Shown here piece after piece: positions 1 to 64,000 of a stretch of 64,000 nucleotides of DNA. Each line of letters opens with the position of its first letter. Positions within the stretch are counted from its first letter, which is position 1. The position numbers were made by a program, and so were the translations under genes. The DNA is from an uncultured Rikenellaceae bacterium (GTDB lineage Bacteria; Bacteroidota; Bacteroidia; Bacteroidales; VadinHA17). The notes under the pieces were generated by a model. That model searched no databases, was not told the origin of the DNA, and was given only the letters and a program-made list of their open reading frames with translations. The stretch lies in NCBI GenBank assembly GCA_964516485.1, contig CAZEYY010000001.1, forward strand, positions 12,653-76,652. The letters are read 5' to 3'.

Positions 1-1
1 T

Positions 2-268
2 GATTCAATCCCGCCGATGAACATGTTCCGCAAACGTCCGACAACTTCGCAGGGAATAGAAATACGTCCACAGGAATTCCAGTATTTTGGTCAGCACAGA
101 ATTATTCTTTTTCATGTCCTGCCTGACTATGCCTCCCTGTATGATGAGAAGATATCAAGTTCCCAGAACCTGACCAATCCGTCAACAAGCATAGCAAACG
201 GCTATGGGATTTTTACGGGACTGAATTCCGATACCATATATATACAGGTAAACGAATCTGCCCGTTGA
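2..268 (+). CDS. C-terminal fragment of a DUF4249-like lipoprotein (5' end outside window)
   Basis: The frame is open to the window edge. The C-terminus ...NGYGIFTGLNSDTIYIQV parallels the C-terminus ...MDGYGIFAGYSSIKSDTIFP of the DUF4249-like ORF at 18092-18976. Confidence 0.5.
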   Translation, partial: DSIPPMNMFRKRPTTSQGIEIRPQEFQYFGQHRIILFHVLPDYASLYDEKISSSQNLTNPSTSIANGYGIFTGLNSDTIYIQVNESAR

Positions 269-339
269 GTGTATTTCCCTCAACCTGAGAATGGAATATC
301 AAAAGGGCTGTTCTGCTTTAGTGTGAGGGTGGCGGGAAA

Positions 340-443
340 GCTCTTTGTGAGCCTTCGTGATAACCTTGGTGTACTTTGTGGTAAATTTTAAGTTGTTGAA
401 CCACAAAGGATCACAAAGTATCGCACAAAGTCACACAAAGGGA
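340..443. repeat. Long imperfect hairpin: about 4 CTTTGTG-type units, a loop, then about 4 inverted CACAAAG units
   Basis: Read directly. The left arm is ctctttgtgagccttcgtgataaccttggtgtactttgtgg and the right arm is ccacaaaggatcacaaagtatcgcacaaagtcacacaaaggg. Related elements occur at 9273-9369 and 52483-52531. Confidence 0.6.
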
Positions 444-650
444 ATTATATTCAACAGACGCTTTTTCAACATCCGAAAATTTTAACCTTGCTATCTCACT
501 TTAATATGACTCTTAGATCGGATGATATACCTCTGAGGGCTGGTCTCATATATAAAAAGCAGTCTTCTGTATATAAAAGTAAACCAATCTTATAATTTAT
601 TTTCAAGGACTTAAACATGGATATATTTTTGATAGAAAATATTGAAATCC

Positions 651-1967
651 ATGTTATTGAGAAAAATATTAATATTATCATTCCTTGCATTTTCAGGCGC
701 ACAGCTGTATTCACAGTCTGACAGTTTATGGTCGCTTGAAAAATGCATCGACTATGCCTTCAGCAGTAATATACAGATCAGAAAAAGCGTACTTGCTGCC
801 GAACGTTCAGCCCTGTACTATGACCAGGCAAAGGCCCAGCGCTTCCCTTCAGTGAATGCAGCTGTGAATCAGAATTTCAGCTGGAAAAACTCACAGGCAG
901 CAGGTGCCGGTTACACTTATTCAAATAGCTCCGGTTATTCACTGAACAGCGGAGTTACTTTGTATAATGGTTCAAGGCTCATGAACCTGATTCGCCAGAG
1001 TGAGCTTGATATGCTCAGCAGTGAACTAACGCTCGAAACAGCCAGGGAAACAATCAGCCTGAGCATACTCGATGCATATCTGCAGGTTCTTTATGCAGAA
1101 GAACTGGTTAAAAACAGCAGGATGCAGATTGAGTCAACTGAAGGTCAGCTGAGTCTTGCGGAGGAACGACTGCGGATGAAGGTCATTTCAATGGCTGATT
1201 ACAGTCAGGTACGATCGCAGCTTGCAAGTGAGAAACTCACTCTTGCCAATTCTGAAAAACAATATGCAATAGCACGGATCAGCCTGATGCAGCTGATTGA
1301 ATTACCCGCAGATAATAATTTTGAGATTGAGCATCCTGACATGGGAAGTCTGCTTAATGAGCTAAGAAAGCCTGATGTCAGAAGTATTTATGAAACAGCC
1401 CTCGCAGTCAAACCGCAAATCAAAAACGCTGCAGTAATCAAACAGATAACTGGCCTGGATGAAAAGATTGCCAGAGCAGGTTATATCCCATCCTTAACTG
1501 CAAGCGCAGGCATTACGACAGGATTTGCGAGCGGGGGCACCGGAACATATTTTAACCAGATAAATGACGGCCTTTATCCGGCAGCCGGAATTTCCCTGGC
1601 AATACCAATATATCAGAGAAAACAGGTTAAGACCAGTATTCAGATTGCTAAAAACAGCTACTCGGAGGCCGAACTGAGTGAAACTGATACAAGGAATCAG
1701 CTCAGGAAGAGCATTGAGCAGGCCTGTGTTGATGTTACCTCTGCTCAGGCTGAATATGAAGCCAGTAATGAGAATTATATGGCAACACTTGAGTCGACAG
1801 CGCTGGCTGAAGAGAAATTCAACCAGGGAATAATCAGTTCTGTCGATTACCTCGTGTCAAAAACAAATCTGATAGTGGCTGAGAGTCAGCTGCTACAGTC
1901 GAAGTACAACCTGATCTACAGTTACAAGGTTCTTGATTTTTATGAGGGGAATCCCCTTACACTATAG
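651..1967 (+). CDS. TolC-family outer membrane efflux protein
   Basis: Signal peptide MLLRKILILSFLAFSGAQLYSQ and two OEP-type repeat halves with coiled-coil-like stretches. It is the first gene of an adaptor/ATPase/permease operon. The ORF-track start at 642 is TTG, and the ATG at 651 is preferred. Confidence 0.88.
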   Translation: MLLRKILILSFLAFSGAQLYSQSDSLWSLEKCIDYAFSSNIQIRKSVLAAERSALYYDQAKAQRFPSVNAAVNQNFSWKNSQAAGAGYTYSNSSGYSLNSGVTLYNGSRLMNLIRQSELDMLSSELTLETARETISLSILDAYLQVLYAEELVKNSRMQIESTEGQLSLAEERLRMKVISMADYSQVRSQLASEKLTLANSEKQYAIARISLMQLIELPADNNFEIEHPDMGSLLNELRKPDVRSIYETALAVKPQIKNAAVIKQITGLDEKIARAGYIPSLTASAGITTGFASGGTGTYFNQINDGLYPAAGISLAIPIYQRKQVKTSIQIAKNSYSEAELSETDTRNQLRKSIEQACVDVTSAQAEYEASNENYMATLESTALAEEKFNQGIISSVDYLVSKTNLIVAESQLLQSKYNLIYSYKVLDFYEGNPLTL

Positions 1968-1976
1968 TTTATTAAA

Positions 1977-3224
1977 ATGAAAAAGAATATGAGACGCAAT
2001 TTATTAATAGCTGCAGGAGTAATTACTGCAGTAGTAATTACAGTTCTGGCTCTTAAGCCACTTACAGCCAGTGAGAAGGCTGTTGCTTTTGAGACTGTTA
2101 AAGCCGAACGCGGGACAATTTCAAATACTGTCACTGCAACAGGAACAATTGAAGCAATAACAACTGTTGATGTGGGTACACAGGTTTCAGGAATTATTGA
2201 ACATATTTATGTTGATTTCAACGACAGGGTAAAACAGGGACAGGTGCTTGCCCGTCTTGATGAAACCCCTCTGCGGGCCCAGGTTGAACAAAGCCAGGCC
2301 AATGTCGACCAGGCTCAGGCCCAGCTCAACTTCCAGGAAGCCACTTACAACAGGTTGAAGCCATTATATGAGAAGAACCTCATAGCCCAGGCCGATTTTG
2401 ACCAGGCTGTTTTCAACCTTGAGAATGCAAAAGCCTCATTAAGCAGTTCAAAATCAGCGCTTGCAAGGGCAAAAGTCAACCTTGCCTATGCAACAATCTA
2501 TTCGCCAATCGATGGAGTTGTTCTGAACAGGGCAATAGAGGAAGGGCAGACAGTAGCAGCCAGCTTCAACACTCCGACTCTCTTCACTATTGTTAATGAC
2601 CTGACACAAATGGAGGTACAGACAAATGTTGATGAGGCAGACATAGGCAAGGTTAAGGAAGGTCAGAGAGTTGAATTCACTGTTGATGCTTTTCTTGATC
2701 TGACATTCAGGGGAACAGTGACCCAGGTAAGGCTGCAGCCTGTTACAACCAATAATGTGGTGACCTATGTAGTCATCCTCAGTGCTCCAAACCCTGAGAT
2801 GAAACTGATGCCGGGCATGACGGCTAGCACAACTATATTTGCTGAGGAAAAGGAGAACACAATAACATTATCCGGGAAGGCTCTGAGATTCACCCCAGAT
2901 CTGGAGTGGCTCAAAAAAATGGCAGATAAAGGGATGGGACCTGTTCCCGGTCAGGCAGAAAAGTTTGCGGATATGGGCGCAATACCGGCACCTCCTGCTG
3001 CCCCGGCAGGCGCAACTGACAGAAACAGAACAGTATGGGTAAAAGACGACAAGGGACTTATCCGCCCGGTGAGAATAACGACAGGTATTGAGAACGGATC
3101 AGTTGTAGAGATCCTGTCCGGTCTCAGTGAAGGCGACGAAGCTGTTATAGCAATGAATACAGGCGAGAAGAAGGAAACCGTTGTAAAGGCAGATGACAGG
3201 CCGAGAGGACCATTCCCTTTCTGA
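1977..3224 (+). CDS. Periplasmic adaptor (HlyD/MacA-like membrane fusion protein) of ABC efflux system
   Basis: N-terminal TM anchor. Biotinyl-lipoyl-like motif VGTQVSGII...V..GQVLARLD, a coiled-coil hairpin (QAQLNFQEATYNRL...) and YATIYSPIDGVV. It lies 10 nt after the TolC gene. Confidence 0.9.
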   Translation: MKKNMRRNLLIAAGVITAVVITVLALKPLTASEKAVAFETVKAERGTISNTVTATGTIEAITTVDVGTQVSGIIEHIYVDFNDRVKQGQVLARLDETPLRAQVEQSQANVDQAQAQLNFQEATYNRLKPLYEKNLIAQADFDQAVFNLENAKASLSSSKSALARAKVNLAYATIYSPIDGVVLNRAIEEGQTVAASFNTPTLFTIVNDLTQMEVQTNVDEADIGKVKEGQRVEFTVDAFLDLTFRGTVTQVRLQPVTTNNVVTYVVILSAPNPEMKLMPGMTASTTIFAEEKENTITLSGKALRFTPDLEWLKKMADKGMGPVPGQAEKFADMGAIPAPPAAPAGATDRNRTVWVKDDKGLIRPVRITTGIENGSVVEILSGLSEGDEAVIAMNTGEKKETVVKADDRPRGPFPF

Positions 3225-3258
3225 AAACAGGTTCTGACAGAAGAAAAAGCATGAAGTC

Positions 3259-4011
3259 ATGAAAAAGATAATAATAGAAATTAAAGGACTTAAGAAGGCT
3301 TACCAGGTTGGAGAGGTCACAGTAAATGCCCTCCGCGGGGTAGACCTTCAGATTGAAGACGGTGAGTTCGTGGCAATAATGGGAGCCAGCGGTTCAGGGA
3401 AATCGACAATGCTCAACATACTTGGCTGCCTCGACAAGCCATCAGGAGGATATTACAATTTTGAAGGAGTTGATGTAAACACGCTGAGCAGGGATGACCT
3501 GGCAAGGCTGAGAAATGACAAGCTCGGCTTTGTCTTCCAGGCATATAACCTGCTTCCAAGGACAACAGCTCTTGAGAATGTTGAACTGCCGCTTTTCTAT
3601 AATAACAGAATTAAGTCGAGGGAAAGGAAGGAAAGAGCCATCGCGGCCCTTGAAGCAGTAGGCCTTTCCGGCAGGATGCATCACATGCCTAATCAGCTTT
3701 CAGGAGGACAACAGCAGAGGGTTGCAATAGCCAGGTCACTTGTAAATGATCCAAGGATTATTCTTGCTGACGAACCTACCGGGAACCTCGACACAAGAAC
3801 TTCTTTTGAGATTATGGACCTTTTTCAGGATCTTAATGAAAAAGGGCGTACGATAGTTTTCGTAACTCACGAGCCTGACATTGCAAAATTCGCAGGAAGA
3901 AATGTGATCTTCAGGGATGGCCGTATTCAGAAAGAATTATATGTAACCGACAGGCTTTTTGCGAGGGATATTTTAAAAACATTGCCTGTTGAGGAGTATG
4001 TTGAAATGTAA
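3259..4011 (+). CDS. ABC transporter ATP-binding protein (MacB/LolD-like)
   Basis: Walker [10 protein letters not shown], signature [15 protein letters not shown], Walker [12 protein letters not shown] and an H-loop VTHE. Confidence 0.95.
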
Positions 4012-4022
4012 AAAGCAGTGAG

Positions 4023-5243
4023 ATGAATTATTCAAATTTATTCCGGATAGCAATCAGGGCCTTGCTGAGAAATAAGCTTCGTGCGTTTCTCACAATGCTT
4101 GGCATAGTGATAGGTGTCGGATCAGTTATAGCGATGCTGGCTCTCGGAGAAGGTTCAAAAATAAGTATCAGGGAAGAGATGTCATCAATGGGCACCAACA
4201 TGGTTATGGTAATGCCCAACATGCAGCGCAGGGGAGGGGTTAGCCTCGGATCTTCAGGTTCTGTGGCTCTTAAATACAGTGATGTTATTGCACTGAGAAA
4301 TGAGGCCACCTCCCTGGCCGCTGTGTCTCCCGAGATAAGGGCCAGTGGACAGGTGATCTATGGCAATCAGAATACCCAGACAACAATTTATGGAGTAAGT
4401 GAAGAATATTTAAGTATAAAAAAACTTGAAATAAGTAACGGAAGAATTTTCAATGCACAGGAAGTTAAGGGTATGGCGAAGGTGTGCCTGCTTGGTCAGA
4501 CTGTTGCCGATGAGCTGTTTGGTGAAAACAGTGATCCTGTCGGCATGTCGATAAGGATAAAAAACCTTCCGTTCCTGGTGACAGGTGTATTGAAAGAGAA
4601 GGGTGAAAGCGGTATGGGACAGGATCAGGATGACCTGATCCTTGCCCCATACACAACAGTACAGAGGAGACTGGCCGCAATCGATTACATAAACGGAATA
4701 TTTGCTTCAGCTGTTAGTGAGGAGCGAAGCCCTGAGGCAATAAGCGAGATACAGACAATCCTGAGGCGCACACACAAAATCAAGGAATCGGAAGAGGATG
4801 ATTTCAGAACAATGTCACAGTCAGAGCTTATTGAAACTGTCTCATCTGTAACCGATATAATGACACTCCTTCTTGGCGCCATTGCAGGAATCTCACTCCT
4901 TGTTGGTGGAATAGGCATAATGAATATAATGTTCGTATCAGTTACCGAGCGTACCAGGGAAATCGGATTAAGAATGTCAATAGGAGGCAAGGGAAGGGAT
5001 ATCCTTAAGCAATTCCTGGTGGAATCGATGATGCTCAGTACCCTCGGCGGAATTCTGGGGATTATTTTCGGATACCTGATTGCAAGAATAGCAGGCACAC
5101 TGATGAGCTCAGCAGTCTTTGTGACAACACAGTCTGTAGTGCTTGCCTTCATTGTATGTTTTGTTATCGGTGTGTTTTTCGGATGGTACCCTGCAAAAAA
5201 AGCTGCGGGACTGAATCCGATTGATGCCCTGAGGTATGAATAA
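4023..5243 (+). CDS. ABC transporter permease (MacB-type, FtsX family with periplasmic domain)
   Basis: N-terminal TM, a roughly 230-aa extracytoplasmic domain, and a C-terminal 3-TM FtsX-like block (ERTREIGLRMSIGG...NPIDALRYE). Confidence 0.9.
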   Translation: MNYSNLFRIAIRALLRNKLRAFLTMLGIVIGVGSVIAMLALGEGSKISIREEMSSMGTNMVMVMPNMQRRGGVSLGSSGSVALKYSDVIALRNEATSLAAVSPEIRASGQVIYGNQNTQTTIYGVSEEYLSIKKLEISNGRIFNAQEVKGMAKVCLLGQTVADELFGENSDPVGMSIRIKNLPFLVTGVLKEKGESGMGQDQDDLILAPYTTVQRRLAAIDYINGIFASAVSEERSPEAISEIQTILRRTHKIKESEEDDFRTMSQSELIETVSSVTDIMTLLLGAIAGISLLVGGIGIMNIMFVSVTERTREIGLRMSIGGKGRDILKQFLVESMMLSTLGGILGIIFGYLIARIAGTLMSSAVFVTTQSVVLAFIVCFVIGVFFGWYPAKKAAGLNPIDALRYE

Positions 5244-5282
5244 AACAAGATTATTGGTTAAATTTGAATAAACTCAGGAAAG

Positions 5283-6392
5283 ATGAAAACGAGTTTTTTT
5301 GAAACTGGAAAGATCAAGATACTGCTGCATTTCCTTGCATGGACAATATTAATCGGTCTTCCTCTTTATTTCATTAAGAGATGGGAGATCGCTACCGACT
5401 TTATCTGGTTATATTACATTAACCTGACTATCAACGGAGTGATTTTTTACACAAACTATTTTTTCCTTGTTCCAAAGTTTTTCTTTGACGGGAAGAAATA
5501 CAGGTATTTCCTTTCGGCTGCCCTGCTGCTTGTTATGTTCTATTTCATTTCTGATTTTTCAAATAAGGCAGTCTTCAATTATGTTGTGGGTAGGCAGCCT
5601 GAAAAGCCTCCACATGAATTACGGCACGTAGCCAGGCCTGTACCTCCCGGCCCTATTCTGAGATTCCCTGTCAGGCCGCCTTTCAGGCAGATGCATCTTT
5701 TTAATTATGGCTTTACCTCACTCTTCCTTGTGTTTTTTTCACTCGGACTTAAAGTGCTTGAAAGACATTCTGCAATTGAGAAGATACAAAAGGATCTGGA
5801 GCGTGAAAAGCTGAACTCGGAGCTTGCCTTTCTCAAGAACCAGATAAGTCCTCACTTCTTCTTTAATACCCTTAATAACATTTATTCGCTCATTAGTATC
5901 AATCAGGATGATTCACAGAAAGCTGTACTGAAACTGTCGAAGCTGATGAGATATTTGCTCTATGAATCTGAAACGGATGATACGAAGCTAAGCAGTGAAA
6001 TAGAGTTTATGAATAACTATATTGACCTTATGAAGCTGAGAATGAGCGAGAAAATCAGCCTCAGTGTAAACTTCCCGAAGGAATTTGAAAATATAAGTAT
6101 TCCTCCGCTGCTTTTTATTCCTTTCATAGAGAATGCCTTTAAACACGGAGTGAGCTTCAGGGACAAATCATTCATCGATATTGACCTTATTGCATCTGAT
6201 GAGGAGATATTATTCAAATGTACAAACAGCTTGTCTATGGGAGCTAGTGGGTCTGTTGCAGATACTTCAGGTATTGGTCTTGGAAATGTGAGCAAGCGCC
6301 TTGAATTGCTGTTTCCGGGCCGGTACGATTTAAAAATCAACAGGAAAGAAGATGTTTTTGAAGTAATTCTCAAACTTAGGATGAAAACATGA
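5283..6392 (+). CDS. Sensor histidine kinase, LytS/YehU-type (His_kinase + HATPase)
   Basis: Multi-TM N-terminus. Has the motif ISPHFFFNTLNNIYSLI and a C-terminal ATPase G-box SGIGLGNVSKRLELLF. Confidence 0.85.
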   Translation: MKTSFFETGKIKILLHFLAWTILIGLPLYFIKRWEIATDFIWLYYINLTINGVIFYTNYFFLVPKFFFDGKKYRYFLSAALLLVMFYFISDFSNKAVFNYVVGRQPEKPPHELRHVARPVPPGPILRFPVRPPFRQMHLFNYGFTSLFLVFFSLGLKVLERHSAIEKIQKDLEREKLNSELAFLKNQISPHFFFNTLNNIYSLISINQDDSQKAVLKLSKLMRYLLYESETDDTKLSSEIEFMNNYIDLMKLRMSEKISLSVNFPKEFENISIPPLLFIPFIENAFKHGVSFRDKSFIDIDLIASDEEILFKCTNSLSMGASGSVADTSGIGLGNVSKRLELLFPGRYDLKINRKEDVFEVILKLRMKT

Positions 6393-7102
6393 TAAATGTG
6401 ATCGCTGTTGATGATGAGCCGCTTGCTCTCAAGCTTGTTGTAAGTTATATCGGGAAGACTCCCGAATTAAGGTTGCTTGGCAGCTTTGAGAATCCCCTCG
6501 AAGCTGCTGCCTTTGTTCCGGGATCCGATACCCAGCTTATTTTTATCGACATTCAGATGCCTGATTTGTCAGGTATAGAGTTTACAAGATCGATGCTGAA
6601 AGGTCCTAAGGTGATATTCACAACTGCCTTTGAGAAATATGCAATTGAAGGCTTCAGGCTCGAGGTTGTTGATTACCTTCTGAAACCTTTTAGCTACGAG
6701 GAGTTCCTGAAGGCAGTTCACAAGGCAGAAAGGCTTATAAAACTTGAAAAAAATATTCCTGTTAAGATTGAAGCTAATAATGAATTCCTGTTCCTGAAAT
6801 CAGATTATAAGATACGCAGGATAAACTTCAATGATATACTTTATATTGAAGGACTGAAGGAGTATGTGAAAGTTTTCACAATAGGCGATCCTAAGCCGGT
6901 ACTTTCACTCACTTCGCTGAAACTTCTTGAAACAAAGCTCCCTGCTGATAAATTCATGCGTGTGCACCGCTCATTTATTGTGAATCTTCAGAGGATAGAT
7001 ACAATAGCCCGGAGCAGGATTATTTTCGGGAAAACATACATTCCGGTAAGCGACCAGTATAAGGACAAGTTCCAGGAATATCTCGACAAGAACTTCCTTT
7101 AA
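6389..7102 (+). CDS. LytTR-family response regulator
   Basis: Receiver domain (VDDEPLA...FIDIQMPDLSG...KP) plus a C-terminal LytTR DNA-binding domain (ILYIEGLKEYVKVFT...FMRVHRSFIVNL). A 4-nt ATGA overlap with the kinase gene suggests translational coupling. Confidence 0.9.
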   Translation: MINVIAVDDEPLALKLVVSYIGKTPELRLLGSFENPLEAAAFVPGSDTQLIFIDIQMPDLSGIEFTRSMLKGPKVIFTTAFEKYAIEGFRLEVVDYLLKPFSYEEFLKAVHKAERLIKLEKNIPVKIEANNEFLFLKSDYKIRRINFNDILYIEGLKEYVKVFTIGDPKPVLSLTSLKLLETKLPADKFMRVHRSFIVNLQRIDTIARSRIIFGKTYIPVSDQYKDKFQEYLDKNFL

Positions 7103-7108
7103 AGGTAT

Positions 7109-8251
7109 CTATTGTATCTCCTGCAAAATTTTTATGATCTCTGGGATCACAGGGGCAGGTCCTCTCTTATCCCAGACGCTGCTGTAATTGGTTGCTATTG
7201 AGGTATTAAGCTGAGGAATGTACACAACCTGCGTGCCCCAGAATCCGGTGTGGGTGAAAACATCTATTCCGTTGACCTTAATCATGTACATGCCTTTCCT
7301 GTAATCCATCCTGGGCTTCTCCCTGTAGCTGACAGGAACAAGCATAGTATCAAGCGTTGACTCGTTTCGGAATACTTTCCTGTTAAAGAGAAGCTGAAAA
7401 TACCCTGCCAGATCAGAAGTCGTTGAGAGAAAACCGCCACCACCGTAAAGGTCAATGGATGGGCTGTAGTCATAAGTGTCTGCATTATCCGAATACTGAT
7501 GGATCCTGTTCTCCTTTTGCGGGGGTCTGAGCCCTTCTATCCAGGTATCTTTCAATCCATGCTTTCTGAAATTCAGCTCTTCTCTTATTGCATCATTCAT
7601 GCTTTTCCCGGTGATCTTTTCAATTATTTCACCCAGCAAAATATATCCGGTATCGGAATAACTGAATTTTTCTCCAATACCTCCTACAGGCTTTCCCCAT
7701 TCAACCGCTTTCTGCAATTGCTCGGTCCTTGTCCATTTATGGGAAGGATCTTCCTTTATCTTTATATCATAATTTTCGGATTGTGCATGGTCATACAACC
7801 CGGAAGAGTGAGACAGAAGATGTCTTATTGTTATTTTATTAACAGCATAGCCGCCCGACTCAAGAATTGCCGTATGCTCCTTCGAAATATACTTCGTGAC
7901 AGGATCATCAAGGGATAGTTTTCCGTCTTCCCAGAGCCTCAGTATCGTTGAAGCCACAAATGTTTTTGTCACGCTGGCTATCCTGAAACTCTGATCAGCT
8001 TTCATGGGAACACGGGCATCCTTATCTGAAAAACCGGCAGCACCACTCCATGAAATATTCCTGTCAGGGCATTCAACGTGTATAAGAAGTCCGGGCATAT
8101 TCTCATTTACTTCCTTATTTATAACATCCTGGAATTCTTTGTATAATGCCTGCTGGGAGTAAGCCGTACCGTTTACCGGCAGAAGAAAAAACAGCAGAAT
8201 CGGGATCCTTAGCCCTGATCGGTAATGCAGTGTATTAAGAATGTTATTCAT
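7109..8251 (-). CDS. Serine hydrolase, beta-lactamase/PBP4-related family (class C-like)
   Basis: Signal peptide. S-x-x-K motif in IASVTKTF, YSDTGY (Y-x-N-like) and an HTG triad in FTHTGFWG. Confidence 0.85.
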   Translation of the reverse strand: MNNILNTLHYRSGLRIPILLFFLLPVNGTAYSQQALYKEFQDVINKEVNENMPGLLIHVECPDRNISWSGAAGFSDKDARVPMKADQSFRIASVTKTFVASTILRLWEDGKLSLDDPVTKYISKEHTAILESGGYAVNKITIRHLLSHSSGLYDHAQSENYDIKIKEDPSHKWTRTEQLQKAVEWGKPVGGIGEKFSYSDTGYILLGEIIEKITGKSMNDAIREELNFRKHGLKDTWIEGLRPPQKENRIHQYSDNADTYDYSPSIDLYGGGGFLSTTSDLAGYFQLLFNRKVFRNESTLDTMLVPVSYREKPRMDYRKGMYMIKVNGIDVFTHTGFWGTQVVYIPQLNTSIATNYSSVWDKRGPAPVIPEIIKILQEIQ

Positions 8252-8261
8252 TGATTGTAAT

Positions 8262-9191
8262 TTATTTACTCAGACAGGCAATCATGTTTTTAATCCCTTC
8301 CCCGGCAGAAGTGGCTCCGAATCCAAAGCGTTTTTCAAATTTGCTGCTGTCGAATATATAATCCTGTTCATACTGATAAAGCATTTCAGGAAACTCTCTC
8401 ATTATCGGAATAAAAATACTAAGTAGCTTAATTAAAAATGCCGGTACTTCCTGAATCTTAGGTTTCGTCTGAAGCTCTCTGGCTATAAGTTCAATCCACT
8501 GACGTGTGCTAAGCTTTTCTTTTGTTGTCGGGACATGCCACTCCTGTCCATAGGCATCGGGTGTATTCCCCAGAACAGCAGTTGCTTTTGCTGCATCCGG
8601 GGTATAAGTGTAGGTATGTATCTTGTCGGGATTGCCGAATGCCTGCGCCTTTTTGCCTTTCATAAAATTGTCAGCCACCATTATTTTCAGAGTGCTGTTC
8701 TTATTGTCAGGTCCGTAAAAATCAGCTGCCCTGGCTATTAGTGCAGTCAGATCTCCCTTTTCAACCTGCTTCAATATCATCTCCCTTATTTGTGCTCTTA
8801 CTTTGCCTTTTTCACTCGGAGGATTTACTGCTGAGGTCTCTGTCATAAATGGAACAGAGCTTTTATCATACATATAAATATTATCAAAGAAGACCAGTTT
8901 TGCATTATGTCGTATGCATGAGTCAATTACCTGCCCCATAAACATCGGCCAGGTCTTTTTCCAGACTTTCAGGCTGTATTCAAAACCAATAGTAACATAT
9001 ACCACTGCACTTCCGGCAATTGCTTTATCAACCGACTTAAGATCACTGACGTCAGCAGCAAAAAGCTGATCAGTCTCATTTACTCTTACAGGATGCCTGC
9101 TTACAAGACGAATGTTATCAGTATAGTTTTTAAGTTCCCTTGCAAGCGGAACTCCTATGGCTCCTCCTGAACCAAGAATAGTTTGTACCAT
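8262..9191 (-). CDS. NAD(P)-binding NmrA/SDR-like oxidoreductase
   Basis: N-terminal Rossmann glycine motif ILGSGGAIG. The roughly 310-aa length is typical of atypical SDR/NmrA proteins. Confidence 0.75.
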   Translation of the reverse strand: MVQTILGSGGAIGVPLARELKNYTDNIRLVSRHPVRVNETDQLFAADVSDLKSVDKAIAGSAVVYVTIGFEYSLKVWKKTWPMFMGQVIDSCIRHNAKLVFFDNIYMYDKSSVPFMTETSAVNPPSEKGKVRAQIREMILKQVEKGDLTALIARAADFYGPDNKNSTLKIMVADNFMKGKKAQAFGNPDKIHTYTYTPDAAKATAVLGNTPDAYGQEWHVPTTKEKLSTRQWIELIARELQTKPKIQEVPAFLIKLLSIFIPIMREFPEMLYQYEQDYIFDSSKFEKRFGFGATSAGEGIKNMIACLSK

Positions 9192-9272
9192 GATTTCAAT
9201 TATTGAAAATTATTAAACTAAATTTATTGAAAATTTATTCAATTTAAGGATTGAGTTCTTTATAGTCTTAAA

Positions 9273-9369
9273 AACTTTGTGTTCACGATAGTTATCGGGA
9301 TTTGTGCCTTAGTGCCCTGGTGACTAAAAAATGCCACAAAGACTCTAAGTCACAAAGGATCACTAAGTG
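9273..9369. repeat. CTTTGTG/CACAAAG-type imperfect hairpin repeat (second copy of the family)
   Basis: Left half actttgtgttcacgatagttatcgggatttgtgccttagtgccctggtgact, an A-rich loop, then gccacaaagactctaagtcacaaaggatcactaagtg. It lies between divergent gene starts at 9191 and 9403. Confidence 0.55.
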
Positions 9370-9402
9370 TTTAATTTGTATGTGTTTAATAATAAATATA
9401 TT

Positions 9403-11523
9403 ATGTGTTTTAGTTGCAAGTATCTCTTTTGCCTAACCTTAGTTTTTTATTTACCTTTTACTTCCTGTACCGATTCAGTATATAACAAAATAGACAGGGA
9501 AAAAGTTGTCAGACGGCATAATATTGAAACGACTTTAAGTAATCCTAAAAGCCCTGCACAGGTTGGAAATGGCGAATTCGCCTTCGGAGCCGATATTACA
9601 GGTCTGCAAACCTTTGTGCCTTTCAATACCATGGCTCACTGGGCCTGGCACAGTTTTCCGCTTCCGGAAGGAAAGAAACCAGATGATTTTAAAGGAGCTG
9701 CCTATAATAACCATGGAAAAAATATCATGTATCCGGTACCAGATCCGGAGCAGCCGGAACTCTCTGAATGGCTGGCCGGCAATCCTCATGCTTTCAACCT
9801 CGGAAGGATAGGCTTTGTTCTTAGCAAGTCAGACGGATCAATGGCAGCTGTTGATGACCTGACAAATACAAAGCAGGTGACTGATCTCTGGAATGGGATC
9901 ATAATAAGCACATTTGAGCTTGAAGGGAAGAGTACCGAGGTAATTACCTCCTGCCATCCGGAGCTTGATGCTCTCGGAGTCAGTGTGAAGTCAGACCTGA
10001 TAAGCACAGGTCAGCTTAAGGTATTCTTTGATTTTCCTTATGCTGACGGGAAAAATATGGAGATGTATCTGGGTGATTATGGGAAGCAGGATGCGCATTC
10101 ATCTTTGATAGAGGAAAGAACGGGATCTTCTGTTTCTGTTAAAAGAAAGATGGATGATGCAGAATATCATGTAAGTATAAACTGGCAAAACAGTGCAGAG
10201 TTTCTGTCTGGGGACACAATATCATCAGAGCACCGCTTTTACCTGGTCCCTTCCGGTGGTAGGGAACTTAAGTTTTCCGCTGTATTCAGTAGTGATAAGG
10301 CAGGTTCAGGCCTGTCAGCTGATGAAATTGTATCCCAGAGCAAACAGGCATGGCCACTTTTCTGGAAATCAGGCGCGTCAATCGATCTTTCCGGGAGCAG
10401 CGATCCCCGCTGGATGGAGCTGGAGAGACGCATCGTGCTTTCACAGTACCTTATGAAAGTCAATGAGGCAGGATCGTTGCCTCCACAGGAATCCGGGCTT
10501 GTTAACAACGGATGGTTTGGACGCTTCCACTTCGAGATGATCTCGTGGCATTACGTTCATTATGCTCTCTGGAACAGGTGGGATCAGATTGAAAAAAGCC
10601 TTCAGGTTTACGGGAATTACCTGGAAACTTCAAAACAAAGAGCTGAAAAACAGGGGTATAAGGGAGCCAGGTGGCCCAAATGTACAGGTGATACTGACCG
10701 TGAATGGCCTCATATAATCCATGCAATGCTTATCTGGCAGCAGCCTCATCCCATCTATTTTGCAGAGCTTGATTATCGTCTTCATCCTTCAGCCGTTACA
10801 ATTGAAAAATGGAAGGATATAGTGTTTGAGACTGCTGATTTCATGGCAGATTATGCTTTCCTCGACAGCACAGGCAATCGTTATGTTCTTGGTCCTCCGG
10901 TTTATATCGTATCCGAAAACACTGACCCTCTGACAACAATCAATCCTGCCTTTGAACTCGGATACTGGCGTTACGGGCTCCGCACTGCCCAGGAATGGCG
11001 GGAGAGGGCAGGTCTGGCAAGGGACAAGAAATGGGATGATGTGCTTGTAGGACTTTCTGATTTGCCCGTTCAGGATGGACTCTACGTTACTCATGAAGGG
11101 ATTGACAGTATGTGGACAAAATTCAATTTTGAGCATCCGGCTCTTACAGGTGTTTTCGGGATGCTGCCCGGTGATGGTGTCGATACTTCATGTTTCAGAA
11201 GGACTCTGGAAAAGGTTGCAGCAACATGGAATTTCAACAGGACCTGGGGCTGGGATTTTCCAATGATGGCCATGGCAGCTGCGCGCTCGGGAAATACTGA
11301 ACTCGCTATTGAGATGCTTTTGCACAAGTCGCCAGGTTTTCAGTTCGATGAGCACGGGCTTGCAACAGGCGGACCTTTCCCGTACTTCCCGTCAAACGGG
11401 GCTCTGTTGTCAGCTGTTGCAATGATGGCCGGCGGATGGGATGGATCACAAGGTCATGCTCCGGGATTCCCTTCTAACGGTAAATGGAAAGTAAAAGCTG
11501 AAGGCTTTAACAGGATACCTTAA
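9403..11523 (+). CDS. Secreted lipoprotein of unknown function, possibly an (alpha/alpha)6 glycoside-hydrolase-like enzyme
   Basis: Long ORF with a lipoprotein signal MCFSCKYLFCLTLVFYLPFTSC. The N-terminal beta-sandwich-like pattern (DLWNGIIISTFELEGKSTEVITS) followed by a Trp/His-rich helical region resembles GH65/GH95-like architectures. I cannot assign a family by eye. The track start at 9367 is GTG, and the ATG at 9403 is preferred. Confidence 0.6.
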   Translation: MCFSCKYLFCLTLVFYLPFTSCTDSVYNKIDREKVVRRHNIETTLSNPKSPAQVGNGEFAFGADITGLQTFVPFNTMAHWAWHSFPLPEGKKPDDFKGAAYNNHGKNIMYPVPDPEQPELSEWLAGNPHAFNLGRIGFVLSKSDGSMAAVDDLTNTKQVTDLWNGIIISTFELEGKSTEVITSCHPELDALGVSVKSDLISTGQLKVFFDFPYADGKNMEMYLGDYGKQDAHSSLIEERTGSSVSVKRKMDDAEYHVSINWQNSAEFLSGDTISSEHRFYLVPSGGRELKFSAVFSSDKAGSGLSADEIVSQSKQAWPLFWKSGASIDLSGSSDPRWMELERRIVLSQYLMKVNEAGSLPPQESGLVNNGWFGRFHFEMISWHYVHYALWNRWDQIEKSLQVYGNYLETSKQRAEKQGYKGARWPKCTGDTDREWPHIIHAMLIWQQPHPIYFAELDYRLHPSAVTIEKWKDIVFETADFMADYAFLDSTGNRYVLGPPVYIVSENTDPLTTINPAFELGYWRYGLRTAQEWRERAGLARDKKWDDVLVGLSDLPVQDGLYVTHEGIDSMWTKFNFEHPALTGVFGMLPGDGVDTSCFRRTLEKVAATWNFNRTWGWDFPMMAMAAARSGNTELAIEMLLHKSPGFQFDEHGLATGGPFPYFPSNGALLSAVAMMAGGWDGSQGHAPGFPSNGKWKVKAEGFNRIP

Positions 11524-11532
11524 AGATCAGTT

Positions 11533-14268
11533 TTATCTTTCCCAGCTGCATCCGCGCACTTCTGATCTTTCTGTTAAATCATTGTCAGGAACAACCAGAG
11601 CCACCCAGGGTTCTGAAGCATTAAGAGTTTTGCCCTGCCATTTTACAGTCGCTTTTTTACCGGCAGTAAGGGAAATTTTCCTTTCACTGCTTTTTATGTT
11701 CAGGTTACTGCTTCGTAGGTTAAGTGTATGATTGCCAGTGCCCTGTATTGTTGCAGTGATTGTTACTGTTCCATTTGGCGAAGTCGTTTCAGTCAAATCA
11801 ACTGTTAAATCTTTCACAGTTGCTTCAGCTTCAACAGGCTTCTGAAAAGCGCCTGTAAGGTCGCGCATAAGACCCAGCCACTGGTTAACAGGATGTATCC
11901 ATATCTCCTTGTAGGTCCAGTTGTTTTGGACAGGCCAGTATGGAATATCAGCATCACCTTTTGTCTGTATACCAACAGGGAGGCCTCCAACAATGTCTCC
12001 GGATGAGGGTGTGTAAAGCGGAGGAAAATCATAGCCTTCGCCATACATATTGCTTTGTGAGAATGGATTCAGTCCCATTACCCATTCCATCTGCCTTAGC
12101 GATAGTGCAAGGCATTCATTGTCGCCGCGAAGCCTTGCAGCATAGTTAAGGGCCTGAGCCTGAGGTAATATAGTTCCGAAATGACCCCTGTAATCCATCC
12201 ATACCGGGAAGATCCTCAGGTAATTGCCCTTTCCAAGCGGTATGCCGTTAAGTACCTGCTGGCGGAATGATTCCTTTCTTGTCTCGGGTACCTGCAGATA
12301 ATCCTTGTCATTGTAAATGGAAGAAGGCATTACCCTGTAGGGTGCTGTATATTCTGAAAATGTTTTAAGGAATTCAGAATGAAGAACAACTGCCGAATAC
12401 CATTTCATATAGTCAGGGTGTTCCGGAAACTCCTCGCAAAGAGAAACAAGAGCTGCTATCGGTTCCTGTTCCCTTCCGTTATGACAATAGTGAAGAACAT
12501 ATTTTTTTGAAGGACCGGTATAAAAGAAGCCGGTAAGAGGAACATCCATCGCAGGCCTGCTACGTTGTTGTGATGCAACAATTATCTCAGCCAGTTCAAC
12601 AGCTTTATCCCTGTAAATAGCCTTTCCTGTTGCCTTCCATAATTCAACTGATGCAGCGATTCCTGCAGAGGCTATTTCGTGCAATACTTCACCTGAGTCG
12701 AATGACACTCCCCATACTGCTGTTGAATCATTTTCCCTTGTAACTATCATCTTTTCAACAGCAAAGTTCCAGTCCGATTCTGCCATCCTGAGAGAGTAAT
12801 TCGCAATCCGCGGATCCCTGTCCTTCAGAAGCCTGTAGGCTATTGCTTCAACTGAGGAAGCCTGAAAATTGGCTTTGGGACTGTTTTTTGCCACAGAGGT
12901 GACATCATCATAGTCGCCTATTATTCCATTGGTGCGCCTGCTGTTAACCGATCCTTCATTACGGTAACCGTCTCCGAAACTTGTTTTAAGTATCCAGTCA
13001 AGACCCCATTGTGCTTCCTCCATCAGTCGTTCATAAAGCTTCGGATTAATGCCTTTTTTATTCAGTTCCTCTGCCAGGGCAAACATGGCATAAGCTCCTT
13101 CACCGGTATTCCTCAGACCCTGAGTCAGATCGCCGGCATCATGCCAGCCGCCGTTTATTACTATCCTCTTATCATCGTGGATGCTTGTCCAGTCGCGGTG
13201 ACAAACCCCATGAATTCCGGGAATAGTCATCCCACAGCGTTCAACATAGTAGAAGTTTAAAGCTTTCCAGACCGATTCCTCCCATACTGAAGGATCGATA
13301 CGGAAAGGTTTGGTGACCATACCGCCTGTTTCTATCCGGTAAGAACCTGTCTGGTTCAGCTCTGAGAAGTCCAGCACCTTAAATGTTCCGAGCCTGCCGG
13401 TGACTGTAGTGACTGCTTTTGTAAGTACTGTTTTCCCTGATTTTTCATCGACAATCCGGAACTCAGCTGCATCAGATTTGCTGAGAATTGCAGTTTTCGG
13501 AGCGTATGGAAGATACCCTGTATGGCTATAGGCTATCCTTCCTTCCCATACCGGCCAGCCTTCAACATAATCCGGTTCTACCTGCTCAAGTGCCAGGTCG
13601 TCGAAATAAAATGTTGTTGAGTCGCAGGCTTCCGGTTCATGGCCTGCAATTCCTGATGTAATTTCAACCCGGGTTATTTTGTCACGGGCTACATTGCCTA
13701 TCTCCCATACAATATGGTTCCATTTGTTATTTTCAAGATTGAAGATTGATTCACCTTCCTGACCAAAAAGAGCAGGCAGTTTTTCAATACCGTCGTTATA
13801 TACTTTTATTACAACATCTTTCATGTATGATCCGGGATTGTCAGAGTATATCCATACAGATATCCTGTTGAATTTTGTCCAGTCCTCGTCGGGTACTGCA
13901 AACTGAATTTCTGCAGTGCCCCAGCCACGTCCGCTTTTTGGCGCCGGGATATCAAACTTTGCCGGAAATTTCATCATAAGGGATTTACTCCCGGTATGTG
14001 ATCTCTTTCCGGTATTACTTATTGAGACATAGTTCATCCTGGCTTCCTCTTTTTTTGCAGTAAAGCGGGAATCGGCAAGACCGATGGCGCCTCCTGTTGA
14101 TGAGGTCCACTTGAGGTTGTTTTCCATGTTGTCGAGTATCCTTGAGGCAATTACCGGTTTTTCAAGCCATCGCTGCCAGGCAGAGTTTTCTTCGTTTATC
14201 ACCATGGGTGCCTGGGAAGCGACTTTCATTACAAGAAGCAATAATGCAGGAAAAAGGATCTTTTTCAT
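11533..14268 (-). CDS. Glycoside hydrolase family 9-like enzyme with N-terminal accessory domain and Ig-like domain
   Basis: GH9 signature INGGWHDAGD preceded by a CelD_N-like Ig domain (FRIVDEKSGKTVL...GSYRIE). A C-terminal TYKEIWIHPVN segment is a candidate catalytic acid region. Signal peptide MKKILFPALLLLVMKVASQ. The track start at 14343 is TTG. Confidence 0.8.
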   Translation of the reverse strand: MKKILFPALLLLVMKVASQAPMVINEENSAWQRWLEKPVIASRILDNMENNLKWTSSTGGAIGLADSRFTAKKEEARMNYVSISNTGKRSHTGSKSLMMKFPAKFDIPAPKSGRGWGTAEIQFAVPDEDWTKFNRISVWIYSDNPGSYMKDVVIKVYNDGIEKLPALFGQEGESIFNLENNKWNHIVWEIGNVARDKITRVEITSGIAGHEPEACDSTTFYFDDLALEQVEPDYVEGWPVWEGRIAYSHTGYLPYAPKTAILSKSDAAEFRIVDEKSGKTVLTKAVTTVTGRLGTFKVLDFSELNQTGSYRIETGGMVTKPFRIDPSVWEESVWKALNFYYVERCGMTIPGIHGVCHRDWTSIHDDKRIVINGGWHDAGDLTQGLRNTGEGAYAMFALAEELNKKGINPKLYERLMEEAQWGLDWILKTSFGDGYRNEGSVNSRRTNGIIGDYDDVTSVAKNSPKANFQASSVEAIAYRLLKDRDPRIANYSLRMAESDWNFAVEKMIVTRENDSTAVWGVSFDSGEVLHEIASAGIAASVELWKATGKAIYRDKAVELAEIIVASQQRSRPAMDVPLTGFFYTGPSKKYVLHYCHNGREQEPIAALVSLCEEFPEHPDYMKWYSAVVLHSEFLKTFSEYTAPYRVMPSSIYNDKDYLQVPETRKESFRQQVLNGIPLGKGNYLRIFPVWMDYRGHFGTILPQAQALNYAARLRGDNECLALSLRQMEWVMGLNPFSQSNMYGEGYDFPPLYTPSSGDIVGGLPVGIQTKGDADIPYWPVQNNWTYKEIWIHPVNQWLGLMRDLTGAFQKPVEAEATVKDLTVDLTETTSPNGTVTITATIQGTGNHTLNLRSSNLNIKSSERKISLTAGKKATVKWQGKTLNASEPWVALVVPDNDLTERSEVRGCSWER

Positions 14269-14356
14269 GAGATTGAATAGTTTATGGACTTCAATAATAA
14301 AGTTCTGAAAAAAAAAGAAAGCGGGAGAGGTCTTCCTGTACAAAAAATGTTAAAAG

Positions 14357-15661
14357 TCAGAATCTGAACTGAGCTCTTATTGTAAATGTGTCATCCTTCA
14401 GGTCAGAGGAATACCCCGTCAAAGCTGATTTTTCATTCACAGGGTGATCATAGTAAAGAACAAATTTCAGGTTATCATTCATATAATAAACGTAACCTGC
14501 TCCAAAAGTATCATATCTCAGATCTGCCGGCCCGAAAAAATCAGCAGTAAAAAGTTCATTTCCGTCAACCTTGCTGTTGGCATCATACCAGTCGTATTTC
14601 AATACCACCTGGTGTTTTTTCAGGAAGGTCTGCAGGAAGTAAAAATATGCCCCGTTAAATGACCTGACAAATACAGGTTCCGGTTTTGACATGCTGTTTA
14701 CAGGCAGTACGCCGGGAGTAACTGAGGTGCTGTAAGTAGCTGACTGAGTGCCATTAATTATTTCAGCCCTTAACTCTGTTCTGCCAAAAGCATTGTCCCA
14801 GGCCAGCTGTAAATCAGCCCCGTAATATATTCTTGGGGATTTGCTGTTAACATTTGAAGCTGAAGTGTCAGTAACAAAAGCTGCATTCCCGGTTGTACCG
14901 GTACCTGCCCTGAAAAAAACATCTGACCCGTTGGCAAAGCCGCCATTCAGATATGACAGACCTCCTGATACATAAAAATCTGATGCAATTTTTGTTCTTC
15001 TTAGTGATATCCTTCCTATGAAATCCTTATATGAATCAAACTCACCGGTTCCGGTTAATCCCTGTCCGTTGAACAGTCCTGCATCAATTTTCAGAGGATA
15101 GAATTTATTCGTTTTATCCTGAGGTTCAAATGACAGCATAGCTCCCATGTCCCTTTCAGTGTTCATCAGTATCTGTGACATCCTTCCCCGTTCCGGGCTT
15201 TCACGCAGAGAAGAGGAATAGTTCAGCTCATAGCCGAATGGCCTGTTGAATACACCTGCAGTGGCAACAAAGCAGTTCCATTTATTCTCATAGATGCGGC
15301 CAAACATATCCCTTATATTAACACCTCTTTCAGTGCCATCGAACTGAAGGGCAAAATTATACCTGTAAAAGCCGGCATCTGTCCTGCGTTCATAATCAAG
15401 CCTGAACCGGCCCCTCCTTATCCTGAACCTTTCATCTGAAAGAGGTGCAAATGACCCTCCGTTATAACTTGTAATTCCTGCTGAAGCGGCTTTCTGATAC
15501 TGAACCTGGAGATATCCTGTAAATGAAAGACTCTGAAATTTGTTTTTCATTATGTAGAGTTCCTTGACAAAGGAAGTATCCTGGATCCATAAAGGCTCCA
15601 CCTGGGCAAATATTTCAGCAGAAGCAATCAGCATCATGCATAAGACCAGGACTTTTTTCAT
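14357..15661 (-). CDS. Outer membrane porin (phosphate-selective porin O/P-like beta-barrel)
   Basis: Signal peptide MKKVLVLCMMLIASAEIFAQ. Shows the alternating beta-strand pattern rich in G/Y/F/N and a C-terminal ...TIRAQFRF. Confidence 0.7.
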   Translation of the reverse strand: MKKVLVLCMMLIASAEIFAQVEPLWIQDTSFVKELYIMKNKFQSLSFTGYLQVQYQKAASAGITSYNGGSFAPLSDERFRIRRGRFRLDYERRTDAGFYRYNFALQFDGTERGVNIRDMFGRIYENKWNCFVATAGVFNRPFGYELNYSSSLRESPERGRMSQILMNTERDMGAMLSFEPQDKTNKFYPLKIDAGLFNGQGLTGTGEFDSYKDFIGRISLRRTKIASDFYVSGGLSYLNGGFANGSDVFFRAGTGTTGNAAFVTDTSASNVNSKSPRIYYGADLQLAWDNAFGRTELRAEIINGTQSATYSTSVTPGVLPVNSMSKPEPVFVRSFNGAYFYFLQTFLKKHQVVLKYDWYDANSKVDGNELFTADFFGPADLRYDTFGAGYVYYMNDNLKFVLYYDHPVNEKSALTGYSSDLKDDTFTIRAQFRF

Positions 15662-15867
15662 AGTCTGTAATTTAAGATTATAAATGCCGGAATAATCTAC
15701 ACCAAGATAAATACATATTAATAATGCTGCAAGATATAATAGTTTTTCGAGCATATTTTGTTGCAATCAGGCTCCAGATTGCTGTAAGGCATAGGAACAT
15801 ACCTGTATTTAAGAAAACATCTGAAAACAAATCAGGTCTATGAATAGAATCTATTTATATTTTATCA

Positions 15868-17097
15868 CTTAGTACATGACAAAAAACGCTAAAGCGCTGA
15901 TTGTTAATATGTTAATATATTTTGTTAATAAACATACGTTCTTTTATTGGTATAAAACCTTGATTATCAATATGTTGTAATTGTAGACCAATACAATATG
16001 CAACTATGAAAATCAAGGTTGAAAACAAAGTTACATTATTATCTGATACGTTGAAAGAGTTCTTTGGTGACAAAATGAACTTAGCTCGTATAAAGTTCTT
16101 TGGCTTATTTATCAGTGTGTTATGCAAGGTGCAGACTGTGTGCTTCGAAAAACTGGCTTGTGGGTTTGATGCCAATGTTAATGTGGAGTCCTCTCTTAGA
16201 AGGATACAGCGGTTTATTGCTGAGTACTCGCTTGACACGGACCTGGTTGCTAGATTTATATTTGCTCTTCTGCCACACGAACCACCATACAAACTTGTTT
16301 TGGACAGGACTAACTGGAAGTTCGGTACGAAGAACATCAACATCCTTACTCTAGGCATCGTATATAATGGAATAGCTTTCCCTATACTGTTCCATATAAT
16401 GCCTAAGTTCGGAAACTCAAGCATGCAGGAGAGGATAGACTTAATGGACCGCTTTGTCAGGCTGTTCGGATCCGGCAGTATAGGATGCCTGCTGGCCGGC
16501 AGGGAGTTTGTTGGGGACAAATGGCTGGAGTATCTTAACAAACTACACATTGAATATCATATTCGCATACGTGACAACTTCTGGTTCGAGAAACCTTCCA
16601 ACGGACGCAGGGCAAAGGCTTCGTGGTTGTTTAATAACCTCAAGATCAATGAATGTGCCTTTCATCACAAGATTGTCCGGGTCAATGGAGAACTCTGCTA
16701 TCTCTCTGCTTCGAGGATCATAAACAAGGAAAATGTTCCGGAACTGCAGATAATAGTGTCGTTCAATAAGCCCGACAAAGCTCAGGCACTTTACAAAGAA
16801 AGATGGCAGTTAGAATCTGCATTTAAAGCCCTGAAAACTAGTGGTTTTAATATTGAAGATACGCATCTGTCTGATATTGATAGGGTAAGTAAGTTATTGG
16901 CACTGGTATTAATTGCTTTTGCATGGGTGTACAGAGTAGGGATACATCTCGACACTCTCAAGCCCATCAAAATCAAAAAACATGGAAGAAGGGCTAAGAG
17001 CTTGTTCAAATATGGCCTTACTTATATCGCCAACTTGCTTTTTAGCAACGATATAGATAACTTTAACCAATGTTGTAAATTTTTGTCATGTACTTAG
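15868..17097 (+). mobile_element. IS4-family insertion sequence, apparently intact (1230 bp)
   Basis: The terminal inverted repeats cttagtacatgacaaaaa (15868-15885) and tttttgtcatgtacttag (17080-17097) match at 17 of 18 positions. Perfect 9-bp direct repeats attttatca flank the element at 15859-15867 and 17098-17106. It carries a single transposase ORF. Confidence 0.88.
16006..17097 (+). CDS. IS4-family DDE transposase
   Basis: DDE_Tnp_1-like. LVLDRTNWKFG carries the first Asp, AGREFVGDKW the second Asp region, and YKERWQLESAFKALKTSGFNIEDTHL is the Y-x2-R-x3-E-x6-K block. The stop codon lies inside the right IR. Confidence 0.9.
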   Translation: MKIKVENKVTLLSDTLKEFFGDKMNLARIKFFGLFISVLCKVQTVCFEKLACGFDANVNVESSLRRIQRFIAEYSLDTDLVARFIFALLPHEPPYKLVLDRTNWKFGTKNINILTLGIVYNGIAFPILFHIMPKFGNSSMQERIDLMDRFVRLFGSGSIGCLLAGREFVGDKWLEYLNKLHIEYHIRIRDNFWFEKPSNGRRAKASWLFNNLKINECAFHHKIVRVNGELCYLSASRIINKENVPELQIIVSFNKPDKAQALYKERWQLESAFKALKTSGFNIEDTHLSDIDRVSKLLALVLIAFAWVYRVGIHLDTLKPIKIKKHGRRAKSLFKYGLTYIANLLFSNDIDNFNQCCKFLSCT

Positions 17098-17397
17098 ATT
17101 TTATCAATAAAATATGTTTAGAAGTTAACAAGATTGATTGTTGTAAAAGCCAGACAATAAGTATATTATATTTAGAATGAATATAAATTACAGAGTTTTT
17201 GAAATAAATATATATTAATGGTGTCACATTTGAGGCGTTTTTGACATGTATATAAAATAGGTATCAAAAGGTTGAGGCAAGTGCACAATGTCTAGCTGCT
17301 GCTTCAAACTTTCAGAGCCCCAGCCATGTCAGAAAAACCTACCAGGATAGATAGACAACTTAAATAAAGATCAGATACTGCTGCTAATTGCTTTCTA

Positions 17398-18057
17398 ATG
17401 AAAACATACTTCAATTATATACTTCTCTTGCATTCATTACTTTTATTCAATGGACGCAGGAGAAACATCATCAAATCAAAAATCTGTCTGACTATAATCA
17501 GCATCTTTTTATGTCCTGAGCCAATCTTATCACAGGATATAGTAAAAAAAGAGAGTCTGACTTATAATAGAAATCAGATTGGTATTCTGTTCAATCCATT
17601 CATAAATGAAGGATTCTTCAGGCCCAGAGGGCTTGGGGTGATAAATATTGTTTCTTCCGTAAGATACGGGTACAGGATTACTAAAAATATTACCACAGGG
17701 ATTGAAATTTCCTGTGATTTTCCCATTCGTACAAATTCAGGTCAGGATTTTCGCTATTTCAATTATTTTGGATATAAAACAGGAATGTATTCCAGATATT
17801 TATTTCCGGCCCATAGCAGATTTCAGATATATGCTGAAGCTTCTCCTTATTTTTATCATTACTGGAGGGAAACAATTTCAACATCAAGCATGACTCCATA
17901 CCGGAAAGACAAATTCGGATACTATGTTGCACCAGGTTTAACCTTTTACACAAAGAGTAAAAAAGTCAGTTTTGATCTGTACTACAAATTCTCAAACATC
18001 ATGTTTTTAAATGGCAAGAGATCAGTTCTTTCATATAAAGTCAATTTTATTTTCTGA
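17398..18057 (+). CDS. Hypothetical outer-membrane beta-barrel-like protein
   Basis: Hydrophobic N-terminus and Y/F/G/R-rich alternating strands. The C-terminal ...SYKVNFIF carries a terminal aromatic typical of OMPs. No family motif was recognised. Confidence 0.45.
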   Translation: MKTYFNYILLLHSLLLFNGRRRNIIKSKICLTIISIFLCPEPILSQDIVKKESLTYNRNQIGILFNPFINEGFFRPRGLGVINIVSSVRYGYRITKNITTGIEISCDFPIRTNSGQDFRYFNYFGYKTGMYSRYLFPAHSRFQIYAEASPYFYHYWRETISTSSMTPYRKDKFGYYVAPGLTFYTKSKKVSFDLYYKFSNIMFLNGKRSVLSYKVNFIF

Positions 18058-18091
18058 TTCCAAAGACATTAAAATTAAAGTGACTTAATAA

Positions 18092-18976
18092 ATGAAACAT
18101 TCTATCCTCCTTTACCTGATTGTGATATTAATGGCTTCCTGCAGGGAACTTGTGACGGATAAATTTCAAGAATTCCCGGCAAAACCAACAATAAATAGTA
18201 TTCTGATTAAAGACAGTACAATAAAAGTACAGGTCTCACTCGCAGGGAAACTTGATACCAGCAAGCTTGCTTTAATTGATAATGCTGATGTCTCACTTTA
18301 TGTTGATGGTATATATAAGGAGACTCTGACTCTCCTTGATAAAGGATTGTATTCATCGTCAGTAGTTGTTGAACCACTTAAATCATATAAATGTGAAGTT
18401 TACATCCCCGGCTATGAATTAGCTTCAGGCAGCGATTCAATACCTGTACCTGCTTCTCTCTCTGATATAATTCATATTGACATTGCAGGAAAGGATGAAG
18501 AGGCGATGACTTATCCTGCCGTTAAATTCACTTTTTCAAATGATCCATCAGTAAAACAATATTATGAAGTAGTTATCAGGCTTATACGCCACAGATACGA
18601 AAGTGTCGCTTCCCTTGAAACAATTATTGATCCGGTTCTGCTGAATGAAGGTCTGCCAATGGCGCTGTTCAGCAATGAATCAATCAAGGGTACATGTTAT
18701 ACCATGACAATTAACTATTTCACCGGTTCTGCAGGGAGTTCTAATGGAGAACCGTTGAGGACTACCCTGTATCCGGTAATACTTGAATTGCGTTCAGTCA
18801 GCTTCAATTATTACCAGTTTGTAAAACAGAAATTTTTGTATGAAAAAGGCCGTTATCCCGAGTTTATGGCTGCTTCAACAATTGCTTTCCCGCTATACTC
18901 AAATATTATGGATGGTTATGGCATATTTGCAGGATACAGTTCAATTAAATCCGATACTATTTTTCCTGGTAATTAA
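18092..18976 (+). CDS. DUF4249-like lipoprotein
   Basis: Lipobox ILMASC. The roughly 290-aa size and its position directly before a CarboxypepD_reg-type TonB-dependent receptor fit the family. The C-terminal MDGYGIFAGYS motif is shared with the fragment at 2-268. Confidence 0.7.
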   Translation: MKHSILLYLIVILMASCRELVTDKFQEFPAKPTINSILIKDSTIKVQVSLAGKLDTSKLALIDNADVSLYVDGIYKETLTLLDKGLYSSSVVVEPLKSYKCEVYIPGYELASGSDSIPVPASLSDIIHIDIAGKDEEAMTYPAVKFTFSNDPSVKQYYEVVIRLIRHRYESVASLETIIDPVLLNEGLPMALFSNESIKGTCYTMTINYFTGSAGSSNGEPLRTTLYPVILELRSVSFNYYQFVKQKFLYEKGRYPEFMAASTIAFPLYSNIMDGYGIFAGYSSIKSDTIFPGN

Positions 18977-18985
18977 TAAGTTCAC

Positions 18986-21439
18986 ATGCGTACTCAGGTA
19001 ATAATAATATCACTCGTTTTCCTCTTTCTTGCTCCTCTGTTAATGGCGCAGCAGCAGGTCAGAATTTCCGGAACAGTAAAAGATAAACACACCGGGGAAA
19101 AACTGATTGGCGCTAATATAGTTGAGCAGGGTACAATACGTGGGATTACAACCGATTACAATGGATATTTCAGTATTGTTGTAAATGGCAATTCAGCGCT
19201 GGAAGTTTCTTATCTGGGTTATAAAAAAGATATGATTGCATTGTATCTTAAAAAGGATACAATTATTAATATATTCCTTAATCCGGCCACTGAACAACTG
19301 GAAGAAGTTTTAGTTTCAGCTCCCCGCACGCCCAGGTTTAATATAGCAACTATCAATTATCAGCAGATGACTCAGATGCCCTCAATCGGTGGTAAGCCTG
19401 ATGTAATTAAGAGCCTGCAGCTTATGCCCGGCATAAATAATCAGAATGAAGGATCAAGCCTGATGCTTGTTCGTGGAGGCGATCCCGGTCAGAATCTTTA
19501 TTTATTTGATAATGTACCTCTTATTTATGTGAATCATCTCGGAGGATTTCTGTCAGTATTCAATCCTGAAATAATTAACAATATAGATGTTTACAAAGGA
19601 GGTTTTCCTTCAAGGTATGGAGGCAAACTTTCTTCTGTTGTTGATATTGCTCAGAGGGAAGGAGATAATTCAGAGCTGAAAGGTTCGCTGGGAATAGGAA
19701 TCACGGATGCTTCTTTTACTCTTGAGGGTCCATTGAAGGTGAAGAATACATCTTTCATATTAACAGGACGAAAAACAATGATTGACCCATTAATGGCCTT
19801 GATAAGTTCTCTATCGGACGGAAGCAACTATATCGTTTCATACGGTTTTCATGACATCAACGGGAAATTTACCTGGAAACCTGATGAAAAGAACACTTTT
19901 AGTGTGAACATATACCAGGGTGATGATTACCTTAATTACTGGTCGCGCAACAATGCTAACTCCAATGAGAAATACCGTCTGAATAATGTATGGGGCAACT
20001 GGCTGGTATCTGCCAGGCTAAACTCACTTATATCTTCAAAACTATATGCTTCAAACAGGATATCTTTTACACGTTACCGTTTAAAGGAGCTGATGAAGTA
20101 CTCCTTAACGAGTTCAGCAGATACATCAAAGTTAAAGATCAGATATATATCTTCTGTTCAGGATCTTTCTTACAGTTCTGACTGGAAATACAACGCATTT
20201 AAAAACTGGATAATTGATTTCGGACTGCAAACTTCTCTGCTTAAGTTTGTCCCTAATAATTCGTACATATCCTCACAAAAAAATCAGCAACCGGCTGATA
20301 TCACCAATTCACTCGAAACTGCCTTGTATGCTGAAAATAGAATTACATTTCTCAATACCAGCCTGGCCACTTTTGGTTTGCGACTTGTAAATTATACTAC
20401 AACTGGTTACATGCATTTTTCACTTGAACCCAGGTTAAATTTAAATGTCTCAGTTGCTGAAAACCATATGCTGAATGCAAGTTTTATGAGGGTGTCGCAA
20501 TTCTCTCATCTTGCTTTTACTACAGGAAGTATAATGAATAATGAGGTATGGATACCTGCAGGCAAAAAAATTCCTCCGGCACTGTCTGATCAGTTCACTT
20601 TAGGATGGAACGGTGATTACAGTAATAACATGTTTAGCTCTGAAATAAATCTTTACTATAAGAATATGCAAAACCTCTCTACTTTCAGAGAGGGATACAC
20701 AAATTTAATGGGAGATGAGAATTGGTCTTCAAAAATTGAGTCTGGTGGAGAAGGGAAATCAATAGGCGCTGAATTTCTCATTAGAAAGAACTCCGGAAAA
20801 TGGACAGGTTTTGTCAGCTATGCGCGAACCAGAACAACGCGTCAGTATCCGAATATTAACAACGGAAGAGAATATCTTTTTGATTATAACCGGCCGAATT
20901 CACTCTCCTTGAATGTCAGTTACAAATTCAGTGAAAAACTGTCATTTAACTTACTTTGGGTTTATCAGTCCGGGTTACCCTACACTCAAGCTATTGGCAG
21001 ATACTATTTGCCTTCGTTGGAGAACGATTATAGAGGTAACAGCTATTATTATGAAGCGTTGATCTATGGTGAGAGGAACTGTTCAAAGATGAAAGATTAT
21101 CACAGGCTCGATATAGGGATTAGTTACTCGAAACGGACAAAAGTTAAAAAGAATAAAGCGATCTGGAATTTCTCTGTTTATAATGTTTACAACCGTCATA
21201 ATCCTGTATACTACTATTACAATACAAATAATACCGGTGAAATATTTATGCCTGAATGGGGAGGAGAAAATAAGCCTCTTTCACTTTATCAGTTAAGTCT
21301 GTTTCCTATTATTCCGACTATTTCCTATAAGGTCTTTTTCGATTTCAAACCTTCTGAAAACAATGACATAAAAACAAGGGATAAAAGCAAAATCCCTTTT
21401 AAACAAAAGTTTAATAACTGGATCTACCAGAATAACTAA
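18986..21439 (+). CDS. TonB-dependent receptor with N-terminal carboxypeptidase-regulatory-like domain
   Basis: ISGTVKDKHTGEKLIGANIV (CarboxypepD_reg). Plug-domain motifs (PGINNQNEGSSLMLVRGGDPGQNLYLFDNVPL) and a long beta-barrel ending in aromatic-rich strands. Confidence 0.9.
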   Translation: MRTQVIIISLVFLFLAPLLMAQQQVRISGTVKDKHTGEKLIGANIVEQGTIRGITTDYNGYFSIVVNGNSALEVSYLGYKKDMIALYLKKDTIINIFLNPATEQLEEVLVSAPRTPRFNIATINYQQMTQMPSIGGKPDVIKSLQLMPGINNQNEGSSLMLVRGGDPGQNLYLFDNVPLIYVNHLGGFLSVFNPEIINNIDVYKGGFPSRYGGKLSSVVDIAQREGDNSELKGSLGIGITDASFTLEGPLKVKNTSFILTGRKTMIDPLMALISSLSDGSNYIVSYGFHDINGKFTWKPDEKNTFSVNIYQGDDYLNYWSRNNANSNEKYRLNNVWGNWLVSARLNSLISSKLYASNRISFTRYRLKELMKYSLTSSADTSKLKIRYISSVQDLSYSSDWKYNAFKNWIIDFGLQTSLLKFVPNNSYISSQKNQQPADITNSLETALYAENRITFLNTSLATFGLRLVNYTTTGYMHFSLEPRLNLNVSVAENHMLNASFMRVSQFSHLAFTTGSIMNNEVWIPAGKKIPPALSDQFTLGWNGDYSNNMFSSEINLYYKNMQNLSTFREGYTNLMGDENWSSKIESGGEGKSIGAEFLIRKNSGKWTGFVSYARTRTTRQYPNINNGREYLFDYNRPNSLSLNVSYKFSEKLSFNLLWVYQSGLPYTQAIGRYYLPSLENDYRGNSYYYEALIYGERNCSKMKDYHRLDIGISYSKRTKVKKNKAIWNFSVYNVYNRHNPVYYYYNTNNTGEIFMPEWGGENKPLSLYQLSLFPIIPTISYKVFFDFKPSENNDIKTRDKSKIPFKQKFNNWIYQNN

Positions 21440-21445
21440 GTATAT

Positions 21446-22000
21446 ATGAGAAGATTATTATCAGCTTTCATAATCAGTAATATGTTATTTATCGCTTCCT
21501 ATGGACAGGAATCGTACATAAAGGGTAGATGGAACATAAAAGCAGGCTACTCAGTTTACAAAACGCAGTATTTATCCAGTAGTCAGTCCGTGAATAACAA
21601 TAATTACAGGCTTGAATTAAATTATGGTCTTCGTAATAAAATTGAAACAGGTGTTTATGCCGGATATTCACGATTTATGATATATGATCCATGGATATCA
21701 GGTCCTCCGGGGTCATTTGTGGGCAATACTTGTAAAACATCCTTTTATGGAATTAACTGTAATTATCATCTGCTTCCATATCTGATAAAAGCAGATAATT
21801 TCAGGTTTGATTTATACCTGGCAGGCAAATTTGGTGGAATGTCTATAAAACGCCATGGAAGTTATCCTGAGTACTCCCTAGGAACAGGTGTTGCTTTTTA
21901 TCTGTTCAGGCATATTGGCGCTTATGCAGAGTACTCGTATGGTAAATTCTATTATAACGACAATTTTAAACTCAGATACGGCATTACACTTAAGTTCTAG
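21446..22000 (+). CDS. Small outer-membrane beta-barrel protein (OmpW/OMP_b-brl-like)
   Basis: Signal peptide ...LFIASYGQ. About 8 amphipathic strands and a C-terminal YGITLKF. Confidence 0.6.
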   Translation: MRRLLSAFIISNMLFIASYGQESYIKGRWNIKAGYSVYKTQYLSSSQSVNNNNYRLELNYGLRNKIETGVYAGYSRFMIYDPWISGPPGSFVGNTCKTSFYGINCNYHLLPYLIKADNFRFDLYLAGKFGGMSIKRHGSYPEYSLGTGVAFYLFRHIGAYAEYSYGKFYYNDNFKLRYGITLKF

Positions 22001-22341
22001 CAGAGTGATTGCCTGATAATATAAGTAAAACCGTCCCTTCGCTGTAAGGCACATTCCGCAAACCACACAAGCTCACAAACCAGCAATGGTTTGAGTAAAG
22101 AGCCTTACTGCCTGTCCAGGCTCAACCACCTATGACATCTAAAGTGGTTTGAAATGTTATATATCCGGATCAATCAAAGATTTGCCCGAATAGCTACCTT
22201 ACTGGTTCATCCTTTCTGAGAAGATTGTGGTGGATGGATTTCTTATTTATCATTTTTCAACCTGCAGTGAACCAAATGTTATTATCTTTAGGATAAGTTT
22301 GGGATTAAGCCGGAAACCTGGCCTCAGTATAATATTTAGAT

Positions 22342-23091
22342 ATGGACGCTTTGCATAAAATGCTGTCATGCAGTTTTTTACGGTTTGGAATAGTATATGC
22401 TGCCGTATTCACTTTACTTCTTACGGAAGTAGCTGCACAGTATAATCAGAGCATAGATCTCAAAGAAATCAGCCAGAAAAAAGTGAGAAAATATATACTC
22501 CGGAAGAATATTGACAAGATGCACGATTTCTCTTCAATTCGTCCGAGCTTCACAAAAGATGAAAAGGAAACAGGCCTTAAGGTAAATGAGAAGATCTTTT
22601 ATCTAAGGTCGAGGCTGGCAAGTGTATGGAATGGCTACAGGGAAGCCAATCCGGCAGAAGCATTCAACAGCAGGAGCTTTCGTCTTGAAATGATGATAAT
22701 GAAAAAGTCAAATGATGTTTTTTATAAAAATACAGTATCACTCCCTGTAATCGACACCGGACAACTGTACTTTTTTGACATCAGGCTCATGAAGGGGCTT
22801 GTAAATGTTCCTATGGCTTTTGAGGTGATTAATATTGATGACTCCAGAAAAGTATTGGAAGTGAGCTATATAGAAGGTAATAAGGCACAGGGAAAGCAGC
22901 AGGTGCAGTTTTTTGATAACGGCGATGGCAGAACGATGGTCGTTCATAAAAGCTTCTTTAAAAGTCATTCATGGCTGAGGGATACCTTCCTTTATCCGTA
23001 TTTCCACCGCCGGCTTGTCAGGGATTATCACCGGACAATGGAAAAGCTGGTGCAGGAGAATAGCAGTTCATTAATTTCTCTTGCTGAATAA
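22342..23091 (+). CDS. Hypothetical secreted protein
   Basis: Intact 249-aa ORF with signal-like FGIVYAAVFTLLLTEVAAQ. No recognisable motif. Confidence 0.45.
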   Translation: MDALHKMLSCSFLRFGIVYAAVFTLLLTEVAAQYNQSIDLKEISQKKVRKYILRKNIDKMHDFSSIRPSFTKDEKETGLKVNEKIFYLRSRLASVWNGYREANPAEAFNSRSFRLEMMIMKKSNDVFYKNTVSLPVIDTGQLYFFDIRLMKGLVNVPMAFEVINIDDSRKVLEVSYIEGNKAQGKQQVQFFDNGDGRTMVVHKSFFKSHSWLRDTFLYPYFHRRLVRDYHRTMEKLVQENSSSLISLAE

Positions 23092-23116
23092 TCGGATATT
23101 CCGGTTAATCAGCAGT

Positions 23117-24961
23117 TTATTTCAGCTTGGTCTGAATATCCTTTATTGCTTCAATAAGCCTGTCAATCTCTTCAGCAGTATTTCCGATCCCGAAACTTAT
23201 CCTGACGACTCCGGGGAGAGAGATTTTTGGAAGCAGGGTGAGCATCACCCCCTGGAATTGTTCCAGGGCATGAGGTACCTTAAGAAGTCTTTTAACAAGG
23301 ATATGTGCGCAATGACACCCGTATCTTACTCCTATCCCTCTGTCAGACAGGGCTGAAGCAAGTTTGTCAGGCCATATCTTCTTCATGCTGAATACAATAA
23401 CGCCTCCTTTTCTTTCAAATTTCTCAGAACGGGAATCCTTTACTCCGTATACTTCCAGACCTTCAATTCCTGAGAGTCCGGCAAGCGCCTTCGAGGTAAG
23501 TTTCTTTTCCTCTTCTTCTATAATGTTCATGCCAATCCTGCTGAGAAGAACAATAGCTTTGCCCAGAGCGGCAATTCCAGTCACATTCTCTTCTCCCGAT
23601 CTTATGATTAGTGCCTTGTCAGCTAAAGAGGACTTTATTAAACCTTTTCTTACAATAAGGGCTCCGCTTCCGAAAGGTGCATAGAGCTTATGTGCTGAGA
23701 AAGCCAGGTAATCAATATCCCAGTCTTTCATGTCAATTTTCCTGTGAGCTGCCAGCTGCGCAGCATCTGCTAAAATCCTGGCGCCGTATTTATGCACAAT
23801 TTCACTGATCTTCTTAAGGTTATTAAAGCAGCCAAGAACATTTGATCCCCCGCTTATTGACACAAGCCCAATTCTTTTACTGCCATGACTCTTAGTAAAA
23901 TTATAGTCTACAAGTATGCTTTCGAGAGCAATAGTGTTTATAAATCCTTCGTCGTCGATATCAAGCCTGATAACAGCATTTTTATTTTTCCTGCGCCATG
24001 GCAGATCATTTGAGGTATGCTCGAGTAATGTTGTAAGTACAATATTATCAGCGTTCTCTGTTGCTTCAGAATGAAATGAATCAGCTGCAAGATTAATGGC
24101 CTCTGTAGTATTTGAGGTGAAAATTATTTCATAATCTGACGGAGGAGCATTGAAAAACTCTGAGCATATTGACTTTGTTTCAGTTATTATTTCATTATGA
24201 AACTCATCTGCTTGCTGCCAGACCTTCAAAACAGTTTCCCAGACCTGACTGAATGTCTGGGTGCTGGCAGCATTGTCAAAGTTTATAAAGGGTCTGTCAC
24301 CGGTTTTTGTATTTATATGCATCTGATAACCAATCATTTTCCTTCTCAATTCATTCAAAAGATCATGGCCTCTGAGATGAACAAGATCATCGTGGTGGAG
24401 AAGGTATTTCCCTGTAGAAGTATCAGATGACAGCTCAGTGGTTTTCCGGATTTCAGTTTTATCTCTGAGCTTTAACAGGGATGCAAATGCACAAATATTA
24501 ACAACGGGAGGAGTGCCTGCTTCAAATTTATCAGCTCCCTTAGCCCATATCACCCAGTCAGCAGAAACAAGCCTTGCAGTTCCTCCTCCTGCATAAAAAG
24601 GCCATCCCTTCGGCAGAGCTTTTTTTCTGACTGCAAATGCCCTTATTCCAAGGGGTATGCCATGATCATTGCTTGAGAACAATTTATAGTCCTTGCTGTC
24701 AATCAGGCCCGAAAGTTTCCCGGCGCCTGCAGGAGTACAGAATACTATTGTATAATTCTTCCTGTCAAAACCTGAATATTCAATAAGCGCTTCCCTGGCT
24801 TCTTCATAATATTCAGTTGTTTTACGTGAAAAATATCCGCTTCCGCGATGAACATTTGAATAAGTTGAAAGTATTTTAAATACAGATTTGCTGAATTCTT
24901 CAAAACCTGACGGAATTGAAGTCTCAGGCTTACCGGCTGTATTAGATTCATAATGATCCAT
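23117..24961 (-). CDS. Class V aminotransferase-fold PLP enzyme (cysteine desulfurase/SufS-like) with a degenerate N-terminal pseudo-module
   Basis: The C-terminal roughly 400 aa is a full class V fold: FTSNTTEAINLAA, the PLP-lysine motif AFSAHKLYAPFGSGALIV, SGEENVTGIAALGKA and GVRYGCHCAH. The N-terminal roughly 170 aa repeats the outer parts of the fold (NVHRGSGYFSRK..., GGGTARLV..., KFEAGTPPV) and lacks the PLP core. Confidence 0.85.
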   Translation of the reverse strand: MDHYESNTAGKPETSIPSGFEEFSKSVFKILSTYSNVHRGSGYFSRKTTEYYEEAREALIEYSGFDRKNYTIVFCTPAGAGKLSGLIDSKDYKLFSSNDHGIPLGIRAFAVRKKALPKGWPFYAGGGTARLVSADWVIWAKGADKFEAGTPPVVNICAFASLLKLRDKTEIRKTTELSSDTSTGKYLLHHDDLVHLRGHDLLNELRRKMIGYQMHINTKTGDRPFINFDNAASTQTFSQVWETVLKVWQQADEFHNEIITETKSICSEFFNAPPSDYEIIFTSNTTEAINLAADSFHSEATENADNIVLTTLLEHTSNDLPWRRKNKNAVIRLDIDDEGFINTIALESILVDYNFTKSHGSKRIGLVSISGGSNVLGCFNNLKKISEIVHKYGARILADAAQLAAHRKIDMKDWDIDYLAFSAHKLYAPFGSGALIVRKGLIKSSLADKALIIRSGEENVTGIAALGKAIVLLSRIGMNIIEEEEKKLTSKALAGLSGIEGLEVYGVKDSRSEKFERKGGVIVFSMKKIWPDKLASALSDRGIGVRYGCHCAHILVKRLLKVPHALEQFQGVMLTLLPKISLPGVVRISFGIGNTAEEIDRLIEAIKDIQTKLK

Positions 24962-25103
24962 TGATTTAATGAGTTTAATTTGAGATAATTAAAGGTAAAC
25001 ATATTTTCAGATCAACTGCTGATTCCTGTATTTTGAGTGAAAAAAGGTTAAATGTGCAGATCAATCCGCTTGTTTTTTTAAGTTTGTTTAAAAAATAAGC
25101 GCC

Positions 25104-26162
25104 ATGGGAAAAATTGACCGCCGTAGTTTTTTGAGGACATCCGTCATAGCCGGAGCTGCAAGTTCCTTCATAGGACCTTTTGACATAATCAGTTCTCCAT
25201 CGTACCAGGTGAATCCCACATCTCCGAAAGTAGCGATTTCAAACGGTGACAGCAGGGCAGACCTTGCATTCAGGGCCCTTGAACCTTTTTCAAAAGAGAT
25301 TAAGGAAGCTATAGGTAAGAAAAGGGTTGTACTTAAACCAAACAATGTATCCACAGAAGTTCCGCTCTGTGCAACCCATACCGAAACTATGGAAGGGATC
25401 CTTGAGTTTCTTAAATCAATTAAGAAGCTTGACAATGTGATAATTGCCGAATCTGCAGCCAATGCTCCTACCTTTGAGGGATTCAGTAATTACGGCTATT
25501 TCAGCCTTGAAAAGAAATACCCTTCAGTGAAATTTGTTGACCTTGACAGTGAAGGATCAGAAGTACTTTATGTATTTGATGAAAAGGATTTCAGACCACA
25601 CCCGGTAAGGTTCTCAAAGATCATCCTCAGCCCTGATTCCTACGTTATCTCCTGTGCCAGGTTGAAAACACATAATCTGGCAGTGGCAACCCTTTCACTC
25701 AAGAATATAGTGTTTGGTGCTCCCATAAAAGACCTGGGATTCAGGCTTGACAAAAACACCAAAGCAGGTACAAGATGCGATAAGCCCACAGTTCACGGCA
25801 GCGGTGCACGGGGAATCAATTACAACCTTTATGCTCTTGCATCACGTGTTCATCCTCACCTGGCAGTAATTGACGGTTTCCAGGGGATGGAAGGTAACGG
25901 CCCGCGTCTCGGAACTCCCGTTGACCACAGGATATGTGTTGCAAGTACCGACTGGTTCGCAGCCGACAGGGTGGCAGTTGAACTTATGGGAATTGATTTC
26001 AGTTTAGTTGGCTATCTGAACTATTGTGCGCAGACCGGTCTGGGTGAAGCTGATTTAAATAAGATAGAAATCGTTGGTGAAAGAATCGCCGACCACAGAA
26101 GAAAATACAAACTCCACGAAAACATAGAACAACAACTGGTCTGGATGAAACCTGTTGTATAA
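25104..26162 (+). CDS. TAT-signal DUF362 domain protein
   Basis: Twin-arginine motif DRRSFLRTSVIAGAASS. DUF362-like blocks VVLKPN, ARLKTHN and LAVIDGFQGMEGNGP. Confidence 0.7.
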   Translation: MGKIDRRSFLRTSVIAGAASSFIGPFDIISSPSYQVNPTSPKVAISNGDSRADLAFRALEPFSKEIKEAIGKKRVVLKPNNVSTEVPLCATHTETMEGILEFLKSIKKLDNVIIAESAANAPTFEGFSNYGYFSLEKKYPSVKFVDLDSEGSEVLYVFDEKDFRPHPVRFSKIILSPDSYVISCARLKTHNLAVATLSLKNIVFGAPIKDLGFRLDKNTKAGTRCDKPTVHGSGARGINYNLYALASRVHPHLAVIDGFQGMEGNGPRLGTPVDHRICVASTDWFAADRVAVELMGIDFSLVGYLNYCAQTGLGEADLNKIEIVGERIADHRRKYKLHENIEQQLVWMKPVV

Positions 26163-26174
26163 CATGTTTTCTCG

Positions 26175-26195
26175 GGCTGGTCTTTAAGATCAGCC
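26175..26195. terminator. Candidate bidirectional hairpin between convergent genes
   Basis: ggctggtc-tttaa-gatcagcc gives an 8-bp stem with one mismatch. It lies between the DUF362 stop (26162) and the AsmA-like stop (26190), overlapping the latter. There is no strong U-tract. Confidence 0.25.
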
Positions 26196-29180
26196 TGAAA
26201 CTTTTCTGGTCAGGGCATCGCGAATAAGCTTCCTCAATTCAATCTGCTTGTTTTCAACAGCCTTTCTTGAACTTGGCCTGTAAAATTCTGCATATCTGCA
26301 TTTTGCCAGATTGTATTTCATGGCCTCCTCGGTGCCTTTTACATCAACACCCAGCTTTATTGGCACAGGGCAATCCACTACGGAGATATGATAATCGAAG
26401 CTCATATCAAGATTATGCCTTCCTGAGATTACAGCTTTATACCTGTCCATCACTATAAGGAAAGGATATATGTCAATTTCATTCCTGAATATTGTGAATT
26501 CAGCCGACAGTGAGTCGACTTTATTCTCGGCATGTTTGCTGAATTTAAGGGTTTTGGCTATCTCGCCGAAAGTCTCACCGTCCATCAGCACGAGGTTATT
26601 GCCCTTGATTGATGAGGCTCCGCGGATAGTTGATTTTTTAAGGTTGTACAGGGAATCGAGGTAGGTCTCAACGGCTATATGGAATTCCGCTTTTCCTTTA
26701 AATGACCGGAGCATGGGCATGATAGTATCAATATCAGGTATCATTGCAAGCAGTCTGTCAATCTCAATGTCAAGCATGTGGTAGTCAAGGCCGAGGTACA
26801 GATGATTCCTGCGTGGTGTCTGATACATGGCAGTTAGCTGGATCTTTGCAGCCGGTGTTTTCAGCTGTAAACCGTCAAGTACCAGGGTGCCGTCGTGAAC
26901 CTGTACGTTGCCGATAATATTTGTAGCTGTGTCGATCCCCATTATAGCCTTGCCTATATTAGTAGTGAGAAACAGATCAATGCCTTTCGGAACCATGTAA
27001 GGTCCTGTATATGTAGTGTCAGATTCAGAGCTTGCAGCATTTTCTGAGGCAGTAGAGTCAGTCTGCCCGATACCACTTGTAAGGGCCATCAGCTGACCTA
27101 CGTCAGTGATGTTTGAAAGAAAGCTGAAATCGCCTCTCAGAACAGAATCTCCCCTGTAATAAGAAAGGATATTGCTGAGGTTTCCCCTAAGCTGAAAATC
27201 AGATTTGTCGATTTTGAATCTGCTCTCCTGGATCCTGAAGTTCTGGGGATCAAAATTCATGTTGACTGCAGGGATCTCCACAGGATATTCCAGACCGTCA
27301 ACTTTAATGTTTCCTTCATCCATCTCGAATGATCCTTTTGCTAGCCATTGCAGGAAAATATCCTTCTGACCGTTATCATTGAGGATGTCTGTTTCAAGCC
27401 TTATCCTTCCTGTGGCAACAGAATTTTTCCCTGCTGCGGCTTCAAGGTTTCTGCTTGTGTATGAAAGCACTATATGAGGCTGATCAGGTCCGAATGATCC
27501 CGGTGATACATCAAGCTTTCCGGAAGGATCTGATAATGAAATACTTATTGTGTCCATGGAGGCTGACAGGGAGTCCATACTGAAGGAGCATACCAGGTCG
27601 GGAATTCTGCTTGTGTCCCTTGCATCAGAGGTCTCAAGAGCCAGAGTTGCATTTTTCAGAATGGCCTTATAGCTTCCGGGGACTTCAGCTGTGAGGTCAC
27701 CCATATTTATTTTTGCCTTGGCGAACCTTGCAGCCTTTGATGAAGGTTTTAAAGCGGGAACTGAAAAGTCAACATCCGATCTGCGGGTTCTGACAACCAT
27801 GCTGTCATAATCTGCATAAAAATCTGTAAGCCTGAGGCTGCCTGAAAACCTCATTCTTTCAAGCTGCATCTTTTCAAGCTGGCTGAGTGTAAAGGCAGAT
27901 TTGACCTTTCCGCTTACCCTTCCTTTTACTTCCATATCCAGACTGTCGGGAATCATTGATTCAAACTCATCAACTGTTATTCCTGCTGTTGTTGTCAGGT
28001 CACAGTAAATATCAGAGAACAACTGTTTTACAATACCCTCAACGGAAAACGATGACCGTGGTGTTTTAGCGGTGAATTCATTTATTTTCAAAAATGAGAT
28101 CTTATCGTCTGAAAGATCGGTATAGATATCAACACTTCCGGCAATGTCGTGAAGTGGAAGCGGGAAATCAGAATATTTCAGATTTCCGTTTTTCAGCAGA
28201 AGTTTAATATCCATAAGCGGCATAAGCGAATCGTTCATGATTCCCTTAATAGTTCCGTTTGATGATAATTCCCCGTCAATGTCAATTCCTTCAAGGTATG
28301 AGGTATACGATGGCGGGACAAGTGCGGTAATTCGCTTTACAGGCCATGCTTCAAAGCTATATGCAAGGTCGGTAACAATATTGCCGTTAAGAGTATCATT
28401 CTCAACAGTTCCGTTAATTACAAGCTTCATCTCATTTACAGTGGCCTCTGCATCCTTAAGCTTTGCAAGTTCCTTTGAGATTGAGAAGTCGAGAGGAAGA
28501 TCCAGTTTCACAGCGGCATTCTGAAGATATTTTTCTCCGTCATAATCAAAACTGATGGAAGGGGTTTCCATTGTTATCCTGCCGCTGAGGCTGTCGGGAA
28601 GTAATATGCCGGAAATTACTGCATTTAGCTTTTTTATGCCTGTTGACATCTTAAGGGAAAGGTCATTGTAGCTTATGTCGATATCTTTCAGGGAAATGTT
28701 TTTAATATCTATCCGTGGGGTAACTGATTCTTCCTCAGCATCATCTGCTTCGGGTGCAGTGTCAGGCGCAACAATATTGTAATTGGAGTTCCCAAGTGAA
28801 TCAGCCCACAGATTTATTGTACCTCCGTTCATTTCCATCCCGACAAGCACTATATCACTGGTTTTCCACCATGTTTTTATATCAACAATACCGGTAAACT
28901 CATTCATGCTTACCAGGGTATCTGACTGTGCTCCTGTAGTCGGATTGATGAGTCTGAAGTTTTTAATCTTTATACCGAAGTCGGGGAAGGTGCTGAAGAA
29001 TGTTAGTTCGATCTCCCCGAGTTCTGACTGGCATGTAAGCAATTTGTCAGCCTGTTTGTTTACAATCGGGGTTAAGCGTTCAGGAGTGAAAACAAGCCAG
29101 ATGGCTATGCTGACAATTATCAGAACCAGTCCGATAAGCGACAGTACGGAAACAAGTGTGATCTTTATGGCCTTTTTCAT
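26190..29180 (-). CDS. AsmA-family outer-membrane biogenesis/lipid-transfer-like protein
   Basis: A single N-terminal TM (ITLVSVLSLIGLVLIIVSIAIWLVF) followed by about 950 aa of repetitive beta-rich sequence. The C-terminal region is typical of the AsmA_2 architecture. Confidence 0.75.
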   Translation of the reverse strand: MKKAIKITLVSVLSLIGLVLIIVSIAIWLVFTPERLTPIVNKQADKLLTCQSELGEIELTFFSTFPDFGIKIKNFRLINPTTGAQSDTLVSMNEFTGIVDIKTWWKTSDIVLVGMEMNGGTINLWADSLGNSNYNIVAPDTAPEADDAEEESVTPRIDIKNISLKDIDISYNDLSLKMSTGIKKLNAVISGILLPDSLSGRITMETPSISFDYDGEKYLQNAAVKLDLPLDFSISKELAKLKDAEATVNEMKLVINGTVENDTLNGNIVTDLAYSFEAWPVKRITALVPPSYTSYLEGIDIDGELSSNGTIKGIMNDSLMPLMDIKLLLKNGNLKYSDFPLPLHDIAGSVDIYTDLSDDKISFLKINEFTAKTPRSSFSVEGIVKQLFSDIYCDLTTTAGITVDEFESMIPDSLDMEVKGRVSGKVKSAFTLSQLEKMQLERMRFSGSLRLTDFYADYDSMVVRTRRSDVDFSVPALKPSSKAARFAKAKINMGDLTAEVPGSYKAILKNATLALETSDARDTSRIPDLVCSFSMDSLSASMDTISISLSDPSGKLDVSPGSFGPDQPHIVLSYTSRNLEAAAGKNSVATGRIRLETDILNDNGQKDIFLQWLAKGSFEMDEGNIKVDGLEYPVEIPAVNMNFDPQNFRIQESRFKIDKSDFQLRGNLSNILSYYRGDSVLRGDFSFLSNITDVGQLMALTSGIGQTDSTASENAASSESDTTYTGPYMVPKGIDLFLTTNIGKAIMGIDTATNIIGNVQVHDGTLVLDGLQLKTPAAKIQLTAMYQTPRRNHLYLGLDYHMLDIEIDRLLAMIPDIDTIMPMLRSFKGKAEFHIAVETYLDSLYNLKKSTIRGASSIKGNNLVLMDGETFGEIAKTLKFSKHAENKVDSLSAEFTIFRNEIDIYPFLIVMDRYKAVISGRHNLDMSFDYHISVVDCPVPIKLGVDVKGTEEAMKYNLAKCRYAEFYRPSSRKAVENKQIELRKLIRDALTRKVSG

Positions 29181-29190
29181 CTCCCTGCGT

Positions 29191-29559
29191 TTATTTGGAA
29201 ACTTTAGTGAATGAATAACTTACATCAAAATCATCATGATATTTAAGAGATGTTGCTGTTAATTCTGTAACAGTATATACTTTGGGCACAGATCCTCCAA
29301 TCTGCATAATATGTATCTGGGTAAGCTGGTCTTTTACAAGAGTCCAGGTAAAGGGTTGGGCTTCTGCTTCGGTAACATCATCAGCCGTATCCCAGGTAGC
29401 GCCCGTACCGTCAGCCAGGTATTTGTAATAGAGGGTGCCTGTTTTCCATTTGCCTGTCAGTAAAGACTGATCAAAGGACTGTTCTTCAGTGGGTTCGCAT
29501 GAAACTGCAAGAAGTAATACCGCAGTAAAAAGTGTGATATAAGAAAGAATCTTTTTCAT
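29191..29559 (-). CDS. Lipocalin-like small lipoprotein
   Basis: Lipobox LLAVSCEP. Lipocalin_4-like pattern LLTGKWKTG...FTWTL...YTVTELTATSLKY. Confidence 0.6.
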   Translation of the reverse strand: MKKILSYITLFTAVLLLAVSCEPTEEQSFDQSLLTGKWKTGTLYYKYLADGTGATWDTADDVTEAEAQPFTWTLVKDQLTQIHIMQIGGSVPKVYTVTELTATSLKYHDDFDVSYSFTKVSK

Positions 29560-29670
29560 ATTAGTGACATTTTAATTTTCAAAACCTGGCATTATTATTA
29601 TTTATTGATATTATATCTTATTTTTAAGATTGAATTGAACTGATTTCGTCTTTAAAAATACTAAAAGATT

Positions 29671-30561
29671 ATGGAAATGAAAAGATCAATTATCAGGTTG
29701 GTATTTGTATCAATGGCTCTTCTGGCAATAGCCTGCAACAGTAAACCCTATGAAATAAAGGATGGCTACATGTACGTTCAGAAGGAAGACCGCCGCAATG
29801 AAAACACCGAGTGGAAACTTGTGTGGGAAGATGATTTCAATAAAGGTGCTCTTGACACTTCAGTATGGTCGAGAATAGGGCTTTTTGAAACTCCAAAATG
29901 GAAGGTTCCTGTAGAAAGATGGCGCGAAGTGAAGAACTGTTTCAGGTATATAACAGCTGTTGATCCAAGGGTTGTTCTTTTTGATGACACTAACATAAAG
30001 CTTATGGGAATAGTAAATCCGGATTCACTTACCGGCGATCCCAGGCCATATCTTACTGGAGGAATTTATTCATGGGGCAAATTTGCCTTCCAGTATGGCA
30101 GGATTGAGATCAGGGCAAAGCTTGACCAGGCATACGGAATGTGGCCTGCAATCTGGATGCTTTCTGAAAAGAATATTTATCCCAATCAGCATAACGGAGA
30201 AATGGATATTCTTGAGAAGCTGAATCATGATGACTTTGGATATCAGACTACCCATAACCATTATACAATCACACTGAAGCAGGATGAACCCCCGAAATCT
30301 GCAACAGCAAAGATTGATACAACAGGATATAATGTATACAGTGTCAGCTGGTATCCCGATAAGCTGGTATACGCAGTAAATGGCGTCAAATCCTATGAAT
30401 ATCCGAAGGTTCCGGGTGCCGGAACCTATCAATGGCCCTTTGATCAGCCTTTCTACCTCATTATCGATCAGCAGATGGAGCATGACTGGCCGGGACCAAT
30501 TTCACGTCCTTATGAATTGCCAATCAGCATGACTGTTGACTGGGTGAGGTTGTATCAGTAA
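29671..30561 (+). CDS. Glycoside hydrolase family 16 (laminarinase/beta-glucanase-like)
   Basis: Catalytic E-x-D-x-x-E motif in NGEMDILE. Also WPAIWML and a C-terminal MTVDWVRLYQ. Lipoprotein-type signal ...LLAIACNS. Confidence 0.85.
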   Translation: MEMKRSIIRLVFVSMALLAIACNSKPYEIKDGYMYVQKEDRRNENTEWKLVWEDDFNKGALDTSVWSRIGLFETPKWKVPVERWREVKNCFRYITAVDPRVVLFDDTNIKLMGIVNPDSLTGDPRPYLTGGIYSWGKFAFQYGRIEIRAKLDQAYGMWPAIWMLSEKNIYPNQHNGEMDILEKLNHDDFGYQTTHNHYTITLKQDEPPKSATAKIDTTGYNVYSVSWYPDKLVYAVNGVKSYEYPKVPGAGTYQWPFDQPFYLIIDQQMEHDWPGPISRPYELPISMTVDWVRLYQ

Positions 30562-30577
30562 AGGATGTAAGGGGCTG

Positions 30578-30823
30578 TTATTCAGCCTTTCCGGCGCAGT
30601 CGTGGCAAAGGTCCTGAGAAGGAGCTGATGTTTCTGGTGAAAATTCCTTACCGCAGCCTGTGCACTTCTTTATATTCATTGCCTCTGTCCGGAGCCTCTT
30701 GTTGATTGCTTCATTGAATTCGATAGCCTGCTGATCCCTTGCAAGAGCGTAATCTTCACGCCTCTTAATAAGATGTGCCTGGTCTACTTTCCTGGGCAGA
30801 GGAATGTTTATTTTGTCTTTCAT
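30578..30823 (-). CDS. Small zinc-ribbon-like hypothetical protein
   Basis: 81-aa ORF with paired CxxC motifs (CTGCGKEF ... CHDCAG). No other motif. Confidence 0.45.
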   Translation of the reverse strand: MKDKINIPLPRKVDQAHLIKRREDYALARDQQAIEFNEAINKRLRTEAMNIKKCTGCGKEFSPETSAPSQDLCHDCAGKAE

Positions 30824-30998
30824 AGAGTAAAGATACTAATATTGAAGCCAGTATCATAATATTATTGTACTTTTGTCAGGACTTCAGCTTGTGAACCTGA
30901 GCATACTTCTTCTAATCGTTACCATGATTAGTTAATTGCTGCAAAACATCATTCTCCCTGCTGATATTGATGAGTTAACTAATTTGATAATAAACACT

Positions 30999-31451
30999 AT
31001 GGGCAGATCTCAGGAAACATCCAATAAGAAGGAAATCCGTAATAAGAAAGAAAAAAAGCGAAAAGAAAAGGCTGAAAAAAAAGCAAAGAGAAAGAGTGAA
31101 GGAAAAATAACCGATTTCAACGATATGATCGCTTATGTTGATGAGTTTGGTAAGCTTTCTTCCTCTCCACCTGATCTTGAGAAAAGAATAATTGTTGCTC
31201 CGGAAAGCATAGAGATTAAAATACCCAGGAACAGATCAGAGTCTGTCAGCAGCAGGGAAAAGCAAGGCGTGGTAGTTTCTTTCAATAAATCAAAAGGATT
31301 TGGTTTTATAAGGGAATCTGATTCTACACGGAATATTTTTGTTCACGCCAATAATCTTACAGAACCGATATCGGAGAATGACGTTGTTACATACGAACTC
31401 GGAAAAGGTGCGAAGGGAGCTATAGCTCTTAATGTTAAGCGTCTGAAGTGA
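30999..31451 (+). CDS. Cold-shock-domain protein with Lys-rich N-terminal extension
   Basis: C-terminal CSD with an RNP1-like KGFGFI and an FVHANNL region. The N-terminus is KKEIRNKKEKKRKEKAEKKAKRK. The track start at 30936 is TTG, and the ATG at 30999 is preferred. Confidence 0.8.
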   Translation: MGRSQETSNKKEIRNKKEKKRKEKAEKKAKRKSEGKITDFNDMIAYVDEFGKLSSSPPDLEKRIIVAPESIEIKIPRNRSESVSSREKQGVVVSFNKSKGFGFIRESDSTRNIFVHANNLTEPISENDVVTYELGKGAKGAIALNVKRLK

Positions 31452-31567
31452 ATGTAATACCTGATTGAAAAATTTATTATTTTGTACTGCCGGTTCATAT
31501 ATGTGTGTATATGCCTGAATTGTATTATTTTTTATAAGGTTTTGACTCATTTTAAAAGGAGGGAAAT

Positions 31568-32482
31568 ATGAAAAATGCAGTTTATTTTCTTGTTCTGTTT
31601 TTTACTTTCATCAATCTCAATGCTCAGAACTGGACACTGAAAGATATGGGAGTAGGACTCATCATTGAAGATGAGAATTATGACAAGCAACTCAGAATTA
31701 CTGAAAGGAATAATGTATGGGACGCAAAGGAGCTCTATGAAAATGGAGCTCAGGCCGGAAAATATAAGGGAAATCAGCTTTTCGCAGCCTGGCTTCAGGG
31801 TCCCCCGGCAAATGAATATCTGAATAACTACGGGACGCCGGTATGGTTATATAAGTACAGGATAACCTATCCCGACGGAAAAACTTTTGAAGGAGGCCCG
31901 GGAGGATTTTATATGCCAGGTTTTACATATTTTGGAATCAAAACAGGAGGCTATACCGAGGGTAACTGGAAAATAGAATGGTTCATTCAGCACAGGGACA
32001 CTAAGGAAACAAGAAGTGTTGGCATTGTTGAATTCAAAACTACATACGGCAAGAAGGAACAGGCCAAATCTGACTGGCCGTTAAAAGATATAGGTGTGGG
32101 AATTATTGACCAGTCAGAATATGACAAGGTTCTTAAAATCATTAAACGGGGTGATACCTGGTCACAGAAAGAGCTGTATGACGGAGGATTTTTCGCCAAC
32201 AGGGAAAAAGTGTTTGCTGCATGGATTGAAGGGCCTCATACAAATACTTACCTTAATCAGAATGGCTTGCCTGTCTGGTCCTACAGAATTGCAATAACCT
32301 ACCCGTCGGGAAAACGTGAGGAATATGGGAATTATGGATTCTATGTTCCTGGATTTGCAACAATGTTCATCAATGCCATGGGAAATGAATATGGCAAATG
32401 GAAGCTGGAATTTTATGTCGTACACAGGGATACCCAGGAAAAGAAACTTGTCGGAATAAAGGAATTCACGCTTGTACAATAG
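31568..32482 (+). CDS. Secreted protein of unknown function built from two tandem ~135-aa repeats
   Basis: Signal peptide ...FINLNAQ. Residues 21-157 and 169-302 align end to end, for example NWTLKDMGVGLII/DWPLKDIGVGII, LFAAWLQGP/VFAAWIEGP, PVWLYKYRITYPDGK/PVWSYRIAITYPSGK and WKIEWFIQHRDTKE/WKLEFYVVHRDTQE. Confidence 0.7.
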   Translation: MKNAVYFLVLFFTFINLNAQNWTLKDMGVGLIIEDENYDKQLRITERNNVWDAKELYENGAQAGKYKGNQLFAAWLQGPPANEYLNNYGTPVWLYKYRITYPDGKTFEGGPGGFYMPGFTYFGIKTGGYTEGNWKIEWFIQHRDTKETRSVGIVEFKTTYGKKEQAKSDWPLKDIGVGIIDQSEYDKVLKIIKRGDTWSQKELYDGGFFANREKVFAAWIEGPHTNTYLNQNGLPVWSYRIAITYPSGKREEYGNYGFYVPGFATMFINAMGNEYGKWKLEFYVVHRDTQEKKLVGIKEFTLVQ

Positions 32483-32495
32483 CTCAACTCTGCTT

Positions 32496-33848
32496 ATGAA
32501 GAAGTATGTTTTTTTAACATTTTTGTTTGCAACAGCCTTAAATCTGTCTGTTGTAAAAGCTCAGGAGGCGCTTCCCACAAAAGCTCAGATAATATGGTCT
32601 GATTCGGAAATCGGGGTTCTGATCCATTTTGATATGCCGGTCTTTGAACCTTCCTATGATTTCAGGAAAGACTGGAACTATCATCCCGATCTGAGCATTT
32701 TCAATCCTGAGGAGCTTGATACCGATCAGTGGATTAGGTCGGCAAAAGCTGCTGGCGCAACATACGCAGTTCTTGTTGCCAAACACTGCAGCGGTTTCAG
32801 CCTGTGGCCTACAAAAGCTCATCCTTACAGTGTAAAGAATGTACCATGGAAAAACGGCCAGGGTGACATAGTGAAAGATTTTATTGCCTCATGCAAAAAA
32901 TATGGCCTGAAGCCGGGGATATATGCCAGTACAACTGCAAACGGATACCTTAAAGTTGACAATCCCGGCAAAGTTGTGTCAGGAGATCCCATAGAGCAGA
33001 AAAAATACAACGAAATAGTTAAAATGCAGCTGACAGAGTTGTGGTCACAGTATGGAGATCTTTTTGAGGTATGGTTCGACGGAGGTGTGCTGCCGGTTGA
33101 AAAAGGTGGATTTGATATCCTTGGTCTTCTGAAAAAATACCAGCCTGATGCAATAGCTTTCCAGGGTCCCTTCGGATATGCAAACAATATCCGCTGGGTT
33201 GGGAATGAAGAAGGTGTGGCTCCATATCCCTGCTGGTCGAGGGCCGATTCAACAACTTCATCTTCCGGAGTAATTGAAATTAAGGGACTTAATGGTAATC
33301 CTGATGGTTTATTCTGGTGCCCTGGTGAATCTGATTTTCCCCTGCGCCTTAATTCCTCTTTCCAGGGAGGCTGGTTCTGGCACAAGGATCAGGATAACAT
33401 GATGAGGTCAACTGATGAGTTAATGGATAAATATTGCAAAAGCGTGGGTAGAAATACAAATATGCTACTTGGTGTTGTTATTGATGACAGAGGACTTGTT
33501 CCTGACGCCGACGTAAAACGAATGCAAGAATTCGGTGATGTTATCAGCAGAAATTTTGGAGCGGCAATAGCTTCAACATCAGGGTCAGGTAAGGAAATAT
33601 TGCTTAACCTGAAAGCCAGTGCAGAGATTTCATACATAGTACTTATGGAAGATATTGCAAGAGGAGAAAATATCCGGGAATACAGGCTTTCAGGATTGCA
33701 GAATGGAAAATGGGAACAAATAGCTGCAGGTACCTGCATAGGCCATAAGCGAATAGAAGTTATAAAAAAGGAGTCATATTCTGCCGTAAGACTTGAAGTT
33801 CTGAAATCATCTGGGACCCCAGAGTTAAAAAGTATAACTTGCTATTGA
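32496..33848 (+). CDS. Alpha-L-fucosidase, glycoside hydrolase family 29
   Basis: GATYAVLVAKHCSGFSLWPTK (KHHDGF-type block), the nucleophile region VWFDGGV, and a C-terminal beta-sandwich. Signal MKKYVFLTFLFATALNLSVVKAQ. The track start at 32472 is TTG. Confidence 0.85.
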   Translation: MKKYVFLTFLFATALNLSVVKAQEALPTKAQIIWSDSEIGVLIHFDMPVFEPSYDFRKDWNYHPDLSIFNPEELDTDQWIRSAKAAGATYAVLVAKHCSGFSLWPTKAHPYSVKNVPWKNGQGDIVKDFIASCKKYGLKPGIYASTTANGYLKVDNPGKVVSGDPIEQKKYNEIVKMQLTELWSQYGDLFEVWFDGGVLPVEKGGFDILGLLKKYQPDAIAFQGPFGYANNIRWVGNEEGVAPYPCWSRADSTTSSSGVIEIKGLNGNPDGLFWCPGESDFPLRLNSSFQGGWFWHKDQDNMMRSTDELMDKYCKSVGRNTNMLLGVVIDDRGLVPDADVKRMQEFGDVISRNFGAAIASTSGSGKEILLNLKASAEISYIVLMEDIARGENIREYRLSGLQNGKWEQIAAGTCIGHKRIEVIKKESYSAVRLEVLKSSGTPELKSITCY

Positions 33849-33959
33849 TATTTATCTGAAATTTGCAAAAAATTCCCTCAATAACTAATCCCCAAAACCA
33901 TCGTGGGGCATAGCAGTCGAGCCAAAGATTGTAATTTATAGAGGATAGCTTTACAAAAG

Positions 33960-34046
33960 TTTCCCCTCCTTTTGAAGGAGGGGTGGCCGGGACGTTTGAT
34001 TATCTGATATTTACAGGATTTGTTTCCCGGCCGGGGTGGTTGATTA
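33960..34046 (+). repeat. 87-bp GC-hairpin repeat element, copy A
   Basis: Conserved ends tttcccctccttttgaaggaggggtggccg (containing the 9-bp-stem hairpin cccctcctt-ttg-aaggagggg) and cggccggggtggttgatta, with a 38-nt variable core. Confidence 0.75.
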
Positions 34047-34231
34047 AACTGATTGTGGCAAATAGATCTTAAGGGTATATTGTTAAATACAAAGGTTTGT
34101 GGATGAGAATAATATCATTCGACTATGGAGCGTAATGTAATAAATTTTGAAATCAGCTTTGTGTTTCATAATTTTCTTTCAAATAACCATAGGGACATTT
34201 TAATTATTAAAAATGAATTTATTTGACTTAA

Positions 34232-34318
34232 TAATCAACCACCCCGGCCGCAATGAAGTTTTGCAATATTATGATAAACAATGTAATGCGGCCACCCCTC
34301 CTTCAAAAGGAGGGGAAA
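34232..34318 (-). repeat. 87-bp GC-hairpin repeat element, copy B (inverted relative to copy A)
   Basis: Its reverse complement reproduces both conserved ends of copy A exactly (30 nt and 19 nt), with a core of the same 38-nt length. The copies are separated by a 185-nt AT-rich spacer. Confidence 0.75.
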
Positions 34319-34443
34319 ATTTATCCCGGCTGTTTCACTATAAAAAGCCCCTTAGCTTAACAACAATAAAAAGCTCTCAGGATTTCTTAAAGTCCCCCCA
34401 GGGGAGCAAATTAGCTCTCTATAGCTGCCGGGATAGGACTGGG

Positions 34444-36654
34444 GTGTTTAATCTGAATATAATTTTTATATTCTTGTTGCTTCCTTTAGTTTTTTGTTCC
34501 TGTTCTAATCCTGACTTAATTATAAGTTGCAGAGAGGACAATGATCTGTATATTACGCTGAAAAACAATAATATAAGCTGTGGTCGTTATGATTCTCCTG
34601 CTGAAGCTATAAGAAATGCCAGGAAAGGTTCAGGAGTTCTGATCCTTGCTGATGGATATCCTGGAGAACAGACTCCGGTAAGCAGTGAAATATATTCTCT
34701 TGCCAGGGAGAAGAATCTCAGGTTATTTGTTGAATATCCTTCATATATCCCTGGTATTGAAACGGGACAGGTTCACAGGACCCAGTGGGAGCGGGCAGTT
34801 GTTTCTTCATCTGTCTTTGAACCGTCACTCAGCAAATTCAGGATACTTGCAATTAATGATTGTCACTTCATACCGATTGATGCAGTTGGTTCTGATATTG
34901 TAATTGCCAGGGTTGCCGGTTTTGACAGCGCGGTTTACGGGCTTCCTGAAAAGATATATCCTGTTCTGACTGAGATCAATACAGCTGAAGGACTCCCTCT
35001 GCTGGTTTCAACCACCAAATTAAGCCAGTTTATTTCAGGGAGATATGCTCCTTCGGATGCCTGGCAGACAATTTGGATTCACATACTCAGGTGGGTTCAG
35101 CCGGGCGCTGAGTCCCCGGAACTAATCTGGGAATCTCCTGTAAAGCCGGCTTACAGAATGAATGAACCTCTTCCGTCTGATTTTGAGAAAGTGGCATTAC
35201 GAAAAGGTATTGAATGGTACAGGAATTCAGGAATGATTGTTAATGAAGATATGCAGAAAAAATATTCTCTGCCGGCAAATCTTCCTGAACCTGCAAAAGC
35301 TGATCCTGATACGACTGTTGACTGGCCATTCGGACACAGGGTGGGTTTTCCTCCTGACCCCGGACAGGCACCCGGAGATGGGTCACTGGGAGTGCTTGAA
35401 GGATTCGATGCAAAAATATTCTTCAATGGCAGACAACCTGCGCGCTGGTGGAGGAGAGGCGATTGCAACGGTGAGATAGCAGGTGCGCTAAGCCTTGCAG
35501 GGATGGCTCTCAACGATACGGATTTTCTGAAAACCGGATCAAATGTGGCAGACTGGTTGTTTTTCAAATCGATGATATCACTGGGCGACAGGTCAGATCC
35601 TGATAAACCAGATTACGGCCTTTCAGGTTGGAATGATGTTCCGGAATACTGTGGACCTGGTTCCATAGATGGTTACGGTGTCTATTACGGTGACGATAAT
35701 GCCCGTGTTGTTCTGGGAATGATGCTTGCCGCTGCAGCACAGGATACTGACAGATACGATAAACGCCTGCTAAGTATAATACTTGGTAATCTGAGAATAA
35801 GCGGAAAATACGGTTTTCAGCCAAACCGCATAGACCATGATCCGCTTAACAAAGCCGGGTGGAAATATTTCTTCAATAGTGAATCTGTGTCATTTTCGCC
35901 TCATTACCAGGCTAATATCTGGGCCTGCTATCTGTGGGCATATAATCAGACAGGAGATAAGCTTTTTCTCTACAGAGCCAGGAAAGCAATATCAATGACA
36001 ATGGCAGCATATCCTGACAAATGGATCTGGACAAACGGGATTCAGCAGGAGAGGGCTAAGATGCTGCTTCCCCTTGCTTGGCTTGTCCGTACAGAGGATA
36101 CAGGCGAGCATCGTGAATGGCTTCGCAAAATGGCCGGAGACCTGCTTGCAGAACAATCGGAATGTGGTGCCATCCCAGAAGAGCTGGGAGGTTCAGGGAA
36201 GGGAGGTTTTCCTCCTCCTGCTTCAAATGAAGCATACGGAACCAGTGAAACACCTCTTATACAAACAAATGACGACAAGGTAAGTGACATGCTTTATACA
36301 GTTAATTTTGCATTTCTGGGCTTGCATGAAGCTGCTGCCGCCACGGGTGATGGATATTATAAAGCTGCTGAAGACAAGCTTGCGTCTTTTCTTTGTCGTA
36401 TTCAGATAAAAAGTGAAAAACATCCGGAGCTCGATGGTGCATGGTTCCGGGCCTTTGACTTCAAACGGTGGGAGTACTGGGCTTCAAACGGAGATGCTGG
36501 CTGGGGTGCCTGGTCGGTTGAGTCTGGCTGGACTCAGAGCTGGATAACTTCTGTTCTGGCACTGAGGCAATTGAATACTTCTGTTTGGGATATTACAAAG
36601 GACAGCAGATCAGAAGTGTATTTTGAAGAATTGAAACGGGAAATGTTTCAATGA
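34444..36654 (+). CDS. Large lipoprotein of unknown function (about 736 aa)
   Basis: Long intact ORF. I propose a GTG start at 34444, giving the lipoprotein signal VFNLNIIFIFLLLPLVFCSCS. The track ATG at 34213 reads through repeat copy B. No family motif was recognised. Confidence 0.6.
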   Translation: MFNLNIIFIFLLLPLVFCSCSNPDLIISCREDNDLYITLKNNNISCGRYDSPAEAIRNARKGSGVLILADGYPGEQTPVSSEIYSLAREKNLRLFVEYPSYIPGIETGQVHRTQWERAVVSSSVFEPSLSKFRILAINDCHFIPIDAVGSDIVIARVAGFDSAVYGLPEKIYPVLTEINTAEGLPLLVSTTKLSQFISGRYAPSDAWQTIWIHILRWVQPGAESPELIWESPVKPAYRMNEPLPSDFEKVALRKGIEWYRNSGMIVNEDMQKKYSLPANLPEPAKADPDTTVDWPFGHRVGFPPDPGQAPGDGSLGVLEGFDAKIFFNGRQPARWWRRGDCNGEIAGALSLAGMALNDTDFLKTGSNVADWLFFKSMISLGDRSDPDKPDYGLSGWNDVPEYCGPGSIDGYGVYYGDDNARVVLGMMLAAAAQDTDRYDKRLLSIILGNLRISGKYGFQPNRIDHDPLNKAGWKYFFNSESVSFSPHYQANIWACYLWAYNQTGDKLFLYRARKAISMTMAAYPDKWIWTNGIQQERAKMLLPLAWLVRTEDTGEHREWLRKMAGDLLAEQSECGAIPEELGGSGKGGFPPPASNEAYGTSETPLIQTNDDKVSDMLYTVNFAFLGLHEAAAATGDGYYKAAEDKLASFLCRIQIKSEKHPELDGAWFRAFDFKRWEYWASNGDAGWGAWSVESGWTQSWITSVLALRQLNTSVWDITKDSRSEVYFEELKREMFQ

Positions 36655-39185
36655 AAGGCATAGTCGATCTTGACCATGAAGCTGTTCCGTGGAAAGATCC
36701 TGAACATATCTGAAAGCTGGCCTCCCATACCCTGTTCATACAATTCTTCTCCCCAGGGAGCAAGCGGGTTCATCTCATCCCTCCTGTTCCGGGAATGGCT
36801 CCAGACAAAATATATAGCTGATCCCGGTCTGTATTCCCATCGGGCTACAAAGTTCGACTGAAGATTTTTATAGTTGAAATCCCTTCTTTTTGGATAGGCA
36901 GTAAAATCAGCCATATAATCAGGATTTGCAAGTATGCTGAAACTGTCATATCTCCCTTTTGCAACAAAGAATTGCGTATATAGCTGGGTTGAAAATTTAT
37001 TGGTGAAAGTAAGAGAGCCTCTTAATGTCAGGTCAATTGACCGGGTGTCGCGTGTGCCGAAAACCGGGACATAATATTTACCTGCTTCTGTCTCCTTTAC
37101 CTCCGAAAGAATGCTGCCCAGAGTACCCCCGTCATCAAATGCAGTGTAGTCGTTTGCTCCAAGTTTTGACGGCGAAACTGACGAATTTCCTATTTTCCAT
37201 GTGCTTAAGTCCTTCATGAAGGTTTCGTTCGAAGCCCATGCTGTTTTGTTTGACTCCCGGTTTCCTTTAAGGTTTGCCTGGAAGGATAGCCTTGTACCGG
37301 CATTTACAATGCTTTGGATGTCAATCCCATACTCGCTGCCTTTATCGTCATATACCTTTGCAGTCAGCTTTGGTGTAAGTTTCCAGTTTTTCCTTTCATC
37401 AGTATTGAATTCTCCTGAAAACTCAATTCCGACAGGTTTTGCCCAGATTCCAAGTCCCCTTGTTTCCCAGAGATCATAGCCACCGAAAAGATCATTCATC
37501 TTGGTGCCAAACTTAAAGGTCCTGAAATTTCTGCTTGTCAGGGTTGCTGTAAGGTTTGTATTTCCACCCATATTGTAAAGTTCGAGATATGAGTATCTTT
37601 TTGTGAAATAAACACTCAGATCACCGCGCTGAAAGGAGCCGAAAGGTTTGCCCTGCTTAAGTTTATAATTGAAATTAGACCATATCTGGTACCAGTTTTG
37701 TTCATAGCTTATCCAGCCTATGTCGTTAGGATTATATTTATCAGTAAAAAGTAGCAAAGTGAAATGCCCATCAACCAGACCCTGCCTTTTTCTGAGAACG
37801 AACCCGCTCATAAATCCATCTTCTCTCTTCTTGTCGTCGGTAAGCGGATTTCTGTCAGTAAAGGCTGCTATACCTTCAAAGCTGTATTTGTTATTATTAA
37901 ACCTCAGATCCCAGTCAAAGCCTCCTGTCATGCTCTGCCAGCCCGTTCCCGATTCTGCCGGACTATAATAATATGTAAACATTCCTCCGGCTGAGGAATA
38001 ATGGCCAATTGTCTGGCTTGCCCTTAATACGCCATAGTTATTTGTCGGACTGAAGTCGGAACCTGCTGTAGTTCCAAGCAGTCCGAATGAGAGTCCTTTT
38101 TCAGAATGGCCTGAAAGTTTTGTTGCTGCAATTATCGGTTCATTTGCTCCAAGCCTTCTTGAATAGAAGAGCCTGCTGCTGCCGATGCCAAATTTGAATA
38201 TGTCAGCTCCTTCCAGGAAAAATGGCCGTTTTTCTGCAAAAAAAGTTTCAAATGCAGTAAGGTTAAGAACAGCCGGGTCAGCCTCTACCTGTCCGAAATC
38301 CGGACTTATTGTGGCGTCGAGCATTATGTTTGGTCCTATTCCCAGCTTTATATCGCCACCTGCATCATATTTCATCTTGTGATCAGTATGGCCTGGTCTG
38401 GCTGCATCTTCGAAAAGATCGAGGCCGGCAAGTAAATAAGGTTTTACCTGAATGTTACGCCGCGGATGAAGATTTTCTATTCCACCCAATTGTCCATAGC
38501 CTGAAACCAGGTTGACTCTGGCATTTCTTGGTATGAAGGGCCATTCTGAGACCTCGCCCAGATTGGGTATCCTTCTCCTGAGGTGAATTCCCCAGGTCTG
38601 AATCTCATCCCTTGAATAACGGAGCATGCTGTAGGGAATTCTGAGTTCAGCTGTCCAGCCATCCTCTGAGATGCTGACCTGAGAAAACCAGATAGCATCC
38701 CATGACGGATCAAGACCAGCCGGCAGCAGCGGATTTGCATCATTTACTGCAAGCTTTTTATTGTCATCCTGCTGGCCGTCAAGCTGAACACCTGCAGCAT
38801 TAACCCCGAAGGTGTAAGCGGTTTTTCTGTTGAAATATGAATCAATTGAGATCATGAACCAGTCCGCCCTGTTATATTCATCCCTTCTTCCGAGATTATT
38901 CTCTATATTTTCCCTGGTGTCATGCATTCTGGCTCCGACAAACAGGTCATCTTTGCCGAAGAGTATCCTTACCTCAGTTTTCCGGGATGAGGGTGTGCCC
39001 TCCTCCGGCTCATATTGAAAGAAGTCTGTAATAGCCTTTGTCCGGTCCCAGGCTGCTTCGTCCAGCTTCCCGTCAATTGTTATATTTTCATCTTGGCCGG
39101 AAGAAATAAATGAAGCTGTTTCCTGAGAAAATATCTCAGCAGAAATAAGAACAACAGCCGCAGTAAAAAGGAATCTTCTTATCAT
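36648..39185 (-). CDS. CBM9-like / DUF5916 domain outer-membrane-associated protein
   Basis: Signal peptide. N-terminal IDGKLDEAAWDRTKAITDFFQYEPEEG...ILFGKDDLFVGARMHD is typical of CBM9-like/DUF5916 proteins, followed by a long beta-rich C-terminus ending ...KIDYAFH. Confidence 0.75.
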   Translation of the reverse strand: MIRRFLFTAAVVLISAEIFSQETASFISSGQDENITIDGKLDEAAWDRTKAITDFFQYEPEEGTPSSRKTEVRILFGKDDLFVGARMHDTRENIENNLGRRDEYNRADWFMISIDSYFNRKTAYTFGVNAAGVQLDGQQDDNKKLAVNDANPLLPAGLDPSWDAIWFSQVSISEDGWTAELRIPYSMLRYSRDEIQTWGIHLRRRIPNLGEVSEWPFIPRNARVNLVSGYGQLGGIENLHPRRNIQVKPYLLAGLDLFEDAARPGHTDHKMKYDAGGDIKLGIGPNIMLDATISPDFGQVEADPAVLNLTAFETFFAEKRPFFLEGADIFKFGIGSSRLFYSRRLGANEPIIAATKLSGHSEKGLSFGLLGTTAGSDFSPTNNYGVLRASQTIGHYSSAGGMFTYYYSPAESGTGWQSMTGGFDWDLRFNNNKYSFEGIAAFTDRNPLTDDKKREDGFMSGFVLRKRQGLVDGHFTLLLFTDKYNPNDIGWISYEQNWYQIWSNFNYKLKQGKPFGSFQRGDLSVYFTKRYSYLELYNMGGNTNLTATLTSRNFRTFKFGTKMNDLFGGYDLWETRGLGIWAKPVGIEFSGEFNTDERKNWKLTPKLTAKVYDDKGSEYGIDIQSIVNAGTRLSFQANLKGNRESNKTAWASNETFMKDLSTWKIGNSSVSPSKLGANDYTAFDDGGTLGSILSEVKETEAGKYYVPVFGTRDTRSIDLTLRGSLTFTNKFSTQLYTQFFVAKGRYDSFSILANPDYMADFTAYPKRRDFNYKNLQSNFVARWEYRPGSAIYFVWSHSRNRRDEMNPLAPWGEELYEQGMGGQLSDMFRIFPRNSFMVKIDYAFH

Positions 39186-39375
39186 TTATTAAGAATATCT
39201 GATCTGAATGAGCAAGATAGCAAGTGTCTGCTAATTCCTGCATCAATTAACATTCTTTGGCAAAATGTCTGATTACCTTGAAGAACTCCCTTACAGTTTT
39301 CCGGATTTTTTTCCTAATATGATTTTTAAGGATTATCTTCATAATTGCTTAAAACGACTAATCAAAGAGAACAAT

Positions 39376-41058
39376 ATGAAATCACACAGACGCGATTTTA
39401 TCAAAACATTAGGTGCCGGTGCAACTGGCTTTGCACTTGCAGGAAGCACTACCGCCTGTTCTACAGGTACGGTACATGATAAAAATGAAGACGGACCTGT
39501 ATTGCTTATAGGTGAAAAAATTGCACTTGCAGATACTGCTTATGGAAAGGTAAGAGGGTATATACTGAGGGGGATCCATTATTTTCTCGGGATACCTTAT
39601 GGTGCTGACACTTCAGGACCAAACAGGTTCATGCCGCCACAGAAGCCAAAGCCATGGAGTGATATCTTCCCTGCCCTGTGGTGGGGTAATACTGCTCCGC
39701 AGATTATGGAGAAGAGGTATGCAAATCCATATTCATCCTTTATTGACCACTGGAATTATGATGATGTAAGTGAAGACTGCCTGAGGCTTAATGTTTTTAC
39801 TCCTGCTCTCGCTGACGGGAAGAAGCGACCGGTGATGTTCTGGCTCCATGGTGGAGGGTTTACAAATGGTAACGGGATAGAACAGGATGGATACAACGGT
39901 GAGAATTTCAGCCGCAAAGGCGATGTGGTTTTTGTCTCAGTAAATCACCGGCTTGGTCCTTTGGGCTTTACCAACCTTGCAGGTGCGGGAGGAGATAAAT
40001 TTGCAGCTTCAGGCAATGTGGGCATGCTCGATCTGGTTGCCGCACTCGAATGGGTAAGGGATAATATTGAAAACTTTGGGGGAGATCCCGGAAACGTGAC
40101 AATTATGGGGCAGTCAGGTGGCGGGGCCAAGGTAACCACCCTGACCGCAATGCCCTCAGCAAAAGGACTATTTCATAAGGCTGTTGTCCTCAGCGGTGCC
40201 GGTGTGAAGACAGGCGAAAAGGAATATGCCGAGAAGCTTGGAGCTTATGTTTTAAAAGAAGCAGGTTTGAAGGCAAACGAAATCAATAAGTTACAGGAGA
40301 TGCCCTGGCTGGATTATATTCAGCTCGCAAACAAAGCTTCTGCAAAGCTGGCTGAGGATATGGGACCTTCAGTAGCAGGCATGAGAAGAGGTTTTAATCC
40401 CTGCGCCGACGGAACATTTATTCCTCAGCATCCCTATTTCCCTGAACCAACGCCGGAAGCAGCTGCCGTACCGATGATAATTTGTTCCACATTGAATGAG
40501 ATGTCACCCAGCAGGACTGATGCTGCTCTTGAAAATATTTCAATTGAAGAGGTTAAGGAAAAGGTTAAGCAGAGAGCTGGTTTCGGTGCAGGATTTGCAG
40601 AAAAAGCCGGTGATGTTGTTGACGCTTATACAAAGGCATTCCCAGAAAGGAAACCTGTCGAAATATGGTCGATGGTAAGCAGTAACAGGCAGGGAGTTGT
40701 AACGCTTGCCAATGCCAAATCGAAGCAGTCTGCTCCTGTTTATGTTGCCTGGTTCTGCTGGCAGCCGCCGCTTTTTGATAACAGGATGAGGGCTTTCCAC
40801 TGTGTTGATATTTCATTCTGGTATTATAACACTGATTTAATGCTTACTCATTCCGGAGGAGGAGCAAGGCCCAGAAAGCTTTCAGATAAGATGTCAGGTG
40901 CACTTCTTCAGTTCATGAGAACAGGGAACCCTGATGGAGGAGGTTTACCATCCTGGTCAAGATATACTCCTGAGAACGGCGAGGTAATGGTGCTTGATGA
41001 TATTCCGGAGGTTAAGAATGATCCTGACAGGGAAGCCAGGAAGTCACTGCCTGCCTGA
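39376..41058 (+). CDS. Carboxylesterase/lipase type B family, TAT-exported
   Basis: TAT motif HRRDFIKTLGAGATGF. Oxyanion region FWLHGGGFTNG and nucleophile elbow GQSGGGAKV. The track start at 39265 adds 37 residues before the signal peptide. Confidence 0.9.
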   Translation: MKSHRRDFIKTLGAGATGFALAGSTTACSTGTVHDKNEDGPVLLIGEKIALADTAYGKVRGYILRGIHYFLGIPYGADTSGPNRFMPPQKPKPWSDIFPALWWGNTAPQIMEKRYANPYSSFIDHWNYDDVSEDCLRLNVFTPALADGKKRPVMFWLHGGGFTNGNGIEQDGYNGENFSRKGDVVFVSVNHRLGPLGFTNLAGAGGDKFAASGNVGMLDLVAALEWVRDNIENFGGDPGNVTIMGQSGGGAKVTTLTAMPSAKGLFHKAVVLSGAGVKTGEKEYAEKLGAYVLKEAGLKANEINKLQEMPWLDYIQLANKASAKLAEDMGPSVAGMRRGFNPCADGTFIPQHPYFPEPTPEAAAVPMIICSTLNEMSPSRTDAALENISIEEVKEKVKQRAGFGAGFAEKAGDVVDAYTKAFPERKPVEIWSMVSSNRQGVVTLANAKSKQSAPVYVAWFCWQPPLFDNRMRAFHCVDISFWYYNTDLMLTHSGGGARPRKLSDKMSGALLQFMRTGNPDGGGLPSWSRYTPENGEVMVLDDIPEVKNDPDREARKSLPA

Positions 41059-41140
41059 TGATCAGGTTTCAGTATTTATTATTGTAAATTTATTTTTTAA
41101 CTTACAAATGGGATCCGTTTAAAAACAATTAAAGACTAAT

Positions 41141-42022
41141 ATGCAAAACAACAGTATTACGCGGCGACACTTCTTCGAAAAAACTGTGCTTGCTGCAACC
41201 GGCATAACTATGCTTTCAGCAGCTAAAAAGTCACAATGGCAGACAGGCTGCTTTACAAGACCATGGGCACAGTTCGATTACAGGGAGGCATTCGAAGGGA
41301 TTGCCGCTGCAGGATTCAGGTATGTTGGGCTGATGTCATCAAAAGCCGGCATCATCATATCGAAAGATACAAAACCTGATCAGGCACGCAGCGTTTATGA
41401 CGAGGCAAGATCACGGGGATTGGGCATCCTTTCTGTTTATGGAGGTAATTTCGGGGCGGAGAAATCCATTCAGGCAGGTATTGAAGGACTGAAAAAACTC
41501 ATTGACAACACTGCAACCTGTGAATGTCCTAACCTTCTGCTGCTGGGAGCTGAAACCCGTGAGATAGAGGATAATTATTACAAGGCTGTTGCTGAATCTT
41601 GTGATTATGCACTCAGTAAAAAGGTAAGCTTGGGTATAAAACCTCACGGCCCGTTCAATCCTACTGGATCAGATTGCAGGAAGCTTGTAGAGAAAACAGG
41701 ACACAGGAACTTCCGCGTCTGGTATGATCCGGGAAACATTTATTATTATTCAGATGGAAACCTGAATCCCGTTACTGATTCCACTACAGTTGACGGACTT
41801 GTTGCCGGGATGATAATCAAGGATTTCCGTATGCCAAAGGATGTTGACCTTACGCCGGGAACAGGGATGGTTGATTTCAGGGGAGTACTGGCAGGCTTGA
41901 AGAAGGGAGGCTTCAAAAAGGGCCCCCTGATTGTTGAATGCCTTGCAAAAGGTGATCTTCAATTTATTAATTCAGAGGCAAAAAAAGCTTATGAGTTTGT
42001 CAACTGCTTGTTGTCTGAGTAG
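41141..42022 (+). CDS. Xylose-isomerase-like TIM-barrel protein (sugar phosphate isomerase/epimerase family), TAT-like signal
   Basis: N-terminal TRRHFFEKTVLAATG and an AP_endonuc_2-like pattern (GFRYVGL..., LGIKPH..., WYDPGN). About 290 aa. Confidence 0.75.
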   Translation: MQNNSITRRHFFEKTVLAATGITMLSAAKKSQWQTGCFTRPWAQFDYREAFEGIAAAGFRYVGLMSSKAGIIISKDTKPDQARSVYDEARSRGLGILSVYGGNFGAEKSIQAGIEGLKKLIDNTATCECPNLLLLGAETREIEDNYYKAVAESCDYALSKKVSLGIKPHGPFNPTGSDCRKLVEKTGHRNFRVWYDPGNIYYYSDGNLNPVTDSTTVDGLVAGMIIKDFRMPKDVDLTPGTGMVDFRGVLAGLKKGGFKKGPLIVECLAKGDLQFINSEAKKAYEFVNCLLSE

Positions 42023-42062
42023 ATTAAAATATGCTTGATTATTTATTTTAAATTACAATAAA

Positions 42063-42893
42063 ATGAAAAAGACCCTTTCAATTCCGGCAATCGCAATATT
42101 ATTATTAATCGTGTCTCCCGCCTTTTCGCAGCAGGATATTAAAGGCAGCAAGGATCATCCCCTGCTTACACGAATGCCTGATTTCTTCATTTCGGGATAT
42201 AAGGAGGCTGAATATGAAGCTTACAGGTTTATAAGCACTGATAAGAAGAACGAAAATATTGAAGGTCATAAATATTATATTGAGTACAAGATAACTCCTG
42301 GAAAACCTGAACCCGGAGAGCTGAAAATCAGGAGGAATGTTCAGGATGCCCTTAAAAAGATAGGGGGGAAGGTGATGTTTGATGACAATTTTAATAAGGT
42401 CTCAACAATACTGATTCAGAAAGACGGTAAGGAAACCTGGCTTGAGGTTAGATCCTATAACAATTTGTACCGTCTGAATATTGTTGAACGGCAGATAATG
42501 AAGCAGGAAATTGTTGCCGATGCTAATGCAATGGGTAATGATATTAACTCAACCGGGCATGTTGCTGTTTACGGAATTTATTTTGAGACAGGGAAGTCGG
42601 ATATTAATGAAAAATCGGCTGAAGCTATTTCCCAGATTTCTATACTCCTGAAAAACAATCCCTCATTGAAACTATATGTTGTTGGTCATACTGATAATGT
42701 TGGTTCAATAGATTCAAATCTTAAACTTTCAAAAGAAAGGGCAGATGCTGTTGTTAATTCATTAACAGCTAATTACGGAATAAGTGCTGATCGCTTAACT
42801 GCTTATGGAGTAGCTTCACTGGCCCCTCTTGGATCAAATGACAGTGAAGAAGGCAGGGCTAAGAACAGAAGAGTTGAACTGGTAAAACAGTAA
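42063..42893 (+). CDS. OmpA-family protein (DUF4892-like N-domain + OmpA C-terminal peptidoglycan-binding domain)
   Basis: Signal ...SPAFSQQ. N-domain GSKDHPLLTRMPDFFISGY. C-terminal OmpA motifs VVGHTDNVGS...NLKLSKERADAV...NRRVELV. Confidence 0.85.
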   Translation: MKKTLSIPAIAILLLIVSPAFSQQDIKGSKDHPLLTRMPDFFISGYKEAEYEAYRFISTDKKNENIEGHKYYIEYKITPGKPEPGELKIRRNVQDALKKIGGKVMFDDNFNKVSTILIQKDGKETWLEVRSYNNLYRLNIVERQIMKQEIVADANAMGNDINSTGHVAVYGIYFETGKSDINEKSAEAISQISILLKNNPSLKLYVVGHTDNVGSIDSNLKLSKERADAVVNSLTANYGISADRLTAYGVASLAPLGSNDSEEGRAKNRRVELVKQ

Positions 42894-42946
42894 ATTAAGG
42901 GAGTAAACAGAAACAGAACAGAATATAAACCCCTAATCAGTTACTT

Positions 42947-43873
42947 ATGAAAAGAGAACTCAAGCTTAAGTCAGATCAGGAATCTGTCAGTCCTGAAAAC
43001 GGATCAAAAGTTCATGGCACTTCATCACGAAGGGATTTTCTAAAACTTTCTGCCGCAACTGCAGTAGGCCTGGGGGCAGTGGGACCTTTAAGCGCAGCAG
43101 GTCCGGACATCATTGTAAATCCTGATTTACCACAGCAGGTTCAGGGAAAAGATCCTTATGCACTTGCAGCACGATTTGCAAAATACCTGCGGGTTACAGA
43201 TGTTACTGACGGACTGGATGCGGTCGGCCGGGCTGACCTCACTCTTATGGATCCTGCAATTCGTCCCTTATGGTTTGGTATGCGTTTCTGGGGACCGGCT
43301 GTTACAATGCGTGTCATCCCTACAAACCGCCGTATGCCTGTAATTGATAAAAAAGATGCATTGAACCAGCATGCGCTATGGAGCAGGTCGGGAGGAATGC
43401 ACGTTGAGCTGAAAACTAAACCTGGTTGCGTTGTTGTCACTTCAACAGGAGGAGCAAAAGAATGCGGTTTCTGGGGTTCAAACAATGCACTTGGCGCTCA
43501 GGCTGATGGTGTTGTTGGCATTGTAACAGAGGGAAATGCAAGGGATACAGATGAGATAATAATGCAGAAAAATCCTGTGGCATGCAAGGGCATCGGCCGC
43601 CCGATAATTCCGGGTCGTGTTGAGCTTGTTGATGTTGAAGTTCCTGTTTCCTGCGGTGGTGTGATGGTCCGGCCGGGAGACATTGTCGGCTGCGACTGGG
43701 ACGGGGTAATAGTCGTTCCTCTTGAAGTTGCAGAAGATGTTCTGTACTTTGCTGCCAAAATTGCAATCGATGATAAGAAATCGCGCAGAAACCTGTATAC
43801 AAGGCTTGGCAGAAAATATGACGAAACAGTCGACTGGGAAGTGGTAGCCGAATACTACAAAGACATTCTCTGA
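42947..43873 (+). CDS. RraA-family (RraA / HMG-CHA aldolase-like) protein with TAT signal
   Basis: SRRDFLKLSAATAVGLGAVG twin-arginine signal. RraA-like core ...GGAKECGFWGSNNALGAQADGVVGIVTEGNARDTDEI... and GDIVGCDWDGVIVVP. Confidence 0.7.
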   Translation: MKRELKLKSDQESVSPENGSKVHGTSSRRDFLKLSAATAVGLGAVGPLSAAGPDIIVNPDLPQQVQGKDPYALAARFAKYLRVTDVTDGLDAVGRADLTLMDPAIRPLWFGMRFWGPAVTMRVIPTNRRMPVIDKKDALNQHALWSRSGGMHVELKTKPGCVVVTSTGGAKECGFWGSNNALGAQADGVVGIVTEGNARDTDEIIMQKNPVACKGIGRPIIPGRVELVDVEVPVSCGGVMVRPGDIVGCDWDGVIVVPLEVAEDVLYFAAKIAIDDKKSRRNLYTRLGRKYDETVDWEVVAEYYKDIL

Positions 43874-43891
43874 ATCATTATTACTGTCCGG

Positions 43892-44758
43892 CTATTTCAG
43901 GAATTTGTATTTCCTGAGAAACTCATCAGTAATGTCAAGAATTTCGTCGGTGTAATACCTTGAGTATTTCGGATTGCCCTCGCCAAGGTAATGCCTCATA
44001 CCCTTGTACTGGTGCAATTCAAAGTAATTACCTGCTTTTTGCATTCTTTCGGCAAAGAATTGTACTGTCCAAACGGGCACCTGGTCATCATAAGTGCCAT
44101 GAAATTCTATCATTGGAGGGAGTCCCGGCCTGACATTATGGAAAGGGGAGATGCTCCAGATCTTTGTGCGCCTGTCGTCAAGAAGCATGTCGCACCAGCC
44201 TTCAATGGCATTTATACATGATGAGAACAGCAGCAGTGCATCAGGCCTGCAGCTTATCGTCATATCATCCGAAGGCTCATTGTACTCATCGATCATGGCA
44301 GTGCATAATGCAAGGTGTCCTCCGGCTGACTGTCCGGAAGCTATAATCTTATTATTGTCGATATTGTATTTGTCTGCATTTTTTCTTACCCATCTCATTG
44401 CTGAACGTGCATCCATCACACATTCAATAGGACTGATTGTTTTATGGGGAACAGTCCCGTGATCAATTGACAGCCTGTAATCAACAGAAAAGGTAATTAT
44501 CCCCATGGCCGCATATCGTTCACATGTGGAAAAGAATTCTGAAGGTGTCCCGTAGGCCCATCCGCCACCATGAAAGAAGACTATGGCCGTATTATTCTTT
44601 TTATTAAGAGATTCACGAGTGTAAAAAACATCTGTCCTGAGCTTAAAGGTGTCGACGCTCTTGTAGATTTCCTGCTTATGAATTATTTCAGAACTGTTCT
44701 GGGCTGCAACAGTCAGGAAGGTAATTGGGAGAATTGAAATTGCAATGTGCTTTTTCAT
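43892..44758 (-). CDS. Alpha/beta hydrolase (HSL-type esterase/lipase)
   Basis: HGG oxyanion motif FFHGGGW, nucleophile GQSAGGHLA, and signal peptide MKKHIAISILPITFLTVAAQ. Confidence 0.85.
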   Translation of the reverse strand: MKKHIAISILPITFLTVAAQNSSEIIHKQEIYKSVDTFKLRTDVFYTRESLNKKNNTAIVFFHGGGWAYGTPSEFFSTCERYAAMGIITFSVDYRLSIDHGTVPHKTISPIECVMDARSAMRWVRKNADKYNIDNNKIIASGQSAGGHLALCTAMIDEYNEPSDDMTISCRPDALLLFSSCINAIEGWCDMLLDDRRTKIWSISPFHNVRPGLPPMIEFHGTYDDQVPVWTVQFFAERMQKAGNYFELHQYKGMRHYLGEGNPKYSRYYTDEILDITDEFLRKYKFLK

Positions 44759-44864
44759 AGAAATATATTTAATTGTAAGCAGCATTTCAGCCTGAATCAC
44801 AATCGGGTATGAGATATTACTGAGTATCGGTGTCCGAAAAATAATATAAAATGTTTGTAAGGGA

Positions 44865-45449
44865 TTAATTCTTTAATATACTAAGATTTTCCGGATACTT
44901 TCTTATGAGCCTGAGCATGCCTTCAATATCAAAATTGTCAGATGAATCGGAAAGGCTTTTACCATAATCATATATCAGATTACAGGAATGTTTTTTCCCT
45001 AGAGCCATGAGAGCCTGTCCAAAGCTTTTTAATTCACTTATGGGTTGTCTTGCTTCAAGCAAGAGGTAATCATTATGGAAACCTCCTTCAAGTTCTGATA
45101 CCAGTCCCTTAAGATCTTTTATTCCGGTTTTGTCTATCCTTCCCTTTTCTGAAATTTCCGGTTTCGTTTTATCAGCTGATTTGATTTCAGTTTTTCCACC
45201 CTTATATTCAATTCCCGGCAAAGTTACAATAAATGTGCAGCTGCAATTCAGGTCGACTCCATAGATACCTTCTGCTGCAGAATTCAGAATTGTCTGGAAA
45301 CGTTCCTTGCTTTCACTGAGTTCGGTAATGAGTTCACATGCTATTTGCAAAGCTCTCTGTCTTGTATTGAGCAATGAAAAATTAAGTGCACATAACAATA
45401 ATGTAATAATGATTCCGCTAATCAGAACAGAAGAAGCTCTCCAGTTTAA
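44865..45449 (-). pseudogene. Probable remnant of a membrane sensor (TM segment + truncated PAS-like start)
   Basis: The frame opens directly after a stop at 45450-45452 inside the mlaD-like 3' end. It encodes SVLISGIIITLLLCALNFSLL (TM-like), then a coiled coil and ERFQTILNSAAEGIYGVDLNCSCTFI (PAS N-terminus), which breaks off. The only start is a TTG in mid-TM, and no kinase domain follows. Confidence 0.3.
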
Positions 45450-46408
45450 TTATTTTCCTTCTTTTCTTTCTTTTTGAAATATCGTTTCAATGGAAATGAG
45501 TGCTGAAGACCTTCAAGATCCTCATTTAGCCTGATTGTAGTTACTTCAAGATTTTTTATTGTCTGTCTCAGGTCCTCTCCGGTCTCCTCGTCATGCAGAA
45601 GTGTTCCTATAGGAGTTTTGGCATTGCTTTCAGCTTTCTTAAGATCTGAAATCAGAATTGATGCTGTATCGGCAATCTGATTCAGCCTTGTCACTGTAGC
45701 CCTGAGGTTGCTGAATATAACAGTGTCGGCAGTAAGCTCGTATGCAAGTGTGCCTTCCTTCTTCAGACCTTCGGAATAAGAGGCAAGCGAATTAATCAGC
45801 TGCTGGGCTTTGGCTGCTACATTCTGCAGTGATCCTGCAGTTGCATTTATTTTGTTGTAGAATGAATCATCATTAAGCAGTTTACCAACAGTGCCTTCAC
45901 CTTCTGCAAGTTTCCTGCTTATTATCTTGAAATCACCAGTTATTGATTTAAGATTCTCATTGTTTGCCTGCAGGGTAGTTATGAGATCCTCAGTTGACAG
46001 GGTTTTAACATAAGTCAGTGTATCACCCTCCTCAACTGTTGCAACTTTTTCAGATCCTCCATAAATTATGAGGATCCTGTTGCCTATGAATCCATCTGTT
46101 CCAAGCTTGACACTGGCATCCTTGTGGATGAACTGGGTTGACTTTGCATCAATGTCCATCACCACCTCAACTCCTGCAGCGCCGCGAAGATATACATGGC
46201 TTACCGTTCCGACCCTTACACCATAAAACCAGATGTAATTTCCTTTCTGTAACCCGCTTACATCGTCAATGTATGAAACAACCTTAATCCTGTCCTGAAG
46301 CTTTTTGTTAAGATTTCCAAGCAGCAGAACTCCTGATATGAGTATTGCGAGTCCGAATACTACAAAAAGTCCGACAACAACAGAATGTTTATGAGTAGCT
46401 TCGTTCAT
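45446..46408 (-). CDS. MlaD-family (MCE domain) protein
   Basis: N-terminal TM and an MCE fold region (VVSYIDDVSGLQKGNYIWFYGVRVGTVSHVYL), followed by a long helical C-terminus. It is the last gene of a permease/ATPase/MCE operon. Confidence 0.85.
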   Translation of the reverse strand: MNEATHKHSVVVGLFVVFGLAILISGVLLLGNLNKKLQDRIKVVSYIDDVSGLQKGNYIWFYGVRVGTVSHVYLRGAAGVEVVMDIDAKSTQFIHKDASVKLGTDGFIGNRILIIYGGSEKVATVEEGDTLTYVKTLSTEDLITTLQANNENLKSITGDFKIISRKLAEGEGTVGKLLNDDSFYNKINATAGSLQNVAAKAQQLINSLASYSEGLKKEGTLAYELTADTVIFSNLRATVTRLNQIADTASILISDLKKAESNAKTPIGTLLHDEETGEDLRQTIKNLEVTTIRLNEDLEGLQHSFPLKRYFKKKEKKENN

Positions 46409-46411
46409 AAG

Positions 46412-47191
46412 CTATTGTATAAAATTGTAATTATAGAATCCTTTAATTCTTTCGTCATCACTCGAAAATACAGTATCGAATTTTCCTACCTGCAGGAATT
46501 TGCCATCGCCAAGCATGGCTATCCTGTTGCCAGTGTTCTTGGCACAGGTAAGGTCGTGCGTGATAATAATTGAGCTTGTATTATACTTATGCTGAACCTC
46601 ATTTATCAGATCGATTATTTCCACGCTTGTTATCGGATCGAGACCTGCCGTGGGTTCATCGTAAAGCATAATTTCCGGCTTGGTGATCATGGCCCTGGCA
46701 ATGCCTATTCTCTTCCTTTGTCCGCCTGAAAGGTCAGCAGGCATCTGATAGATTTTTTCTGACAGGGCAACTGCATCAAGCACCTCCTCAATCGATCTCT
46801 TAACTTCCTTACGGTCAATGTTTTTATAGTTCATTGTCAGAGGGAAGGCAAGATTCTGGTAAACATTCATACTGTCGTACAGGGCGCCGCTCTGGAATGA
46901 AAAGCCTATTCGCAGGCGGAGAGAATTCAGTTCGGTCAGCGATATTTTGTCAACTCTTTTTCCAAAGACATAAACATCTCCCTTGTCAGGTTTAAGCAAT
47001 CCGGTTATGATCTTCAGAAGAACTGATTTGCCGGACCCGGACCTTCCTAGAACAGTCAGGTTTTCCTGCCTGTGAAGGATCAGGTCAATACCGCTGAGTA
47101 CCTGCAGATCATCAAATGATTTGTATAAACCTTCAATCGATATGACGGTTTCAAGCTTTTCTTTTTCCGGATCTGAGATAAAACTTCCCAT
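46412..47191 (-). CDS. ABC transporter ATP-binding protein (MlaF-like)
   Basis: Walker A GRSGSGKSV, signature LSGGQRKRIGIARAM and Walker B MLYDEPTAGLD. Confidence 0.9.
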   Translation of the reverse strand: MGSFISDPEKEKLETVISIEGLYKSFDDLQVLSGIDLILHRQENLTVLGRSGSGKSVLLKIITGLLKPDKGDVYVFGKRVDKISLTELNSLRLRIGFSFQSGALYDSMNVYQNLAFPLTMNYKNIDRKEVKRSIEEVLDAVALSEKIYQMPADLSGGQRKRIGIARAMITKPEIMLYDEPTAGLDPITSVEIIDLINEVQHKYNTSSIIITHDLTCAKNTGNRIAMLGDGKFLQVGKFDTVFSSDDERIKGFYNYNFIQ

Positions 47192-47194
47192 TTC

Positions 47195-47995
47195 TTATAA
47201 ATATCTGATCCAGTTTACAATCTGTACTATAATAAATTCTTCCATGAAAATAAGGAAGATTGAAAATACAACTGCTTTATTAGCAGCCATACCTACACCG
47301 CGTGTGCCCTGTGTGGCATTGAAACCCTTGTAGCATCCTACCATGCCGATTGTAAATCCATAGGTAGCAGCTTTTATGACATTCGTGAAAATATCAAGGA
47401 AATAAATAGAGCTGAAAGCATTGCGCAAAAAAGTCTGGATGCTTATACCTTCAACAGAGTTGATATTCATATATGAACCGAGAAGTTCAACAAAATCGCA
47501 GTAAAGCGCCAGAAGACAAATAGATACTGTAGCTGCAACAACCCTTGTAACTACAAGGTATTTAAAGGGATTGATTGCTGAAACTTCCATTGCATCAATC
47601 TGCTCTGTAACTTTCATCGATCCGAGTTCTGCCCCTATACCCGAACCAACTTTGCCTGCAGTGATCAGAGCTGTGACAAGCGGACCGAGAGCCCTGACAG
47701 TAGCAATACCCATAAGTGACGGAAGCCATGATGTTGCTCCGAAAGATTCAAGCGAGGGCCTCGACTGCTTCACAAAAACGAAGCCAACAATAAAACCTGT
47801 TATTGTAATCAGTCCCAGGGACCTGATTCCTATTTCAAATGTCTGATTTACAGTTTCCCTGAAGTAGAAAGGCTTCCTGAAAAGTTCCTTGAAGAACTGA
47901 ACAGTGAACTTAAAACCATTGTAAATATCAGTCAGATTGGAATCAAGATTCTTTGTGAAAATATACCTTCTTCTTATTTGACCTTTCTGTTTCAT
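47195..47995 (-). CDS. MlaE-family ABC transporter permease
   Basis: About 265 aa with 5 TM segments. Characteristic blocks GPLVTALITAGKVGSGIGAELGSMKVTEQIDAM and GTRGVG. Confidence 0.85.
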   Translation of the reverse strand: MKQKGQIRRRYIFTKNLDSNLTDIYNGFKFTVQFFKELFRKPFYFRETVNQTFEIGIRSLGLITITGFIVGFVFVKQSRPSLESFGATSWLPSLMGIATVRALGPLVTALITAGKVGSGIGAELGSMKVTEQIDAMEVSAINPFKYLVVTRVVAATVSICLLALYCDFVELLGSYMNINSVEGISIQTFLRNAFSSIYFLDIFTNVIKAATYGFTIGMVGCYKGFNATQGTRGVGMAANKAVVFSIFLIFMEEFIIVQIVNWIRYL

Positions 47996-48121
47996 TGTTA
48001 AAATAAGAACACAAAGTTAACTGAAAAGAAGTATCATAAAAATATGAAAGCATATTAATTTGAAAACTTAATTCCTGTTGGGTATCAGGATATGGTGACG
48101 ATATGGGGAAACGGGCAATTA

Positions 48122-48805
48122 CTAAAAATATCTTTCCGAGATTATATTTTGTGGCTGAACACCCTTGTCTCTGAGTATATGATAGACTTCATATATCATT
48201 CCTCCGTTACCGCACAACATGAACATTGTGCCGGGAGTTATACTGTGTTTCTGAAGGAAAGTAGTTACTCTTCCGTAATGATCAGCGTTTCTGTCCTGTG
48301 TGGTGCACAGAATGTACCTGTCATTATCAAATGAATCGCTCTCATAAGCCTCTTCCCTTGTCCGGACACCATGAATAAGCGTGTAATCTGTTTCGGGATA
48401 GGATTTTACAATGCTGTGAAAGGGTGAAATGCCTGTGCCCGTGGCAACAAAAATAAACTTTCCCGATCTGATGTCTGAAGGTTGTAAGCAGAATGAGCCA
48501 AAAGGACCGTTTACCTGAAGCATATCTCCGGGTCTGCTTTCTTTAAGCTTCACCGAGATATTGCCTTCCTTTACCTCTTTTACTAGGATCTCAAGATACT
48601 CATCTTTCTCAGCGCTGTATATGGAGTATTCCCTCTGGTCCATCTCACCTTTCAGGCCGACAATAAGGTGCTGACCAGCTTTAAACCTGAGATTATTCCT
48701 GGTAAACCTGAGCACAAAGGTGCTATCTGTCAGGAACCGTTTACTTATGACAGAAAAATCATGCGCAAAAGTCTGATCTTTTGCATTGTCGTATGCCGAT
48801 ATCAT
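48122..48805 (-). CDS. Ferredoxin-NADP reductase-like FAD/NAD(P)-binding oxidoreductase
   Basis: FAD-binding R-x-Y-S motif (QREYSIYS), NAD-binding GTGISPF, and C-terminal ...ISERYF. The ATG at 48805 is preferred over the track start at 48841. Confidence 0.8.
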   Translation of the reverse strand: MISAYDNAKDQTFAHDFSVISKRFLTDSTFVLRFTRNNLRFKAGQHLIVGLKGEMDQREYSIYSAEKDEYLEILVKEVKEGNISVKLKESRPGDMLQVNGPFGSFCLQPSDIRSGKFIFVATGTGISPFHSIVKSYPETDYTLIHGVRTREEAYESDSFDNDRYILCTTQDRNADHYGRVTTFLQKHSITPGTMFMLCGNGGMIYEVYHILRDKGVQPQNIISERYF

Positions 48806-48998
48806 GAAAGAGATAAAATATAAGACAATTAAACAACGCAATAATTCTATTGTTCATCTCATCTGAAATTGTATTTCACTTTTATGGACCTGGAGGGATA
48901 TTTCTCCTGAGACAGCCAGGTTATAATCGGATACTTAGAAAATCAAATGCCGGTAAATTGGATTTTTAAAATGTCTATCTTTAAAATAAAAACCGACA

Positions 48999-50669
48999 AT
49001 GATTAACCGCAGACAGTTTTTAACAAGGATCTCACTTGCCTCAGCAGCAGCGGTCCTTTCAAAACCGGCATTTTCATGTCCGGACCAGAATGCCATTGAT
49101 TATGTGACTGTTGAGACTGCACATGGCAGGATAAGGGGTCTGAGGACTGAGGGTGTGAATATTTTCAGAGGTATTCCGTACGCCGGAAAGGTTTCGGGTG
49201 ACAGGCGCTTCAGAAGGCCGGCGGCGCTTGAATCCTGGACGGGAGTAAGGGATGCACTAAGGCTGGGAAATCCTGCAATTCAGCCACCGAAGCAAACTTA
49301 CGGTCTTAATGAGCCCGATCCGGCTGAGGATTGTCTCTTCCTGAATGTCTGGACACCGGCAAATGATAACAGGAAAAGGCCGGTAATGTTTTATAATCAT
49401 GGTGGAGGATTCACCACCGGATCTGGTGGTTCTGTTTCCCAGGATGGAGCCAACCTCGCACGCTTTTTTGATGTAGTTGTTGTAGAAACTAATCATCGGC
49501 TCGGTTTAATGGGTTTCCTGTTTCTTGATGATATTGGAGGTCCGGATTATGCTGGTTCGGGGAACAATGGAATGCTCGATATAGCTGATGGTCTGGCATG
49601 GGTTAACAAAAACATTTCTTCATTTGGAGGGGACCCTTCAAATGTCATGATATTCGGTGAATCGGGCGGAGGTGCAAAGACCTCATGCCTTTATGCAATG
49701 CCGGCAGCAGCACCCTATTTCAATAAAGCTTCAATTGAGAGCGGTCCGGGCGTGCGCATGACTCCGCGTGATGTTGCAGCTCAGACAACTGCAATGCTTC
49801 TTAAGGAGCTTAATATTGACAGGCAGAACTGGAAGAAGCTGCTTGATGTTCCTGTCATTACCCTGCTTGAAATGCAGGGAAAACTGCCTTCACTTGCAGC
49901 ACGGCATGATAGCAATAACAAGAAAAGAGGCATTATGGAATCATCACCGGGAGGATTTTCTCCGGTTGTTGACGGTGTGGCTCTGCCTGCTCATCCTTTT
50001 GATCCTGTTGCACCGGAGATCTCAAAGGATAAGCCTCTTATTGTAGGCTGGAATGAAGATGAATTTACCTTCTTCGGAATGATGTCAGGCGATAAAAGTA
50101 TTTTCAATGCTGATTTTGAAACACTTACAGACAAGATGAAGCCTCAGTTCGGTGAAGATGCAGAAAAGATCATAGGCACCTACAGGAAAACACGTCCTGA
50201 AGCTTCAGCAACAGATATCCTGGTTGCTATTATGTCGATGAACATGATGGGGCTTGGATCGCTTGCAATTGCTGAAAGAAAAACCAGGCAGAAAGGAGCG
50301 CCTGCTTACCTTTACAACCTTGGATATAAGTCAGAAGTTTTGATTCCCGGCACTGATTATCCACTCGGCTCTCCCCATGTGCTTGATATCTCCTTTAAAT
50401 TCTACAATGAACAGCCACAGAAAGATGGTTCTGCAGGTACAAGCTACTGGGCAGGGTCGAGACCGGAGCGCTTTGTTGCATCACATAACATGGCAGAGCT
50501 CTGGACCTCATTCGCACGGACAGGGAAACCCTCAGCTAAAGATGTACCTGCATGGCCTGAATATGACCTTGAGAAAGGGGGTACAATGCGCATTGACTCC
50601 AGGTGCACAGTCTTAAACGACAGGTATGCAGAAGAATTAAAGATGTGGAGAGAAATCGGAAGACTGTAG
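48999..50669 (+). CDS. Carboxylesterase/lipase type B family, TAT-exported (paralog of 39376-41058)
   Basis: NRRQFLTRISLASAAAVLS signal, HGGGFTTG, and nucleophile GESGGGAKT. Collinear similarity to the first copy, for example GNNGMLDIADGLAWVNKNISSFGGDPSNV versus [29 protein letters not shown]. Confidence 0.9.
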   Translation: MINRRQFLTRISLASAAAVLSKPAFSCPDQNAIDYVTVETAHGRIRGLRTEGVNIFRGIPYAGKVSGDRRFRRPAALESWTGVRDALRLGNPAIQPPKQTYGLNEPDPAEDCLFLNVWTPANDNRKRPVMFYNHGGGFTTGSGGSVSQDGANLARFFDVVVVETNHRLGLMGFLFLDDIGGPDYAGSGNNGMLDIADGLAWVNKNISSFGGDPSNVMIFGESGGGAKTSCLYAMPAAAPYFNKASIESGPGVRMTPRDVAAQTTAMLLKELNIDRQNWKKLLDVPVITLLEMQGKLPSLAARHDSNNKKRGIMESSPGGFSPVVDGVALPAHPFDPVAPEISKDKPLIVGWNEDEFTFFGMMSGDKSIFNADFETLTDKMKPQFGEDAEKIIGTYRKTRPEASATDILVAIMSMNMMGLGSLAIAERKTRQKGAPAYLYNLGYKSEVLIPGTDYPLGSPHVLDISFKFYNEQPQKDGSAGTSYWAGSRPERFVASHNMAELWTSFARTGKPSAKDVPAWPEYDLEKGGTMRIDSRCTVLNDRYAEELKMWREIGRL

Positions 50670-50704
50670 CCTGACTGGTAAGCTAAAAGTCTGATTCCTC
50701 ACAA

Positions 50705-52228
50705 TTACTGGTTTCTTGCCATTTTTTCAGTCACAATTTTTGTGACTGTCCTGAAGTCTACCTTGCCTGTACTCATCATTGGTATTGATTCAAGAACAAT
50801 GAATTCCCTTGGCAGGGCAATTAACGGAAGATCATTCATCAGCTTCCTTAGAATTTCCATTTTGTGCACCTCGGCTGATACTGCTGCAACAATGTATGAA
50901 CCCTTTTTGTCATCAGGTATATCAACAACACAGCAGATGACACCCTGAGGCAGATATTTTTCCATTATGTTTTCCACCTTCACAAGAGAAACCATTTCTC
51001 CTCCGATCTTGGCAAAACGCTTGAATCTCCCGGCATGATAAAGAAAACCATCACTGTCGAAGTAGCCCATGTCACCGGTATTGTACCAGCCATCCCTAAG
51101 AACCTCATCTGTAAGTTCCTTGTCATCATAGTAGCCCTTCATCACCAGGTCTCCCTTGACCATTATTTTTCCTGTTTCACCGGTTTTGCAGTTTTCTCCT
51201 GTATCAAGATTCTCAATCCTGACCTGGACACCGGGGATAACTTTTCCTATACTACCCGGTTTGTTTTCCGCCGGCGTGTTAACAGAAATTACAGGTGAAG
51301 TTTCTGTTGCACCATAGCCTTCAAGGAGTTGTGAGCCATGCTTCTTCATAAATCCTTCCCTGAGGGAATCAGGCGTTTTGTCTGCTCCTGCAATCATAAG
51401 GCGTAATGACTTGAAGTCGCCCGGTTCAGATTTCTGGAGGTAGCCCCAGAAGAAGCTCGGAGTGCCGACCATAATTGTAGGTTTCTCCTCCCGCGCAATG
51501 TTGCTTACAGCCTGAAAATCAAGAGGATTTGAATATGTAACCATTGTCATTCCATAAACAAAAGGCACCCACAGGTCAACGGTTAGTCCGAATACGTGAA
51601 AGAAAACAAGGTTCGCGAGGATGATATCATCGCTTGTAAGGCCAATCATGGTCCCGAAGCTTATAATGTTCGATGATATGTTCTTGTGTGTGAGCTGTAC
51701 AGCTTTCGGGTCCTTCTCACTTCCGCTGGTGAACAATATTACACAAGTATCGTCCTCCTGTCCCTTATGTATCATGCTGAGGAGAATGTTTTCAGGCATT
51801 TTGGCTTTCAGGGCAGCTTTGATCTTGTCGAAAGAAGTGATTCCTGCCATTATATCTTCAATATATACCATTCCTTCAACAAAAGGACAGCTTATTTTTT
51901 CAAGCAAGGCCTTTGAGACAATTATTGTCTTGAAATGACATTTTTTCTGTGCATACTTTGCATTTGCCTCTGCTCCTGTGGAATAGTTTATCATTACAGG
52001 GATCCTTCCGCTCATAAGTGCAGCTGTTTTTGCAAGCGCACAACCTGCCGAAGTTGGTATCATGATCCCTATGAAACCCTTATCATACTTCTCAAATTTT
52101 GAACTTAAAATGAGAGCTGCAATAAGAGCTCTTTCGTAAGTGACATCCTTTTTAGTGGTTTTGTCTTTTATGGCCAGTTTACCCGGATATTTTTTGGCCA
52201 TTTTCACAAATTGCTGATGCAGAAGCAT
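50705..52228 (-). CDS. AMP-dependent synthetase/ligase (Aas-like acyl-ACP/acyl-CoA synthetase)
   Basis: AMP-binding motif ILFTSGSEKDPKAV (compare E. coli Aas FTSGSEGHPKGV), plus GYGATETSP, TGDMGYFD and GRFKRFAKIGGEMV. The ATG at 52228 (MLLHQQFVKMAKKYP) is preferred over the track start. Confidence 0.85.
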   Translation of the reverse strand: MLLHQQFVKMAKKYPGKLAIKDKTTKKDVTYERALIAALILSSKFEKYDKGFIGIMIPTSAGCALAKTAALMSGRIPVMINYSTGAEANAKYAQKKCHFKTIIVSKALLEKISCPFVEGMVYIEDIMAGITSFDKIKAALKAKMPENILLSMIHKGQEDDTCVILFTSGSEKDPKAVQLTHKNISSNIISFGTMIGLTSDDIILANLVFFHVFGLTVDLWVPFVYGMTMVTYSNPLDFQAVSNIAREEKPTIMVGTPSFFWGYLQKSEPGDFKSLRLMIAGADKTPDSLREGFMKKHGSQLLEGYGATETSPVISVNTPAENKPGSIGKVIPGVQVRIENLDTGENCKTGETGKIMVKGDLVMKGYYDDKELTDEVLRDGWYNTGDMGYFDSDGFLYHAGRFKRFAKIGGEMVSLVKVENIMEKYLPQGVICCVVDIPDDKKGSYIVAAVSAEVHKMEILRKLMNDLPLIALPREFIVLESIPMMSTGKVDFRTVTKIVTEKMARNQ

Positions 52229-52482
52229 AATAATGTTATTTGTTACTTTTTCTGTTATTTCAGCGGCTAATATATATGCAAATATTCGTATTCTAAAATA
52301 TTGCAATGATATTCTAATTTAATATGTTGTAGTAAGGCTTGTAAATAACAGAATAACAAATAAATAAGAAAACAGAAATCTCTTGTAGATTGCATGTGAA
52401 AAATCTGGTCGAAATTATGCTCCAGTCTGTTCGAAGATTTAAATGGGTATGCAGAACAAATAATTACAAGATATGATAATGC

Positions 52483-52531
52483 CTTTGCGACTTTGCGCCT
52501 CTTTCTCTTGCAGAGGCGTAAAGTCGCAAAG
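52483..52531. repeat. 20-bp-stem hairpin (CTTTGCG variant of the CTTTGTG repeat family), possibly an operon terminator
   Basis: The arms ctttgcgactttgcgcctct and agaggcgtaaagtcgcaaag (19/20 complementary) flank the 9-nt loop ttctcttgc. It lies 23 nt downstream of the RND-operon TolC stop on the minus strand. No U-tract follows. Confidence 0.55.
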
Positions 52532-52553
52532 ACAGTATCCCTGAAGACTGATG

Positions 52554-53945
52554 CTATTTATAATCGTTTATTGCCTGCTTATATTTTGCCCTCGACACCT
52601 GGTAATTGCACTTTGCTTCTGTAAGACTGTCAAGTGCTGCCTGATATACCGATTGAGCTTCAAGAAGATCTGACATCCCGGTTATTCCGGCATCGTAATT
52701 GTCTTTTGTGACCTTAAGGTTTTCCTGTGCCTGGGCCACTGATTTTTCAGCATTGCCTATATAGAAGTAGTTCTGATTCAGTTCATTCTGTACCTGGGTG
52801 ATCTGCAGCGATAACAGCTCTGTTGTTTCATTTAACCTGTAACCGGCATATTCAACTTTTGCCTTGCTCTGTTTTATCTTATGTGACCCTCCCCACCAGT
52901 CACTTAAAGGGATATTAAGAGTGGCAAAGGCCATACCAAGCTGGTCGGTTTTATCCATCACATCAGTATATACTCCTGCCACACCAACAGCCAGCTGAGG
53001 CATGTTTTCACCGATTGCTAGCTTTTTCTGTAATTCCTCTGCCTGTACAGCTTTTTCGAGTATCCTGTATTCATTCCTGTTTTTTACTGCCTCTTCAGGG
53101 CTGACATACAGGTCGACAGGATTTTCTGTAACTGAAATTTTATCAGTAAGCATTAAAGTGCTGTCGTACTGAATGCCAATATGCTGACAGAGAGCTTTTT
53201 TGCTTAAGGTTATACCATTTGTCAGTTTTAACCTGTTGCCCTCTAGCTCATTTTGTTTCAATTGAACCTTAAGAAGATCTGTCCTCTGAACAAGACCTGC
53301 ATTGTAAGCCAGAGTCACATCATGATTCAGGTTTTCAAGCAGTTTCATGTAACTGTCGATTGTGACAAGCTTTTCAGTAAGCGCTTTAATGTTCCAGTAA
53401 AGTTCCTCGGTTTTTACAAGTACCTCAGTTTCCGTCATCAGTTTCTTTTCACTGCTGATCTCATATCCGGTTCTTGCAAGCTTGTTTCCATAGTATATCC
53501 TGCCTCCCATGAAAACCGGTTGTGCAGCCATTGCAAAGCCGAAGTTCATATAGTCGATAAGGTTCAGGGGCATTCCCGGGAAATAAGTGAACTGGGTTGC
53601 AAGAGGAATATTTGCCGGATTACCGTCATATACAGGAAGGTTCATCTGTGGTATTGAGCTCTTGACAAGGTAGTCACTCATTTTTACTGCACTGAATCCG
53701 GCTGATACTTTCGGAAAATATGCAGTGAAGGCGCTTTTCTTCACCTGTTCAGCCTGTGATACTTCACTTGCTGATTCTTTTATCTTGTAATTGTTTGTAA
53801 GAGCCAGTGATTTGCATGAATCAAGGCTCAGCCCTGTATTTGAATTTCCATCCGGTGCATTTGTTTTACCTGGTTGGGTATAAGCGGCAGTCTGACCGTA
53901 TATTACAACCGGAATAAACAGGAGGATATATAATAGCTTCTTCAT
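52554..53945 (-). CDS. TolC-family outer membrane factor of RND efflux system
   Basis: Signal peptide and two OEP repeats. A 4-nt ATGA overlap with the upstream RND pump gene. Confidence 0.9.
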   Translation of the reverse strand: MKKLLYILLFIPVVIYGQTAAYTQPGKTNAPDGNSNTGLSLDSCKSLALTNNYKIKESASEVSQAEQVKKSAFTAYFPKVSAGFSAVKMSDYLVKSSIPQMNLPVYDGNPANIPLATQFTYFPGMPLNLIDYMNFGFAMAAQPVFMGGRIYYGNKLARTGYEISSEKKLMTETEVLVKTEELYWNIKALTEKLVTIDSYMKLLENLNHDVTLAYNAGLVQRTDLLKVQLKQNELEGNRLKLTNGITLSKKALCQHIGIQYDSTLMLTDKISVTENPVDLYVSPEEAVKNRNEYRILEKAVQAEELQKKLAIGENMPQLAVGVAGVYTDVMDKTDQLGMAFATLNIPLSDWWGGSHKIKQSKAKVEYAGYRLNETTELLSLQITQVQNELNQNYFYIGNAEKSVAQAQENLKVTKDNYDAGITGMSDLLEAQSVYQAALDSLTEAKCNYQVSRAKYKQAINDYK

Positions 53946-56900
53946 TTTTTCTTTTCATTAAGTTTCCAGTAAAGCACAGGGAGAATTGTTATTGTCATCA
54001 GCAAAAGGAATACTCCGCCTGCGAAAATTATTACTCCAACAGGAGCCCAGAATGAGCTGCCGCTTATAATCATCGGAATAACGCCAACCGAGGCAGCAGC
54101 AGAAGTGAGAAAGATAGGGATCATCCTTCTTTTCCCTGCATCATAGGCAGCTTCTTTTGCCGGCCAGCCATCCTTTAAATATCGTTCCTCGGCATGCTGG
54201 AACATGAGAATTACATTTCTTACAGTAAGTCCGAATAAGCCAATTATACCAAGGGCAGATGTAATTCCGACTGTAAGGTTTGAAACCCAGAGGCCGAAAA
54301 CTGCACCAAACAGAAACAGCATCAATGTAAACAGGGAAATAAATGTCAGTTTGAATTTGCCGTAAGTGAATAGGAAAAAGAAGAATATCACTGCAAAGGC
54401 GGCAAGGATGGCCCAGATTACTGGAAGGAGGTTGTCCCTGTTATATTCTGGTTCTCCTCCCACCTGATACTTAACACTTTCAGGCATCGAAGGAACTATT
54501 TCATTCTCAATGATTTCCTGGATGTGTTTCAGTGGTTTTGCCGGGATAACATTTCTTTTGGTGTCGGCAGTAACTGTTATTGTCCTCATGCCATTTCTGT
54601 GCATAATCGTGTTTTCCTCCCATTTTGGAGTGATATCGGCAACCTGGCGCAGAGGTACGCTTACCGACGGAATGACTGTGGCAATATAAGTGTCTGCAAA
54701 GTTCTCAAGAGGAGGTTTGCCTGTAGCCTCATCAGTTTTAAGCACAATAGGTGTGTTTTTATGGTTTTCGGTTATCGTACCAATGTTGAATTTATCAGTT
54801 GCAAGCAGGATGTTGGCAGCTGTGACAGCCCTTGTCACGCCAAGCTGAGAAGAAGCAACAGGCTTCAATTCAACATCCATTACAGGAAGCATATTGCCCC
54901 AGTCGGTATGGACATTTGTAAGCTCCGGCATTTCACGCATCCTGGCCGAAAGAAGGTCTGCAGCTTTTTTCAGTTCTTCACTGTTTTCACCGTAGAAGCG
55001 AAATTCAAAAGAAGGAACATGCTGAAAATCAATTTGTTTAAACTTGATATATGCCTGCGGAAAATAGTGGGCATATTTATCAGTATATTCATCCAGAACT
55101 GCTTCTGTTTCCTTGAACGAACCTGTGTTTACAATGAACTGTGCATAGCTGTCAGAAGGCATTTTCGGTGCATAAGCAATATGAAAACGCGGTGATGACA
55201 TTCCGTTGAACTGGGTGATTGACTTTACCCTGCTGTCCTCTGAAAGGATTGTCCTCATTGAATCAGCGATCGTTACAGTTTTTGCCAGAGGAGTTCCGTC
55301 GGGCAGATAGATTTCTACCGCAAACTGATTCCTGTCAGCGACAGGATTCATCCTGAACTTGATCAGAGGCATAAGGGCAACAGCAGCTACAATTGAAATA
55401 GCTCCTGCTGAAGCAGTAAGCCACGGATTACGGAAGTTCCAGTCAAGCAGTTTTACATATACATCGTGTACTTTTTCAGTTATTGTCTTCCTTTCGGGAT
55501 TATTGACGTCTATTTTCTTCGGTTTTATAAGTGCCACTTCGAGGATGGGAATCACTACCACCGCGAGTATAAGCGACATCATCATGTTTATTGTGAATGT
55601 AAAGGGGAAGAAGTACAGGAATTCAGCCATCTGACCCTTGAAGAGGATGAGCAGAGGGAAGAAGATAAGGCAGATACAGCTTGTTGCAAGGAACATCGGC
55701 ATAAAATACTTATGCGCGCTCTCAAGTGCTGCTTCCCATGGGGTGGAACCGTTTTTAAGGCAGTGGATATAGCCGTCGATTATTACTATTGAATTATCAA
55801 CTGTCATCCCAAGAACTACAACAAGTGCAGCAAGCGTGACTGTATTCAGCGGAATGCCAAAGAGGTACATTATTCCAACCGAGATAAATGCATTCAGGGG
55901 GATGACAATTGCAGCAACAAGGGCTGAACTTAAGGGGAAGAGGATCATTATTACAATTATTATCACAATAATTGCAAGGATCAGGTCGCGGAGAAATGAA
56001 ACCACGGATCCTTTTACAACCTCCGACTGATCCGTAATCCGGCTTACAGTAACATCCTCAGGCAGTTCCCTTTCCTTGTACTCTGAGATAGTATTGCTTA
56101 CATCTTTCCCGAATTTTACTATGTTGAATCCTTCCCTCATTTCAACAGACAGGATAAGGCAGGGATTTCCGTTATACGTGATATAACTTCCCTCGTCAGG
56201 ATATTCCCTTACAACCTTTGCAACATCCTTTACACGTATCATGTTGCCGGACGGATCAGTAAAGATTATCTGGTCTTCAATTTCCTTAATGCTTGTATAG
56301 GTTGGATTGAAGTGAACGGGAACATGCACCTCATCATTTTTTATGCTTCCTCCAGGGGCAAGTGACTGGCTGAATATTTCAGACATTATAAGTTTCTCGC
56401 TTATACCATAGGAAGTAAGTTTCTTTCTGTCGGCATAAACAGTAACCTGTTCTTCCTTAACCCCGTACATGCGGAGATTGGAGACAGATTCTATACGGCG
56501 AAGGCTGTGTACAAGTTCGTCGGCATATTGCTTAAGCTCGGAGTATGTACGTGATTTTGATTCAATTGCAATAAGCAGGGCTGATACATCTCCGAAGTCA
56601 TCCTGGGCAATAAGTGCCAGAACTCCTGATGGAAGCTCCATTTTAAGAGTTGTAAGCCCGTGCTTTATCTTTGACCATACTTCATCCTTGTTCTTTACAT
56701 TGTCGTTAAGTTCAACAAGGGTGTAACATAATCCGTTCTTCGAGGTTGTTGTTGTATAGCTTCGTTTAACTTCGGGATAGGCAAACAGGAATTTTTCAAG
56801 AGGTTCTGCAAGCTGCTTCTCAACCTCCCCTGTTGTTGCCCCCGGATAAACACCTATAATTATACCCTGCCTGATAGTATAACCCGGAAATTCCTGTTTT

Positions 56901-57010
56901 GGCATAACAATGAGTGCTGTTACTCCGAAAACAACAAGTATTCCGACAAGCAGGAAGATGATGGAGCTATGCTTCATCGACCATTCTATAATACTGTATT
57001 TTCGATTCAT
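53942..57010 (-). CDS. RND efflux transporter permease (AcrB/HAE1-like)
   Basis: 1022 aa with 12-TM and two large periplasmic-loop topology. ACR_tran-like blocks (LGMTVDNSIVIIDG..., IGLFGLTVRNVILM). Confidence 0.95.
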   Translation of the reverse strand: MNRKYSIIEWSMKHSSIIFLLVGILVVFGVTALIVMPKQEFPGYTIRQGIIIGVYPGATTGEVEKQLAEPLEKFLFAYPEVKRSYTTTTSKNGLCYTLVELNDNVKNKDEVWSKIKHGLTTLKMELPSGVLALIAQDDFGDVSALLIAIESKSRTYSELKQYADELVHSLRRIESVSNLRMYGVKEEQVTVYADRKKLTSYGISEKLIMSEIFSQSLAPGGSIKNDEVHVPVHFNPTYTSIKEIEDQIIFTDPSGNMIRVKDVAKVVREYPDEGSYITYNGNPCLILSVEMREGFNIVKFGKDVSNTISEYKERELPEDVTVSRITDQSEVVKGSVVSFLRDLILAIIVIIIVIMILFPLSSALVAAIVIPLNAFISVGIMYLFGIPLNTVTLAALVVVLGMTVDNSIVIIDGYIHCLKNGSTPWEAALESAHKYFMPMFLATSCICLIFFPLLILFKGQMAEFLYFFPFTFTINMMMSLILAVVVIPILEVALIKPKKIDVNNPERKTITEKVHDVYVKLLDWNFRNPWLTASAGAISIVAAVALMPLIKFRMNPVADRNQFAVEIYLPDGTPLAKTVTIADSMRTILSEDSRVKSITQFNGMSSPRFHIAYAPKMPSDSYAQFIVNTGSFKETEAVLDEYTDKYAHYFPQAYIKFKQIDFQHVPSFEFRFYGENSEELKKAADLLSARMREMPELTNVHTDWGNMLPVMDVELKPVASSQLGVTRAVTAANILLATDKFNIGTITENHKNTPIVLKTDEATGKPPLENFADTYIATVIPSVSVPLRQVADITPKWEENTIMHRNGMRTITVTADTKRNVIPAKPLKHIQEIIENEIVPSMPESVKYQVGGEPEYNRDNLLPVIWAILAAFAVIFFFFLFTYGKFKLTFISLFTLMLFLFGAVFGLWVSNLTVGITSALGIIGLFGLTVRNVILMFQHAEERYLKDGWPAKEAAYDAGKRRMIPIFLTSAAASVGVIPMIISGSSFWAPVGVIIFAGGVFLLLMTITILPVLYWKLNEKKK

Positions 57011-58044
57011 TTTCCTGCTATTTTATCGTCTTCACTTATTTTCTGAAAACCTTCTCTTACAATTCTGTCACCTGCTGTGAGGCCGGAAATAATTTCAACA
57101 CCATTTCCCCTGACAGCACCTGTTGTAACATAGGTACGCTTTGCAGTTCCTTCCTTTTCTGTCCAGACAAACTTCCTGTTGTCAGCAGTTGTCTGAACAA
57201 TGCTTATAGGAACAATTATGCCCTTTGATATTTTCGACATGCCCAGCTCAACATTGCATACCATGCCGGGAAGAAGTTCTTTACCCGGATTGCTGAGAAT
57301 AACATGTGCAGGATATGTGTGGGATATGGGATTTGCAACTACATTCTTTTCAATCTTTTTGCCAGTGAATTTTTTATTTCCCAGTGCTGATACCGTAATT
57401 TCTGCATTGCAACCCGAAGTGATTTCTGAAATTTCATTTTCAGGCACAGAAAACTTTGCCTTAACAGTACTGATGTCCAGAATTGTAAGAACAGTTTTTC
57501 CTGGAATAACATATTCACCAGCCTCTGCCATTTTCTGGCCGACAACTCCTTCAGAAGGAGCATACAGGTCACAGTTTTTCAGATTCCGTTCTGCCAGCTC
57601 AAACGATGAATTGGCCTGATGAAGCTTGGTTTCAATATCAATCATCTGAATTTCAGGCAGGCTGCCTTTGTCGTATATCGATTTCAGCCTGTCATAAGCA
57701 TCCTGTGCCTGTTTACGTGTGGCTTCGGCTGCTTCGAACATGCTTTTTGCAGAAGCCTTGTCGAGTGTGGCAAGAAGCTGATTCCTGCGGATGAACTCAC
57801 CTTCTGAAACATATATTCTTTCAATTGTGCCAAGAACAGGAAATCCAAGGGCTACGGAAGATTTTTCTTCAATTATCCCAACATATTCCACCTTGCTTAC
57901 TTCATCCGATTCCTGAATTGTATCTATTTCAACTTTTATTACCGTTTCATTGCCGGATGGCTGATTTTTACCGGTGCAGCTGTTCAATAAGGCAACAGAA
58001 ATGCCTGTTATTACTGCAACTGATCTCAAAGAGATTTTTTTCAT
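57007..58044 (-). CDS. RND efflux periplasmic adaptor subunit
   Basis: Lipobox LLNSC, a hairpin/coiled-coil region, and YAPSEGVVGQ. A 4-nt ATGA overlap with the pump gene. Confidence 0.9.
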   Translation of the reverse strand: MKKISLRSVAVITGISVALLNSCTGKNQPSGNETVIKVEIDTIQESDEVSKVEYVGIIEEKSSVALGFPVLGTIERIYVSEGEFIRRNQLLATLDKASAKSMFEAAEATRKQAQDAYDRLKSIYDKGSLPEIQMIDIETKLHQANSSFELAERNLKNCDLYAPSEGVVGQKMAEAGEYVIPGKTVLTILDISTVKAKFSVPENEISEITSGCNAEITVSALGNKKFTGKKIEKNVVANPISHTYPAHVILSNPGKELLPGMVCNVELGMSKISKGIIVPISIVQTTADNRKFVWTEKEGTAKRTYVTTGAVRGNGVEIISGLTAGDRIVREGFQKISEDDKIAGK

Positions 58045-58204
58045 TGTTTTATAATTTGTTTTTGCTCTGCAAAAATGGGATACAGACAGTAAATAGTATA
58101 GTTCTACTTAACGGAATAATTATTCAATTAGTCGAAAAAAGCAATCTGATAGATAATATTATTCTAAAATATTTTAATATTTGTCGTAAATTTGTAAGAT
58201 TGCA

Positions 58205-59131
58205 ATGGATGATAAGGGTTTCATAAGCTTTTCTCTTGATACTCTGAGTAAGATGGATCTGTTGTCTGAAGAAGAATACCAGGACTATCTTGGATGTTTC
58301 CTTGCACAGATTGATTCGGATTCCGACAGAAAACTTGAAAAGTTCAGATATCCCTGCCGGATAGATGCATACATTGCCATGCTTTGTGTGAGAGGCAGTG
58401 TTGAGCTGGTGTCAAATCTTAAGCAGTATAAAGTTGAGGAAAACTGTCTCTATGTCAGTATGCCCAAGGATATTATCAATCTGAGCGGCTGGAGTGAATG
58501 CAAATTATACCTGATGGCTTTTGATGACGATTTTATCAGGAAATTCAATCTGAACTATAATAATGTGCTTTCAGTTTTCCTGGGAATTCAGAAGAATCCT
58601 TGTGTCAGACTTACACAACATGAGGCAATATCGCTGCAGGAAGCATTTTTTTCCCTGAAAACTGAAATGGAGGAATTTAAGGGGAAGGACTATTGCAATG
58701 AAATAGTGATGAGCTACATAAATCTGATTACATACAAAGCCTGTTCCTATCTGAGCGCTTACCTGCAGACTCAGAGCGGAGAGTCGGAAAATGTTAATAA
58801 GCGTAACGAGGAATATTATAACAAATTCATGTCTCTTCTCAGGCAGAATTTCAAATCTGAAAGGAGTCTTGAATTTTATGCGGCAAAGCTTTATATAACA
58901 CCTAAATACATGACTTCCCTGATTAAAAGGACCAGTGGAAAATCTGTCATGGAATGGATAAATGAGTGTGTTATAATGGAAGCGAAAAACCTGCTGAAAT
59001 ATTCCGATATGAGCATCCAGGAAATATCTGATTATCTGAATTTTTCAAACCAGTCTTTCTTCTCACAATATTTTAAAAGGATTGCAGGGATCACACCTTC
59101 TGATTACAGAACCAAACCTAACCTTGAGTAA
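58205..59131 (+). CDS. AraC-family transcriptional regulator
   Basis: C-terminal double HTH (LEFYAAKLYITPKYMTSLIKRTSGKSVMEWINE...IQEISDYLNFSNQSFFSQYFKRIAGITPSDYR). Divergent from the RND operon with a 160-bp shared intergenic region. Confidence 0.9.
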   Translation: MDDKGFISFSLDTLSKMDLLSEEEYQDYLGCFLAQIDSDSDRKLEKFRYPCRIDAYIAMLCVRGSVELVSNLKQYKVEENCLYVSMPKDIINLSGWSECKLYLMAFDDDFIRKFNLNYNNVLSVFLGIQKNPCVRLTQHEAISLQEAFFSLKTEMEEFKGKDYCNEIVMSYINLITYKACSYLSAYLQTQSGESENVNKRNEEYYNKFMSLLRQNFKSERSLEFYAAKLYITPKYMTSLIKRTSGKSVMEWINECVIMEAKNLLKYSDMSIQEISDYLNFSNQSFFSQYFKRIAGITPSDYRTKPNLE

Positions 59132-59137
59132 GTATTG

Positions 59138-60916
59138 TTATTTAATTAACAGTCTTCTGCAAGCTTCAGTATAATATATCATTGGATACATTTTTTCATC
59201 ATACCACAGCATGGCAAAGTAAAGCCCTATTGGTGAAGCTTTCATTCCGGAATTTCTGTCGAGCCATTGAAGTCCCTTCAGGCAGGCAGCTTCATCTATA
59301 GCTGCCAGGGCACTTATTGCAAGTGATGTTTCTTCAATTGTTCCCTCAACATCTTTTTCACCTCCCCAGCTGCCATCAGTATTCTGATTACTGATAAGGT
59401 ATGCATGTGCCTTTTCAAGCATTACGGACAGATTGTTTTTCAATTTTTTATCCGGAAGATTCAGATTAAGGCAATCGCTTAGGTAAATGCTCACTTTTGC
59501 TGTGCCGTAAACAGGATTGCTTTTTGTTTCAGTAAGCTGATTTCCAAACCATAATGGCAGCCACGAACCGTTTTTCATCTGCTGTCTTTCCAGATAGGCG
59601 ACAGCCTTATTTATACTGACTGTCAGTCTTTTCCTGAGAGCTGCCGGCATACTATCAATTTCACAGAGGGATTTTAGCATAGCAAGCAGTGCGTGGCCTG
59701 TAAGGTCAGCACAGCTTTTGTCAAAGGGAAGCCGGCCCCAGCCTTTGCAGAATGTAGGAAAGCCTCCATCTTTATTCTGCAATTCAGTAAGCCATTCACA
59801 GCCACGCAGTACCGCTTTAATCTCATCATCAGAACCTGTAAACATTTCAAGCAGGGCAAGTATGGCGCCCGGTGTGTCATCAGCGTCAGGTACTGAGCCT
59901 GAGTGACTTGTCCAGCCCCAGCCTCCCGGCTTTGCACCATTGAAGGGGTGCACTGACTTATACTGAAGTGCGAGTATGTGCTTTCTCAGCCTGCCTGACT
60001 GTTCTTCATTCAGGTTTTTCCTGAGATCTTTGCCCAGAGCCTTTATTGTGAGTGTGGTAACCCATGTTGAAAGATCGGTATCAATAGGCCATCCTCCTTC
60101 TTTGCGTTGCTGAAGCCTCAGGAATTCAAGGCCTTTTGTTACAGTTTTGTTGTCAGGTCTGTTGCTTGCAATGAGGCACAGGGCAACAAAGCCGGTAAGT
60201 GGTATTGCTTCAAGGAAACCACCGCTTTCAGGCAGCAGTTTGTTTAACCTGTCAATGGCAGGCTTAATAAATAGACTCCTGAGAAAGCTGACAGGATTTT
60301 TACTGTTTTGCTGTTTAAGAAGAAAGATGCCAACGCCAATTAGTGCAGGCAAGGCATAGCTGACAACCCTCAGGTTGAAGAACCTGTACAATGACTGTGG
60401 AAGCAGTGTAAGCTCAAAAGGGAGTCCCGGAATGTGCCTTGCTGATTCCCGCGGAATCACATTGCAAACGGTGAGCATTGCAAGTATAGGTACTGAGAAT
60501 GTGTAGTCTTTACCGTAAAACCGAAGAATTGACTTCGTAATTGATTCAAGATCAAGTAATATACCGTTAAAAGCCAGCCATTCTTTCATCCTTTTGATGC
60601 TTCCAGCTCCGTTCCCGTTTGTCTGACAATAATTTATTGCTGCATAGCTGAGCAGTGTTGTACTGACGTTACTTATTGATTCCGGCGTATCACCAAAACC
60701 ACCGTCATCATTAATATTCCTGAGAAGCCATTCCAGTCCGTTATTGATTATTTTCCAATCATCAGGATTCCCGTTTATTTTAAGTGCCGTAATAGCAACT
60801 GCAGTCGATAAGGCGCTTGATGACAATTCACCTGTCCAGAATCCTTCTGAATTCATCTCATTCTTCAGGCGGATGCAGAGTCCGGAATAGATATCAGCTA
60901 TGTTTGTATTATTCAT
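59138..60916 (-). CDS. Squalene-hopene-cyclase-family class II terpene cyclase (DxDD-type)
   Basis: Collinear with SHC. EGFWTGELSS matches EGYWWGPLLS, KPGGWGWTSHSGSVPDADDTPGAILAL matches KPGGFAFQFDNVYYPDVDDTAVVVWAL, and NPVYGTAKV matches YLYGTGAVV. QW-type repeats QQRKEGGW, QQMKNGSW and QNTDGSW are present. The DADD acid motif is at nt 59876-59887. Confidence 0.85.
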   Translation of the reverse strand: MNNTNIADIYSGLCIRLKNEMNSEGFWTGELSSSALSTAVAITALKINGNPDDWKIINNGLEWLLRNINDDGGFGDTPESISNVSTTLLSYAAINYCQTNGNGAGSIKRMKEWLAFNGILLDLESITKSILRFYGKDYTFSVPILAMLTVCNVIPRESARHIPGLPFELTLLPQSLYRFFNLRVVSYALPALIGVGIFLLKQQNSKNPVSFLRSLFIKPAIDRLNKLLPESGGFLEAIPLTGFVALCLIASNRPDNKTVTKGLEFLRLQQRKEGGWPIDTDLSTWVTTLTIKALGKDLRKNLNEEQSGRLRKHILALQYKSVHPFNGAKPGGWGWTSHSGSVPDADDTPGAILALLEMFTGSDDEIKAVLRGCEWLTELQNKDGGFPTFCKGWGRLPFDKSCADLTGHALLAMLKSLCEIDSMPAALRKRLTVSINKAVAYLERQQMKNGSWLPLWFGNQLTETKSNPVYGTAKVSIYLSDCLNLNLPDKKLKNNLSVMLEKAHAYLISNQNTDGSWGGEKDVEGTIEETSLAISALAAIDEAACLKGLQWLDRNSGMKASPIGLYFAMLWYDEKMYPMIYYTEACRRLLIK

Positions 60917-60918
60917 TG

Positions 60919-61797
60919 TCAGTCAGCCAGTGAACCAAGTGCAAGTAAACCGTAAAAAGTATATTCAAGGTCAGTCTCTTCATCGAGTTTATTACCGCAA
61001 AAGCCTCCTTCCTTAAAGAGTGAATCTATAGAATCAAGGCATTCAGGTTTGATTATTGTCAGATCATATTCAGAAAAACGGAGAGCATAGAGAGATGCTG
61101 CAGTTGACAGTAAATCAGTGGTGGCAGTGTTCTTAAGGGCCCTGAATCCTCCTCCTGAGTAGAATTGTACGGTAAGCCTGTCCTGAAGCTCTGCCACAGG
61201 TTTGCTGAAAGAGGAGTGCAGCACAATAAGTGCGGCTAAAACAGTTGAAGGCAATGCTCCGGGATCATTAAGCTTGCTGAGGTGCTTTCTTATTCTCAGT
61301 GCCTGAATGTAATCTCCTGTCCGATAAGAGACAAGAAGATCCAGGAAGGCACCGTATTCAGCCTGCTTTGCTTTATGCTCCATAAATTCCCGGCGTACAT
61401 TCTTTAATAGTTTCCTGATCAGCTTTTTGTCGTCTGTAAGTTCATTGGCAAGGATGGCGGCACATTTCAGATTCACACCTGTTGGCATTGACTTTCCTGT
61501 TTCATTCCTCACAAATTCACCGGTGCCCTGAAGAATGTCATTCATTTCAAGAGCCTGGGCAAGATAAAAGCCGAAAAGTGAGTAATACAGGTCAGCTTTA
61601 CCTGCCCTGTCAGTAAAGCCTCCGGAAGGGTGTTGTCTGTCTGCAACAAATTTTTTAATATCGTTTATTGTACCGGGATCAAGAAGAGCAAGTGATTTTC
61701 TGAGAACAACAGCCGGACTCTGTGTCTCAAATTTCCTCAGGTATGGTCTCAGAAAGAGCTTAGAGATATTTGCTGAATGTCTTTCCAACGATCTCAT
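60919..61797 (-). CDS. Small prenyltransferase-beta / terpene-cyclase-repeat (alpha-alpha toroid) protein
   Basis: 292 aa with PFTB-like repeats (QHPSGGFTDRAGKADLYYSLFGF, FYSGGGFRALKNTATTDLLSTAASLYAL, FKEGGFCGNKLDEETDLEYTFYGL). It lies 2 nt upstream of the cyclase gene, and its start overlaps the preceding gene by 38 nt. Confidence 0.6.
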   Translation of the reverse strand: MRSLERHSANISKLFLRPYLRKFETQSPAVVLRKSLALLDPGTINDIKKFVADRQHPSGGFTDRAGKADLYYSLFGFYLAQALEMNDILQGTGEFVRNETGKSMPTGVNLKCAAILANELTDDKKLIRKLLKNVRREFMEHKAKQAEYGAFLDLLVSYRTGDYIQALRIRKHLSKLNDPGALPSTVLAALIVLHSSFSKPVAELQDRLTVQFYSGGGFRALKNTATTDLLSTAASLYALRFSEYDLTIIKPECLDSIDSLFKEGGFCGNKLDEETDLEYTFYGLLALGSLAD

Positions 61798-63343
61798 GGA
61801 GGGCGAGTTTTAAAGGAAGATTTTTTACTTCCGAAAGACAGGCATTTATATTGCCGAGAAATTCCCTTATCATGTCTTCAGCATCTGATCCAATTCCATA
61901 TTCATCAAGCATAATGCGTAATTCATCATTACTGTTGTTTCTGACAGCATTTACTATTGAATCATGTTTTTCAGGACCTGCCTTTTCAGCAAGCATTGAA
62001 ATGAGTACTGAGGGATTTCTGAGTCCTGCACTGTTTTTATCGCTGAGGTCCTCAAGGTCATCCTTAAGCTGGTAGGCAATCCCGGTCATCAGGCTGAAGC
62101 GGGAAAGGATCTCGGTTGAACCACTATCTGCTCCTCCGGCAATGGCGCCGGTAAGCAGTGAAACTTTAAAAGCCTGTCCTGTTTTATTCTCAAAAATTCT
62201 CAGGACTTCTGTAACTGATGGTATGATGTTGTTCTTCCGGGCCATCAGTTCATATCCCTGTCCTGCCGACATTGCCCTGTGACCTTCTGCAGCTGTTTTT
62301 ATGCAGTCTGACTTTATTCTGCAATCAATTTTACAATCTGAAAGCAGCCTGTATCCTTCACCGATAAGAAGGTCTCCAGTGTTGACAGCAACCGGTATGC
62401 CATGCCTTGCATGCAGTGTCTGTTTTCCATACCTGAACTCGTCGCCATCCTCAATGTCATCGTGTACAAGCGAGGCCTTGTGAAAACATTCTATTGAAAC
62501 GGCTAGTAGTTTAAGCAGCTCCGGGTCATTGTTTTTGCTGTATGTCTGATATGCAAGAGCCGTTAGCAGGGGACGAATACGTTTTCCACCGGCAAGCATA
62601 AGTTCCAGAATAATTGCATCAGCGGGGTTCTGTGAAATATTTAACAGTCGGATGATCTCATTTTCAGCGAATAAGGATTCTATTTTGCCCCTTAGGTCAT
62701 TCAGGTTTACAAGATGTAAATTTTCATTGTTCCTGTAATTACCTAATTCCTCCATTATCCACTTTTTATCAGCTATTGTGTCGGTGCAGCCCGAAGAAAT
62801 AAGTGGTACACCGATAGCAGGTACTGCAAAATTGCTAACTTCCCTGAATATTTTCTGCAGTGTTTCCATGCAGCCAACGCCAATTATGGCATCAACCCTG
62901 CCACTTTCAACAAGCTGTGATGCTATAGTTGTCCCTTCGGCAACAATTGTGATGTATCCCAGTCTTTCGGCTTCCTGTATAAATTCCGGAATGTTGCAGT
63001 TCCCGCACTCCCTGCATAAAAGCCCGAATTCATCCTCGGGAGCTGTGCACTTCCGGCTGTTCTTCAGGCAATGGGGGAGAAGCAGCATTCGTTTGTGATA
63101 TGGTATAGTTTCAACAATGGGTCTCCAGACGGCATTGCCGCAACAAACCATTGTGAAGGCTTTCAGCTCATCATCCCATTTATTTTCAGAAAGCAGTTTG
63201 CCTGCAAGTTCTGAAAGCCTGTTGAATGATACAGGCGGTTCAGTCGGATTTGCACTGAGAAACTCATCAGCGCTTCTCCGGATTTCTTCCCTGAAACTGT
63301 TTTCGGCCGGTACAACAAGCGATATTATCTTTTCTGACATCAT
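61760..63343 (-). CDS. Fusion protein: Cys-rich DUF116-like N-domain + trans-polyprenyl diphosphate synthase
   Basis: The N-terminal roughly 200 aa carries LLLPHCLKNSRKCTAPEDEFGLLCRECGNCNI...GVGCMETL...SSGCTD (DUF116-like). The C-terminal domain has GKRIRP, the first Asp-rich motif LVHDDIED (nt 62447-62461) and the second Asp-rich motif YQLKDDLED (nt 62048-62062). Confidence 0.85.
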   Translation of the reverse strand: MMSEKIISLVVPAENSFREEIRRSADEFLSANPTEPPVSFNRLSELAGKLLSENKWDDELKAFTMVCCGNAVWRPIVETIPYHKRMLLLPHCLKNSRKCTAPEDEFGLLCRECGNCNIPEFIQEAERLGYITIVAEGTTIASQLVESGRVDAIIGVGCMETLQKIFREVSNFAVPAIGVPLISSGCTDTIADKKWIMEELGNYRNNENLHLVNLNDLRGKIESLFAENEIIRLLNISQNPADAIILELMLAGGKRIRPLLTALAYQTYSKNNDPELLKLLAVSIECFHKASLVHDDIEDGDEFRYGKQTLHARHGIPVAVNTGDLLIGEGYRLLSDCKIDCRIKSDCIKTAAEGHRAMSAGQGYELMARKNNIIPSVTEVLRIFENKTGQAFKVSLLTGAIAGGADSGSTEILSRFSLMTGIAYQLKDDLEDLSDKNSAGLRNPSVLISMLAEKAGPEKHDSIVNAVRNNSNDELRIMLDEYGIGSDAEDMIREFLGNINACLSEVKNLPLKLALHEIVGKTFSKYL

Positions 63344-63355
63344 TTCAGTTTAAAA

Positions 63356-64000
63356 TCATCCGTATGAACCCATTCCAAAGAAGGCTGTCTTTTTCGCCAG
63401 CCTGTAAAGAAGACTTTTTTCAGGAATCACGGGAGCAGAACCATGACTGACTATTTTCGGCGCCGATTCAAGGTCATTCAGGTAAGTATCTCGCATTGAT
63501 GAATTCGCAGCCTTGTGCTTTTCCGAAAATGACTTAAGCCATGCGGGATCTTCCATCAGTATACAACCCTGCGTTCTGCCTTTTATCTGCTTCCTGAAGT
63601 CTTTCAGAAAATCTGAGCTTTCATATATGTTCTCAATTTTGCCCTTTTCAATATTCTCCGCAGCAAGCTGAATTACCGGACATGGTTCAATGTCGCCTGA
63701 AGGATTAATATGATGACTCAGCCCGTCGGCAGCAGGGCAAAATGGTTGTCCGTCTGAATGCCAGTATGAATCGATGAGAACCATAGGCAGCCTTGTTCTT
63801 CCTTCAACAAGAAAGCTTCTCAGTCTGGTGATTTCCTCCAGATTAAGAGCCAGTTCATAGCATGGTTTGCTTCCTGAAGGTCTGTAAATGTAATACCATA
63901 TATATATAACACCCAGGTCATGGAGCATCTTTACGAAACTTTCGGAGAGCGCCATGTCGATATTTGATTTGCAGACACTTATTGCCACTCCTGTAATAAG
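63356..64000 (-). CDS. Radical-SAM-like enzyme, C-terminal part with twitch/SPASM-type Cys motif (5' end outside window)
   Basis: The frame is open to the window edge. It shows TIM-barrel-like strands (GVAISVCKSN, GVIYIWYYIYRPSG) and C-x13-G-x4-C (CPAADGLSHHINPSGDIEPC). The CxxxCxxC cluster motif would lie beyond 64000 and is not seen. Confidence 0.5.
   Translation of the reverse strand, partial: LITGVAISVCKSNIDMALSESFVKMLHDLGVIYIWYYIYRPSGSKPCYELALNLEEITRLRSFLVEGRTRLPMVLIDSYWHSDGQPFCPAADGLSHHINPSGDIEPCPVIQLAAENIEKGKIENIYESSDFLKDFRKQIKGRTQGCILMEDPAWLKSFSEKHKAANSSMRDTYLNDLESAPKIVSHGSAPVIPEKSLLYRLAKKTAFFGMGSYG

Follow-up and report, generated by a model that had tools for sequence, protein, structure and literature searches.

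An SHC-like class II cyclase at the end of a conserved gene cassette, and the case for a polycyclic isoprenoid lipid other than hopene

The gene at positions 59138..60916, on the minus strand of the 64-kb window (by which we mean the whole stretch of DNA that was analysed), is an exact ATG-to-stop open reading frame, whose 592-aa product is a class II (beta-gamma) terpene cyclase that matches Pfam SQHop_cyclase_N and SQHop_cyclase_C. The acid motif pointed out in an earlier note on this DNA, SVPDADDTPG, is indeed present at residues 341-350 and contains the sole DxDD of the protein (residues 344-347). The codons of this proton donor (D344-A345-D346-D347, positions 59876..59887, minus strand) align with D374, D376 and D377 of the squalene-hopene cyclase (SHC), and the three aspartates are found in 57/57, 56/57 and 56/57 family members, respectively. 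The same note had counted at least three QW-type repeats; three motifs that follow the strict pattern ([KR][GA]x2-3[FYW][LIV]x3Qx2-5GxW) lie at residues 261, 437 and 502, with one relaxed motif at residue 375, and not one of 2000 shuffled versions of the protein (0/2000) contained three core QW motifs. The C-terminal segment that it singled out, GLYFAMLWYDEKMYP, occupies residues 564-578, with G564, Y566, F567, Y572 and Y577 invariant across the family. The protein is also short, as had been remarked, when set against the 631 aa of the SHC of A. acidocaldarius. The difference comes mostly from about 45 residues missing opposite SHC 183-235 and from shorter loops; the usual length of family members is 585-625 aa. 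Only three basic positions are conserved (R213, R271 and K/R391), and there is therefore no obvious diphosphate-binding cluster. An Rfam scan of the whole window gave no match, and what a scan for promoters and terminators returned was not above shuffled expectation.

Downstream, and convergent on the cyclase gene, lies an AraC-family regulator (58205..59131, plus strand; Pfam HTH_18), no homologue of which adjoins the cyclase in 80 other loci. This regulator, an RND efflux pump and an acyl-ACP ligase can be ruled out as parts of the system, since none of them adjoins the cyclase elsewhere. On the upstream side, the genes are tightly packed or overlapping, and all are on the minus strand. The nearest (60919..61797) ends 2 nt before the start of the cyclase gene, overlaps the next gene by 38 nt, and codes for an accessory alpha/alpha-barrel protein of 292 aa with repeats of the prenyltransferase-beta type and without DxDD. 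Its match to Pfam Prenyltrans is weak (23.5 bits for a cut-off of 26.5), a sequence search of the PDB with it found nothing, and its AF2 model (pLDDT 89.9) gives weak matches to (alpha/alpha)6 barrels of the PDB. There is no support for taking it as the beta subunit of a zinc protein-prenyltransferase or as another cyclase: a conserved Cys/His triad and DxDD are both lacking, and its fold matches are weak. Barrel-cyclase fusion proteins of 898-960 aa have an N-terminal domain homologous to the 292-aa protein (E 5e-22), and this fusion to the cyclase in other lineages suggests that the barrel works physically with the cyclase.

The following gene (61760..63343) codes for a fusion of 527 aa between a DUF116 domain (Pfam, 112 bits) and a trans-isoprenyl diphosphate synthase-like domain (polyprenyl_synt, 135.7 bits for a cut-off of 27 bits). 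In Pfam scans of the neighbours and of 37 further ORFs, this is the only polyprenyl_synt match in the window, so that the statement of the earlier note that the operon contains a single prenyl-chain gene was right as far as the window goes. Finally, positions 63356..64000 contain the last 214 codons of the gene for a radical SAM enzyme, which is cut by the end of the window; they score 366 bits against a full-length orthologue from another locus (L001), which has the CxxxCxxC motif, further conserved C-terminal Cys and a match to Pfam Radical_SAM. Orthologues of this enzyme have about 362-392 aa, and its gene is the most conserved of the set. It reaches the cut-off of no curated family, and its sequence matches in the PDB are weak (BlsE 36 bits, GDGT-MAS 19.6 bits). 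In particular, it can be ruled out that it is HpnH: it scores 44.5 bits against TIGR03470 (cut-off 225.05), in a match limited to the radical SAM core, and this score is no better than those for NirJ, AhbD or BlsE-type enzymes. The barrel gene, the radical SAM gene and the DUF116 domain fused to the synthase had not been mentioned in the earlier note.

Comparison with other genomes shows that these genes are part of a conserved cassette of five, in the order ferredoxin-like protein, radical SAM enzyme, DUF116-fused prenyl diphosphate synthase-like enzyme, 292-aa barrel protein and cyclase. The ferredoxin-like protein (2x[4Fe-4S]) is encoded, in the present case, beyond the end of the window. 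In 58 loci with adequate flank (31 of them from Bacteroidota), the cyclase gene has beside it the synthase gene in 53/58, the ferredoxin-like gene in 50/58, the barrel gene in 46/58 and the radical SAM gene in 42/58; the linkage of cyclase and synthase is thus kept across phyla. All four partners are present together in 39/58 loci, and in 29/31 of those from Bacteroidota, and about one third of the loci outside Bacteroidota are without some of the partner genes nearby. The combination of a radical SAM/SPASM-type enzyme with a barrel could also call to mind a RiPP system, and we ruled out this reading because the operon is too tightly packed to leave room for a precursor-peptide ORF and because the prenyl synthase is conserved.

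How close is the cyclase to a genuine SHC? The end-to-end collinearity claimed in the earlier note does hold, and is remote: in a global hhalign alignment (probability 99.9%, 23% identity), residues 6-591 correspond to residues 11-626 of the A. acidocaldarius enzyme, and with phmmer the score against the SHC sequence of the PDB is only 47 bits. The AlphaFold (AF2) model of the cyclase (pLDDT 94.3) has SHC as its top Foldseek match in the PDB (TM 0.75, E 4e-20, 19-20% identity), followed by drimenyl diphosphate synthase and then by OSC. The cyclase thus resembles A. acidocaldarius SHC (PDB 1GSZ/2SQC) in its beta-gamma double alpha/alpha-barrel fold, its DxDD proton donor with His and Tyr partners, its QW motifs (although it has 3 strict ones where SHC has 7) and its aromatic-lined cavity; a monotopic association with the membrane, as in SHC, is probable. 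We also carried out, against SHC, the comparison of active-site residues that had been proposed, with a split outcome: the proton-donor site of SHC is kept, and its termination network is not. The partners of the proton donor are H408 (H451 in SHC), D404 (D447) and Y470 (Y495), and each of these three, like D344, D346 and D347, recurs in 41 to 57 of 57 family members. Conservation extends to the aromatic residues W285, W335, F389, F398, W456, F567 and Y577. Conversely, in a mapping that relies on a profile alignment at 23% identity, V/T, L, V/I/T, L and M stand in place of the SHC termination residues E45, E93, Q262, T41 and W133, and the position of R127 varies in the family. The curated models agree with this distance, with 76.3 bits against TIGR01507 (the SHC model, cut-off 431.1) and 102 bits against TIGR01787 (cut-off 322.7). 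With all such models far below cut-off, a canonical SHC, OSC or tetrahymanol synthase is ruled out, and the protein, while a member of the SHC superfamily and a class II cyclase with DxDD, is not a canonical SHC.

On sequence grounds, this cyclase belongs to a separate sister family of the SHCs, which is both large and widespread. The family comprises 473 clusters at 50% identity (E<=1e-30), with homologues in the genomes of at least 595 species from Bacteroidota, Planctomycetota, Verrucomicrobiota/Lentisphaerae and Acidobacteriota; the 80 genomes listed among these at least 595 include Bacteroidales, Planctomycetota (Gemmataceae among them), Verrucomicrobiota, Lentisphaerae, Kiritimatiellae and Acidobacteriota. 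Within the family, 150 representatives score at least 346 bits, against the 47 bits of the PDB SHC sequence. The gene in the window is one ordinary member. We infer that this family corresponds to the clade called 'SHC-like / unknown function' in the literature, which, in the accessible text of PMC7306690 and PMC12414744, covers the PVC group, the FCB group including Bacteroidota, Acidobacteriota and Spirochaetota, with proteins of 550-700 aa. Clade and family are alike in taxon range, length class and conserved catalytic residues, and in a genomic context that points away from squalene. According to the part of PMC12414744 available to us, neither the function nor the structure of any member of this clade has been determined in the literature.

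The idea of a substrate other than squalene is itself not new: as far as the accessible text of PMC7306690 goes, Santana-Molina et al. (2020) had already inferred a non-squalene precursor for the planctomycete 'SHC-like' proteins from their genomic context. The fusion of DUF116 to a polyprenyl synthase was also noted previously, in the planctomycete Pirellula staleyi (PMC5898192), and a Bipolaricaulota preprint lists genes for DUF116, 'SHC', 'adenosyl-hopene transferase' and polyprenyl synthetase together, without biochemistry on them. We found no description of the five-gene cassette, of the fusions of barrel-cyclase and cyclase-propeller type, or of the atypical synthase motifs in the accessible parts of PMC7306690 and PMC12414744, and no characterised version of the cassette came up in our searches of the literature. 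The gromomycins are squalene-independent bacterial triterpenes, and their cyclase is unrelated.

The earlier note had proposed that the cyclase may act on a linear polyprenyl diphosphate, or a derivative of it, rather than on squalene. The first half of this proposal has gained ground, in that the enzyme is not a canonical SHC, its linkage to the synthase is conserved, and Pfam found no SQS_PSY or hpn-type gene among the neighbours and 37 further ORFs of the 64-kb window. A non-squalene substrate thus appears plausible. The second half fares less well, because the neighbour is not a textbook head-to-tail synthase. Some of its motifs are canonical: GKRxRP, with G253 and R257 invariant, and the first Asp-rich motif (D295-D-I-E-D299), with D295, D296 and D299 invariant. 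However, R304-Y305 in 64/64 sequences gives RYG instead of RRG, the second Asp-rich motif is variable (D428 is Asn in 9/64 sequences, giving NDxxD, and D432 is Glu in 21/64), the GK...GKxT motif is absent, and all the NCBIfam synthase models remain far below their cut-offs (at best 111 bits vs 275). Seven Cys, CxxCxxC among them, are invariant in the N-terminal DUF116 domain, whose fusion to the synthase is obligatory. Judging from these motifs, the enzyme might not make a simple all-trans polyprenyl diphosphate.

On balance, we think it rather probable that the cyclase is a class II 'SHC-like' enzyme, encoded by the last gene of a conserved cytoplasmic cassette, and that this cassette leads to a non-hopene polycyclic isoprenoid lipid. 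The product is probably a polycyclic lipid, because the operon of the cyclase contains prenyl-chain and iron-sulfur/radical enzymes and not the squalene pathway. The synthase-like enzyme would build an isoprenoid chain from IPP and an allylic diphosphate; the small residues at -5 and -4 (A290 and S291) and the Phe at -8 (F287) before its first Asp-rich motif suggest a chain longer than C20, perhaps C25-C35, on the understanding that chain-length rules drawn from positions -4, -5 and -8 are a guide only. This chain, possibly after a reductive or radical step carried out by the Fe-S and radical SAM partners, would enter the cyclase from the membrane. The conserved D346, activated by H408 as in SHC, would then protonate the terminal isopropylidene double bond, and the cavity, lined by the conserved aromatic residues, would guide polycyclisation. 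The expected result is a polycyclic isoprenoid lipid, and without the SHC termination network this lipid should be something other than hopene. The presence of a radical SAM enzyme, a ferredoxin-like protein and DUF116 in the same cassette implies that the redox step would be independent of oxygen.

Several other readings have to be weighed against this one. It might be that a C15-C25 prenyl diphosphate is cyclised with retention of its diphosphate, as by drimenyl or copalyl diphosphate synthases, to give a specialised metabolite that is then tailored by the radical SAM enzyme. This is suggested by the rank of bacterial drimenyl diphosphate synthases as second-best structural matches of the cyclase, by the GGPP and FPP synthases that are the best PDB matches of the synthase domain, and by the resemblance of the cassette to a compact biosynthetic gene cluster. 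We nevertheless consider it unlikely. The cyclase, with an SHC-sized beta-gamma architecture, exceeds the bacterial C15/C20 class II cyclases by about 100 residues and has no conserved basic cluster for diphosphate binding, and a distribution over whole phyla is more what one would expect of a membrane-lipid trait than of a specialised metabolite. In addition, the residues that precede the first Asp-rich motif of the synthase are small at -5 and -4, unlike those of type I and II FPP and GGPP synthases.

Another reading, which we hold to be improbable, takes the deviations of the synthase at face value and makes the cassette a route, independent of oxygen and of NADPH, to a symmetric substrate resembling squalene, obtained when the synthase-like domain couples two prenyl diphosphates irregularly (non-head-to-tail). 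The reductive or rearrangement chemistry would come from the DUF116 Fe-S domain, the ferredoxin-like protein and the radical SAM enzyme, and the cyclase would receive a substrate with two terminal isopropylidene ends, as does SHC. Such a scheme would account for the alteration of the homoallylic-site motifs (RYG, the Asn in 9/64 sequences and the missing GK...GKxT), for the permanent fusion of the synthase to a seven-Cys domain in a cassette with ferredoxin-like and radical SAM proteins, and for the retention of the strong-acid SHC initiation site in the cyclase. In addition, chrysanthemyl diphosphate synthase, which couples irregularly and arose from FPP synthase, carries a D-to-N change at the position of this Asn. 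On the other side, no precedent is known for this enzyme chemistry, the first Asp-rich motif and GKRxRP of the synthase are canonical, the distal half of the cyclase cavity is unlike that of SHC, and the basis of the scheme is purely one of motif deviations.

Lower still we place the idea of a diverged and functional squalene-hopene (or squalene-to-other-triterpene) cyclase, with squalene genes elsewhere in the genome and neighbours engaged in a different pathway: the SHC fold, the complete DxDD, His and Tyr proton-donor machinery, the name 'squalene--hopene cyclase' given to homologues in some public sources and a view limited to one 64-kb window of the genome speak for it, but its bit scores fall 3- to 6-fold short of the cut-offs of the curated SHC models, the cyclase forms a separate family with its own five-gene context in at least four phyla, the termination network is missing, the window has no squalene-synthase gene, and SHC is described as nearly absent from the FCB group, Bacteroidetes included, in the accessible text of PMC7306690, and is reported to be absent or extremely rare in bacteroidota (bioRxiv 10.1101/2025.07.29.667474).

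The preferred reading, that of a non-hopene polycyclic isoprenoid lipid, can be carried one step further, in a form that we put forward as a long shot: the cassette could be the long-sought oxygen-independent pathway of bacteria to regular (all head-to-tail) polycyclic polyprenoids, including lipids of the tricyclohexaprenol type. The synthase-like enzyme would then make a polyprenyl chain of C30 or longer. For lack of the SHC termination site, the cyclase would start from the omega end of this chain and close no more than the first few rings, and the resulting lipid would serve the membranes of sediment anaerobes (Bacteroidales, Planctomycetota, Acidobacteriota). The tricyclic terpanes (cheilanthanes), 'orphan biomarkers' that are ubiquitous in sediments and oils, are hypothesised to derive from lipids of this tricyclohexaprenol type (PMC9247107).

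The substrate of this clade is described, in the part of PMC12414744 available to us, as the one most in need of identification for resolving the evolution of triterpenoid cyclases. A compact cassette of five genes is now defined, with a clear set of partners (a prenyl synthase-like enzyme, a radical SAM enzyme, two Fe-S proteins and an extra barrel), and it has cultured carriers: Mangrovibacterium lignilyticum (BM_7), Sunxiuqinia elliptica (CGMCC 1.9156), S. rutila, Draconibacterium mangrovi (GM2-18), Marinifilum breve (JC075), M. caeruleilacunae, Planctomycetaceae SH248 and Gemmata obscuriglobus. Complete genomes with the cassette include OY782766.1, OY781971.1, OY764876.1 and GCA_040772825.1. 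Should the product be a polycyclic lipid made without squalene and without oxygen, it would represent a new class of bacterial membrane or envelope lipids and a candidate source for orphan polycyclic terpane fossils, and would bring to light new Fe-S or radical chemistry on isoprenoids.

Among known systems, SHC itself is associated with hpn genes, whereas the present cyclase has as partners a prenyl synthase-like enzyme, a radical SAM enzyme and Fe-S proteins. The sporulenol synthase SqhC of Bacillus, a C35 tetraprenyl-beta-curcumene cyclase, is an SHC-type class II enzyme whose natural substrate comes from a head-to-tail polyprenyl diphosphate and not from squalene, and it is the precedent to which the earlier note had referred. 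SqhC needs a heptaprenyl diphosphate synthase and the class I enzyme YtpB, which removes the diphosphate. This class I terpene synthase partner has no counterpart in the cassette or among its conserved neighbours, and, in the accessible text of PMC7306690 and PMC12414744, SqhC branches with the SHCs and is confined to Bacillota. The epoxy-polyprenyl cyclases Lon15 and AtoE, class II enzymes acting on all-head-to-tail C25-C40 chains, are reported, in the part of the literature available to us, as the sister group of the 'unknown' clade. They are mostly from actinomycetes and use epoxidised substrates, which require O2; in contrast, the cassette is without epoxidase, its cyclase has kept the strong-acid DxDD, and its Fe-S and radical SAM partners are of the kind found in anaerobes. 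Finally, HpnH, which adds 5'-deoxyadenosyl to a terpenoid alkene, and the radical SAM enzyme of the cassette are alike in that both are encoded next to an SHC-type cyclase.

The ORF at 59138..60916 (minus strand) encodes a protein of 592 aa, the cyclase, which the earlier note had described as a class II cyclase collinear with squalene-hopene cyclase (SHC), and its motifs, its alignment with SHC and its structural matches show that this description was correct. The acid motif SVPDADDTPG is indeed found at residues 341-350, with the sole DxDD of the protein at 344-347; the "at least three" QW-type repeats are three strict motifs (at residues 261, 437 and 502) plus a relaxed one at 375, three or more core motifs being reached in 0 of 2000 shuffles of the sequence; and the C-terminal segment GLYFAMLWYDEKMYP is present, among the best-conserved stretches of the family. 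With hhalign, a profile of 57 relatives aligns end to end with the A. acidocaldarius SHC (reference sequence identical to PDB 1GSZ chain A), residues 6-591 matching SHC 11-626 with 99.9% probability and 23% identity. The solved structures that best match the AlphaFold model (pLDDT 94.3, pTM 0.94) are those of SHC (TM 0.75, 19-20% identity), followed by a bacterial drimenyl diphosphate synthase, then by human oxidosqualene cyclase. The protein is thus a class II terpene cyclase of the beta-gamma type.

That it is a canonical SHC can be ruled out, since it stays far below the cut-offs of the curated NCBI models: the hopene cyclase model gives 76 bits where 431 are required, and the model for squalene/oxidosqualene cyclases 102 where 322.7 are. 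The scores are 70 bits against 851 for oxidosqualene cyclase and 45 against 500 for tetrahymanol synthase, and phmmer gives 47 bits with the PDB SHC sequence. The cyclase belongs to a separate family: in a library of 1.8 billion proteins, clustered at 50% identity, 473 cluster representatives match with E<=1e-30, and the best 150 all score at least 346 bits. Relatives occur in at least 595 species genomes (one genome scanned per species), and the best 80 of these include many Bacteroidales (Prolixibacteraceae, Marinifilaceae, Rikenellaceae), Planctomycetota (Gemmataceae, Pirellulales, Gimesia, Phycisphaerae), as well as Verrucomicrobiota, Lentisphaerae, Kiritimatiellae, Acidobacteriota, Sumerlaeota and Hydrogenedentes. 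The same taxon set and length class characterise the clade named "SHC-like" by Santana-Molina et al. 2020 (PMC7306690) and labelled "unknown function" in a 2025 terpenoid-cyclase phylogeny (PMC12414744). From taxa and length we infer with good support that the family belongs to this clade. None of the 14 cyclases assayed in the 2025 study (PMC12414744) comes from it. The gene in the window is an ordinary member of the family, and specialists already recognise the clade as uncharacterised.

The cyclase gene is the last of a minus-strand operon of tightly packed genes. A radical SAM gene, truncated by the window end, lies 12 nt from a gene for a 527-aa fusion of DUF116 and polyprenyl_synt (61760-63343), which overlaps by 38 nt the gene of a 292-aa alpha/alpha-barrel protein (60919..61797), itself ending 2 nt ahead of the cyclase start. 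All ORFs of 81 related loci were translated, searched with the operon proteins and clustered all against all; the conserved set consists of these four genes and that of a 259-aa ferredoxin-like Fe-S protein (two 4Fe-4S motifs and an additional Cys-rich N-terminal part), which in the source genome would lie just past base 64000, outside the window. Counted over the 58 loci whose flanks reach far enough, 53 have the synthase gene, 50 the ferredoxin-like one, 46 that of the barrel protein and 42 that of the radical SAM enzyme; the complete set of four partners accompanies the cyclase in 39 of 58 (29 of 31 in Bacteroidota). The order is rearranged to ferredoxin-cyclase-synthase in Planctomycetaceae.

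For the barrel protein the model (pLDDT 89.9) shows a generic (alpha/alpha)6 fold, which weakly resembles prenyltransferase beta subunits, GH76 enzymes and the domains of class II cyclases; its sequence has neither a DxDD nor zinc ligands. Its homologues (E 5e-22) include the N-terminal domain of proteins of 898-960 aa that otherwise consist of the cyclase, and this fusion argues that the two work together. The radical SAM enzyme, the best-conserved member of the cassette (66-80% identity among the homologues listed, mostly Bacteroidales wherever the source names an organism), has a CxxxCxxC motif and additional conserved C-terminal Cys residues and matches no defined family; HpnH can be rejected (44.5 bits against 225). 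The DUF116 domain, with seven invariant Cys including a CxxCxxC, is a predicted metal-binding electron-transfer module already known fused to polyprenyl synthetase in Pirellula (Makarova et al., PMC5898192). To take the synthase domain for a plain head-to-tail polyprenyl synthase says more than the data allow. Its first Asp-rich motif is invariant, but an equally invariant RYG (residues 304-305) stands in place of the RRG of trans-prenyl synthases, the family lacks the GK...GKxT motif, and no product-specific curated cut-off is reached. Moreover, in 9 of 64 sequences, from planctomycetes in those individually inspected, the second Asp-rich motif (within residues 428-443) starts with Asn instead of Asp. 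The enzyme may be something other than a normal chain-elongating synthase. By the usual chain-length rules, A and S at -5 and -4 and Phe at -8 of the first Asp-rich motif argue for a product somewhat longer than FPP or GGPP.

We think it rather probable that the cyclase would protonate an alkene of an isoprenoid built by its own cassette, giving a polycyclic lipid other than hopene, with an oxygen-independent Fe-S or radical step before or after cyclisation. A non-squalene precursor is already in print for planctomycete members (Santana-Molina et al. 2020, PMC7306690). That the cyclase acts on shorter prenyl diphosphates is unlikely, with the drimenyl diphosphate synthase match on one side and the chain-length residues on the other. 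Slightly more doubtful is an Fe-S-dependent route to a symmetric squalene-like substrate, which would sit beside the atypical synthase motifs and Fe-S partners and would be unprecedented; equally doubtful is that its products are regular polycyclic polyprenoids of the tricyclohexaprenol type, from which the tricyclic terpanes, orphan biomarkers, are hypothesised to derive (PMC9247107). Least probable is a diverged true squalene cyclase supplied from elsewhere in the genome: the SHC fold is there, but scores lie far below the cut-offs, no SQS_PSY, HpnE-like or other hopanoid gene turned up in the 64 kb when the operon, the genes around it and another 37 ORFs were scanned with Pfam, in line with the earlier remark that no squalene supply is visible, and published surveys describe SHC as almost missing from the FCB group, Bacteroidetes included (PMC7306690), and as absent or extremely rare in Bacteroidota (bioRxiv 10.1101/2025.07.29.667474).

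Secreted BamB/PQQ_2-type beta-propeller genes flank the cassette in 21 loci, often as 2-4 tandem copies (for example L004:2419-3534, L005:9925-15313, L014:12237-17583), and in the 1092-aa protein P0175 cyclase, transmembrane helix and BamB/PQQ-type propeller are fused, which hints that the product of the cassette may be handed over at the periplasmic side. A CobW/G3E-type GTPase with CxCC (metallochaperone family) is found near the cassette in 16 loci (for example L004:9889-10974, L014:9831-11021, L071:1632-2756), in several Bacteroidales directly behind the cyclase, in Acidobacteriota and Planctomycetota upstream of the cassette; the window has neither propeller nor CobW-type genes. The 64%-identical orthologous locus of a Prolixibacteraceae genome carries behind the cyclase (L001:12382-13805) an HTH_20 regulator, a C_GCAxxG_C_C redox protein and a BioB-like gene, its second radical SAM gene, none of which occurs in the window.

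Lipid-handling genes lie near the cassette at 45446-47995 and 50705-58044 (both minus): an MlaD/MlaF/MlaE-type ABC system, an RND efflux triplet and a free-standing acyl-ACP synthetase, which has an Aas-like ligase domain (PRK08633, 497 bits) but no acyltransferase half. In other genomes these genes do not recur beside the cyclase, and on this ground those for the AraC regulator, the RND efflux pump and the acyl-ACP ligase, on the far side of the cyclase, were rejected as parts of the system. Elsewhere, a DDE_Tnp_1 transposase ORF (16006-17097, plus) stands at the edge of a low-GC stretch at 16-22 kb (36-38% against 40-46% in the rest of the window) in which genes for a DUF4249 protein and a TonB-dependent receptor also lie. 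A 614-aa class-V aminotransferase/cysteine desulfurase-like protein (23117-24961, minus), whose Pfam domain begins at residue 226, has an N-terminal extension of about 225 aa without assignment. For three large ORFs, 9367-11523 (plus, 718 aa), 14357-15766 (minus, 469 aa) and 34213-36654 (plus, 813 aa), Pfam yields nothing at E<=1e-3.

What is new here is a defined five-gene cassette, together with its fusions, a list of carriers in culture, the unusual motifs of the synthase and, on a remote alignment, the loss of the SHC termination site. The active-site comparison that the earlier note had called for indicates that hydrophobic residues take the positions held in SHC by E45, E93, Q262, T41 and W133, a reading to be taken with care in so remote an alignment, so that the polar network ending the hopene cascade would not be retained. 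Like SHC, the cyclase keeps the initiation machinery and many cavity aromatics: D374, D376 and D377 of SHC correspond to its D344, D346 and D347, H451 to H408, D447 to D404 and Y495 to Y470.
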